From Octopus sinensis (Eukaryota), in NCBI RefSeq assembly GCF_006345805.1, contig NC_043022.1:9920001-9984000 (forward strand): DNA of 64,000 bases, in the 5' to 3' direction. A program made the translations under genes and the position numbers. The notes beneath the pieces were generated by a model, which was given only the letters and a program-made list of their open reading frames with translations, had not been told where the DNA came from and made no database searches. Shown piece by piece: positions 1 to 64,000 of the stretch; position 1 is the first letter of the stretch, and every line of letters starts with the position of its first letter.

Positions 1-146
1 AGCCATGCCAAAACAGACAGTGAAGCTACATGAAGTCTTCTGCTTAGCCAAACTGTTTAACCCATGCCAGCATGGAAAATGGACATTAAATGATGACTTA
101 GCCATTACTCACAAGCACATGTAATGTTCTTTGTAAATCATTTTAG

Positions 147-646
147 GTGCTTCTTTTGGCTTCCCCATCCTCAATCCAGTGGAACCACCGAGGATGTGAC
201 AACCAGACTACTAAAGAGAGGGCAGTACCAGCAGTCAGCTGGTAGAAATATTTTCAGATCAAGAACATAGCACACTGTCTGACTCAGGAATCAAACCTGC
301 AGCATTATAATCACAAGCTAAACACACTAACCATCAGGCCATGCCTTCACACACACACGACAGGGAGAAGTATAGAAACACCTTCAGCATGAAAAACAAT
401 TAGCAAAGTTGTCACTGACAGACTGATGTGGAACAATTGTTCTTCATTTAAAACTACAAGGATTGACTGAAAAGTTTACCTGGGAAGAAACAATGCAGTT
501 ATTAATAAGATCTGAAATGAATGCACACAAAATTTCACAGCTCTAGCTTCACTCTTTCTTTGTCAGCTTATGAACTTTTCAGCTCACCTTCATGCACCAA
601 CAGTAGTAGTAGCAGCAGCAGCAGCAGTAGCAGTAGTAGTAGTAAG
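147..646 (+). CDS. Candidate internal exons 147-241 and 583-646 of an unidentified gene (VLLLASPSSIQWNHRGCDNQTTKERAVPAVS-C-SPSCTN-polySer-K)
   Basis: Acceptors ttttag and ttttcag, donors gtagaa and gtatgt, phases compatible; no recognisable family. Confidence 0.25.
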
Positions 647-1752
647 GTATGTCATAAAGTCGTCCATTTCAATAAGCCCTACTTGGAGCAGGTGAGAAGT
701 GGGGTTTCCACTGCATGGATTGTCTCTATCTCTGGCTAAAAGTGATGAACCAAACACTCATATTAGGTTAGGAAACATTCAAAGAAGCCAGCTGCATCTG
801 CCTCAATGTGAGATTTTCCCCCCATGATGTGATCAGCCTGATGCTCTTTTGATCATAAGTCCATACAGTAATCCACTTCAGTGTGTTAGCCCCACATGGT
901 AGGGTACATCACATAGCTATCTACTTCAATGTGTTAGCCTTAAGGCCTGGTAGAGCACTTCATATAGTCACACATCCGAAAGCATTTAACAACTTACATA
1001 AACGACATATTTCAAAGTGAAAACATTTTACCTTAGAGCGAATGTAAAGATGTGAATAGGGTTTAAATTCAGTCCTTTCGTGATCATGTTCTGCAAAAAC
1101 ATAGGCATTTGCCCAACAGAGGGCTACACCAGGAAGGGCAACAAAGAATGTTAGATTCCGCCAAAGTTTGACTCCCTCTGCAAAACATGAAATGAAGAAA
1201 GCAAAGGTGAAATCTTTAAATAAATAGAAGAAAATTAATCAAGATAAATTTGTTGTTTATGTAAAACTTGGTGATACCATCATCATTTAAATGTCTATTT
1301 TTCCATGCTGGCATGGGTTGGACGGTTTGACAGGAACTGGTAAGGCTAGGAACAACACCAGGTTCCATAGTTTGGTCTGGTATGATTTCTACAGCTGGAT
1401 GACCCCCACTCCTCCCCGCTGTAACACCAACCACTTTACAGCATGTACTGGGTGCTTTCCACATGAAGGTATGTTGGGACATGCCCTTGCGGGACATTGG
1501 GGGTGGTGAGGTTGGGGAGGTGATAGAGAGGCTTGGACTGGGTGAGTGGGTAGGAAGGAGGTAACTGTAGCAAAAGATAGAGAGAAAAGTAAGAGGGGCT
1601 CAGAAGAAAGGGCTGTAGTAGTTATGTGAAGGCATTGAGGGTATAAGCAGGTAAGAGAAGGAGAGAGAAGGCACAGAAAGGAGGTAATTGGTGGAGACAG
1701 GAGGTGGGGGGGGGATAGAAAATAGAAGTGGTCTGGGGTGAGGAGAAAAAAG

Positions 1753-2005
1753 GTAAGTGAGAAAGCCGGAGTGGGGAGAAAAAAAGTGAGAAAGCCAGGG
1801 TGGGGAGAGAAAAAAGTGAGAAAGCCGGGGCGGGGAGAAAAAAGTGAGAAAGCTGGGGCGGGGAGAAAAAAGTGAGAAAGCCAGGGTGGGGAGAGAAAAA
1901 AGTGAGAAAGCCGGAGTGGGGAGAAAAAAGTGAGAAAGCTGGGGCGGGGAGAAAAAGTGAGAAAGCCAGAGTGGGGAGAAAAAACGTGAGAAAGCCGGGG
2001 TGGGA
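1753..2005 (+). repeat. G-rich ~29-bp minisatellite (gtgagaaagccggggtggggagaaaaaa), about 8-9 units
   Basis: Direct tandem units visible; abuts the mariner TIR. Confidence 0.9.
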
Positions 2006-2007
2006 TG

Positions 2008-2720
2008 TACGAGGGGCGTTCAATAAGTAATGCCCCTGACCCACTTCCCATAGCAGTAGAGCAACGAAACTTGGCACATTTATTAGTCTTTTTCTACATA
2101 GGAACCACCCAGAGTTACGCATTTCTCCCATCGTTTGATGCGGCTCTGGAGACCGTTTTTGTAGAAGAACCCAGCTTGGTCCTCCAACCTGAACATGACT
2201 TCAGAAATCAAGGCTGCATCATCTGGGAAACGCTTTCCTTTCAAAAACAACTTCATGATTGGGAAGAGGTGAAAATCAGAGGGTGCAAGGTCAGGAAAGT
2301 AGGGGGGATGGGGAGGAGTTCATAGCTATACGCCTGTGCTTCTGATCTGGCGACAAGCGAGTTGTGGACCGGAGCGTTGTCCTGCAGGAGGAGGATGCCT
2401 TTGCTGATCTTGCCCCGCCTCTTGATTTTGATAACTTCTCTTAATTTCCTCAAAAGTGAAGCATAATAGGCTCCTGCAATTGGGGTACCCTTTGCCAGGA
2501 AATCTGTCATCACTACTCCGTCCTGGTCTCAGAAGACTGTGAGCATGACCTTGCCAGCGGAGGGCTGCACCCTTGCCTTCTTTGGAGGGGGTGAGTCACA
2601 GTGCTTCCACTACATTGACTGGGCTTTGGTCTCTGGATGAAACCTGAGTCCATCACGATGATCCATGGACAAGTTTTACCAAGGTGATTTTAGGATATCG
2701 ATTCTGCTGTGGTAAATAGG
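2008..2720 (-). mobile_element. Mariner transposon 3' remnant
   Basis: TIR-like tacgaggggcgttcaataagt at 2008; ILLLQDNAPVH and HPP/DLAP-like motifs. Confidence 0.85.
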
Positions 2721-4959
2721 TCTTAAGTACAGCAAGGCGTCAGATATCTCGGTCTTTTGTCATCTCTCCTGTAAGGCTCAGCATTTACTAAACAAACTGG
2801 GGCTGGTGCAAGTGTAGTGTTTTTTAACCCTTTAACTGCAAAATTAAATTTTATGATTATAGAAACAGGTGTGGCTGTGTGGTAAGAAGTTTGCTTTCCA
2901 ACCACATGATTCCGGTTCAGTTCCACAGCATGGCACCCTGGACAAGTGTCTTCTACTATAGCCCCAGGTTGACCAGACTAGTGAGTGGATTTGATAGCTG
3001 TAGATTGAAAGAGGCCCATGGGGGGGGGGAGCATCTTTGTGTTTGCCCCTCAGTACTGATGTTGGTGTGTTTACATCCCCATAAGTGAGCTGTCTGGCAA
3101 GAAAGACCAAACAAGGCTAAAAAAAAACAAAAGACACTGGAGCCAATCTGTCCCACTAAAATATAAGGCAGTGTCCCAGGATGGTCACAATCTAATAACT
3201 GAAACAAGTAAAAGATGCAGAATATTCCAGTAATGATATTATTTACCAAAACATAGAATTGGTATTTTCTGCAAGTCATGTTGCCTCAATCAATTTGAGG
3301 CATTTCAATTAAAAAATAGTTTTAAACATGACATTCTTCAACAGAAAATAGATTGGGATAGAAATCTGCTTTTCACAGTCAAACGGTAATGAAATTGTGA
3401 GTGGATATATCTGATTTCCACAGTAAAAGGGTTAAGAGTTTATTCAAGAAGTATTGTGATCATGACCTTCACAAGACCTCTCTGGGACCAGTGAGGTCAA
3501 TGCAGTTTATATTCTCTTGGAACACTCACGAGGAAAAAAGGACAAGAGCCGAAAGGGAATTCCAGGGAATATGGAAGGAAGGAAGGACTGGTAAAAGCAT
3601 TTAGAATGAGACTGGGAGAGGAACAATGTGAGGGGAAAAAAGGGGAAACAACTGAGTAGAGGTGATATGCCAACAGCCAGATCGAAGGGGTTACTGATGT
3701 AACTATAAAAGAGACAGAGTAAGGGCAGACAGTAAGAGTGTACTTGTGGGCCTGTACTTATTTTAAAACCTGGTAATCATTCTATCAGTCTCTTTGATCA
3801 AATAATTTAGTTATGGGGGGACATAAACAAACCAACAGTGGTTCTCAAATAGTGGGAGGGGACAAGCACAGACACGTGTATATACACAACAGGCTTCCAG
3901 TTCCTGTCTACCAAATTCACTCACAAGGCATTGGTCAACTGGGGATTGTCGTTGAAGATACTTGGCCAAAGTGCTGCACAAGGGAACTGAATTTGGAACC
4001 ACATGGTTACTAAGTGGGCTTGTTAACCACACAGCTATGCCTATGCCTATAATAAAAGCCTCAAGTATTGCACAGTAAACCCAAACCCATGATTGCAGAA
4101 CGAAAAATTCTTACACACCTCTGTAAGGCCACACCAGAATTTGGATTTTAGGCAATAAGGTCACACAGATGAGATGCTGCATGCATTGCAATGTAGCAAC
4201 TGATGCTGCAATGCAGATCGAGCTTAATCAATATCTATGATTAGAAAAGGACATTACTGTCTTGACGAGGATGGTTATGGTGTTTGGCAGACACATTTAC
4301 ACACCCACACAGACATTTATAGAAAGATCAACACATATTTTGGCAGTGATCCAAAGAACTATAATGGTTTAAACCAGCTGAAAGAATATAATTATACACC
4401 TATAATTTGAAGTAAATGTCAATCAGTCAAATAATGGTTTCGCATTTTGGCACAAGGTTAGTAATTTCAGTGGGAGCTCAACGGGTTCTTATTTTAACAA
4501 CCCTGAAAGAATGAAAAGGTTAAGTCAATCCCAGCAGAATTTGAACTCGGAACATAACGGATGAAATGCCACTAAGCATTTTGCCAAGGGTGCTAATGAC
4601 TCTGCCAGCTTGCCACTTTCAGTCGGTACGCAAGATACACACAGGTGTATGTGTGTGTATCCTCATTCTGACATCATGCGAGTGCTGTAAAGAGCAACAC
4701 ATTCATACACATGATGCCATTTCTGACCTTAAAATGCAAGAATGGTTCATTTGGAAATTACAAAATTCAAGCTCAAAACATCCACATCAGATACTTTGAA
4801 TGGTTGCGTAATGTCTCTTATGTGCATTTCTCTTATTTTTAATTGGTTATTTAATATTTAACCCTTTTGTTACCTTATTTCTGTTGAAATGCTCTCTGTT
4901 TCTTTCAATTAGTTTTAAATATAACAAAGAATTTAGCAAAATAATTTAGTTATGCCTAC

Positions 4960-5465
4960 GACTTGATGGGATGCATAAGAGGCAGTACGGACGTAGTATC
5001 CCTACACCTATCCATTGATGTGGAGAAATGTGTGGAGGTGATCAGCAAGAGTGATGTGGAGTTCTGTGGTTTTGACACTAAAGAACTAGGCCTCCTGCTG
5101 AAACTGACATGTGACAGTGATTACTTAAACATGACCTTAGTTGCTTCTGCCCCACTAGATCGATAAGCGGTAGACCCCCTATCATTACTTCTATGAACAA
5201 GAAGACCCCCTAAAGAGAGATGGAATGGGTGGACCCAGAGCTATACGGATCCCTGTAAACAATGATCAGGTTAAAAAGATGGCCACACATGTGGTGGGTG
5301 CGAGTACCAAGACCACACTCAAGGGCCATATATTTAAGTTTAATAACAAGATATATGCCCAAGAGGAAGGTGCAGCCTTCAGTGTCAGTATTGCTGGCGA
5401 TGTGGCTAACCGATTTATGGTCTGGTGGGATAGGAGACTTAAAGAGAAATTGGCTGAGAACTCCA
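4960..5465 (+). mobile_element. Penelope-like RT fragment, third family
   Basis: STDVVSLHLSI (motif A-like) and FKFNNKIYAQEEG...VANRFMVWWD (motif B-like). Confidence 0.7.
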
Positions 5466-5910
5466 TAGAAAAAAAAACAAAAAAAAAACTTCGTTATCAT
5501 TAAGCTAGTGTTAGGAACATAAACTGTGACTAAGGTTTGGTGGAAGATTTTAATTCAGAACTTTTGAAGACAAGATATTTGTGTTAAAGAGACAGAGGCA
5601 GTTTCAGCTGGGTTGGTATCAAAAGGGTTAATTTGCATTTTTGTAACATAACCATGTAGGTCTGGGTCCAAGCCAAAGCCTTGTGAATGGATTTGGTAAT
5701 GGAAATTGAAGGAAGCCTATCATATACATATATACACATATATTGTGTGTGTGTGTGTACTGGAAGGCCTCCCTGATGAAGGAAAGACTATTTAGTTAAG
5801 CAATTTGGGTCAAGATGGAAAAGAATGGTGCAATCAAGACAGAATGGGAAGCGCACTGTGACCAGCATTGTACAATAGCAACTGATTGTCTGGGCAATAC
5901 TATGACTGAG

Positions 5911-5941
<31 letters not shown>

Positions 5942-8240
5942 CACACACACACACACAGAGAGGAGTATGTGTGTATCTTTGTTCTGATATGTGAAGGCTT
6001 ATAAAGAGCAGCACATTCATAAAAGCGATGGCATTTCTGAGCTTAAAAACAGTCTGGTCAAAGATTTTAAGATCTTGCTTTTGTAATAACTGAAGAGTTT
6101 TGTGTTCTTCATACACAGAGAGGATGAGATGTAAAACAGTTTCCTTTGAGCCATGTAGTGATTGTGTCTTTGTGCTGGTATACCCCTGTCAAACAAGAGT
6201 TCCTAGGTCTGCCTGTTCGTGACAGTGGTGACAGGCAGGTGCAAGGTATTTAGACTGTGCATCATTCAGGACTAGAGACGGGGAGATATAAACCAAGATT
6301 GATATGAGCTATTTGGAGAATGTTTTTCAGGTGTCTTTTAATGAAAAAAAACGGTAAATTTTGGTGCAAGATGTCTAGACTGGTGGCAGATTTCTATCTA
6401 TTTTTGGTTTAAACTATTATGCAATATTCCTAACAGTAATTATTTAACCTTCAGTAAGGATGAACTTCTTAAAAGAAAAAGAAAAAAGAAAAAAAAACAA
6501 GGGAGTGACTGTGTGGTAAGTAGCTTGCTTACCAACCACATGGTTCTGGGTTCAGTCCCACTGCGTGACACCTTGGGCAAGTGTCTTCTACTATAGCCTC
6601 AGGCTGACCAAAAGCCTTGTGAGTAGATTTGGTCGAGAGAAACTGAAAGATGCCAGTCGTATATGTGTGTATGTGTGTCCAACATCAATGCTGGTGTGTT
6701 TATGTACCCATAACTTAGTGGTTCAGTAAAAGAGACTAATAGAATAAGTACTAAGCTTACAAAGAATAGGTCTCGGGGTCAATATGCTTGACTAAAAGGT
6801 GATGCTCCAGCATGGCCAGTCAAATGACTAAAACAAGTAAAAGAATAATAATTGATTCAAATATATGAATGTAAGCTTGACACTATCATTAAGATGGCTA
6901 ACGGTGGTAGAAAACTTTAGTGATGAAGTCTCTCAAATATAAATCTCCACAGCAGAAGTGTTAAGGCCACATCATCCCTTGGTGAAGAGAATTGGTCTGC
7001 AATAGTCCTGTGCCGGTGCCACATTAAAAGCACCCAGCACACACTGAAGTGGTTGACATAAGGAAGGGCATCCAATCATAGAAACTAGGTCAAATCAGAC
7101 TGAAACCTGGTACAGCTCTGGTCAAATCATCCAACCTATGCCAGCATGGAAAACACAAAGGATGAACAAGATGATGATGAAAATGACCAAGTAAGTTAAC
7201 ACTGGAATAATGGAATGGTTGGAATTAAAAATGTGAACATTCTAATGGTAAAATTAGAGAGCATAATTTCAATAATATTCAAGTTTGCTGAACTATATAA
7301 AAGCCTGTGAAGGTACAACAGGATTCTAGTAAACATTTACATGGAATCATTCTTGAATATTTTTGCCTTGTCGTAATAGAAATATATTTTCATAAAAACA
7401 TTGACAAAACCCATTAACTAGATCCATACGCATACATATATACACAAATTATTTTATGTCTGTTTTTCCATGCTGGCATGGGTTTGATGAGTTTTCCAGC
7501 ACCTTGTCAAATGATGCAGACCTTTTGCAAGGTCTAGTTCCGTCACTATTTCTTCTCACACCTTCCTCTTCTACAAAGCTCTCCCTACACGGATTGCTTG
7601 CCATGTCTTCACCCAACTATCAACCTTTATATGCATCACATGTCTATAACAACAGTCAACTCTCTTGCATTACTACAGCCCATTCATCTGGTGCCTATTT
7701 TCACCCCCTCTCAGCTCACGTATGCCTTGGCACTCAAGCATGCAACACATACCCAGCAGAGCATGCAGACCACCTTTCATTCATTTTCAGCCTTTACATT
7801 CAATACCTCCACCCACCATCCCCTGTGTTTCACTATTACATAATAACATACTGCGTAACCAAGGCTCATACAATCTGCCCTTCACGTTGTTGCTAACAGA
7901 AGTAACAATTCCTTGAGCAAATTCTACTACCCACTTCCACAACTGATCAGGTCAACTTCTGACAATACTCCCATACTTAGCAATCACCACACTAGAGTGT
8001 GTGTGTGGTGCTCTATCAATGGCCTTCTTCAAGTCAACGAATACTGGGTACAGTGGCTTATACTTAACTAGAAATTTCTAACCAGCACTCCATCGCTGAA
8101 GGTCCCAGTTGATCCGACCAACAGAACCCGTCATGAAATTAATGTGCACGGGGCTGAGCATTCTACAGACGTGTACCCTTAACATAGTTCTGAGGGAGAT
8201 TCAGCAAGACAAGGTTGGCCCTTTGAAATACAGGTACAAC

Positions 8241-8548
8241 TTTTTTTTTTATGTTCCTTCTTGAGCCATGCCTGGCTCATAAGGGCTGGTTTCCCAGTTT
8301 CTTGGCGTATAGGTTCCCCACCTGGACGGGACGCTGGTCCATCGCAGGTGAGCTGCAAGATGCAGGAAGAAAGAGCGAGAGAAAGTTGTAGCGAAATAGT
8401 CAGCAGAAGTTTCGCCATTACCTTCTGCTGGAGCTGCTTGGAGCATAGGTGTTTCGTTCATAAACACACACATCGTCCAGTCTGAGATTCGAACCCGTGA
8501 TCCCTCGACCGCGAGTCCACTGCTCTAACCACTAAGCCATGTGCCTCC
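8241..8548 (-). mobile_element. Young tRNA-derived SINE with poly(A) and an 11-bp TSD, nested in an older SINE
   Basis: tRNA-like head with A/B boxes, poly(A) tail, TSD acaggtacaac at 8230-8240 and 8549-8559. Confidence 0.8.
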
Positions 8549-8939
8549 ACAGGTACAACATTCTCATCAGCTGACTGGGCTGGAACTACGTATAATAAAG
8601 TATCTTGCCCAAGGACACAATGTATTGCTGAGAATTGAATTCATGACTTTACAATCATGAGCTAAATACCCTAACCATCAAACCATGCAAGGCAGCAACA
8701 GTGTTCCCCATCTTGAAAATATACATATATGATAACATCGTTTTAATGCCCACACAGGTCAAATGGAATGTCTAGTATTGAACTCCTAAGCAATATATAA
8801 TATATGCTGTTCATTTGTTTAGATATTGCTAAGGAGTTCAATACACGACATGGAATTTGTTAAGGCAGATCTTCTATGGCCACATGTCTTCCTGTATGCC
8901 AAACCTCACCCATTTCCTTGAAGGTAATATTCCCATTTT

Positions 8940-9175
8940 AAGGTGGCGAGCAGGCAGAATCATTAGCACGCTGGATGAAATGCTTAGAAGTATTTCGTCT
9001 GCAGCTACGTTCTGAGTTCAAATTCCGCTGAGGTCGACTTTGCCTTTCATCCTTTCGGGGTCGATTAAATAAGTACCAGTTACGCACTGGGGTCGATATA
9101 ATCGACTAATCCATTTGTCTGTCCTTGTTTGTCCCTTCTGTGTTTAGCCCCTTGTGGGTAGTAAAGAAATAGGTA
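8940..9175 (+). mobile_element. MetaSINE-like tRNA-derived SINE; other copies at ~20430-20790 (-), 23100-23500, 24235-24680, 51940-52150 (-)
   Basis: Core gcctttcatcctttcggggtcgat(a/t)aa...gtaccag; the superfamily name is from recalled consensus. Confidence 0.7.
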
Positions 9176-9983
9176 ATATTTCCATTGCCAGAGGATCCGT
9201 TTACACAAAACTGGAAACAAAGGACACAGCTTGCAAGAAAGTGACATTTGCTCACAACAATCATGAGATGTCAAAGAAAGTAGACAGTAACACACAAATA
9301 TATAAGATAGGCCTCTTTCAGTTTCCATCTACCAAATCTACTCACAAGGCTCTGATCAGCCTGGAGAAGACACTTGCCCAAGGTGTCACATTGAGACTAA
9401 ACCCAAAAGCACATGGTTGGCAAACAAACTTCTTACTACACAGCCACACATGTGCATATATCATCATTTAATATCCTTTTTTCTATGCTGACATGGGTTG
9501 GATAGTTCAACATGAACAGACAAGCCAGATAGTTGCACCAGGCTTCAATGTCTGCTTTGGTAAGGTTTCTACAGCTGGATGCCCTTCCTAATGCTAACCA
9601 CTTAACAGAGTATGCTGGGTGCTTCTCACACAGCACCAACACAAGTGAGGTAACCAAGTACCTGTAAGACAAGACCCGCCCTCAAATGAGTGAGGCATAG
9701 AATTGAGGGATAAAAAAGTCTATAAAAAAATATGCAAGTGTGGATGTTATGTCAAACATTCAAATTTATTTTACACACAGGTAAAACAAATTATTAAAAA
9801 TAAATATATTTACGCTCAGCAGTTTCCATTGATAATTAATTAGCCCTAATGACTTAAAAGAAAGTATAAGTATAAAGATTGTGAAGCTCATAGATCATTG
9901 TTCAGATCTATCCCCAAACCATAAGTATCACAAATGAAATGAAATGGCTAAAAATGAAAATCACAACCACTTTACTTTCACAG

Positions 9984-10765
9984 CTGGCTCACTTGGGAAA
10001 AATCTGGAACCTGAAGATGTGGTGGTGGCTGGTAGCACTGACTATAATTCATCTTTTCAAAAGTTTGGAAGTTCGATGGATGTGAGGGATGTTTCAGAGG
10101 CAATCCCTGAGCTTGAAGGTGAAGAAAAGCACTAAAGTAGTTCTGTAGCTGGGCTTGCAAGTTGATCAGGTCATGTTGACAGCAAGTGTCTTCTTAAGCA
10201 CAGTCACAGGTCAACTGCAACAGCATAATGTTACCACCATCATCTAATGTCAATGTTCTATGCTAGCATGGGTTGGACAGTTTGACAGAGTTTCTACAGC
10301 TGCATGCCCTTCCTAATGCCAACATGTGATATATAAAATCAACGCTCCTTTGAGTTTGCTGTTTCGAGAGTCATCTCAGCACACCTTTTTGCCCTTCATG
10401 GCACCTACCATATCAATGAGAGAGCCTCAAATCTAATTATCCACTTGGCCTGCTAGAAGTAGTAACCACATCCTACTGTCCTTCCCAAAAAGAAAAAAGA
10501 CAGGAACAGCACACCTATTGACTAGTGACTAACATGTGAAATGACAAGATAACTATGGCTAGAATGCATTTCAAAATAGATCTGCTTGAAGAGCAGTGGG
10601 TAAGAGCTATAAACAACAGCAACCATGACAATTGCTATATCATACATTAAACCCTGATCGCAATACTTTACCAAATCTTTTTCACTTTGGAATGAAATTT
10701 CTCCACCTGCTTTTATCTCTTCAGACACCATAGTGACTTCACTGACCGAGTCTGAAATGGAGTGA
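9984..10765 (+). CDS. Candidate terminal exon(s) of an unidentified gene: 9984-10135 (GSLGKNLEPEDVVVAGSTDYNSSFQKFGSSMDVRDVSEAIPELEGEEKH*) or 9984-10118 plus 10725-10765 (...PELE-DTIVTSLTESEME*)
   Basis: Two strong polypyrimidine acceptors, both phase 1; protein-like composition; internal gtgaag donor in phase 1. Confidence 0.35.
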
Positions 10766-13700
10766 CGGTGTCTACAACCACTGCAGATCCTCCCAAACCA
10801 AAGACATCAATGTAGCTGATAGCTTGAGGGTGTCTTCAAACACCTTGATGTTATTAAAAAAAAAAAAAAAGAAGAAAAAAAACTGAAGGACCACATTAGA
10901 TACTGTAATCAACTACTGACTGGAGCCTCAACATGCTATTACCAGCTTATCTCAGCTGGTTTCAGACCTTATTTAGACACATTGTCCAATTGCAGGTTGA
11001 ATGAGATATTCCCATGGTTGGATAATTGCCATGAGCAACTTCAAGGACTGCCAATGCAATGAGTAGGAACAGATAATACAAGCACAACATTTAACGTTCT
11101 AACAATTCCACCAGTCCACCACCTGGGACTGGTGTTTTATTAACCCCCTAAAAAGACAAAGTTGACCTAGTCAAAATTTTAACTCAAAGTGCAGAAAGCA
11201 AGAATGAAGACAAAAAATTCTATTTGATGCTCTAACTCTACCAATTCACCACACAGACGACAATTTCTTGGAATAATTTTTTGTACTTGTTTCAATGAAC
11301 TGAAACCACACCGGGGCACCGTCAAATTGACCCCAGTACTTATTTTTTAGTATGGAACTTATTCAATCGGTCTCTTGCTAAAATGCTAACTTACAGGGCT
11401 GTAAGCAAACCAATAGCAGTTGTCAAGCAGTAGGGGAGGACAAGCACAAAGACACACATCCGACGGGCTTCCACACAGTTTCTGTCTACCAAATTCACTC
11501 AAAAGGAACTGGTCAGCCCAGGGAATAGTAGAAAACACTTTGCCCAAAGTGCCACACAAGGGAATAACCTGGAATCACATTGTTGCTAAGCAATCTTCTT
11601 AAACATACAAGACGGCTACTGCTAGGTCTTTGACCAAAGGTTTGTCCTATCAGGGATTGCCTGGAACTCAACAATACTAAAAGGAAACAGTTTTGAAAGA
11701 TACCTTGCCTTCCTGAGATGCGAAAAGAAGAAATGCAATCACCCTTCACCTTATCAGACAACAAAGCAAGAGAAAAATAATGAAAGATGCTGATCAGATG
11801 AGAGGCGGGACGGGCATCGATTAAAAAACAAAAAATAAATGTACGTACTATATGAAAGAGTTATGAATAGGTAGATTATATGAAGGTCAGTTAAGAGTTA
11901 AGCCGATTAGAATATGAAAAGTAATACATATACTTTCATGCACTTTAAAAAACGAAAACAGAACAACAAAATAAGAAATATTTATTAATATTTTGTACTA
12001 GAAACGAATAACGTAATAAAAGGCAAATATATATATATATATATAGGTTTTATGATGCAAACAGGTAGAGTAGAACTGAAAGTGAATATATTTTTATCAT
12101 TGTTTAGCAGAAGCAATAGAGACTCAAGGGCCGTTTCGTACGTTTTAACTCAAACTGGTTTGATGAGTGCCAACGCATACGAAACTTTCGCATCTTGAGT
12201 CATTCTGTTGTTTCTGCTAAATATTAATTTTTAAAGTGCGTATGTGTCTTCACACACTTTATATAAAATGACCGTTTTCTGAATTTATCTTTATTTAGCT
12301 GGGGTTTTTTTTTTCTTTCCAGAAAACTAGCAACATTTGACGGCATGGGAGGTTTACAGCTCCAATTATAATAAATTTGTAAAACTTCGAAACGAAAGAT
12401 AAAACAATCAGATTAGCAATAAATATTTAAAAGAAAAGCTGTTCCCACAAATATACAAATACACACACAATCAGACCCACATAGATCTGACAAGTCATCT
12501 GAGACACACACAATTGCTTTTGTAAGAAAATAGAGTTGGGTGGGTCGCATATTCTACATGCCCACTATATATATATAATAATAATTATTATTATTATAGT
12601 CAGGGGTGGCCGAGCACGTATACCTGCAATCTAAGTTTTCAGGCGTTCTTAAAATGAGGTTAACTTAAGATAAATGAAAAGCACCGTTACTGACTTTTGA
12701 AGGTCAATGTTGGTTCACGTGCAAAGCCACACGCGGAAATATGATCGATTGCTCGCACGATTGTTTCAGTTTATTATGATTGGGAAACGAAGGGAAAAAG
12801 AGACGGGTCAAAATGTTCGAAGATTTTAACAAGATTCAGATATAGTATAAAGTGAAGTTACGAAATAACTAGTGATACAAGAAATGGTAGAGAGAGGAGG
12901 GAGGGAGGTAAAGTTTAGAGAGGAAATAAACAAGTCGTTGTTATAGTCATGGAAAGCTAATAAAAATGATGTGTAAAAAAAAAGGGGGAAAAAAGACTAA
13001 AATATGAAAGATGGGGGCCAGTATTTGGATGCTGCAACAGTTTTCGACCTTGGACAGGTGAAAGACAAAATCGGTCATCGACATCTCACAAGAATATGAA
13101 CGCAAACATAAAGAACGATAGTTTTTGATTTCTTTTAGAGGCCACAGGGATCAAAAATGTTGGGGTCAGTACAGGGATGAAATACAAAAACTATTTGTGT
13201 TGTAGCTGGGACAACATCGAAAGAAAAAAAGGAGGGGGGGGACGAAAACAACAATGGAGTTATAAACCATGGAAGTGTTAGCTTCCGTCGCTTCTCCGTC
13301 TGAATTTTTATTTAATCGTTTTCTTTCTTCCTCTCTTAAGCCATTAAATTCTCAATTCAATAAAATAAAATTAAAATTTCTAAGACATAAGGAAGGCTAG
13401 AAATAGCAGTCAAATCACCTTGAAATCATGCTGCATCGTCTTCAATAAATCATGATTTCTACCATAAGCACAGAGCCACAAATGTAAAGGAAGGGGTTAG
13501 TCAATTAAATCGATTCCAGTATTTAACTGATGTGTTACGTTCATCGACCCCCAAAAAGCACAAAAGACAAAGTCAAAACCTTAGTGGAATTTGAACCTAC
13601 AAACAAATGGGAGGGCGTAACTAAGTATATAGCAGAAAGCAGCTTAATATATATTCTTTTTACCAGAGTTGATTATATAATCACACTAGTATATCACTGG

Positions 13701-13874
13701 TATTTGATTTCAATGACTTATCGATGTTCCCCTAGAGAAAGATAAAGGGCGAAGCGGAGAAGTCTTGCTTCACGGTAAAAGATCCCATGCTTAAAACATA
13801 AAAGATTCGCAGTTAATTTACTGTTTAGGGAGTCGAACGTTTAACTGGATAATTCTGATGTTGAATGGTCTTAC

Positions 13875-13953
13875 CTCCATGGTCTCCAGAAGTGGCTGAA
13901 GGTCCTTGAGCGGAGAACGTCCTTCTCAAGATGTTACCTAGACGGGAAGCCAT
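13875..13953 (-). CDS. COX6A: Probable first coding exon of cytochrome c oxidase subunit 6A (MASRLGNILRRTFSAQGPSATSGDHG+G)
   Basis: Arg-rich mitochondrial-presequence-like N-terminus ending in GDHG(G), like invertebrate COX6A (..GEHSGG..); strong gtaag donor in phase 1. Downstream exons not found in the window. Confidence 0.55.
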
Positions 13954-14331
13954 ACTTGTTCTCACCGAAATAACTTTTTGCATAATACAGCAAAGCTAGC
14001 ATCTAAATACGTAACCTCACTTTCGTAACTACAATCGATTTCTTCTTGGTTTTTTTTTTTTTTAGTTTTATTTGTAATTTTGGCAGAAAGCAGTAAAAAT
14101 TTCCAATAGATGTGTGTATGTGTGTGTGCGTGAACAGCGTTATTGTCTTCCTTTGCGCGTCGAGAACATTTATTGCGCATCGAAAGCGAAGTGGAATTAA
14201 TCGGGTTCGAATCACCGTTATATTAACATGGATCTCGATCATCACCTTTATGAATTCAAACTATGCTTGTAAGCATGTATGATGATTTACACGATAATTA
14301 ATTACTATCATATTAAGGAAATTATATGTGA

Positions 14332-14387
<56 letters not shown>

Positions 14388-14605
14388 TTGAATATATTGA
14401 CCCCAGTACTTAGTACTTATTCTATCAGTTTCTTTTGCCAAATCGCTAACTTACAGGGATGTAAACACACCAACCCTAGTTGTCAAGCAATGGTGGACAA
14501 ACACAGACAAAAAATCATACACACATAGATAAATACATATATGTATACATATATATATATATAAACGATGTATATCTCTATATATAAAATGTATACAAAT
14601 TATAT

Positions 14606-15027
14606 TCTCTATATATAAAACTGAAATGCGTTTTTACCGCTTGGATCGCTTTCAATGCCACTACCTCCCGTCCGATTCGCTCCAAAATTTACAGGGACAT
14701 GTAGAATGAGGTGACGATGTTCGTGGGCTACCTTAGAAATCCCTAGCTTAAAAGGTGTGGTTGCTAGGGGCCATTTTCCTCACTCACGCTATTTCCTCCA
14801 GTACCCTCTCACTCCTCTTCATGTCACAAGTCCACTCCAGTTATTTAATGTAAAGTCTTCCTCAAATCACTCTCCCGTTATTTCCTCTCTTCCAAGAACA
14901 TTTTCACTCACTCTATCTCTTAGCTTCCCATACATTTTACTCATGTATCTATCTGCGTTCATAGACAGAAACAAATATTACATCGCCATCGCCATCGCAT
15001 TCTATTGTCTACCTGTCAACACACACA

Positions 15028-15077
<50 letters not shown>

Positions 15078-17025
15078 CATATATCTAATATTATATTTTT
15101 ATTTTTATGTTTTTGTTTTTGGTTTTTTACTGTTTCATTTCCCTATTAGTGGTTTTATCTCTAATTTAATTTCTACAGCGTGCACACACACACACACGCA
15201 CACCTATATGTGGCCCCAGTACACCCGAATGAAATCGGGTTCTCTTCATCAAAATGTGAAAAGGGGTCTAGAATTATCATCGCCACAACTAATGTGTATG
15301 TCTTCCTCACTCACTCACTCTTTTTCCTAATGATAATTATCATCGCCACCACCAACACACAATCATGACAATCTTTCTCTTAAAACAAATCATGTTTACA
15401 TTGCAAAATATTTCATTTTCCCGTCCTCCCTTTCATATATCACCTTTTCTTTCTCGAGCTCTCTCTTTTTTCGCCATCTCTATTTATTCTACAACGAGTC
15501 TATCAATGACAGCCGCAAAAGTTTCACTATTCCTACTTCACCTCTTTCAGAAACGCAACAGATATTATTTTTTTGCCGGGGTTAAAGCCCACTACATCCC
15601 GTCGGATTCACTCCAAAATTTACACCTTTTCTTTCTACCTCTAACTCCCCTTCAATTTCTCTTTATCTCCATTCATAAAGATAATTATCATCGCCACCAC
15701 CAACACACAATCTGGACAATCTTTCTCTTAAAACAAATCATGTTTACATTGCAACGACGTCTGCCACCTCCGCCGTCTCTATTTATTCTGCAAATGACCA
15801 GAACTCGGGAAACTTGGTTTAGTGTTCTATGGTCTATGACCAGAACTCGGGAAACTTGGTTGAGTGTTCTATGGTCTATGACCAGAACTCGGGAAACTTG
15901 CTTGACTGTTCTATGGTCTATGACCAGAACTTGGGAAACTTGGTTGAGTCCTCATCTTATAAAATGTGGCCCCAGTAGACCCAAATGAAATCGGGTTATA
16001 TTAACCAAAATGTGAAAAGGGGTCTAAATGGGGCTGGAAGGGGATTAAAATTTAAAGGAGCGGGTGCTTAGCAATTCTCTGTTACATCAAGCTAAAAAAT
16101 TTGCGCCAGCCTTTTAATCGTCAATGTGTTGCCGTCCATGATGAAGAAGTTTTGAATGCTTGCCATCGTGAGTCTACTGTCGTGAGAAAGAATCAAGTCA
16201 AAACTTGGTTTTTAGGGATTTTCTTTTACATCAAGTTCAAAATTTTACGCCAGCCGTTGAACGGTCAATACGTTGCTGTCCGTCGTTAAGAAATGCCAGC
16301 CATGGTGACTCTACTATCCTCAAATTCTATCCCTTCAAACTTTGGTTTCCAATATTTTATTATTTTTCTTCAGCTCGCAAGTTCGTCTGTCCCTTTTAAA
16401 TGTTAGTGTTTTGCTGTCTGCTTTGAAGCAGACCTTTCTGTTGTTACTGCCTGATATTTATGATTGATCTTTCTAAATATTTTATTTCTCAACTTACTCA
16501 AGATCTTTTGTTGTTTATAAATGGGAGAGAGATAGATAAAGATAGAGAGTAAGAGAAAGCGAGGGAGAGTCCGAGAGAAAGGAAGAGTAAGAGAGTGGGA
16601 AAGTGAGAGAGAAAGGAGAGAGAAACAAAGAGGGAGAATCATCATCATCATCATCATCATCATCGTTTAACGTCCGTTTTCCGTGCTAGCACGGGTTGGA
16701 CAGTTTGACAGGGGTCTGGGAAGCCAGGAGGCTGCACCAGGCTCCAGTCTGATCTGGCAGTGTTTAGACAGGTGGATGCCCTTCCTAACGCCAACCACTC
16801 TGTGAGCGTAGTGAGTGCTTTTATCATGCCGCCGGCACAGGTGCCAGGGGGGCTGGCAGCGGCAACGATCGGTTGGTGCTTTTTACGTGCCACCAGCACA
16901 GAAGCAAGTCAAGGCGGCGCTGCAATCCGCCACGTTCAGATGGTGCTTTTTACGTGCTGAAAGGAAGCAACAGAAAGTAACAACCACACTCTTACCCGCA
17001 CGTAGAGCGGGTCACTTTCAGCTAG
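14606..17025 (+). mobile_element. Non-autonomous Helitron family A, copy A1
   Basis: 5' TCTCTATATATAAAACTG; 3' hairpin acccgc-acgtaga-gcgggt then CTAG; no TSD; carries an RTE tail and a 42-bp tandem repeat. Confidence 0.85.
15797..15950 (+). repeat. 42-bp tandem repeat (about 4 units) inside Helitron A1; mirrored at 37445-37640
   Basis: gaccagaactcgggaaacttggttgagtgttctatggtctat units, no spacers. Confidence 0.9.
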
Positions 17026-18201
17026 TCTCTATATATAAAACTGAAATGCGAAAAGTTTGTTTGTTTGTCTGGACCGCTTTCAAGGCCACTACATCCCGTC
17101 GGATTGATTCCAAAATTTACAGGGACATGTAAAATGAGGTGAGGATGCCAGTGGGCTACGTTACAAATCCCTATCTTAAAAGGTGTCGTTGCTAGGGCCA
17201 AAAACCCACTTTGACAAGTCCACTCTCATTCTTTTATGTATCTGTCTTCCTCCCTCACTCAGCACTTTCACACACTCTCTCTCTACACGCCTGTCTGCAT
17301 TCATACAGACAATTATCATCGCCACAACCACCACACAATCACGACAACAAATATTATGAATCAGATATTTATTGGGTTCATTTATATGTATGTGTGTGTG
17401 TTCTATATATAAATATGTATATATTAAACTTTTTAATACTTTTTGATAGTTATATATATTTTTAAAAAGTCTTCCTCCATCTCTCTCTCTCCTCCCTTCC
17501 TTTCTCTATAACGTCATTTGATACTGTCTACTACATGAGTGCACAAGGAATGTGGTTTATCAGGAGGCTCTGACAAAACAAAACTGTAGGTGTTAATCTG
17601 TCACAACTGGTTTTCAGTCATGGTCAATTGTACGTAGCCTGTTCTTGAGTTGGAAATCCGCATAAACTCTTCATTCTTGGCAATCATGAGCGCACAAGGA
17701 ACGTGGTTTATCAAGAGGCTCAGACAAAACAAAACTGATTGTAAATCATGAAATTTTGCTTGATTTTTTATTTTGCACCTCTTCATTATCTCTTCATTCT
17801 TGAAAATAAAGACATTAAAAAGAACATTGTTCATAAAGAACATTGGGTTCAGATGTTTGCAAACATTTGATCCAACTCATTCTCTTTATTCCTCATTTTC
17901 CGATTCCTTCTACGTCTCCATTAAACGGTTTTGTCAAGTTATTGTTTCTTCGCTAACATAAGACAATTCATAAATTGAATGAGTTGTTAATTACATTTTA
18001 TACACTGTTCCATTGTTTAGGTGGTATCTGTATTTATATAGATATATATATATATATAATTTGTATACATTTATATATATATATATATATATATATAATT
18101 TGTATACATTTATATATATATATATATATATACTCTTATATATATATATATATATATATATATACTCTTACCCGCGCGTAGAGCGGGTCACCTTCAGCTA
18201 G
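17026..18201 (+). mobile_element. Helitron family A, copy A2, head-to-tail with A1
   Basis: Starts at the base right after the A1 CTAG; ends acccgcgcgtagagcgggtcaccttcagCTAG. Confidence 0.8.
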
Positions 18202-18229
18202 TATATATATATATATATATATATAAACG

Positions 18230-18281
<52 letters not shown>

Positions 18282-18897
18282 GATGTATATATATATATAT
18301 TATATATATATATATATATATACATATATATATAAATGATAGGCTTCTTTCAGTTTCCATCTACCAAATCCACTCACAAGGTTTTAATCGGCCTGAGGCT
18401 ATAATAGGAGATGGTTACTCAAGATGTCACACAGTGGGACTGAACCCGGAATCATGTGGTTGGGAAGCAAGCTTCTTACTCATAAATTCAATACAGGGTA
18501 CAACATATTACATGGTATTACACAGTATTCCCAGGTTTCTGGAAACTGAATAAGAGATCTGTTACCGTACAGGGAAAGGTGGGTGGTATAAAATTTGCTG
18601 AGCTCCAACCAGTTTGTTGAATCTGAAGATCCATGGGATGCAGGGAGTAGAGAGCATTGTATGGTAGGCAGATGTGTGCTGGGGAGTTGTTATAAGACAA
18701 TGTAGGGACGACCTAGTAGGGTCTCATTCTCTGTTTTTTTTCTCTGTGTTGAAATAACAGACCTGCCTATTGATCATAGACATTCCAATAGTGGCTATCC
18801 CACATATTGTTCTTTCAGCAATAGTGTCTCAAAATAGTTACCATTTAGTAGAGATTAAGTTTGGAGAAAGAGGTCATAAATGTTTGGGGGGTGTCTG

Positions 18898-19081
18898 CAG
18901 TGGCATAGCTGGCAGGGAGGGAGAGACAAGGGAGCAGTCTGCCCCCAGGTGACACATTTGTGGAGGCTGCACCTTTGAGTCTGCTATATAGGCTGTATTC
19001 ACCCCTCCTCTGGCATATGGAAGTGGTGGGGGACAAATTCAAGGTCTGTCCCAAGCATCACACACTCCAGCTATACTACTG
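18898..19081. mobile_element. hAT-like MITE
   Basis: cagtggcatagctgg ... ccagctatactactg imperfect TIRs. Confidence 0.5.
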
Positions 19082-21204
19082 GGTTTCTGTATCGATCTGG
19101 GGTGTGTTTAGGGGCTGAGACCAGAGTCTTGCCTTGCTTACTTGATCTGTTTAGAAATAGGCCTCATATGACGCCCTACTGTCTTTAAAAAGAGAGAAGG
19201 TGCAATTGTTAATGCAACTCTAGAGATTCAATAGGTCTTAGTGAAATGTATAACTACAGTTGGGGGTGATAATCCGGTTGGAACATTGTTGATTATTAAG
19301 GTTTGTTGAATTGAAGACTACTGACCTAAAGCAGAACAACCAGACATTCAACAAATGCTGATTGGACATATTGATTAGAATACATCTTCAGTTGGAAGAT
19401 GTCCAAACGGTTGAGTTAATCATCATTATCATTTTCTTCTTTTTCTTCTTCTTCTTCTTCTTCTTCTACCTCTGCTGCAACACCCTCCGCCACTTCTTCT
19501 TCATCTCCATTCTTCATGCTCTTCGTCTGCATCTCCTTTTCTTCTTCCTCTTCTTTTTCTCCTATTCCTCCTCCTCCCCTCCTCCTGCTCCTCCTCCTTC
19601 TTCTTCTTCTTCTTCTTCTCCTTCTCATAAATGTATAAACTTTAACAAACTCACAAAACAACTGACGTAAACAAAACTCCTCTAACACAACGCGACAATT
19701 TTATCGATCATTTTGACCGACCAAGCAATTGAATGTCATTTCAAATATTACTGCATTCTTGACATCCATATCTTTGTTTCAGTGGTACTGCATATTTTGC
19801 TTTTATTTAGTAAAAATAATAAAGATATAATTTGCACAACTTATATGCGAGAACATAATTCATTTAAAGTGTGTTAAAATACATGTCTTTAATTTCCTGA
19901 CATGGTTTCATTCATAAGCACTCTGTTATTTCAAGAAGCCATGTTTTACAGCATTATTTAATCAGGACCTTTTCTGATTGACTCACACTTTTTGAAATTT
20001 CAAAATTAAGTGAAAATTTTCAAATTTGGTATATTGATATAATTTTTCGTGCTGAATCTGAAGTTGTTATTCACATGTTCCAGAAAAATTCTAGAAAAAT
20101 GTTACAGGTGTTTAAATTTTGAGTATTTTTACCCAATCGGGAAAAAGGATTTGGAAGCTGACCTTTTGTGTTGCGACAACATTATGACCTCAAAACAGTG
20201 AACACTGGAAGTTTTAATAAGTTCTAATGAATAAAGTCATATGAAATGTTTGAACAGGCATGTAAACAATATCAAAAGGAAAAATCCTCAATGCATTCTC
20301 TTTTTCTCACATATTTCATTCATAAAATATATTGCTTCTTTCTTCTTTTCAACGGTAACATGAATATTCTTTTTTACTTCAGGCACAAGGCCTGAAATTT
20401 TAGGGGAGGGGGTCAGTCGAAAAGATCAACCACAGTAAGCAAGTGGTACTTAATTTATCGACCCCGAAAGGATGAAAGGAAAAGTCGACCTTGGCAGAAT
20501 TTGAACTCAGAACGTAAAGACAGACAAAATACTGCTAAGCATTTCTTCCGGCATGCTAATGTTTCTTATTTCTTTAATGCCCACAAGGGGCTACACACAG
20601 AAGGGACAAAAAAGGACAGACAAACGGATTATGTCGATTATATTGACCCCAGTGCATAACTGGTACTTATTTAATCGATCCCCGAAAGGATGAAAGGCAA
20701 AGTTGACCTCGGTGGAATTTGAACTCAGAACGTAGCGGCAGACGAAATATCACTAAGCATTTCGCCCGGCGTGCTAACGTTTCTGCCAGATTGCTGCCTT
20801 CAACTGTAACATAAATATTAAGAAACCTTACCCGCAGACATGGTTGTGTGGTTTAGAAGCTTGCTTCCCGACCACATGGTTCTGAGTTCAGTCCCACTGC
20901 GCAGTACCAAGGGCAAGAGTCTTCTACTATAGCCCCATGCCGTCCAAAGCCTTGTGAGTGGATTTGGTAGAGGGAAACCAAAAGAAGCCAGCTGTGTGTG
21001 TGTATCCACACCGTCGCTTGACAACTGATGTTGGTTTGTTTACGTCCCCGTAACTTAACGGTTGGGCCTCTGAGACAAATCGAATAAGTATCAAACGGAA
21101 AAAAGTAAGTACTGGAGTCTATTTCTTATAATAATGAACTTATCGTATTCAGTCCTCAGGTGCACGTAACTCATCAGGAAAAGTTAACCAAAACTGAACG
21201 AATA

Positions 21205-21580
21205 GGTGCAGGAGTGGCTGTGTGGTAAGTAGCTTGCTTACCAACCACATGGTTCCGGGTTCAGTCCCACTGCGTGGCACCTTGGGCAAGTGTCTTCTAC
21301 TATAGCCTCAGGCCGACCAAAGCCTTGTGAGTGGATTTGGTAGATGGAAACTGAAAGAAGCCCGTCGTATATGTGTATATGTATATATATGTGTGTGTAT
21401 GTGTTTGTGTGTCTGTGTTTGTCCCCCCAACAATGCTTGACAACAGATGTTGGTGTATTTACGTCCCCGTAACTTAGCATTTCGGCAAAAGAGACGGATA
21501 GAATAAGTACTAGGCTTACAAAGAATAAATCCTGGGGTAGATTTACTCGACTAAAGGCGGTGCTCCAGCATGGCCGCAGT
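21205..21580 (+). mobile_element. Abundant octopus-type tRNA-derived SINE; copies at ~2868, 6505, 58740 (-), 59980 (-), 61557
   Basis: gtggctgtgtggtaag...ggttcagtcccactgcgtggcaccttgggcaagtgtcttctactatagcc head with an internal (CA/TA)n tract. Confidence 0.85.
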
Positions 21581-22659
21581 CAAATTCTATAGTTTGTAAG
21601 ATATTTGTTGTTTCTTTTCTTCAATTTGTGCAATTTCAACTAATCAATGACGTCTATTGGGGTAAAAAAAACATTCTGTTCCGTATGAAAATATCCCTCG
21701 TTTAAGAAACAGATTGGGTTTATTTACATTTCTGAAGAAAAAAAGATACGCTTCCCCCCACCCCTAACCCTAAAACAGATTGAAATGCAATAGATCGATA
21801 CTAGGGTCATAATTATGGGTGACAATTTTATATGACACCGCTAGAAAAAACTGCTGTTCAAACCGAAAAGATCCTAATGCAAATGAAACAAGTAAAAGAG
21901 AGAGTAAAGTGAATAGTACATAGGATATGCACAAGAAGTGAACAGTGAATAAGGCATCAATAAAAAAAAAAGGGAAGAAGAAGCAACGTGAGTAGGGGAC
22001 ATCAGGTGTGCTGTAGGCGAATTTCAGGAGGCATGGAAGTTTGGGAGGATGAAGTATCTCGACAGCTAACAACTGATGCGGGTAGCTTATTCCGTGCTTC
22101 AGCAATTCTGAGTATTAAAATAATGTTTCCGAAGAACAATGATTTTGTGTTGTTCGACTAAAGTCTTCGAGGCAGTGCTCCAACATGGCCGCAGTACAAT
22201 GACCGAAACTAGCCAAAATAAATAAATAAATTGATAACTGAATATCATTTCATAATTTATTACATAAACAAACAACCATATTTTGACAAGAGATTGGAAA
22301 TTATTTCAAGGAACATAACTCTGCACAAATTTTGTCGGCGTGTATATCTAGGATTATCTCACATTATAAATCGGGATCAAATGCTCGAATATATCCCATT
22401 TTTTTTTTTAGAGTTATAATTAACCTCCAAAAACAAAGAAAAAGTGGTGGTGGGGTCAGCGTCCTTGTTTTTTTCTATACACTATCAGATTCATAAGGAT
22501 AGGAATAAAACGCCTTGCAGTACTTAGTTACGTCCCTTTAATAAAGTCTGTTCTTTCCGTAGTCCAACTCTTCTTAACCTTCTCTGCATCGTAGATCGGA
22601 GAACCACGCGTATAACACGACACAATAAAATGAATTTAATTATTACATAATATAATGCA

Positions 22660-23074
22660 AGGATCTTTTCGGTTTGAACGGCAGTTTTTTAAAATAATTT
22701 CCACATAACTAAAAACTTTTAAACTTCATATACTGGTAGAATGTGATTATAAAATATCTTTTTCTCTTGGCTTTGAGAAAATTCTATAGTTTGTAAGATA
22801 TTTGTTGTTTCTTTTCTTCAATTTGTGCAATTTCAACCAATCAATGACGTCTATTGGGGTAAAAAAAAACATTCTGTGCCGTATGAAAATGTCCCTCGTT
22901 TAAGAAACAGATTGGATTTATTTACATTTCTGAAGAAAAAAAGATACCCTTCCCCCCAACTCTAACCCTAAAACAGATTGAAAGGCAATAGATCGATACT
23001 AGGGTCATAATTATGGGTGACAATTTTATATGACACCGCTAGAAAAAAACTGCTGTTCAAACTGAAAAGATCCT
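22660..23074. mobile_element. MITE with AGGATCTTTTC TIRs; partial second copy at ~21585-21874
   Basis: aggatcttttcggtttgaacggcagttttt / aaaaactgctgttcaaactgaaaagatcct; aatgca on both sides. Confidence 0.7.
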
Positions 23075-23506
23075 AATGCAAATGTAAATATTACATTGTA
23101 TATCGCGCATTTGATTTCTACTATTTATTACTTCTGAGTTCAAATTCCACCAAGGCCGACTTTGCCTTTCATCCTTTCGGGGTTGATAAAATGCGTACCA
23201 GAGTTGAGCACTGACTTACCATCTCCCTCAAATATGTTGGCCTTGTGCCAAAATTTGAAATTAGTATGTATGTGTATATGTAAGGCTGCAAGCTGGCAGA
23301 ATCGTTACCGTGCCGGGCAAAATGCTTAGTGGCATTTCATTCGTCATTACGTTTTGAGTTCAAATTCCGCCAAAGTCGAGTTTGCCCGTCATCCTTTTCA
23401 GATCGATAAACTAAGTACCAGTTGAGCACTAGGTCGATGTTATCAACTTACTCCTCTCAAAATTGTTGGCCTTGTGCTAAAATTTGAAACCAGTATGAAG
23501 CATATA

Positions 23507-23686
23507 CCGTATTTTAACGTCTATAAGGAACCCATTTTTGTTAAAAATTAGGTTAAAATATATGGGTGTTTCTTATGCATGGATAGTATCATAATCCCTT
23601 ACAAAGCCTTTCTTTACAAATTTTAAGCCCCAAAAATTAGGTGGGTTCCTTATACACGGGGATTCTTTATACACGTTAAAATACGG
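23507..23686. mobile_element. MITE with CCGTATTTTAACG TIRs and TA flanks
   Basis: TA-ccgtattttaacg ... cgttaaaatacgg-TA. Confidence 0.75.
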
Positions 23687-25943
23687 TATGTCTAAGGGAT
23701 TTAGCTCTTATAGTTGCAGTTAGATTGAGGGCTTAATTTATCTGTGGAAAAAACTGTGGCTTGCAGATAATCATAGGAAAGAGGCACAAACAGAAGGGGT
23801 AATATTTCAAAATAAAAATACGCTACAGACTGCAGTAGCCTATAAAATATAAGTAAAATTTTAATATTTATTCTTTCTGTGTGACTCAGTCACAAATGAT
23901 ACTCAGTCCAGTACTGGTCAATGGCCTGCTAGTTGGGGAGCTCTGTTTTTGGCAACTTCCTCAGTAAAATAAAGTATCAGGTTAATACAGGCTAGATAAA
24001 GCTGCCATTACTCTTCAATCGGATTTAAGGAATGGCGAATATTTTAGATATCAATGCAAATGGTCGAGAGCTGAATCTACCTGAGAACTATGTGAAGGGC
24101 ACCTGTGTCTGTGGAGTGTTCAGCCACTTTCGCGTTAATTGCATGAACAAGCTGTTCCAATGATTGAATCAACTGAGACACTCATCGTTGTAACTAAGAG
24201 TGCTCAGCCAGATATCAATATTTAACATTGATAAGGCGGTGAGCTGGCAGAATCATTAGCAGACCGGACAAAGTACTTAGCAGCATTTTGTGCGTCTTTA
24301 TGTTCTGAGTTCAAATTCTGCCGAGGTTGACTTCGCCTTTCATCCTTTCGGGATTGATAAAATAAGAACCAACTGACCCTGGGGTCAATGTAACTGACTT
24401 ACCCCTCCACCAAAATTGCTATCCTTATGACAAAATTTGAAATCAATATTTAACTGTAATAAAGCAGTTCAACTGGCAGAATCGTTAGCACACTGGGCAA
24501 AATTCTTAGTGGAATTTCGTCCAATTTTATGTTCTGAGTTCAAATTCCGCTGAGGTCAATTTTTCCTTTCATCATTTCGAGGTCAATAAAATAAGTACCA
24601 GCTGACTACCGGCGTCGTTTTAATTGACTTAAACCCTACCCCAAAATTACTGGTCCTGTATCAAAATTTGAGACCAATATTTAACAATAATGTTTAATAA
24701 CACAATTAATATTAATAAAAAAACACTGGTTAATTATGTATGAATTAGATTATTTCTTCTAAGCATTGAATGAAATGCATACAAGCTGCTAAATACATAC
24801 ATTATTGGATGGCGCTTGACACCACGCTGTTCAGCTACATTCGACTAGTGTTCATTTACTATCATGTAGGATCCAACATTTCATTTCATCTCAATCGAAG
24901 GAGAGGGGCTTTCTCCGTCCGGGTTGTGGATCCATGGAATAAGCTGCCGGACGAGATAGTGAAGATGCCGACGACTGCTCGGTCCAAAGTCTCTCTTGAC
25001 CAGAAATGGCCTGAACTCTTTGCATGAACACCCTCCCTGTACATAACTCCATGTCCCCCTACATGACCTTGCTTTTGCTTTTTGAGCCAAAAAATTAACT
25101 TAACTTAACTTAACATCACCTTTCTTACATAGCAAGTTTGGTGTGGCTACCAATTGAGTAACCAACAACCTAAGCATGTAACAGATTGTTTCTGGTTACA
25201 TGTTATCAGTAGCACTCACAAGTAAACCTAATACAGTTCAAAAATCAATTAAAGTTGTCCATCATCTTTTTTTAATCAGTTTACATAGAAATAATTAAAT
25301 TTGCCATGGTTGTACTACCATTATGTAGGTTTATATGAAAATACAACTATTTATATTAACACCAACACTTCCTAAAAGCAATTTATTCATTCAACTTCTT
25401 GATTTCTTCTGCTTAACTTTGAATGGCACTAAGCAATGTAACCCTGATGATACTGTACCAACAATAACACCAGGATGCACATCTAACAGTGTGCAGTCGT
25501 CGATGTAGTTGAAATGCACGTAGGTCCAAAAAAGAAAACTGTAAATAACTTTAATAAAATTATAGAGGTGGGAAATCTCCATTCTCCTGATTATTATTAT
25601 CATCATCATCATCATTATTATTATCATTATTATTATTATTATTATTATTGTGTGTGTGTGTGCATGCATGCACGCGTATGTATATATTAATTGAAGTGCA
25701 AAGTATTATATGTCCATTACGGCTGGTCTTACCAATCGGTTTCACACTAGAGGTCCAATGGAATGTTAGGTAACAGCTCGATTATGTAACCCTGCGCTCT
25801 TCAGAGATGGCATGAAATATGGTGACTGCTCTCTGTTGTTGGAGGTGAGCAAACACATCCAGTTTGTGGTTGTTGTGAAAAAGACGATGAAACGCACTGC
25901 ATAAGTGTTAAGAGTTGGAATTATATATACATACATACATACA

Positions 25944-25999
<56 letters not shown>

Positions 26000-26086
26000 C
26001 ATACATATTTATATATATACATGCACATGCATACATACATACATACATATACATACATACATACATACATATACATATATATATAT

Positions 26087-26168
<82 letters not shown>

Positions 26169-27143
26169 TATAGGCACATTTGTTGTTGAACCTGGAACCA
26201 TGTGGTTAGTAAGCAAGCTATACACACACACACATCTAAAAATATTGGGTGCCAGGAAACTAAGGGGGCCCACCCGCAACTACAAGGAGGCCCACCCACA
26301 ACTACAATGCTATCATTTGGTTTTTTCTTCTTTTTTGTTAAAAATATTCTTTTCAACTGTCTACAAACACAGACAGGCTGAAAAAATTAATGCATTCTTT
26401 CAGGAGTGAATGAAAAATTCTCAAACTTGAGGGGATGGGCCCCTTAGATATTAACATGGACCCCCCCACCATATATAGATTCTAATGGCACAGGAGCCTA
26501 CTTGTCATCGGCCAAGCTGGCAACCTGGCCAGTCCAACACTGCATATATATATATATATATATATATATAGGAAAAGATACTGACTCTTGGTGCCGTGCT
26601 GTGGGATTGAAACAGCTACCCCAGTCTTGTGTGACCCCAACTTTTCAACATTGAACTTTATACGTGTACACACAAACAGTAACATAACAAGAATGTCTCA
26701 GCAAGAATGTCTCAGTCCAGGTGCTCAACCAGATCTCCTTCCACTTAAATACTGCCATCTCAGAAACTTTTAGGGCATGTCAATTGATGACATCCAAGAC
26801 ATTTTTCAAATATATCAAACATTATGGGTGGAGAGCCCCTGAATATAGTTTGTTAAATGAAGCGTAAGACAACAACATGAAACTCCTTGCAGAAACAATG
26901 TAATTTTCTTTAGAAGAAAGCTGTGCTATTGACCTACATTAATTGTTCCTAAAATACATTAGCTAGCTTTTACTTCTGTGACCCTAGGTTACAAACGTGA
27001 AGGCATTATTCAACTATAAACGTAGCCCTGATACCAAAAGCAAAATAAAGATATAACTTACATCCATGCTATGTTGGTCATATAAATGATATCTTCCATT
27101 CATATATCTGTTTAGCTGTCTGCCTGTATCCCTACCTACCTAC

Positions 27144-27207
<64 letters not shown>

Positions 27208-27214
27208 TTATCTA

Positions 27215-27315
<101 letters not shown>

Positions 27316-27675
27316 TATATATACATACAAAATTTAAAGGACTGACCACTCAAAAAGTGGACGGTCAACATGCTAGATATAGACGTCAAATCGCTATTTT
27401 CCACAAAAAAGAATATGTTCTCAAATAAAAACTCAGCACAAAACCAAAGCATTAAAAATAAGCAAGACAAATGAAAATATACGAAATAAAAATGATTACC
27501 CATGTACTGAATCGGTTTCGATTATTAATATCTGCAAGGATAAACTGTAATCTCGTCAGCATGGTCTGTCATATAGAAATACAATTTGCAGGACTAGATG
27601 CAAAAACGTTTGACCGGAGTCTTGCATGTATGGAGTCCAACCGATTATATTATTACTTATTAGCTGCAGGGTGGT

Positions 27676-27706
<31 letters not shown>

Positions 27707-28039
27707 AGAGTTTACGAAAAAAACAAAAGACAAAGACAAGTGGTGTACAAAACAAACAGATGTATTAGTATAACGCTCAGGAATAGAAAAAGTCTTTTAC
27801 GTTTCGAGCCTACGCTCTTCTACAGAAAGGAACACAGAAAAAACAAGAAAGAAACAATGAGAGAAAAAATGTGTGTAGTGGCTAACGGTCTATCATAGCT
27901 AGTGACGCCATCACCAGTGCAATATCTATAGGTTTAGTTTAGTCTATATACTGTTGGAAATGACATATTAATTTGGGTATCCATTATGATTCAGTGAAAT
28001 GACAGGGGAACAAGTGAAGGATTTATTTAAACAATCACT

Positions 28040-29640
28040 TAAGACGGTCAGGAGCAAGTCACTGCGGGCGTTAAAAGACAGGTGGCCCAGTGGTGGTAAT
28101 ATAGTGGAGGGTCGAATGAGTAGGTTTTGCTGTTTGGAATAGCTGATCCACCAGCTCTGGGAAGGAAGCTAAGAGTGAATGAAATGCATCACCAGCAGTG
28201 GCAACAAAAAAAGGAAGGACTGAGAACAGCATTGGTAGTGGTCTTTGCAGGTGCAGACAAAGACGTAGAACCATTGATAAGTCTCTGTCGACTGACATCT
28301 ACCAATAGATTAAAATTATTCAAAAAGTCCACACTCAGAATAGGATGTGGGAGATCAGCTATGACAAAAATCCACCTGAAATCCTAGCGAAGATTAATGT
28401 CAATATTTAATGAAATTTGACCATAAGTCGCAATGGGAGACCAATTGACCGTGTGCATGGTGATCTCTGAACACTTTGGCTTGTCTGTAGTGAGACGCAA
28501 AGGCCAAATAGAGCAACTAGAACCCGTGTCAACCATAAACACCTCACCAGACACGTGGTCCTTCACAAAAAATGCACGATTTGAGTTTGATTGGCTAGAA
28601 GTGCTTGACGTGCTCAAGCCCTCCACAGGTCGTTTCCCGCCGACTGAAAAGAACAAGGCTGAATGCATTTGCAGGCTTTATGCTGATACCTGGTGTGGTA
28701 CCAACAAAGACTGGAACCAGATGAAGAGGAATCAGTCGAGCGTGAATGGGACCGGCTTTGACTGCGACGGCACAAATAGTTGGAGTGCCCTCCCCAAAGC
28801 GCATCCATTCGGCATACTTGTTTGATACCATCTGACACAAACAAGTTGATTTTAGACTCGTCAGAAAAAAGAATTTTATTCCAAAACTCCTTCTCCTTAC
28901 TCACATAGGTTTCAGCAAAAAGAAAGACAACTTGATTCTCCACAATATCATCATGTGATGAGGAAGATGCAGCGGAGAAAACCTCTGAGCAAGAGCAGAC
29001 ATGGCAAGGTGCTGGCTGGATAGCGAAGTCTAAAAATCTTATCAGCCATGGTAGCTAGTTGATCCACAGTGTTGGTATCAACTGCTGTGGCTAAGATGGT
29101 TTGCACATTGGGAGGTTGCCGGGAGAAGAAAAGCTTCTGTAAAAGCGAGTTTTACTCAGTTGTGTCGCTGAGCTCCCAGAGATGCCGTAAAAATTGTAAC
29201 GGCATCCTGTCTCCTAACTCCTCATCTTACATAAGCTGCTTAAACTGAAACTCTGCGGATTTAGTGTTCCATCAGAGCACCTCGGATTTGACTACCTCGT
29301 AGGTCGCATCTGGATGAGGATCAGTGATAAGATCCCTAACTGAAGTAGCGAGTGGTGCAGGAATGCTACAAAAGAGAAGGTTTAACTGTTGCTGCGAAGG
29401 TACAGCATGTGCTGCAAAATATACCTGCAAGTGAGCAAACCAAAGTGTGACATCGCCAGTGAAAAAGGGAAGATTAGGTAAACTCATTTTTCTGGGGGGT
29501 TTTTTTCTGTCAGAGGAGAACAGAAATGGACTAAAAACCCAACAAAAGGTGTTGTTGGAAACAGTAGTGTGTGTGCAAGAAAAAAATTTCTGAACAAGAG
29601 TTATAGAATTGTGTACTGTATGCGCAGACAAGAAAAAATT
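28040..29640 (-). mobile_element. Ty3/Gypsy LTR retrotransposon remnant (gag, aspartic protease, RT start)
   Basis: Gag PFFTGDVTLWFAHLQVYF..., CWYH...C..PC knuckle, protease FMVDTGSSCSIWP, post-protease FVIADLPHPIL; degraded. Confidence 0.85.
28800..28945 (-). mobile_element. Tc1 transposase fragment embedded in the Gypsy gag
   Basis: FWNKILFSDESKINLFVSDG, the first catalytic Asp region of Tc1. Confidence 0.75.
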
Positions 29641-30422
29641 TCGTTGTCAAACCTGCTTTTGCTTTTTTTTTTCTTGTTGATATTAGATATTTTAAAAGTC
29701 TACACATGTTTTGTATAGAGTTTAGTACATAGTTAGTATTGGATCAAATTAGATGTTTATTTAATTAATAAATTAATATATAATGTATTTAATTAATAAA
29801 TATAGATTAAATTATAATTTAGCTTAACTTAAGTATATGATTTCTTTTAAGTACTTTTATTTTAATTAATTGGACTCTTATATACTTCCAGTAAAGATAT
29901 ACTATAGTTTGTTTAAATAATTTTCACAGATAAAATACATATTTCTATCTATTTACTCTATTTTTTTTTACGTTAGGTTTTTAACATGATAAATGTATTA
30001 TAAACACCGGGTCCTACTTTTAAGTTTCAAATTTAGTTAACAGAATTTCTTCTATAAGAAGAATCATGTTTCTATTTCTTTAAGAAATATTGTTTAATTC
30101 TGTTTGATTATTTATTTAAAAATATGTATTTATTTAACTATTATTGTTATGATTGTTCACCTGAGGAGTGACTATACTTTTAAATTGAATTGTTTTTGGA
30201 TCGACTAAAGTTAAATTTAAATGTAATTTGAATTGAAGTTATAGCTACAAAACGTACGTAGTCTTTCTACTTATTATATACTGTTTATTTATTACTATGT
30301 ACTTTTTGTGATCAAGATAAATGTTTTATCATATATTTTATTTTTATATAATGATATGTTTTATGTTTATCATTGTTTGAATTACATGATAGTGATTTTT
30401 CTCTAATATATATATATATATA

Positions 30423-30564
30423 TAGTCATGACCAAAAGTTTGGAACATAGTTCTGAAAATTGTAATTTATATATTAAATACCCAATCTTATATTTGAATG
30501 AAATTGTTGTTGGGCATAAGAATTTTAATTTTTCTTAAATGTTCCAAACTCTTGGCCATGATTG
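30423..30564. mobile_element. Tc1-type MITE
   Basis: Imperfect TIRs agtcatgaccaaaagtttggaaca / tgttccaaactcttggccatgatt. Confidence 0.7.
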
Positions 30565-31195
30565 TGTGTATACGTGCAAGCAACACACACACAAACACAC
30601 ACACACATTTGCACACACACACACAAACTAAGAGAAAGGTTTTTTTTGTATAGATAAGCTTGTACATCATTGGATAATATAGTCACACACACCACACACA
30701 TATATATAGATCCATCTTCTCCCTACTTTCTACTATTCTGCTACATCCATTTGTCACAGTTTTTTACACGGTAAGGAAGGCCTTTTTTCTCATTGATATT
30801 TTTACAGTATTCTATGTGCAGGCATATATTTACTTTTTTATTTTTTACATTTATGCATATGAGTATGGAAATATATGAGTGTATGTGTGCACCTATCTAT
30901 CTAGCTATCTATTGATTTATATATCTATCTATCTATCCATCTAACTATATATTGATTTCTCTATCTATCTATCTATCTATCCATCTAACTAACTATCTAT
31001 CAATCTATCCATCTACCTATCTATTGATTTATCTATCTATCCATCCAACTATCTATTGATTTATCTATCTATCTATCCATCTAACTTATTGATTTATCTA
31101 TCTATCTATCTATCTAACTATCTATTGATCTATCTATCTATCCATCTAACCCTAACCCTAACCCTATCTATCTATCTATCTATCTATCCATCTAA

Positions 31196-31269
<74 letters not shown>

Positions 31270-31703
31270 CTCACCTTCTTGCAACCTGCTGCTACTAAGC
31301 CATTCCATTGGTGACAGTTGCCTGTACTACATGTCATCTCTACCGAGAAGGTAACCGCTTCCCACACTTGCTGATCAATTGTTTTTGTCCCATTTTGTCT
31401 CCTGTTTTTATTCGTTACTGTTTCCAATTTTATCTTTGTCTCTTGTTTTCCTATTCGTCTCTGTTGTCACATTCTTTCCTTCTACCAAGGAAATCTAATG
31501 CCCATAGCTTAGCTTTTCCTTGGGGCTGGCCGTTTTGGAGCAAATCTCAGAATTAAACAGCCAAAATTTGCCATGATGAATCGGTTTCTGACTAAAGAAT
31601 GAAGGCTCTGAATGACTGTCTGTTTTCCGTGTTCGTCAATTCGTGAATTTCACGTTCTTTATATATAAAGTTTTATTTATTATATATATATATATCTACA
31701 TTA

Positions 31704-32920
31704 TCTTATCTACATTATTGAATTTACAATTAGACTGAGCAGTCTAATTGTAAATTCAATAATGTAGATAAGATTTCTAGTCGTAAAAGTATTATTGATA
31801 ACAAACATAACTTACGCACCGATACAAAGCGAATGAAGGCAGATAACCTTTATTTAATCCCCTATTATCGATCTAAAAGTAAATATAACACCTTCAAAAG
31901 TAATTACGCTATGAATACTAGTAAAAATATTTGGTTAATAATTCCTTACGGGAGACAAATTAAATCTAATCTCCCACTGCTGTTTCGTCAAGCTATTGCT
32001 AGGAATTTTCCAAACAATTCTAGATATTATTCTATAATTAATTCACATAAGGTTAGGATAGGTTTTTCAAACACAAATAAATCTCTTGCAAATTATATCT
32101 TCTCATAATAACAAACTGTTAAATATTAATACATTTACTAATACTAACATTAATTTAGCTAATACCATCCAACCCTCTAGAAATATTAATAACAAGGTTA
32201 TTGTATCTGAAGTCAATTCCAATAGAATTAAATTTATGTCAAGTAACTCTAAGATTAAAAATTCTATATACCAGTGTATAATCACTACTCGTAATAAAGT
32301 ACGATTTTACATTGGAAGCAAATCGTTAGAGTTATCTAAAAGAATTTCTATCCATTACTCAACATTTAGGGATAGAAATAAACGGAATAGTACTGGTCTC
32401 AGCAAACTGATTTGAGATTTAAAAGACCACAATGAACAATTTCATTTAGAATGGTTGATCCTCTCAATTTCGATACCATATGACAAAGGCAAGAAATTCT
32501 GTCTTCTCTGCAATTCTGAGCTATTTTTCATTATTTTTTCTAAAAATACTCTAGTAAACACGGTTATAGAGCGAGCATACAGATGTAAGCATTGGCAAAA
32601 ACATACATTTAGTGCATATAAGTAGTCTCTATCATTATATATAATTAAACTTTAATTTCCTTTATATTTAACATTCACTATTAATATCCCTACTCTTTCT
32701 GTTAGCTACTTATGACGTTATATCATATAACGTTTTTTTAAACAATATTAATAGCGTTCTGTCTATCGCTATACGAATCCATCATTTTTTGCTAAAATGT
32801 CGTATTGAAGAGTTTCGTTTTTTTCCCTTTCCCGAAGAGAAGATTGCATTGTTTATACCATTTATTCTTTTGAATAGTATCAGTGGAATTTTTGAAACAT
32901 GTGTCGAAAGTAAAAATATT
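31704..32920 (+). mobile_element. Penelope-like element 3' fragment (post-RT linker + GIY-YIG), second family
   Basis: KNIWLIIPYG..., IISSHNNKLL, IYQCIITTRNKVRFYIGS and C-terminal FCLLCNSE...RCKH; degraded by stops and frameshifts. Confidence 0.8.
32827..32910 (+). ncRNA. Minimal hammerhead-like motif at the Penelope 3' end (core variant CCGAAGA)
   Basis: Stem I ctttc/gaaag, stem II gaagatt/aattttt, GAAA 32894-32897, stem III AC-atgt-GT, GTC triplet. Confidence 0.55.
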
Positions 32921-34458
32921 TGTTTACACCTGCGTTAACTCCATTTTATATATATATATATATATGGCGGTGCCCCAGCATAATGGCGGTGCCCCAGCAT
33001 AATGGCGGTGCCCCAGCATGGCCACATCTCATTAGCTGAAACTGGAAAAATCAAAAATCGAAAAATCATATATATATACTAGCTGAAGTTGACCCGCTCT
33101 ACGTGCGGGTAAGAGTGTGGGTGTTACTTTCTGTTGCTTCCTTTCAGCACGTAAAAAGCACCATCCGAACGTGGCCGATTGCAGCACCGCCTTGACTTGC
33201 TTCTGTGCCGGTGGCACAAAAAATGCACCAACCGATCGTTGCCACTGCGAGCCCCCCTGGCACCAGTGCCGGCGGCACGAAAAAAGCACTCACTACACTC
33301 ACAGAGTGGTTGGCGTTAGGAAGGTCATCCACCTGTAGAAACACTGCCAGATCAGACTGGAGCCTGGTGCAGCCTCCTGGCTTCCGAGACCCCGGTCACA
33401 CTGTCCAACCCGTGCTAGCACGGAAAATGGACGTTAAACGATGATGATGATGATGATGATGATTCTCCGTATTTGTTTCTCTCTCCTTTCTCTCTCACTT
33501 TCCCACTCTCTTACTTTTCTTTTCTCTCGGACTCTCCCTCGCTTTCTCTTACTCTCTATCTTTATCTATCTCTCTCCCATTTATAAACAACAGAAGATCT
33601 TGAGTAAGTTGAGAAATAAAATATTTAGAAAGATCAATCAGAAATATGAGGCAGTGACAATGGAAAGGTCTGCTTCAAGGCAGACAGCAAAACGCTAACA
33701 TTTAAAAGGGACAGACGAACTTGCGAGCTGAAGAAAAATAATAAAATATTGGAAACCAAAGTTTGAAGGGATAGAATCTGAGGATAGTAGAGTCACCATG
33801 GCTGGCATTTGTTAACGACGGACAGCAACGTAGTGACAGTTTAACGGCTGGCGTAAAATTTTGAACTTGATGTAAAAGAAAATTCGTAAACACCAAGTTT
33901 TGAAGTGATTTTTCTCACGACAGTAGACTCACCATGGCAAGCATTCAAAACTTCTTTATCATGGACGGCAACACATTGACAATTAAAAGGCTGGCGCAAA
34001 TTTTTTAGCTTGATGTAACAGAGAATTCCTAAACACCCGCTCCTTGAAATTTTAATCCCCTTCCAGCCCCATTTAGACCCCTTTTCACATTTTGGTTAAT
34101 ATAACCCGATTTCATTCGGGTCTACTGGGGCCACATTTTATAAGATGAGGAATTTTGTCCTAGAGGTGACGCCTTTCATTTGAGGAACAAAATAGTTGTC
34201 ATGCAAACTTGTCAGCACCTTTAACATAGGTGTGCATATTTTCAGCTGAATCGACCGACTACGTAATGCACACATTATATATATATATGTGTATATATAT
34301 ATATATATGTGTGTGTGTGTGCACGCATTATATATACAAATGTATACAAATGAGATATATATCTGTATAAATTAAATTAGAGATAAAACCACTAATAGGC
34401 AAATCAAACAGTGAAAAACCAAAAACAAAAAAAAAGAAAATATAACATGGAAAATATA

Positions 34459-35474
34459 TCTATATATATAAAACTGTAGTTGTGTGAGTGTCTGTCCCCT
34501 TCGATTTAGATTCCTAACTACTCCCACATTTTGCGGTGCAGTTTAACCAAATTCGGGTATCTTATAGTCGTGATTCATATCGAGCCCGTCTGGGTATTAG
34601 CGCGCGTCTACGATGAGTCTACGATTTTAAAAATAATTTAACATCATTTTTTATTCCATTTTAATGCATATTTTTTCGTGTGTCGATGGCGGCGGAGTTG
34701 GCGTCCACGCTCACACCTGCACCTGTGTTGCTTCTCCCCCTTCTTCCCTCCCTCGTGAAGCTGTGGGGATGGGAGTGTAAGGAAATCAACGTCGTAATGC
34801 GTTGTGAAGGAGACTAGCGTTCTTTTAGAACAACGACTTCATGGCTTGAAGTCGCCAAAACAGAAATCGCTAAAAAAGCTGAAACAGATCCACAAAAACG
34901 GCAAAAACCGCCACACATGGCAGGTTTCCTGTGCAAACAATTTGCACAACCGAATGTTTTAGTTGTTGCACAAATCTTTATATATAAAAGTAAGGTTGTG
35001 TGACTGTCTCCTACGATTTAGATTCCTAACTACTCCCACATTTTGCGGTGCAGTTTAACCAAAACCGGGTATCTTATAGTCGTGATTCATATCGAGCCCT
35101 TCTGGGTATTAGCGCGCGTCTACGATGAGTCCACGATTTAAAAAAAAATTAACCATCATTTTTTATTCCATTTTAATGCATTTTTCGCTATTATGTAAGG
35201 GAAGTAACTCTCTAAAAATGTCTACGATGAGTCAACGATTAAAAAAAAAATTACCATCATTTTTTATTCCATTTTAATGCATTTTTCGCTATTATATAAG
35301 GGAAGTAACTCTCTAAAAATGTCTACGATGATTCAACGATTTAAAAAAAAATTACTATCATTTTTTATTCCATTTTTAATGCATTTTTTGCAATTATTTT
35401 TGCTATAACTCACTAAAAATGCTTATATAGTTATTTCCCTTACAAACCCGAGCAACGCCGGGCGATACTGCTAG
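34459..35474 (+). mobile_element. Non-autonomous Helitron family B, nested in A4
   Basis: A|TC 5' end, 3' cccgagcaacgccggg hairpin + CTAG|T; second internal 5'-like start at 34975. Confidence 0.85.
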
Positions 35475-35629
35475 TAAAATATAAAATTGAAAAATTGAAA
35501 TTATTTAAATTGAAAATAAAAATTATTAAATTATATTTAAAATTTGTTTAAAAATATATATAACTATGAAAAAGTATGAAAAAGTTTAATATACATAAAT
35601 ACAGATATATACACTTTGTATATATACAT

Positions 35630-35960
35630 TATATATACATATTTATATATAGAACACACACACACACACATACATTATATATACATATTTATATATAGAA
35701 CACACACACACACACATACATTATATATACATATTTATATATAGAACACACACACACACACATACATTTATATACATATTTATATATAGAACACACACAC
35801 ATACATTATATATATACATATTTATATATAGAACACATACACACACACATACATTATATATACATATTTATATATAGAACACACACACACACACATACAT
35901 TATATATACATATTTATATATAGAACACACACACACACACCACACACACACACACATATA
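35630..35960 (+). repeat. ~40-bp microsatellite-derived tandem repeat in Helitron A4
   Basis: catatttatatatagaacac(ac)n..atacattatatata repeated about 8 times. Confidence 0.85.
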
Positions 35961-36367
35961 TAAATGAACGCAAGAATATCTGATTCATAATATTTGTTCT
36001 CATGCTCGTGTGTTGTTTGTTGGTGACAAACATATACTGAAAAGAACGCCGCCGAAGTGATAGGAAGGTAGGAAACAGAGTCAGTGAAAAAGAAAGGAAA
36101 TAGCGATAGTGACAGATACTTTAAATAACGGTAGTGGACTTCTGAAAGTTATGAAGAGGAGTAAAGGGGGAAAGGAGGAAATAGGGTGAGTGAGGAAGAT
36201 GGCCCCTAGCAACCACACCTTTTAAGATAGGGATTTTTAAGGTAGCCCACGAGCATCGTCACCTCATTCTACATGTCCCTGTAAATTTTGGAGCGAATCG
36301 GACGGGATGTAGTGGCATTGAAAGCGATCCAAGCGGTAAAAACGCATTTCAGTTTTATATATAGAGA

Positions 36368-38226
36368 CTAGCTGAAGGTGACCCGCTCAACGCGCGGGTA
36401 AGAGTGTGGTTGTTACTTTCTGTTGCTTCCTTTCAGCACGTAAAATGCACCATCCGAACGTGGCGGATTGCAGCGCCGCCTTGACTGGCTTCTGTGCTGG
36501 TGGCACGTAAAAAGCACCAACCGATCGTGGCCGCTGCCAGCCCCCCTGGCACCTGTGCAGGCGGCACGAAAAAAGCACCCACTACACTCACAGAGTGGTT
36601 GGCGTTAGGAAGGGCATCCACCTGTCGAAACACTGCCAGATCAGACTGGAGCCTGGTGCAGCCTCCTGGCTTCCCAGACCCCTGTCAAACTGTCCAACCC
36701 GTGCTAGCACGGAAAACGGACGTTAAACGATGATGATGATGATGATGATGATTCTCCCTCTTTGTTTCTTTCTCCTTTCTCTCTCACTTTCCCACTCTCT
36801 TACTCTTCCTTTCTCTCGGACTCTCCCTCGCTTTCTCTTACTCTCTATCTTTATCTATCTCTCTCCCATTTATAAACAACAAAATATCTTGAGTAAGTTG
36901 AGAAATAAAATATTTAGAAAGATCAATCATAAATATCAGGCAGTTACAAACGAAAGGTCTGCTTCAAGACAGACAGCAAAACACTAACATTTAAAAGGGA
37001 CAGACGAACTTGCGAGCTGAATAAAAATAATAAAATATTGGAAACCAAAGTTTGAAGGGATAGAATTTGAGGATAGTAGAGTCACCATGGCTGGCATTTC
37101 TTAACGACGGACAGCAACGTATTGACCGTTCAACGGCTGGCGTAAAATTTTGAACTTGATGTAAAAGAAAATCCCTAAAAACCAAGTTTTGACTTGATTC
37201 TTTCTCACGACAGTAGACTCACGATGGCAAGCATTCAAAACTTCTGCATTATGGACGGCAACACATTGACGATTAAAAGGCTGGAGCAAATTTTTTAGCT
37301 TGATGTAACAGAGAATTGCTAAACACCTGCTCCTTTAAATTTTAATCCCCTTCCAGCCCCATTTATACCCCTTTTCACCTTTTGGTTAATATAACCCGAT
37401 TTCATTTGGGTCTACTGGGGCCACATTTTATAAGATGAGGACTCAACCAAGTTTCCCAAGTTCTGGTCATAGACCATAGAACACTCAACCAAGTTTTCCC
37501 GATTTCTGGTCATAGACCATAGAACAGTCAAGCAAGTTTCCCGAGTTCTGGTCATAGACCATAGAACACTCAACCAAGTTTCCCGAGTTCTGGTCATAGA
37601 CCATAGAACACTAAACCAAGTTTCCCGAGTTCTGGTCATTTGCAGAATAAATAGAGACGGCGGAGGTGGCAGACGTCGTTGCAATGTAAACATGATTTGT
37701 TTTAAGAGAAAGATTGTCCAGATTGTGTGTTGGTGGTGGCGATGATAATTATCTTTATGAATGGAGATAAAGAGAAATTGAAGGGGAGTTAGAGGTAGAA
37801 AGAAAAGGTGTAAATTTTGGAGTGAATCCGACGGGATGTAGTGGGCTTTAACCCCGGCAAAAAAATAATATCTGTTGCGTTTCTGAAAGAGGTGAAGTAG
37901 GAATAGTGAAACTTTTGCGGCTGTCATTGATAGACTCGTTGTAGAATAAATAGAGATGGCGAAAAAAGAGAGAGCTCGAGAAAGAAAAGGTGATATATGA
38001 AAGGGAGGACGGGAAAATGAAATATTTTGCAATGTAAACATGATTTGTTTTAAGAGAAAGATTGTCATGATTGTGTGTTGGTGGTGGCGATGATAATTAT
38101 CATTAGGAAAAAGAGTGAGTGAGTGAGGAAGACATATACATTAGTTGTGGCGATGATAATTCTAGACCCCTTTTCACATTTTGATGAAGAGAACCCGATT
38201 TCATTCGGGTGTACTGGGGCCACATA

Positions 38227-38273
<47 letters not shown>

Positions 38274-38813
38274 ACGCTGTAGAAATTAAATTAGAGATAA
38301 AACCACTAATAGGGAAATGAAACAGTAAAAAACCAAAAACAAAAACATAAAAATAAAAATATATTAGATATATGTATATATATATATGTGTGTGTGTGTG
38401 TTGACAGGTAGACAATAGAATGCGATGGCGATGGGGATGGCGAGTAATATTTGTTACTGTCCATGAACGCTGATAGATACATGAGTAAAATGTATAGGAA
38501 GGTAAGAGATAGAGTGAGTGAAAATGTTCTTGGAAGAGAGTAAATAGCGACAAAGTGATTTGAGGAAGACTTTACATTAAATAACGGTAGTTGCATTGTC
38601 AAATGAAGAGGAGTGACAGAGTACTGGAGGAAATAGGGTGAGGTAGGAAGATGGCCCTAGCAACCACACCTTTTAAGATAGGGATTTCTAAGGTAGCCCA
38701 CGCGCATCGTCACCTCATTCTACATGTCCCTGTAAATTTTGGAGCGAATCGGACGGGATGTAGTGGCATTGAAAGCGAACCAAGCGGTAAAAACGCATTT
38801 CAGTTTTATATAT

Positions 38814-38818
<5 letters not shown>
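36368..38818 (-). mobile_element. Helitron family A, copy A3 (inverted near-duplicate of A1)
   Basis: Same termini and internal modules as A1; the same spurious ORFs recur with few substitutions. Confidence 0.85.
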
Positions 38819-38854
<36 letters not shown>

Positions 38855-39421
38855 TATACACATTATATACACGTGCGTGTATTTATGTATGTATCTTTTA
38901 AATTCATTTAGGCAACGTTAGGGGTAAGCAAATAAAGCCCCTATTTCATTATGCTAGTTACCGTTTAAACGTACGTATCGATGTATTGAATATTTATAAA
39001 TTCCATTTTGGTATTATTGCTATGATGTGCATGTGTGTGTTTGTGCTTGTGTATGTGTCTTGTGTATGTGCGTGTATATATTTATGTACTTACATGTATG
39101 GGTATAATATATATATATATACAAAGAGCAATAAGATTCAAGTTATTTAAAAAATTTACTTGAATATGGTACCTAACTTAGATGCACCAAAAAAAAACTA
39201 TACTGATTTAACAATACAGTTGTGGGGTGATTATAGCGAGAAGAAGCAACAAGAATGGATAGGTTTTTAGTACGATCGTTTCATACAAGGACGGTTTTCT
39301 GTGATAAGACTATACATCATCTTTAGGAACTTAAGGAACTTTAATGAACTTTAGAATCGTTTAATTATCTACATTACTTCATGAGTGCCTCAACACTAGG
39401 ATGTCTAGAAACTTACATGTA

Positions 39422-39511
39422 TTTTAGCTGATGAGTACGGGACTCGTTTATATGCTGTAATCTTTGCAACTTTTAATAAACCTGTCCTTGTATGAAACGA
39501 TCGTACTAAAA
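39422..39511 (+). ncRNA. Minimal type I hammerhead ribozyme motif
   Basis: Stem I ttttag/ctaaaa, core CTGATGA 39428-39434, stem II gtacgggac/gtccttgtat, GAAA 39494-39497, stem III AC-gatc-GT, cleavage triplet GTA at 39503-39505. Confidence 0.7.
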
Positions 39512-39589
39512 ACCTATCCATTCTTGTTGCTTCTTCTCGTATATATATATATATATATATCGGAAGGTTTGGAGATGATGTACAGGTAT

Positions 39590-39805
39590 TATATATTAGA
39601 AAAATTGAGGTAATCAGATCAGATGGTTCATATTTGTAGATATTTATTTATATATTACATTTTTTACATATATATCATATCATTCGGATTAGCGCTTGCT
39701 CCCATTCTAGTGGGTTTTCAAATCAAATCAGTTGTGGGTAGTTTGAACCTTTTTATAGTTTCGTAGTAGTGGTTGAGGAGGAAGTGAGGCAGAGAGAAAA
39801 TATGT

Positions 39806-39841
<36 letters not shown>

Positions 39842-40063
39842 GTGTGTGTGTGTGTGGGCATTTATATCTGAGAGTGAAGAAGTGTTATTTCCGTTGGTCT
39901 GCTGGACCCCCTGTGGTTTTATAAGAACTTTGGCTGTCCATTTCAATGTCACTGAGTGTGTGTTGTGCATAGGTTGGCCTGGAAAATGTCATTTGGGGTC
40001 ACACTTTCTATGATCATTCTGTGGAGGTGTGTGTGTGTGTGTGTCTCTGTGTGTCTGTGTGTG

Positions 40064-40101
<38 letters not shown>

Positions 40102-41830
40102 TGTGTGTGTGTCTGTGTGTTTGGAGAAGGGGAGAGAGACAAAAAGAGAAAAGGGAAAATAAAAATAATAATAATAAAAATAAAAAATTAAAAAAAATTA
40201 AAAAAATAAAAATAAAAATAAAATAAAAACAAAAAATAAAAAATAAAATAAAAAAATATAAAGAATAAATAAAAATATAAAGAATAAAAAATAAAAAAAT
40301 AAAAATAAAAATAAAAATAAAAATAAGGGAGGAAGTGGAGAAGAAAAAATATTTTTGTGTGTTGATATTTATACCAACACATATATATACACACACACAG
40401 ACTTATACATAAAATATTTGAAAAAACCTTTTTATCGGTTCAAAATGAACAACCAAATTATACCATCTTGAAAGTTGTATGTCATAGGAAAGTTAAAACT
40501 AAAGTGACAATTAAAGGGTAAAGATGGAAGTGAATTATAAAGATAATAATATAATATGATGTATATAACAGGCAATACACACATCTACACACACACAGAT
40601 TTTTCCTTCAATGTATGTTGAGTAAAGTTTCAGCCATTTAATTTGGGGGAGAACTTAGCTATGAAATGTTTTTCCATATTCCTCCTGAAGGGGGTGTCAT
40701 TCTTCGGACACTTGTAGAAGGGAAATATCTTAAATTTTCCTTCTCCACATGTAGCTAGGTGTGTGCTTAGTGGTATTTTGCGTAGTTCTTCCTGCCGAAT
40801 ATGTTGTCGGTGGATCCTGGCTCGCTGGCACAAAGAATTACCAGTTTCTCCTACGTAATTCTCCTTGCATGTGGGGCAGGTTATGCAGTATATGACGTTC
40901 TGCGTCTTGCAGTTCATATCTGCATTTACTTTGAATATGACACCATTTTTAAATCTTATCTCTCTGTTGCTCTCTATGTATTGTAGGTGGGGTTGCTGCA
41001 GGTCCCACATCTACCATCTCCGCACTCTTTTGCAAAGAATTCCGTTTTAGTTTCTGAAGAGAATTTCGCTCTTGTTAGGTGTTTTTTTAGGTTTTTGTCC
41101 TGTCGTCTACTGTTTTTTATGCTATATTTGTTTAATATGTTTTTCATTTTGGGGCTCTGTAAGGCTATTGGTAGGTTGAATGTATGGTTTGGAAGATGTT
41201 GGTAACTCCAGGTTTGTGTGTTTATAAAGGGGATAGTGTTTTCTTTGTTTTTGTTTTGGGTGTCCTGAGTTGTGTGATGTCTAGTTTTAATGCTCTTGTG
41301 ATTCCATTTTCTATTAGTTTAAGGGGGTATTTTTGCTCTAGGAGGAAGCTTTTGAGTTCATCTAGTCTTATTAATCGTATTTGTGAATCAGTTACTATGC
41401 TACATATTCGTCGTGCCATACTATATGGGATGTTTCTTTTTGTGGGGATGGGTGGCAGGAGTGGAAATTTAAGTATTGATGTGTGTCAGTTTTTTTGTAG
41501 TGGATGTCTGTTGTGACGATGGAGTTGTATTTTGATGTTGATGTCTAGGAAGGGAAGTTCGTTGTGGCTGGTATCTATTGTGAAATTGATAGATGGGTGC
41601 AGCGTATTGAGGATGTTGTGGAATGTTTGTAGGTCCTCTTCTGATCTGTTCCAAAAGATGAAACAGTCATCGAGGTAGCGTTTCCACTTTTTCTTGATGT
41701 CTTCTCTGAAGTCGTGTTCGAAGACTTTCCCTATTTCGTCATATAGTTTTTTCTCCAGGAAGCCCATCACTAGGTTGGCATATGAAGGTGCGAATTTTGT
41801 ACCCATAGTCGTGCCTTCATATGCCAACCT
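39590..41830 (-). mobile_element. Penelope-like element, 5'-truncated (left arm of palindrome)
   Basis: RT motifs TMGTKFAPSYANL and RYLDD, HPSHTKRNIP thumb, GIY-YIG domain NVIYCITCPTCKENYVGET; microsatellite-rich 3' UTR. Confidence 0.92.
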
Positions 41831-44010
41831 TCATATGCCAACCTAGTGATGGGCTTCCTGGAGAAAAAACTATATGACGAAATAGGGAAAGTCTTCGAAC
41901 ACGACTTCAGAGAAGACATCAAGAAAAAGTGGAAACGCTACCTCGATGACTGTTTCATCTTTTGGAACAGATCAGAAGAGGACCTACAAACATTCCACAA
42001 CATCCTCAATACGCTGCACCCATCTATCAATTTCACAATAGATACCAGCCACAACGAACTTCCCTTCCTAGACATCAACATCAAAATACACAACTCCATC
42101 GTCACAACAGACATCCACTACAAAAAAACTGACACACATCAATACTTAAATTTCCACTCCTGCCACCCATCCCACACAAAAAGAAACATCCCATATAGTA
42201 TGGCACGACGAATATGTAGCATAGTAACTGATTCACAAATACGATTAATAAGACTAGATGAACTCAAAAGCTTCCTCCTAGAGCAAAATACCCCCTTAAA
42301 CTAATAGAAAATGGAATCACAAGAGCATTAAAACTAGACATCACACAACTCAGGACACCCAAAACAAAAAACAAAGAAAACACTATCCCTTTTATAAACA
42401 CACACAACCCTGGAGTTACCAACATCTTCCAAACCATACATTCAAACCTACCAATAGCCTTACAGAGCCCCAAATGAAAAACATATTAAACAAATATAGC
42501 ATAAAAAACAGTAGACGACAGGACAAAACCTAAAAAAACACCTAACAAGAGCGAAATTCTCTTCAGAAACTAAAACGGAATTCTTTGCAAAAGAGTGCGG
42601 AGATGGTAGATGTGGGACCTGCAGCAACCCCACCTACAAATACATAGAGAGCAACAGAGAGATAAGAGATTTAAAAATGGTGTCATATTCAAAGTAAATG
42701 CAGATATGAACTGCAAGACGCAGAACGTCATATACTGCATAACCTGCCCCACATGCAAGGAGAATTACGTAGGAGAAACTGGTAATTCTTTGTGCCAGCG
42801 AGCCAGGATCCACCGACAACATATTCGGCAGGAAGAACTACGCAAAATACCACTAAGCACACACCTAGCTACATGTGGAGAAGGAAAATTTAAGATATTT
42901 CCCTTCTACAAGTGTCCGAAGAATGACACCCCCTTCAGGAGGAATATGGAAAAACATTTCATAGCTAAGTTCTCCCCCAATTAAATGGCTGAAACTTTAC
43001 TCAACATACATTGAAGGAAAAATCTGTGTGTGTGTAGATGTGTGTATTGCCTGTTATATACATCATATTATATTATTATCTTTATAATTCACTTCCATCT
43101 TTACCCTTTAATTGTCACTTTAGTTTTAACTTTCCTATGACATACAATTTCAAGATGGTATAATTGGTTGTTCATTTTGAACCGATAAAAAGTTTTTTCA
43201 AATATTTTATGTATAAGTCTGTGTGTGTGTATATATATGTGTTGGTATAATATCAACACACAAAAATTTTTTCTTCTCCACTTCCTCCCTTATTTTTATT
43301 TTTATTTTTATTTTTATTTTTTATTTTTTATTCTTTATATTTTTATTTATTCTTTATATTTTTTTATTTTATTTTTATTTTTTGTTTTTATTTTATTTTA
43401 TTTTATTTTTTTAATTTTTTATTTTTTATTTTATTATTATTATTTTTATTTTCCCTTTTCTCTTTTTGTCTCTCTCCCCTTCTCCAAACACACAGACACA
43501 CACACACACACATACACACACACACACCACACACACACAAAACACACACAGACACACAGAGACACACACACACACAACACCTCCACAGAATGATCATAGA
43601 AAGTGTGACCCCAAATGACATTTGCCAGGCCAACCTATGCACACCACACCAGTGACATTGAAATGGACAGCCAAAGTTCTTATAAAACCACAGGGGGTCC
43701 AGCAGACCAACAGAACTAACACTTCTTCACTCTCAGATATAAATGCCCACACACACACACACACACCACACACACACACACACCACACACATACACACAT
43801 ATTTTCTCTCTGCCTCACTTCCTCCTCAACCACTACTACGAAACTATAAAAGGTTCAAACTACCCACAACTGATTTGATTTGAAAACCCACTAGAATGGG
43901 AGCAAGCGCTAATCCGAATGATATGATATATATGTAAAAAATGTAATATATAAATAAATATCTACAAATATGAACCATCTGATCTGATTACCTCAATTTT
44001 TCTAATATAT
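41831..44010 (+). mobile_element. Penelope-like element, 5'-truncated (right arm of palindrome)
   Basis: Reverse complement of the left arm; ORFs 41846-42304 and 42610-42984 carry RYLDD and GIY-YIG. Confidence 0.92.
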
Positions 44011-44057
44011 ATATATATATATACACATGCACACACGTCTATGTATGTAAGTATATA

Positions 44058-47000
44058 TCATCATCATCATCATCATCGTTTAGCGTCCGCTTTCCATGCT
44101 AGCATGGGTTGGACGGTTCAACTGGGGTCTGGGAAGCCAGAAGGCTGCACCAGGCCCAGTTTGATCTGGCAATGTTTCTACGGCTGGATGCCCTTCCTAA
44201 CGCCAACCACTCCGTGAGTGTAGTGGGTGCTTTTTACATGCCACCAGCACAGGTACCAGATGAGTCTGGCAAACGGCCACAATCGGATGGTGCTTTTTAT
44301 GTGCCACCGGCACGGGGGCCAGGCGAGGCTGGCAGCGGCCACAAACGGATGGCGCTTTTTACGTGCCACCAGCACGAGGCCAGTCAGGGCGGGGCTGGCA
44401 ACAGCCACATTCGGATGGTTCTCTTACGTGCCACCGGCACTGGTAACACATCTGCAATTTCCATTGATCGATTTCCATTCTGATCCTCACTTGCCTCAAC
44501 AGGTCTTCACTAGTAGAGTTTTGTCCCCCAAGAAGGGAAGGTATGCATACGTAGGCTGGCTCCGTCCCAAGTAGAAGGCCATGGGTTATGGTTTCACTTG
44601 TCCTGCCGGGTCTTCTCACGCACAGCATACTTCCAGAGGTCTCGGTCTCTAGTCATTTCCTCTGTGAGACCTAAAGTTCGAAGGTCGTGCTTCACCACTT
44701 CGTCCCAGGTTTTCCTGGGTCTGCCTCTTCCACAGGTTCCTTCAACCGCTAGGGTGTGGCACTTTTTCATACAACTATCTTCATCCATTCTCGCCACATG
44801 TCCATACCAGCACAAACGTCTCTCTTGCACACCACATCTGATGCTTCTTAGGTCTAGTTTTTCTCTCAAGGTACTTACACTCTATCGAGTATGAATACTG
44901 ACATTACACATCCATCGGAGCATACTGGCTTCATTTCTTGTGAGCTTATGCATATCCTCAGCAGTCACGGCCCATGTTTCACTGCCCTGTAGCATGGCTG
45001 TTCGTACACATGCATCATACAGTCTGCCTTTTACTCTGAGCAAGAGGCCTTTTGTCACCAGCAGAGGTAAGAGCTCTCTGAACTTTGCCCAAGCTATTCT
45101 TACTCTAGCAGCTACACTTTCAGCACACCCACCCCCGCTGCTGACTTGGTCACCTAGGTAACGGAAGCTATCAACTATTTCTAGTTTTTCTCCCTGGAAA
45201 GTGACAGAAGTTGGTCTCAGAGCATTTTCAGTGTTTATTGTTCTTGAGCATCTGCCACATACAAAAACCATCTTCCTAGTTAGCCTTCCTTTGACATTGC
45301 TGCACCTCTTATGTGTCCATAGCTTACACTTGGTGCATCTTATAGAGTTTCTACCTACACCTTTTCTACAGATCGAGCAGGGCCACCTACCTGAAGGCGT
45401 TTGTGATTTGTCTACCTTCCTACTTATTAGGACTTTGGTTTTAGCTAGATTGACTCTAAGGCCCTTCGATTCTAGACCTTGCTTCCACACCTGAAACTTC
45501 TCCTCGAGTTCTGATAGTGACTCAGAAATTAGAGCAAGGTCATCAGCATAGAGGAGCTCCCAAGGGCATCCTGTCTTGAATTCCTCCGTTATTGCCTGGA
45601 GGACTATTATAAATAGGAGGGGGCTGAGGACTGAGCCTTGGTTGACCCCTACCTCTACCCGGAATTCTTCACTGTACTCATTGCCAACCCTCACCTTACT
45701 AGCAGCGTCCCTGTACATGGCTCGCACTGCTCTCACTAACCATTCATCTATCCCTAGTTTCCTCATTGACCACCAGATAAGGGATCGGGGGACCCTGTCA
45801 AAGGCTTTCTCCATGTCAACAAAAGCCAGGTACAGGGGCTTATCTTTGGCTAGGTATTTCTCCTGCAGCTGCCTTACCAGGAATATAGCATCAGTGGTAC
45901 TTTTCCCTGGCACGAACTCAAACTGCATCTCATCTAAACTAACTCTCTCTCTAATTAGTTGGGCTATGACCCTCTCTGTAACCTTCATTGCCTGATCCAA
46001 CAGCTTGATACCTCTGTAATTATTTGTATCTAGGGCGTCACCTTTACCTTTGTAGCAGTTGACTATTATGCTGCTACACCAGTCATTGGGTATGACTCCT
46101 TCGTGTTTTACCTGATTAACTATACGGGTGACTAGGCTATAGCCGACACTACCAGATATTTTGAGCATCTCTATAGTGATTCCTGATGGGCCAGGGGCTT
46201 TCCCTGTCTTCATGCTTCTAATTGCCTTAACTACCAAGGAACTGTCAACTCAAATAGCTGGTCCCTCTGTTGGGTCAACATTCAGTAGACTCTCTTTATC
46301 CCATTCATTTTCTTTATTCAGCAACCTTTCATAGTGGTGTCTCCAAACCTCTCTCTTTGCATCCTCATTTAGCGCAAGTGAACCATCTTCCATGCGAACA
46401 CACTTCTCTCCTACCACATCACAATTCTCTCTCACACACTGTCTTGCAACGCAAAACACCTCCAGTCTTTGGTCCTCACAGCGCAGAACATTGGCAAATT
46501 TTTTCTTATTTGCTTCCCCTCTGGCTAGATAGACCTGTCTCCTAGCTTACCTTTTGGCAGTCTGATACAATTCCCTGCTACCACCATTCTTCCAGTCCTT
46601 CCAAGTCTGTCTCTTTTCTCTAATAGCCCTGTCTACAACACTGTTCCACCACCACGTTGCCTTGGGACAAGAGGGGACTTTGCACCAGCCACAGATCTGG
46701 TCAGTGGCTCTCAGCAGGTTGTCCCTTAGAAACGTCCAGTTGCCTTCTACCCCATGTGATACTCTATCCCCTTCTACTTCGTCAAAGGCTTCAAGTAGCA
46801 TGTCCCTAAATCTCTGTCCATTCGCAGGATCTTTAAGCTTCCAGATCCTTCTTCTCCATGTTGGTTGTCTTCTGGTTGTCCTCCTAGTCCTGATCCTAAA
46901 GTCACTAACTACCAGTCTATGTTGTGGGGTACATTCTTCGCCTGGGAAGGTTTTGGCATTTATAAGCAGCCATCTCTCCCTTTGCCTAGAAAGGATGTAG

Positions 47001-47722
47001 TCTATTTGGCTGGTATGTTGGCCCGATTGGTAGGTGACTAGGTGGCTGGTAGGTTTCCTGAAGTTAGTGTTGCAAATCATAAGATTATTTGCATTGCAGA
47101 ACTCCAGCAGCCTGGTTCCCTCCTCGTTGCGGGAACCATAGCCATAGCCTCCATGTAAGCCATGGAAGCCCCCAGCATGTCGTCCAACATGACCATTGAA
47201 GTCACCAGCCACAAAGAGAAGGTCTCTGTCGTTCCTCAACGAGGTAGTCTGCAGTAGAGTGTCATAGAATCGGTCTTTCTGTCCATCTGGTAGCCCCGAC
47301 TGAGGAGCATAGGCCGATATAATGGTTGCTAAACTATGATGAAGCACTAATCTAATCTTAAGTATTCTGTCACATACTCTGATTACCTCAATTACTTTAT
47401 CTACCCATTTCTCAGCGATAAGTATACCCACGCCACCAACCCCGTCAGTGTTCCCTGCCCAGAAAATCTTGTACCTGTGTTCCTTGCCTGTGAGGAACCT
47501 AGCAGATCCTCCTCTCCTCCTTACTTCTTGCATGCAGCATATATCCACACATCTCTGTTCAAGCATCTTGACTATCTCGCCAGACCTATCTTTCAGTGTG
47601 CCAACGTTGAGGGTGCCAACCCTGAGGGTGTGGGAGGTATGGGCCCTAGAGACCCTGGGACAGTGGACAGTAGCTTCATGTACCTGAAAAGAAAGCTCGC
47701 ATTTGGCAGAATCCATGTGCAA
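44058..47722 (-). mobile_element. Near-full-length RTE-clade LINE (APE endonuclease + RT), young pseudogenised copy
   Basis: One frame 47722-44594 interrupted only by three in-frame stops (46547, 46250, 44882). APE motifs TLNVGTL, MQEVR, AGDFNGHVG, QIDYIL; RT motifs FVDMEKAFD, QGSVLSPLLF, LYADD; Cys-rich insert; 3' UTR ends in (ATG)n at ~44058. 5' UTR may extend to ~48500. Confidence 0.95.
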
Positions 47723-48593
47723 GTAATACAGTAGCCTTCAGTTCAACCTGCATAACACTAGCCTTTCATATTTTGCACTGTATGAACATTACCTTACATA
47801 GGTCGAGACTAGGGGTAGGGATGGTGAAAGAGCATTTGCAGTCTTCATGGGAAGCAACCCCGGGATGGCAAAGAATAGGAACTTCCGGCATGTGTGGAGG
47901 GGGTGGGAGGGTGGGTGCACCATAAACTAGGAAGAGGTTCTGTTAATCGTGTGAGCAAGAAAGTAGATTTGAAAAATCTGAGAAAGTGAGATTTTTAGGG
48001 GAAAGATAAGTGGCTATGAACCAGGAGCAACAGGGAGACAAGACTAAACGAAAAACATATTTGAGCTAGACAGAGTAATGAGAGAATACTGAAAGAATAA
48101 TTACATGAATGGCATGTTACTGAGCTAGACAGAGTAATGAGAGAATACTGAAAGAAGGTTATAGTGAGAGAGTACTGAAAGAACAATATAATGAGAGAGT
48201 AATCGAAGAATAATGAAAGAATAATGATGATACGTGCAAAGATAGAAGGTAGAGGCAAGCGTGGTTGAAAGAAGAATTTCTTAACCTTAACCGTTCATGA
48301 TCTGTGCGTATTTCTTCGTTAGGGATTTGGAAGCGAGTGGGGTTACCGATAATGCGATCGCTTGTTTATATATGGCGATGGTGGTTATGGAAAGAGGGGG
48401 ACATAGAGAAACATAGGGAGAGAGATAGGGTTAGTTAGAGAGGGGGGGAGAGAGAGGTGGTCAAGGAACACGTGGGAGGAAGCTGTGTGAGGAACTTTGA
48501 CTAGCATAGTTGAAAGGGGACAGCAGTGTCGATAATATTTATTATTAAATAAGTATTATCTAATAATAAATACTATCGACACTGCCGAATAAT

Positions 48594-48640
<47 letters not shown>

Positions 48641-48689
48641 TTGTATGTATGTATGCCTCAAGGAACTTATCATCAAACTCATCTGGGTG

Positions 48690-49046
48690 TCCTGTTTAAT
48701 TTTCATCTTCTAGGCTGAAATCTCCACTTTTGAATTTTGCAAACCATCTTCTACAAGGTCTTTCATTCAAGCATTCTTTCCCATAAAGTGAGTGTATATT
48801 TCGAGTCACTTCGGTCGCAGAGTTTCCTTTTTTGTACTCATAAAGCATTATGTGCCTTAAATGCTCTTTTGATACTTTCATGTTAGAAAGGGCTTTAATT
48901 AAAGAAATTTTAATTCTATTATTCTGTAAAATAATTTTTAATTAGTTTAAATGTACAAATGCATAAAAATAATTTTTAATTCCATTAGACATTCTAAAAT
49001 ACTTTTAAATTTCATTCAATTTTAAAAAAGGTAAAATTGGACAGAA
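48690..49046 (-). mobile_element. Mariner 5' remnant (N-terminal HTH)
   Basis: HLRHIMLYEYKKGNSA...RRWFAKFKSGDFSLED; TIR tatcaggtcatcccataagt. Confidence 0.85.
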
Positions 49047-49134
49047 CTTATGGGATGACCTGATATATGTAAACTAATTTGTTATTTGTGCTTACTGTGA
49101 CATTTCAGGTAAAGAATATTGTTACTACGAGAGA

Positions 49135-49302
49135 ATGGTTGAAATATTTCCAACACACGTGAAGGATGTCTACATCTGCCACATTAAGCAGTTCAAAGAC
49201 CATCGTGGAAAGCTCTGTGAATTATTCAACATGGCCAAATATCCAGAAGAAATTAAAAAATTCTTCCCAATTCAACAGATTACTTGCGTGACCAATAGAA
49301 AA
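49135..49302 (+). CDS. rmlC: RmlC-domain exon 1 ([32 protein letters not shown]...TNRK)
   Basis: Matches the RmlC N-terminal F.D.RG...E.FN pattern. Acceptor ttcag ends at 49108, upstream of the ATG; donor gtaag at 49303; phase 0. Confidence 0.88.
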
Positions 49303-49376
49303 GTAAGACACGTTTATACACCCATACACATATATATATATATATGTATATATATATGCACATATATATATATATG

Positions 49377-49420
<44 letters not shown>

Positions 49421-51264
49421 TATATATATATATGCATATATATATATATGTAAATTTTTATCGTTTTACTTGTTTCACCTATTTGGCTGCAACCAGGCTG
49501 GGGCACAGCCTCGAAGAGTTTTAGTCAAACAGGTCGACCCAAGGACTTATTTTTTAAAGTATAGAACTTATTCTTTTGATATCTTTTGCCAAACCAGTGA
49601 GTTACGAGAGCATAAACACACCAGCATTGGTTGTCAGGCAGTGGTGGAGAACAAATACATGCACGCACACATATATATTCAACGGGCTTCTTTTAGTTTC
49701 CGTCTACCAAATGCACTCACAAGGCTTTGATTGGCCCGAGGCTATAGCAGAAGACACTTACCCACGGTGCCACAGAATGGGACTGAACCCAGAACCATGT
49801 GGTTAGGAAGCAGGCTTCTTACCACACAGCCACGCTTACACTCATATATATATGTATATATATATATATATATATACATGCACACACAGGGTTATTCAAA
49901 AAGAATGAACCCATTTCATTACGCAATATTTTAATAAGGAAAAGCAATAGAAAACTCCAGCTAGGTCACAAGTATTTACTCACAATCAACTTTTATTTTC
50001 TGTCTTACAAGTGTTCAATGTGGCCACCACCTGCAGCACAGGCAACATCAATGTGATAAGAGAATCCTTCCCAGATGCATATCAGCATATCATGAACTAC
50101 TGGGTACTTCTTTGGCTGTCTGGTTGAATGCTTTATCAAAGTTTTCCCATTTCCATTCTATGTTAATATCTTCTGGAATCACCTCAAGCAAAGCAAATTT
50201 ATTCTTTAGTTCTATAATGAACTTGCTTTTGATATGCTGATACGGGTCTGGGAGAATTCTTTTATCGCATTGATGCTGTCTGTGCTGCAGGTGGTGGCCA
50301 CATTGAACACTTGTAACACAAGAAATAAAAGTTGATTGTGAGTAAATACTTGTGACCTAGCTGGAGTTTTCTATTGCTTTTCCTTATTAAAATATTGCGT
50401 AATGAAATCGGTTCATTCTTTTTGAATAACCCTGTATATGTGTGTATGTGTGTGTATGTGTGTGTGTGTGTGTGTGTAGAAGGTTGAAAAGAAACACACA
50501 AGTTGATATATATGGAAAAAAAGTCAAGGTAGAAAATGCTAAAATAATTTTATAAAAAGCATTTCGGTACCAGTTTCAGTCATTGAAACTTTTTCAACTG
50601 TAACAATTAAACAATTAAATTTAGAAAAATTAAAAGAAAAGTTTTTTTTAAAGAATATTTGCATAATATTCAAATACAAGGGGCATTTTCCTTGTTTGTG
50701 CCTTTCTCTGTCTCTCTTGTTAACTCTTGTGGGTTTACGACTATTATACCAGCTGCATTCTCCTCTTATGCTCCCCTCTCGTTCTCCCTCTTCCTCTTCG
50801 TCTTCTTCGCACAAGAGTAAGCAAGAGAGACAGAGCCAGGTAGAAACAAGGAAAATGCCCCTTGTATTTGAATATTATGCAAATATTCTTCTAAACAACT
50901 TTTCTTTTAATTTTTCCAAAATTTAATTGTTTTCCATACTTATAGTTGAAAAAGTCTCAATGACTGAAACTGGTACTGAAATGTCTTTTATAAAATTATT
51001 TTAGCATTTTCTCTCTTGGTGGCATGTAAAAAGCACCATCCGATCGTGGCCGTTTGCCAGCCTCGTCTGGCACCTGTGCCGGTGGCACATAAAAAGCACC
51101 CACTACACTCATGGAGTGGTTGGCGTTAGGAAGGGTATCCAGCCATAGAAACATTGCCAGATCAAACTGGGCCTGGTGCAGCCTTCTGGCTTCCCAGACC
51201 CCAGTTGCACCATCCAACCCATGCCAGCATGGAAAGCAGATGCTAAACGATGATGATGATGATG

Positions 51265-51316
<52 letters not shown>

Positions 51317-52565
51317 CAAGGTTATTAACATCACTATGCCGCAGTGAATCCTTCTCATCATCACCATTTAACAGTGATTTTCCATCCTGGCATGGATTGG
51401 ATAAGAGCTGGATCAGACTCCAGTATGTTTTGGCATGGTTTCTATGGTCTAATGTTCTTCCTAATTCCAGCCACTTTAGAGAGTATACTGGGGTGCTTTT
51501 TATATGGTACCAGCATGGGACCTTTAATGGCAAGGGAGCTTTTTACACGGCACCAGCACAGGTGCTGCTGATGTGGGGTGCTACTTATGTGGTGCCAGCA
51601 CGGGTGCATGATACAGGGCACCAGCATGGGTGCTTTTTTTGTGGCATCACCAGTGCCTATGGGGTAGACATGTAACTTACAAGACAAGGAGTTCTCAGTT
51701 GAAAGAGAGAGTGGAACCAAGAAAAGTAACAGTGTGCCAGGCGAGGGGTTGGGTATGATATAGGGGACAGGGATAGCTGTCTTGCTACAGAGGAAATACT
51801 TGGCTACCTGAGTGGGACAAGGAAGGAGAGGGAGGCGGGAAAAGTTTGAGAGAAAGTTAGAGACAGAGAGAGAAAGAGGGAGAGAGAGAAAGAGGGAGAA
51901 GAGAAGGAGGGAAGGGTTTACCTATTTCTTTATTACCCACAAGGGGCTAAACACAGAGGGGACAAACGAGGACAGACATAGGTATTAAGTTGATTACATC
52001 AACTCCAGTGCGTAACTGGTACTTAATTTATTGACCCCGAAAGGATGAAAAGCAAAGCCGACCTCAGCTGAATTTGAACTCAGAACGTAACGACAGACGA
52101 AATACCGCTAAGCATTTTGCCCGGCGTGCTAACGTTTCTGCCAGCTCACTGCCTTTACCTACAGGGAACAGTGACGGTAGTGATGGTAGATATAAGTAGT
52201 ACAAATAGGACAGAGATGTTCCACTGGAATGTGAGGGGAAATATTTAGAGACAAATGGTGAAAGGAACTGGAGTGGCTGATATGAATTTCTTTCTAGTTC
52301 ACTGCATACAACCATGGTTTTAATCGACAAAGCTTTCAATATGAACAGGTTTTCTTTTATTTGTTATAGCTCCTTAAAAAAATTTGGTATAATAGAAGAG
52401 CAATTTAACCCGTTCGTGTTTGTTGGATATAAAGATTATACATTTTACTGGTCCACTTCATACGAATAATAGAATAGCTTCTCCTTTATAATCCCTGTTC
52501 ATGCAGTAAAGGTGTGACATTGATCTACTTGTTTATAGCAAGGTCATTTCAAAGTACAGACACAG

Positions 52566-52632
<67 letters not shown>

Positions 52633-53099
52633 AAATTGAATAAGGGTAGAAATTGATATTAATCAATTAAAACCAGTGGCCTAGCATATTAAAAAAATCC
52701 GAAGATTAAAATATTTTTTACATACAAAATTAAAATTTAAATCTAAATTTTGTATGTAAAAAATATGTGTGTGTGTGTGTGTGTGGAGGCACAATGGCCC
52801 AGTGGTTAGGGCACCTGACTTGCGGTTGTAGGATCGCAGTTTCGATTCCCAGATCAGGCATTGTGAGGGTTTATTGAGCGAAAACACCTAAAGCTCCACA
52901 AGGTTCCGGCAGGGGGCGGTGGCGGTCCCTGCTGTACTCTTTAACCACTCTTTCTCCCACTCTTTCAACTGTTGGCCTGCTCGCTTAGCCAGCGGGGTGG
53001 CGTCATTTGAAGGCTAAAACAATGCAAAGCGCATTGTGACCAGCAATGTGTAGCAACATCTGATAGCCTGGTCGGTCACGGTGGTCGCAGTGATATATA

Positions 53100-53148
<49 letters not shown>

Positions 53149-53330
53149 GTATGTGTATCCAAGGGAAAGACAAAGGGCTGATACAGCTTGGCACCAGTGA
53201 TGTCACAGCTCATTTTTATTAACGCGCGAGTGGCTGAGCACTCCACAGACATGTGTACCCTTAACGTAGTTCTCGGGGAGATTCAGCATAACACAGAGTG
53301 TGACAAGGCTGGCCCTTTGAAATACAAGTG

Positions 53331-53393
<63 letters not shown>

Positions 53394-54901
53394 CTAATTT
53401 AGTTCATTTTCATTGAGGCCCAAAACTGCCCTAAGAATTTTGTCAAGTCTCAAAACTTTCATATCAGATCCAGACTCTGTTTTTGGCTATGTTTTGTGTG
53501 ACAATACTCACTCTGTTCTCTCTCTCTCTCTCTCTCTCTTTCACACACACACACACACACACACACTGAGTATAACAATATTTCTTTGATGATTTTATTT
53601 TCCCAGTTTGCCCATCGTGGACTCCATATAGCTGCTTACTCAAAACTCTTAACCTGCATCAAAGGTTCAGTTTACGATGTGGTTGTTGACACGCGACCAG
53701 ACTCCAGCACTTACCTTCAATGGGTAGGTGTAACTCTGAGTGAAGAGAATGGGTACCAGCTACTCGTACCCCCTGACTGTGGACATGGTTACCTAGCCCT
53801 GGAGGAGGGCTGTGCAGTTGTCTACTGCCAGGTAAGCTTTCTATTTTCTTTGCTAAATTCCTTTATTCATATCATGTTTATACAAACAAGGTGAGCATAC
53901 CAATGAAGTTGTAGATTGTGAGTTCAAATCTGTTGGTGCATATTACTCTTTACATGGGTCTATGCAGAACACTTGGGAAAAGCAGGGATCAAATTATCAG
54001 GAAAGGTTCAGCCTAAGCCCACACTCTATCAATCATCTTGATGTGATTTGCAATTGGATTCCAACTCTTTATCTTCTGAGTTCAAATGCTACCGAAGTCA
54101 ACTTTACTTTCATGTTTTGGGGGTTAATAAATAAAGTACCAGTCAAGTGCTGGGGTCAACATAATTAACTAGCACCTTTCTTCCTAAAATTGCAGACCTC
54201 ATGCCAAAGTTTAAAACCTTTGGTTACTATTGCATCTGGAATATGAAATGATCAACTGGACAAGCTTACTGGTATGGGTAGCCAAGACAAAGCTCTGTTA
54301 ATATACATAAAATTATTAGTGTCATCAAATATAAACCTCACTGAATGTGGAAGGCTGTTTCTATTGATAATGTGTATTAGACAATTCACTGTTTCTCACA
54401 AATCTCACACACACAAGCATATTATATATAGTATATGTATAGTACCCATGTGTAGTGTATACTATGTATATATACAAATTGAGATAGGGGTTGCAAATTC
54501 AACCCTCCATGGGATAACATATATCCAATATACTGCTAGTGAAGTACCCAACAAAGTTAATCCATAAATGTTAAGAATTGCGATGCAATTAATTCATTTA
54601 CTGTATTACATGGGCAAAGGTAAAATTATTTTTACCATAAATTAATAATACAAAATCAGAAAATGGAGAAATACATCTAAATCATTAATCAACTACCAGA
54701 TAATACCCAATCACATATTATATTTATTTATTTATATCCTCTTATAATGATTGTACCTATTGTATTGTATTACTCATTCATGTACGCTGTTTTGTTTAAC
54801 CTTAATGTTCTTATGTAGTGGTTCAATAAAGTATGTGATTGGGTATTATCTGGTAGTTGATTAATGATTTAGATGTATTTCTCCATTTTCTGATTTTGTA
54901 C

Positions 54902-54990
<89 letters not shown>

Positions 54991-56148
54991 CATATGGAAG
55001 TGTTTAATTACCCTGTGAGAGAATTTTTGGTCTTTTTTTTTTTTGTCTTTGTCAGTAAATGTTATTTTTTATTTGCCTCAATCTAGAAATCAAAGGAAAT
55101 CACCACTGTTTCCTTCAAACTTTGCTTTTGTGACCTGGATATCAATGTTTTGAAACTGACCTATTTTCCATTACATTTCAATATCACAGATTTGCTTGTC
55201 AGTTGCTTGAGTGAGTTGCTTAGTGGCTGACAATATGAGGGGAAGCTGAAAAGTTCTTGGCTTTAAGGGTATTGTGAAAGGCCTGGTTGAAGGCCCAAAC
55301 TTTCAAGTTTTTTTACTGGGCTTAGAAAAACTGAAGGACCACTATAATAAGTGTGTGAATCTGAGCATGTTGCTCTGGCCCCAATCTCACTCATATGGTA
55401 CTCCTAGCGCTCCACTAGCATGGATGCCAGTCATTGAACTTGATTTCAATTTTGATTTGTATTATTATTTTTTTTCTCTTCTACTTATTGCAATCACTAG
55501 ACTGCAGCCATACTTGAAAATTTTTTAGTCAAATAAATCAACCTCAGTTCTTATTTTTTGCTCTTTCTTTAAGCCAATTTTTTCACCTGTTTCCAAGTAA
55601 GGTAATATTTCCCCATGACCAGACATGTTTTCATGGAAGATTGGAAATGAAGGGAGCTGCTTGTATCATTATGGTGACATGTTTACACCAATCGTGTGAT
55701 GTTAAGACAAGTAGATGATTACACACACCCACACACATGCACACATGCACATATATTTTTCTTTGTTTTTACTGTCATTTGTTTTTACTGGAGCCATGAT
55801 GGGGCACCGCCTTAAGAAATTTTACTCAAATAAATCAATCCCAGTACCTTTTTTTGCTTGATTTTATTTTAAAGCCAGGTACTTCATCTATTGGTCTATT
55901 CTACCAAACAGCAAAATTACGTGGAAGTAAACCCACCAACACCGGTTGTCAGACAGTGCTGGAGGGCAAACACTGATACAAAGACACACACACTCACACA
56001 TATACACAGTTTCCAAATCCACTCACAAGGTTTTGATTGTCCCAAGGCTGTAGTATAAAAAACACTTGTTTGTGTGCCACAGTGTGACTGAACCTGAAAC
56101 CATATGGTTGGGAAGCAAGTTTCTTACCGTATAGCCACACCTGCACCC

Positions 56149-56188
<40 letters not shown>

Positions 56189-56485
56189 GTATATATATAC
56201 ACATATACAGTGGGCTTCTTTCAGTTTCCGTCTACCAAATCCATTCACAAGGCTTTTACTGGCCCAAGGCTACAGTGAAAGACATTTGCCCAAGGTGCCA
56301 CACAATGAGACTGAACTCTGAACCATGTGGTTGGGAAGCAAGCTTCTTACCACACATGTATACATACGTACATACAGACATATATACATACATACATACA
56401 TACATACATACATACATACATACATACATACATACGTACATACAGACATATATAAATACATACATATATACATACATACATATAT

Positions 56486-56519
<34 letters not shown>

Positions 56520-56588
56520 GTACGTACGTACGTACATACATACATACATACATACATACATACATACATACATACATACATACATACA

Positions 56589-56619
<31 letters not shown>

Positions 56620-58941
56620 TTGACAGGCTTCTTTTAGTTTCTAACAAATCTGCTCACAAGGCTTTTGTCAAATCTGTAATATTTTTTTTATATTTTCAAT
56701 CTTTTCTTTATGCTTTTATTTAATTTTTTTTTTATATATATTTATTTTAAAAGTGATAAAGAAACGAAATCTCCAGAACTAAATTCTTAAATTCTTTTTA
56801 TGTTTCTTGGATATTTTTTTTCTAGGGTGGATGTTTTCTGCCATCTGTTCCTGAAAAAGCTGTCCATTTGTTTGATAAAGCTGTATCAATTGATTGGCCT
56901 TTTATTGATCAGAAAAGCAATTTTCTGATATCAGAAAAGGATTCAAAAGTGCCCTTCTTAGAGGTGGATATTGAAAAATTTAAACCCAATCGCAAAAGAA
57001 TTCTAATTATTTCTTCAAAAGGTCAAGGTGAGTGATTTTCTTTCAAGCTGAATGGTGAGGTGGAGATACTCTTTAAAGGTCCAGGTGGGAAATTCTCTTC
57101 AATGGTCAAGGTGGGGAGATGACTATTTTTAAAGGTCAGTAGCAAGGAGGACAATTTTTTTTTACCCTTCAAATATGAAATTAAAGGGGTCGTGAGTTGA
57201 TGGATTAGATGAATTGATAGGGACCAATGAGCCAGTGATTTTCTTCAAAGGTCAAGAGTGGGGGAGGTGACTATCATTAAAGATCAGTGGTAGGGAGGGT
57301 GATTCTCTTTTCTCCTTTAACTGTGAAATTAAAGGGGTCATGAGTTGATGGGTTTAGAAGGAGAGTGGTAGATGGATAAAGATGGCTAGAGGTGAGGGCC
57401 AGTGAATGGTGGATACAGGTGGAGTCATGCTCCATGGTGAACTACCAGAGGCTTTTTGGGGGGTGGGGATGAGAAGGTGGAGGCAGTAAGAGGCAGTATA
57501 GATGATGTGAAGTGTGGGTAGTATGCGAGAGATGCTCAGTGATGTCAGAAGTACATGGGGGTGGAAACAGTAGGAGACAAACAGAAGTAATGGGGAGCTG
57601 TGATTAGCAAAATGTGAGGGTGTTCAGGGAAAAAAGTGGAGGTTAAAGGGCCATTCAGGGAAACATAAAGTGGTAAGGAATTACACTTAAAATATATTTG
57701 ATACTTAACTGGCTCTCTGTCAGTTATAACAACAAGGTTTCCAGTTGATCCGATTAACAGAACAACCCACTTATTAAGTTAACATGCAGGTGGCTGAGCA
57801 CTTCATGGATACCTGTACCCTTAATGTAGTTCTCAGGGAGATTCAGAGTGACACAAGATGTAACAAGGCTGGCTCCTTTGAATCACAGGTGCAACTCATT
57901 TTTATCAGTTGAATGGACTGGAGCAATATGATATAAAGTACCTTGCTTAAGGGCACAACATGCTGCCAGGGATTGAACTCAAGACCTTATGATCATGAGC
58001 TGAATACCGTAATCCCTAAGCCATGTCCCTTCACTATATTTGGTAATAGCTTAAAAGCCACACTCCATGTGACCTCTTAAGCTAGCTCCTACAGAGGGTT
58101 AATTGGACCCGCTGCCCAAAACTAAAGACAGCTAAAAAGCATGATTATAACACGTCTATGATGAGTATATGCCCCGGTGGTGTTTGATCAGAGGTTAAGG
58201 ACAGATGAGAATTAATTCTGTAATGCAATCATTCTATTGTCCCAATCCCAAGTTGAGTTCAAACCATTGGCCAATTTGTCCAAAAGTCCTCATCTCAATG
58301 TAAAATTAACAAAGGGAATGTCATTTATCTCCCCCTTGATTTCTGATGTCATCTGACAAATGCCAACCAAGAAGGCATGAATCAGCTAAACTTTCCCTGC
58401 TAGAAATAGCAGCACAAATGCTTTTAAATCAAATCCCTATACTGGATAGTCAAGAACCAAACGAAGGGAAAATTTTCTATCCTGGGATCCTCCTGACTCC
58501 AAAAAGGTATATGTCTATGTAGAGCCAATGTAGGCTGAGATACAAGGGTCCCAGATATTTGTAATGCTCTCTACACCATTTTTCTCTTTATTTCCAGTTG
58601 GAAGTACATTCTACAGGCTGCTAAAAGAATGCAATGACAAATATGTAGTTATTGGCACTTGCCACACAGATAATGATCCTCAACATTACAAATTTGATTT
58701 GGAAATTGCTGGAAAGTAGGTTTTAGTTACTCTTTTTTTTTTTATTCTTTTACTTGTTTTCAGTCATTTGACTGTGGCCATGCTGGAGCACTGCCTTTAG
58801 TCAAGCAAATCGACCCCAGGACTTATTCTTTGTAAGCCTAGTACTTATTCTATAGGTCTCTTTTGCCGAACTGCTAAGTTACGGGGACGTAAACACACCA
58901 GCGTCGGTTGTCAAGCGATGTTGGGGGGACAAACACAGACA

Positions 58942-58982
<41 letters not shown>

Positions 58983-60925
58983 GATGGGCTTCTTTCAGTT
59001 TCTGTCTACCAAATCCCACTCACAAGGCTTTGGTTGGCCTGAGGCTATAGTAGAAGACACTTGCCCAAGGTGCCATGCAGTGGGACTGAACCCAGAACCA
59101 TGTGGTTGGTAAGCAAGCTACTTACTACACAGCCACTCCTGTATTGTTTTTTTTTTCTAAATTTTTCTATGATATTTTGGAATTCTATTTGTATGATGTA
59201 TACTATTACACCATTAGAAAATATATCCTTGCACAGTCAGACGCAGTACTGCCATTATGTCTCCATTACACACAATATGAGGGGTCGCTACAAAGTTTCT
59301 GGCTTTAAGGGTATTGCAAAAGGCCTGGTTGGAAGCTCAACCTTCCAAGTTCTTTTACATGGCTTAAAGAAACTGAGAGTTATATAGTGGGCACCTTTTA
59401 ATATCGCTGAAAGGTTCCCTGTCTACAAATCATCACTGGGCTTATGGAAAGAGATTATCCTAATCCAGCTGCCTGTTTGTGTGTCTGTGTTTGTCTCCCC
59501 AACATCGCTTGACAACCAATGTGGTTGGTAAGCAAGCTACTTACCACACAGCCACTCCTGTGCCTATATACATATATAATCACACACACACTTGGATATA
59601 CATAATGTGTGTATACATGTGTGTTTGTGTATGTGTGTGCCTTTTATGTGACATCGAAACAGGGGCTTTTATGTGCCACCAGCATATGCTTCTTTTACGT
59701 GCCACCAGCATTAGCCATGGCTACAATTTCACTTGGCTTGACATGCCTTCACAAGCACAGTAACTCACCAAAGGTCTCTATTACTTGTCATTGCCTAATT
59801 GCTATAGCTATAGATATGATTGTGTGGTTTTGTGATGTAGTGTTTGGTCCACAATAGACCTAAGCTGACCAATGTTTTATCAACAACTTGCTCAATAGAA
59901 CTTGTAAAATTCTCATTCTGTGTATGTATGCTTTTCATGTATGTATGTATGTGTGTTTGTGTCTATACATATATGTGTGTATGTATATGTACACACACAC
60001 AGAAATATACGTATACTCTTTTACTCTTTTACTTGTTTCAGGCATTTGACTGTGGCCATGCTGGAGCACCGCCTTTAGTCGAACAAATCAAACCCAGGAC
60101 TTATTCTTTGGAAGCCTAGTACTTATTCTATCGGTCTCTTTTGATGAACTGCTAAGTTACAGGGACATAAACACACTAGCATTGGTTGTCAAGCGATGTT
60201 GGGGGGATAAACACAGACACACAAACATATACACACACATACATATATATATAAATACATACATACGACAGGCTATTTCAGTTTCTGTCTATCAAATCCA
60301 TAAGGCTTTGGTTGGCCCGAGGCTATAGTAGTAGACACTAGCCCAAGGTGCCATGCAGTGGGACAGAACCTGGAACCATGTGGTTGGTAAGCAAGCTACT
60401 TACCACACAGCCACTCCTGCGCCTATATACACATATAATCACACACACACTTGGATATACATAATGTGTGTGTGTGCATACATGTGTGTTTGTGTATGTG
60501 TGTGCAAATGTACATGTGTGTGCGTGTGTGTGTGCGTGTGCCTGTGTGTGTGTGCATGTGTGTGTTTGTGTGTGTGCATGTATATGTACATGCTTGTGTG
60601 TGTGTGTGTGTGTGTGTGCTCATATGTCCCTCTGAGTCTCTGTGTGAATGTTTTACATTCTGCTCTGAGCTGATCTCTGATGGTGAATTTTTGTTGAAAG
60701 GTTCCCTGTCTACAAATCATCACTGGGCTTATGGAAAGAGATTATCCTAATCCAGCTGCCTGTTGTATTGCGAATAACAACAGTGTAATGCACTAATCTC
60801 TGTTCTGTTTTTATTACAGGGACCCAGCATATGTGAACCTGCTTTTGGATGCCTGCAAACCCCATGTGGTCATTGTATGTGGGGCCATGGTCAATGCAAA
60901 CTTGTGTGAATCACAAACAGAATTG
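49135..60925 (+). CDS. Spliced gene, 3'-incomplete: RmlC-like NDP-4-keto-6-deoxyglucose 3,5-epimerase fused to RmlD-like 4-reductase
   Basis: Exons 49135-49302, 53607-53831, 56826-57027, 58598-58715 and 60820-60925 have GT-AG boundaries and matching phases (0,0,1,2). The joined protein has RmlC motifs [50 protein letters not shown], followed by RmlD-like [28 protein letters not shown]...CES. Confidence 0.9.
49887..50434. mobile_element. Tc1/mariner-type MITE with ~200-bp TIRs in intron 1 of the RmlC-RmlD gene
   Basis: CAGGGTTATTCAAAAAGAATGAA...TTCATTCTTTTTGAATAACCCTG followed by TA. Confidence 0.85.
53607..53831 (+). CDS. rmlC: RmlC-domain exon 2 (catalytic cupin core)
   Basis: [75 protein letters not shown]; tcccag acceptor, gtaagc donor, 225 nt, phase 0/0. 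Confidence 0.93.
56826..57027 (+). CDS. Exon spanning the RmlC C-terminus, a linker and the first RmlD beta-strand
   Basis: [67 protein letters not shown]; acceptor ttctag, donor gtgagt, ends in phase 1. Confidence 0.88.
58598..58715 (+). CDS. rmlD: RmlD-domain exon ([39 protein letters not shown])
   Basis: Polypyrimidine tract plus ccag acceptor, gtaggt donor; phase 1 in, phase 2 out; continues the Rossmann fold (GQVG, helix, VIGT, FDL). Confidence 0.82.
60820..60925 (+). CDS. rmlD: RmlD-domain exon ([36 protein letters not shown])
   Basis: ctaat branch-like site, tacag acceptor, gtttgt donor; resembles the RmlD/SDR segment D...V..ll...kPDvVin.aA...vd.cEs.pel. Confidence 0.82.
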
Positions 60926-61026
60926 GTTTGTTGCACTTTAATTCATTGTTGCTTAGTTAGTGTTGATGTTGTTGTTGTTATTGAAATAGTTATCTTCGTC
61001 TTTGTGTGTGAGTAGGTGTGTGTGCA

Positions 61027-61062
<36 letters not shown>

Positions 61063-61228
61063 GCGTTAGGAAGGGCATCCAGCTGTAGAAGCACTGCCAG
61101 ATCAAACTGGAGCCTGGTACAGCCTCCTGGCTTTCCAGACCCCAGTCGAACCGTCCAACCCATGCTAGCATGGAAAACGATGATGATGATGATGTTTATA
61201 TATATGTATATATCTATCTATCTATCTA

Positions 61229-61266
<38 letters not shown>

Positions 61267-61802
61267 TATATATATATATATATATGCATATATATATATA
61301 TATATATATGCATATATATATATATGAAAAAACAAGTCAGGATAGAAAATGCTAAAATAATTTTATAAAGAACATGCCAGTCATTGAGACTTTTTCAGCT
61401 GTAACAATTAAATAATTGTTAAAATGGTAGAGGAGTAGGGGCCAAAACCGGACGTGGTTCCTCCTGATGATATCTTGAGCTAACTGGATCCTATAAAGGA
61501 GCTGCTATGGTAGCAGACCACGAAAAACGGTTGTAATTCCCCTATATATATATGTATAGGTGCAAGCATGGCTGTGTGGTAAGAAGCTTGCTTCCCAACC
61601 ACATTGTTCAGAGTTCAATCCCACTGTGCAACACTTTAGGCAAGTGTCTTCTACTATAGACTCAGACTGACCAAAGCCTTGTGAGTGGATCTGGTAGGCG
61701 GAAACTGAAAGAAGCCCCTCATATGTATGAATGAATATGAATGAATTTGTTGAACTCTGTTAAATAATTTAAATCATATACTTAATATATATATATATAT
61801 AT

Positions 61803-61868
<66 letters not shown>

Positions 61869-61973
61869 CAAGTAGAAAGATATATTTTTCCAACACATCA
61901 ATACTGAATAGTATATATAAAGGATAAGATCCTTTTAAGAGCAGAAAAATTTGCCAGCAACCAGCCATGACGT

Positions 61974-62023
<50 letters not shown>

Positions 62024-62519
62024 TGTATAAGTTCAGTAAAAATTTAGATTCAGTTGAATATGGTACTTAAGTTAAAGGCACCAGAATTTGGTATGGTATT
62101 ATCCATATAAATCAAAATGGGGTGATTATAATAAAAATAAGCAACAAGGATATCCAGAGGTAATGCAATACGATCGTTTCATGCGACACACACACAAGCA
62201 TGTTCACTTTCCAGACATTTCTACATTACTGCATGTACTTTATATGCACTTTCTGACAAGTTGTGGTGCACCTGAGCACTGTATACAATAATTTCATTAT
62301 TATTTTCATTTAATTAAACAATGCAAATATTACACCAGTTTTAAAATGTAGAGCAATCTTCAGCTGCGTATGGAATTTTTTAGTTAAATTGAAAAGATTC
62401 ATTTTTATACTTATTCCATTTACCAACATTACAAAGAGGGTAAGTAGGTAGACAGAGAGACCAGTCTCATCAACAGAAACATGGTAGTAAATGATCTTTT
62501 TTCATGGATACACTACTTA

Positions 62520-63025
62520 TTCAAAAGAATACCCTCCATCAGGCATTTGCCATATTCTGAATGCCTTACTTCCCTGGGCATGGACACATTGAAACTCTGA
62601 CATCTGGCAGCTGACTTGACAGACACCCATAAAATTATTAACCATCTTACAAACAATAACTCTGAGCACCTTTTCAAACTCCACCCGTCTAACACCCGTG
62701 GACATATTTACAAAGTCAGAAAACAGTACAGCTCCCATGACTTTCAGAAACATTTTTTCATGCTGAGAGTTGCTGAAGCATGGAACAAACTGCCGGCATC
62801 AGTTGTTAGTTGTCAGAGCACTGCATCCTTCAAAACTTCCATGCTTTCTGAGATTCGCCAACACTACACCTGATTTTCTCCTCTCCATACACACACAAGC
62901 ATGTATCTGACTCATACATTGTTCACTTTCCAGACATTTGTATATTACTGCATATACTCTATACGCACTTTCTGACAAGTTGTGGTGCACCTGAGCACTG
63001 TATACAATAATTTCATTATTATTAT
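62520..63025 (+). mobile_element. CR1/L2-type LINE 3' end; related pieces at 21985-22110 (-), 24885-25100 (+), 18520-18720 (-)
   Basis: NTRGHIYKV...FFMLRVAEAWNKLPASVV...SFK; tail duplicated at 62200-62305. Confidence 0.75.
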
Positions 63026-64000
63026 CACTGAATTTACTTTGTTATTTAGATTTACTATTTCATCTTGGTTACCTCCCTTCCATTATATTTTTAAATATTT
63101 TAAAGGTTTTTTTTTATATGTGTGCTAATTAATACCTTATTTACTGGGAATATTCTCATAAAAAGTTCTTCTAAATCCCCTTAATTAATATTCAAAACCT
63201 GATAATGAATAGATAATAATATCCATGTTATTTAGTCTCTAGTTTTATAATGGTCTTATTAGTAATAAAAATTTTAACAAATAGTTTGATCATTTCTTCA
63301 CCCAATATTAAACACTAATCTTGCATGACAACTCCCATGATAAATAAATATTAATTTTAGTCTAGTAATTATAAAATTATAATGTAATTATTAAGTGTTT
63401 TCTTATAGCAGCTTACCTTGCCTATTATAAATAAGCTAGGTATATCCTATAATAAGTTTTAGAATGCAAATCTAGTCTACCCCTTATCTACTATATTCTA
63501 AAATAATTTCATTTTTCAATTTACTGATTTAAATTTCCTTCAATAAAATTTTAAACCATTTTATCTTACTCATTTACCCACTATATCATTTTGCTGATAA
63601 TACATTTCTATTAGATTCATACTTAACCTATACAGAATGATACTGTTATAATTCACTATCTATTTTATAGCACAAGTAAATACATTCTAAAGTCATTAAC
63701 ATGCAGAAAATAAATGAAACCAATGTTTCTTTGAATGTAACCATCCTATTTATGAGGTTAATATATCCTCTAAGCAACTACATACATATATATATCATCA
63801 TCATCGTTTAATGTCCGTTCTCCGTGCTAGCATGGGTTGGACGGTTTGACTGGGGATCTGGGAAGCCAGAAGGCTGCACCAGGCCCAGTCTGATCTGGCA
63901 GTGTTTCTACAGCTGGATGCCCTTCCTAACGCCAACCACTCCGTGAGTGTAGTGGGTGCTTTTTACGTGCCAGACGAGGCTGGCAAACGGCCACAATCAG

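Follow-up and report, generated by a model that had tools for sequence, protein, structure and literature searches.

A fused RmlC-RmlD gene in Octopus sinensis: an old member of a eukaryotic family, probably encoding a bifunctional 6-deoxysugar enzyme

Relation to described enzymes

Prymnesium parvum RmlCD (CAMPEP_0191228776; Wagstaff et al. 2019) is a haptophyte/Gymnodiniaceae RmlC-RmlD fusion that produces UDP- and TDP-L-rhamnose (PMC6556577). We analysed 64,000 nucleotides of Octopus sinensis DNA (the window) that contain part of a similar gene. In both proteins, RmlC precedes RmlD in one polypeptide of ~500 aa and both halves retain catalytic residues. Homology extends across aa 46-504 (tblastn E 6e-45), with ~35% identity in in-frame blocks of a P. 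parvum sequence that is OCR-damaged; identity to Owenia and amphioxus is higher (47-50%). The octopus gene differs from that of P. parvum in its ten introns, in an insertion of ~14 residues after STNYIF, and in having Ser rather than Gly as the first residue of the cofactor motif, and its activity is predicted.

Bacterial RmlC and RmlD (Salmonella 1dzr and 1kbz; Clostridium 1vl0) share folds, catalytic residues and Pfam families with the octopus protein, and in many bacteria rmlD comes directly after rmlC. However, the bacterial enzymes are separate proteins, identity to them is 30-38% for RmlC and ~25% for RmlD, and the NCBIfam equivalog cut-offs are missed. The fusions also lack four residues after the catalytic His (HIA----AYSKL versus bacterial HFQrgenAQGKL). 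Among animals, C. elegans likewise has an RmlC-type epimerase, RML-3, followed by a separate RML-4/RML-5 reductase (PMC9741107, PMC10473587), but the nematode proteins are not fused and belong to a dTDP-glucose pathway. A Chlamydiales-like bacterial transfer inside nematodes has been argued for rml-3 (PMC10473587), whereas in octopus the two domains are fused, the gene belongs to the eukaryotic RmlCD lineage and its introns date back to the bilaterian ancestor.

Plant, fungal and giant-virus NRS/ER (UGER) proteins perform the same net chemistry, 3,5-epimerisation and 4-reduction of UDP-4-keto-6-deoxyglucose; some RmlC-NRS/ER fusions (Rhizaria, Andalucia) have an N-terminal RmlC-like domain. 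In octopus, the reductase half belongs to the RmlD type, unlike NRS/ER. In a neighbour-joining (NJ) tree of the RmlD domain, Andalucia godoyi and four other proteins (P0066, P0075, P0129, P0160) formed a separate clade with 100% bootstrap, which we take to be of the NRS/ER type. In both NJ domain trees, a haptophyte-type protein (P0030) grouped with the octopus sequence in a loosely defined cluster of eukaryotic fusions that had low bootstrap support.

Gene structure

The window matches O. sinensis CM016884.1 (GCA_006345805.1) base for base across 24,866 compared bases, in agreement with the sequence-only reading of this DNA as a cephalopod locus. The five phase-compatible GT-AG exons proposed in that reading were recovered:

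49135-49302, + strand: E1, coding, aa 1-56; ATG and N-terminal RmlC cupin strands; phase 0 end, donor GTAAGA
53607-53831, + strand: E2, coding, aa 57-131; RmlC cupin core with RGLH, SKLL, GHG and VVY; phase 0 end
56826-57027, + strand: E3, coding, aa 132-198 plus 1 nt; followed by a phase-1 intron
58598-58715, + strand: E4, coding, aa 199-237 plus 2 nt of codon 238; phase 2 end
60820-60925, + strand: E5, coding, rest of codon 238 to aa 273; donor GTTTGT; final exon in the window
60926..64000, + strand: first 3075 bases of intron 5, read in three frames and searched by tblastn with full-length homologues

Spliced together, the exons give a stop-free ORF of 819 nt (273 codons), with exon ends in phases 0, 0, 1, 2 and 0 and GT...AG borders on each intron. 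The product equals residues 1-273 of O. sinensis XP_036369587.1 (507 aa; 100% identity, 100% coverage). The complete gene on CM016884.1 has 11 exons and ten introns, and the window holds its 5' half. The window ends before E6-E11, which encode aa 274-507 and the catalytic motifs STNY and YGKSK; these exons follow on the 3' side, with the E6 start projected at window coordinate 64722. Significant tblastn matches of five homologous fusion proteins in the 64-kb window were exactly E1-E5, with 50-67% identity in E2, and there was no other. Neither three-frame reading nor tblastn with full-length homologues revealed a further coding exon in 60926..64000. The sequence-only reading had missed this continuation past the window, as well as a second, tail-to-tail paralogue.

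E3 encodes the end of RmlC with Asp170, a 12-residue linker, and the first RmlD strand with the Gly-rich motif (11 residues, letters not given); E4 completes the GQ/VG motif and carries on the Rossmann fold, and E5 encodes its third strand (10 residues, letters not given). The RmlC Pfam match stops at aa 176 and the RmlD match begins at aa 189. The junction thus lies within the single exon E3, and the fusion is therefore independent of splicing.

Protein domains and fold

Pfam searches of the window part detected dTDP_sugar_isom (E 1.2e-40; aa 7-176, profile 2-166 of 168). This part comprises a complete RmlC cupin, as the sequence-only reading had described, and the initial ~85 residues of the RmlD domain. 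The claim that RmlC runs into RmlD stands for the full 507-aa protein (162.6 bits against PF04321); taken alone, the ~85 residues in the window score 22 bits and miss the 27-bit cut-off of this profile. Full-protein E-values are 5e-40 for dTDP_sugar_isom and 1.4e-47 for RmlD_sub_bind. The cupin motifs RGLH (60-63), SKLL (68-71), GHG (115-117) and VVY (127-129) were all located, and the catalytic His63, Lys69, Tyr129 and Asp170 line up with Salmonella RmlC 1dzr, the best solved relative of this half (7.5e-24). The best solved relatives of the RmlD half are the orthologues 2ggs and 1vl0 (~1e-20), to which STNY/STDY and YGkSK align. Both halves therefore keep their catalytic residues in alignments to solved structures, and these residues are unchanged across 26 fusion proteins. 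An AlphaFold2 model (pLDDT 90.6, pTM 0.91) gave Foldseek TM-scores, normalised by target length, of 0.92 to RmlD 1vl0 and 0.85-0.89 to RmlC 1dzr/1ep0.

RefSeq names XP_036369587.1 "methionine adenosyltransferase 2 subunit beta-like", which is a misannotation. Human MAT2B has an RmlD-like fold resembling the octopus C-terminal half (target-normalised TM-score 0.81-0.85, like some RmlD structures), but it is a regulatory subunit without a cupin. The octopus protein contains a complete RmlC domain, and in sequence it matches RmlD (5e-21) better than MAT2B (5.5e-17).

Both bacterial equivalog models are missed (rmlC 114.6, cut-off 155.75; rmlD 159, cut-off 224). This counts against reading the protein as a rhamnose enzyme, but none of the eukaryotic fusions tested reaches the cut-offs either, not even the haptophyte type that is closest to the proven enzyme.

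Family, introns and age

The top matches in an exhaustive HMMER search were fusions of 492-502 aa, with named members from Styela, Branchiostoma, Owenia, Argonauta, Sepia, Octopus and green algae. Orthologues occur in other cephalopods, an annelid, amphioxus and a tunicate. The enzyme had been described as bacterial-style, but the proteins closest to it (33-53% identity) are fusions found in eukaryotes, namely animals, green algae and haptophytes, whereas bacterial proteins reach ~30-38%. Apparent full-length bacterial fusions were rejected, as the matches were adjacent rmlC and rmlD genes. None of the bacterial loci examined contained a true RmlC-RmlD fusion, and the sole viral match was a stand-alone RmlD. 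On these sequence comparisons, we assign the octopus protein to the eukaryotic RmlCD fusion family, as a further member of a known family. In Octopus sinensis, O. vulgaris, O. bimaculoides, Argonauta hians and Sepia pharaonis, the gene already has annotations whose names are misleading or incomplete, which removes its novelty for cephalopods, an outcome the sequence-only reading had allowed for.

All ten octopus introns coincide in position and phase with those of the annelid Owenia (10/10), as do five of the eight introns of the tunicate Styela, against ~0.05 coincidences expected by chance. The intron after E1 is common to octopus, Argonauta and Owenia; the phase-1 intron after E3 and the intron after E4 are also present in both Owenia and Styela. 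The fused, intron-bearing gene is therefore older than the protostome/deuterostome split: the two groups' last common ancestor already had it, and many animal lineages have lost it since then. The shared introns rule out intron gain within cephalopods, and any transfer would predate the bilaterian ancestor. The suggestion of an old horizontal transfer that gained introns later is thus not supported in the form in which it was made, and a recent bacterial transfer is excluded.

That the assembly carries bacterial or algal contamination here, or that the gene moved recently from a bacterium into a cephalopod, has a practically negligible probability. Such an origin was suggested by a first word-indexed search that gave bacterial RmlC only (30-40% identity), by the typically bacterial nature of rml genes, and by the nematode rml-3 case. 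However, the gene has ten spliceosomal introns full of octopus-type microsatellites, is flanked by LINE and mariner fragments, lies on a 25.5-Mb chromosome-scale record, and has eukaryotic fusions as closest relatives. The O. vulgaris locus is syntenic with introns 97-99% identical, and this synteny, together with the intron sharing, refutes both contamination and recent transfer.

Paralogues and selection

Two adjacent paralogues lie tail-to-tail in octopus, copy A (in the window) and copy B, and they show mosaic gene conversion. E2 DNA is identical between both O. vulgaris paralogues, whereas E4 is the most diverged exon between A and B (dS 0.62); dN/dS between the copies is 0.43. Since the O. 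sinensis/O. vulgaris split, copy A has accumulated 10 residue changes and copy B two. The dN/dS of copy A between these sister species is 0.59, a value resting on just 16 substitutions. Between octopus and Argonauta, pN is 0.23 and pS 0.72 (omega <= ~0.11), indicating strong long-term purifying selection on the gene.

The side-by-side copies, the copy A dN/dS of 0.59, and older O. bimaculoides models that break the gene into 'epimerase' and 'SpsK' fragments could point to a decaying duplicate or pseudogene, or to an annotation artefact merging two genes. We regard this as very unlikely, and it is contradicted by the 507-codon ORF intact in both O. sinensis and O. vulgaris, the domain junction in one exon, the same 11-exon structure in an annelid and the low long-term omega. 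Moreover, sequencing-run contigs of 1.76-1.86 kb contain the unbroken, fused 503-codon ORF of the cuttlefish-cluster orthologue, and a spliced mRNA therefore exists.

Only in octopods does the NAD(P)H-binding GxxGxxG open with Ser (Ser194; TCT, 57012-57014) rather than Gly, in both paralogues and in Argonauta; STDY is changed to STNY in all octopods and only there. These changes might weaken the reductase half. They would fit an expressed, conserved RmlCD homologue that does not perform the two-step reaction, its reductase half perhaps having lost normal cofactor binding, and that is an epimerase only, a regulatory MAT2B-like binder, or, for copy A, a neofunctionalising duplicate. The MAT2B-like fold of the RmlD half, the non-catalytic role of human MAT2B (the source of the RefSeq name), the faster change of copy A than of B, and Trichomonas RmlCD-like fusions that lack catalytic residues and showed no activity (PMC9741107) are consistent with this. 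We nevertheless consider it fairly unlikely, as the Thr/Tyr/Lys triad and every RmlC catalytic residue are retained, the two other motif glycines are unchanged and RmlD outscores MAT2B. Both paralogues and Argonauta share the Ser variant in a gene under strong purifying selection, and it is therefore compatible with whatever function is conserved.

Predicted function

The window probably carries the 5' half (E1-E5 of 11) of one of two tail-to-tail paralogues encoding a 507-aa bifunctional eukaryotic RmlCD enzyme, an old animal gene. We infer the enzymatic activity, the nucleotide and sugar specificity and the substrate source of the octopus protein as follows. The N-terminal cupin would epimerise C3 and C5 of NDP-4-keto-6-deoxy-D-glucose, using the acid-base pair His63/Tyr129 together with Lys69 and Asp170. 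Reduction of the 4-keto group with NAD(P)H would then fall to the C-terminal short-chain-dehydrogenase domain and its Thr/Tyr/Lys triad. The product would be an NDP-6-deoxy-L-hexose, most probably UDP-L-rhamnose, although sequence cannot distinguish rhamnose from another 6-deoxy-L-hexose. The earlier proposal of an NDP-rhamnose/6-deoxy-L-hexose epimerase/reductase is the best reading, in a family that includes the proven P. parvum enzyme (PMC6556577).

The substrate may be supplied by a TGDS-type UDP-glucose 4,6-dehydratase encoded outside the window. Human and zebrafish TGDS produce UDP-4-keto-6-deoxyglucose (PMC12488480, PMC13080230), and entries for TGDS-type dehydratases exist in amphioxus and in an annelid. 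Human TGDS is reported to reside in the ER/Golgi (PMC12488480), whereas the octopus protein adopts the cupin fold right from its N-terminus with no evident N-terminal extension seen; access to the substrate is therefore only presumed.

It is distinctly unlikely that the enzyme is active but makes something other than L-rhamnose, for example 6-deoxy-L-talose, or uses a different nucleotide or a heptose substrate. In favour of it, besides the missed equivalog cut-offs, PDB matches of the RmlC fold include GDP-heptose 3- and 3,5-epimerases and allose-pathway 3-epimerases, and RmlD-family reductases with opposite C4 stereochemistry exist in bacteria. However, the top PDB matches of both halves are rhamnose-pathway enzymes, and the sole characterised member of the fusion family makes L-rhamnose from UDP- and TDP-substrates (PMC6556577).

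Sequences upstream of the first coding exon

Two segments upstream of the ATG bear on the 5' end of the gene:

49109..49134, + strand: the part of the first coding exon that lies 5' of the ATG; follows an AG acceptor (TTTCAG, then G)
47162..47243, + strand: candidate upstream exon; ATG, open for 27 codons plus one base, GT donor

RefSeq models the first as 5' UTR, and an O. vulgaris model (P0299) reads it in frame as coding sequence (GKEYCYYER). The second matches the 543-aa O. vulgaris model's first coding exon at 99.4% identity. It lies antisense within a LINE endonuclease ORF and therefore probably represents either a 5' exon derived from a transposon or an artefact of annotation.

The octopus gene is an RmlC-RmlD fusion

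We compared the spliced product of the gene with known proteins and with the assembled chromosome. The sequence-only reading had proposed five GT...AG exons, and all five were confirmed:

49135-49302, + strand: coding exon 1, 3' phase 0, GT...AG
53607-53831, + strand: coding exon 2, 3' phase 0, GT...AG
56826-57027, + strand: coding exon 3 (aa 132-198), 3' phase 1, GT...AG
58598-58715, + strand: coding exon 4, 3' phase 2, GT...AG
60820-60925, + strand: coding exon 5, 3' phase 0, GT...AG

Spliced together, they give 819 nt, or 273 stop-free codons. A profile search found the 273 residues to be 100% identical over 100% of their length to XP_036369587.1 (507 aa). The contig encoding this protein, CM016884.1 (GCA_006345805.1), agrees with the window at 24,866 of 24,866 overlapping bases, and the offset from that overlap places the window at approximately 9,920,001-9,984,000 of the chromosome. 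Mapped exactly with its splice junctions, the protein spans 11 coding exons, the last six of which (exons 6-11, aa 274-507) are 3' of the window; exon 6 would start at window coordinate 64722, so the window holds the entire epimerase half and only the beginning of the reductase half. When five full-length homologues were searched against the 64 kb with tblastn, the five exons were matched and nothing else of note. Neither this search nor three-frame reading found further exons in 60926-64000.

The RmlC profile match stops at aa 176 and the RmlD match begins at aa 189, both within exon 3. This exon alone encodes the end of RmlC, 12 linker residues and the start of RmlD (first strand and Gly-rich loop), and the fusion is thus independent of any splice prediction. 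The two domains follow one another in a single reading frame of 507 aa, matching the ~500 aa layout of eukaryotic RmlCD proteins. A cuttlefish-cluster orthologue (P0186, in a cluster that takes in Sepia pharaonis 'rfbD') was recovered as sequencing-run contigs of 1.76-1.86 kb with an uninterrupted 503-codon ORF and short UTR-like flanks. Because the gene has 10 introns, these contigs must be spliced mRNA. The RmlC-RmlD fusion is real.

Domain identity, catalytic residues and fold

The complete RmlC domain expected to run into an RmlD-type domain was present, as were the motifs RGLH, SKLL, GHG and VVY read from the exons. The Pfam family PF00908 (dTDP_sugar_isom) matched aa 7-176, wholly in the window, at 139.4 bits (E 1.2e-40; profile positions 2-166 of 168; cut-off 27 bits), and the full protein gave E 5e-40. 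The closest solved relative of this half by sequence is Salmonella RmlC 1dzr (7.5e-24), and His63, Lys69, Tyr129 and Asp170 align with its catalytic residues. In the RmlC structural literature, the His and Tyr form the acid/base pair and the Lys and Asp are their partners.

The window-encoded part of the RmlD_sub_bind domain (PF04321; aa 189-272, profile positions 2-72 of 287) scored 22.2 bits, under the cut-off of 27 bits, and the full protein scored 162.6 bits (E 1.4e-47). The best solved relatives of the reductase half by sequence are the RmlD orthologues 2ggs and 1vl0 (~1e-20). STNYIF (300) and YGKSKLASE (339), both encoded outside the window, align with the Thr/Tyr/Lys triad (STDY ... YGxSK) of these two structures. 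The cupin catalytic residues and the STNYIF/YGKSK triad are invariant across 26 aligned fusions. An AlphaFold2 model of the full protein built on this alignment had a pLDDT of 90.6 and a pTM of 0.91. Its N-terminal domain adopts a cupin/jelly-roll fold that superposes on 1dzr/1ep0 with target-normalised TM-scores of 0.85-0.89 (rmsd 1.8-2.1 A), and its reductase half superposes on RmlD 1vl0 with a target-normalised TM-score of 0.92 (rmsd 2.3 A).

The RefSeq name of the protein derives from MAT2B, which consists of one RmlD-like domain and no cupin, whereas the octopus protein has a complete RmlC before it and does not fit a single-RmlD-like-domain architecture. Human MAT2B was also a weaker match (5.5e-17) than RmlD 2ggs/1vl0.

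Scores against the narrower NCBIfam equivalogs fell below their cut-offs, both for rmlC (TIGR01221; 114.6 bits, cut-off 155.75) and for rmlD (TIGR01214; 159 bits, cut-off 224.05). All six other eukaryotic fusions tested were likewise under the equivalog cut-offs, including the haptophyte type nearest the proven enzyme (205 bits for rmlD) and Cymbomonas (220 bits). These scores do not make the octopus protein an outlier; they set the eukaryotic clade as a whole apart from bacterial Rml enzymes.

The dinucleotide-binding motif GxxGxxG reads SSKGQVG, with Ser194 (57012-57014) in place of the first Gly. Among the fetched proteins, 116 of 122 motif matches had Gly at this position, and the six exceptions were all octopods. 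Ser194, together with STNY (for STDY), is found in both Octopus copies and in Argonauta, and in octopods only. The other sequences fetched (cuttlefish, squid-like, remaining animals, algae and bacteria) have Gly at the Ser194 position. Because the change is old and is conserved under strong purifying selection, it is compatible with the selected function. At the sequence level, Ser194 is the main reason to doubt a textbook reductase.

A family of eukaryotic fusions

We searched 1.84 billion representative sequences exhaustively with HMMER. Fusions of 492-502 aa ranked top (53, 47, 42, 37 and 40% identity), and stand-alone bacterial RmlC ranked well below them. A first word-indexed search with the 273-aa query had returned stand-alone bacterial RmlC alone, missing all animal and fusion proteins. 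The cause was a lack of sensitivity: the exhaustive HMMER and profile searches recovered the fusions and the window's own protein. The family is filed under 'MAT2B', 'SpsK', 'rfbD' or 'uncharacterized'.

Members of the RmlCD fusion family and their database labels
Styela clava: "dTDP-4-keto-6-deoxy-D-glucose reductase-like"
Branchiostoma belcheri, B. floridae and B. lanceolatum: "uncharacterized", "SpsK-like" and "MAT2B"
Owenia fusiformis
Argonauta hians and Octopus vulgaris
O. bimaculoides: split into "3,5-epimerase" and "SpsK" fragments
Sepia pharaonis: "rfbD"
Green algae Cymbomonas and Pycnococcus, and a Micromonas-labelled MMETSP transcript
Andalucia godoyi

The characterised enzyme of this architecture, RmlCD of Prymnesium parvum, turns both UDP- and TDP-4-keto-6-deoxyglucose into L-rhamnose nucleotides (PMC6556577). 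The octopus protein is homologous to it across aa 46-504 (tblastn E 6e-45). Identity is about 35%, compared with 47-50% to Owenia and amphioxus, a rough figure taken from ungapped in-frame blocks only, as the published supplement sequence is OCR-damaged with frameshifts. We constructed neighbour-joining trees (100 bootstraps), one per half, with adjacent rmlC/rmlD bacterial loci as outgroups. Both trees placed the octopus protein among the eukaryotic fusions; bootstrap values at the deep nodes were low. The gene models were already publicly available, and this architecture and its chemistry were described earlier in algae.

Prokaryotic fusions have been reported in 69 of 21,964 genomes (bioRxiv 10.1101/854612), and none was recovered in our scan of 185,579 genomes. 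Apparent prokaryotic fusions 'covering residues 2-273' in that scan proved on extraction to be adjacent rmlC and rmlD ORFs, and one hit was an upstream gene read in frame with rmlC; no C-D fusion was found among the extracted loci. A scan of viral contigs gave no RmlCD fusion and a single stand-alone RmlD-like gene.

Shared introns point to a bilaterian age

We mapped the orthologues exactly onto genomic loci and compared introns by alignment column and phase. Octopus and the annelid Owenia share the same 11-exon structure, and 10 of 10 introns coincide in both column and phase. Exon lengths (octopus/Owenia) are equal or close: 168/165, 225/225, 202/193, 118/115, 106/106, 145/148, 125/125, 96/96, 129/129, 110/107 and 97/88. 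All 10 octopus introns are common to Argonauta. The tunicate Styela has 8 introns, 5 of which exactly match octopus and Owenia, one of them being the phase-1 intron located within the Gly-rich motif, just past the domain junction. About 0.05 coincidences would be expected by chance, given ~1500 possible positions. The single intron of Branchiostoma belcheri (locus L003) and the one 3' intron of Cymbomonas (locus L085) are at unshared positions. Amphioxus RmlCD looks to have lost nearly all of the ancestral introns.

The shared introns indicate that RmlCD was already fused and intron-bearing before protostomes and deuterostomes diverged, and its patchy distribution today is the result of losses. 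They show the gene to be inherited, neither contamination nor a late bacterial import. The sequence-only reading had suggested an old horizontal transfer followed by intron gain. The shared introns exclude transfer from a bacterium to a cephalopod and intron gain within cephalopods. Either vertical inheritance from earlier eukaryotes or a more ancient transfer may have brought the gene to the animal stem.

The domain trees recovered the cephalopods (bootstraps of 93 and 100) and cephalopods with the annelid (99, RmlC half). They gave no usable deep-node support, and the placement of Styela was unstable. Intron positions are the stronger evidence.

Two further loci were of note. An ENA contig of 356 kb (ctg126252, locus L087) comes from a gene-dense, apparently intron-poor eukaryote and carries an intronless 502-aa RmlCD that is close to the animal sequences in the neighbour-joining trees. 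Its neighbour genes include VPS13, AIF-1, ataxin-10 and a CFAP97-like gene, and the identity of this organism could bear on the source of the animal gene. In Argonauta hians (locus L086, 20388-20416), an extra intron leads to a 29-nt micro-exon that is followed by a 9.7-kb intron; this may be lineage-specific or a modelling artefact.

Duplication and selection in octopus

The window gene (copy A) has a tail-to-tail neighbour, a second octopus RmlCD copy (copy B; XP_036369585/XP_029651548), situated about 8.4 kb past the 3' end of copy A and outside the window (L001, the genomic locus of the pair, 44657-46262). O. vulgaris also has the two copies (loci L088 and L089), and O. bimaculoides has C-terminal fragments from each. 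The two O. vulgaris copies have the same DNA sequence in exons 2 and 6, whereas exons 4, 7 and 11 have dS values of 0.35-0.62 (0.62 for exon 4); the overall dN/dS is 0.43. This mosaic of identical and diverged exons is the pattern expected from gene conversion and indicates such conversion between the inverted copies.

Copy A compared with Argonauta gave a pN of 0.23 and a pS of 0.72, with omega at most ~0.11. Copy A differs between O. sinensis and O. vulgaris by 11 non-synonymous and 5 synonymous changes (dN/dS 0.59), and copy B by only 2 residues. Copy A may be under weaker or different selection, as judged from small counts.

A predicted route to UDP-L-rhamnose

By the usual view, animals do not synthesise L-rhamnose. 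Nematodes were described in a 2023 study as making rhamnose "uniquely among known metazoans" and RmlC homologues as "unique to bacteria and nematodes" (PMC10473587). This gene and its orthologues show that cephalopods, an annelid, amphioxus and a tunicate carry a gene for a predicted complete epimerase-reductase of the rhamnose route.

The predicted activity and its presumed partner enzyme would most probably operate as follows. A TGDS-type UDP-glucose 4,6-dehydratase would provide UDP-4-keto-6-deoxyglucose, the cupin half would invert C3 and C5, and the reductase half would reduce C4 with NAD(P)H to give UDP-L-rhamnose. Substrates linked to dTDP are also possible, as with the algal enzyme. 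Human and zebrafish TGDS make UDP-4-keto-6-deoxyglucose (PMC12488480, PMC13080230), and amphioxus and one annelid have proteins listed as TGDS-type. Human TGDS is reported to be ER/Golgi-resident, and the octopus protein starts directly at the cupin fold with no evident N-terminal extension. Neither the window nor the 10 kb around the gene contained a gene for TGDS/RmlB, RmlA or a rhamnosyltransferase.

The activity of TGDS in vertebrates (PMC12488480) leads to a testable prediction, namely that these invertebrates make UDP-L-rhamnose. We tentatively propose, as a serious possibility that falls somewhat short of likely, that a full UDP-L-rhamnose pathway, made up of a TGDS-type dehydratase and RmlCD, was present in the bilaterian ancestor and still makes rhamnose glycoconjugates in cephalopods, some annelids, amphioxus and some tunicates. 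If so, other animals besides nematodes would make rhamnose, and TGDS in vertebrates would be what is left of the pathway, its first half, after loss of the second enzyme. The predicted function offers a testable lead in animal glycobiology.

Literature on rhamnose with cephalopods, molluscs or amphioxus turned up no paper on these genes, and the RmlCD gene is not covered by the 2026 papers on HGT in amphioxus and tunicates. As far as we can see, the bilaterian age of RmlCD suggested by its introns, the octopus duplication with its gene conversion and the octopod cofactor-motif change are new.

Elements neighbouring the gene

Several mobile or repeated elements and a candidate upstream exon lie near the 5' end of the gene or elsewhere in the window:

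44882-47722, - strand: non-LTR retrotransposon, 1.4 kb upstream of the start codon
44882-46237, - strand: its reverse-transcriptase ORF (RVT_1, 3e-32)
46547-47722, - strand: its endonuclease ORF (Exo_endo_phos, 2e-7)
47162-47243, + strand: candidate upstream exon
48696-48881, - strand: Mos1/mariner transposase HTH fragment (HTH_48, E 3.8e-23), ~250 bp upstream of the start codon
15051-17200, 36200-38401 and 33068-34151: copies of a ~2.3 kb repeat

The retrotransposon accounts for the GC-rich block at 44-48 kb. The candidate upstream exon corresponds to the extra first coding exon of a 543-aa O. vulgaris model (MEAPSMSS...) and is 99.4% conserved. It has an ATG, an open frame and a GT donor, and could splice in frame to the acceptor at 49108/49109. 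Its position, antisense within the LINE endonuclease ORF, means that it is either a piece of exonised transposon serving as an alternative 5' exon or an annotation artefact. Two copies of the ~2.3 kb repeat are in inverted orientation and 95-96% identical, and the third copy is partial. Identical ORFs of 207 and 218 aa lie within the repeat, with no Pfam-like features among those checked; the repeat probably represents either an unclassified family or segmental duplication on a local scale.
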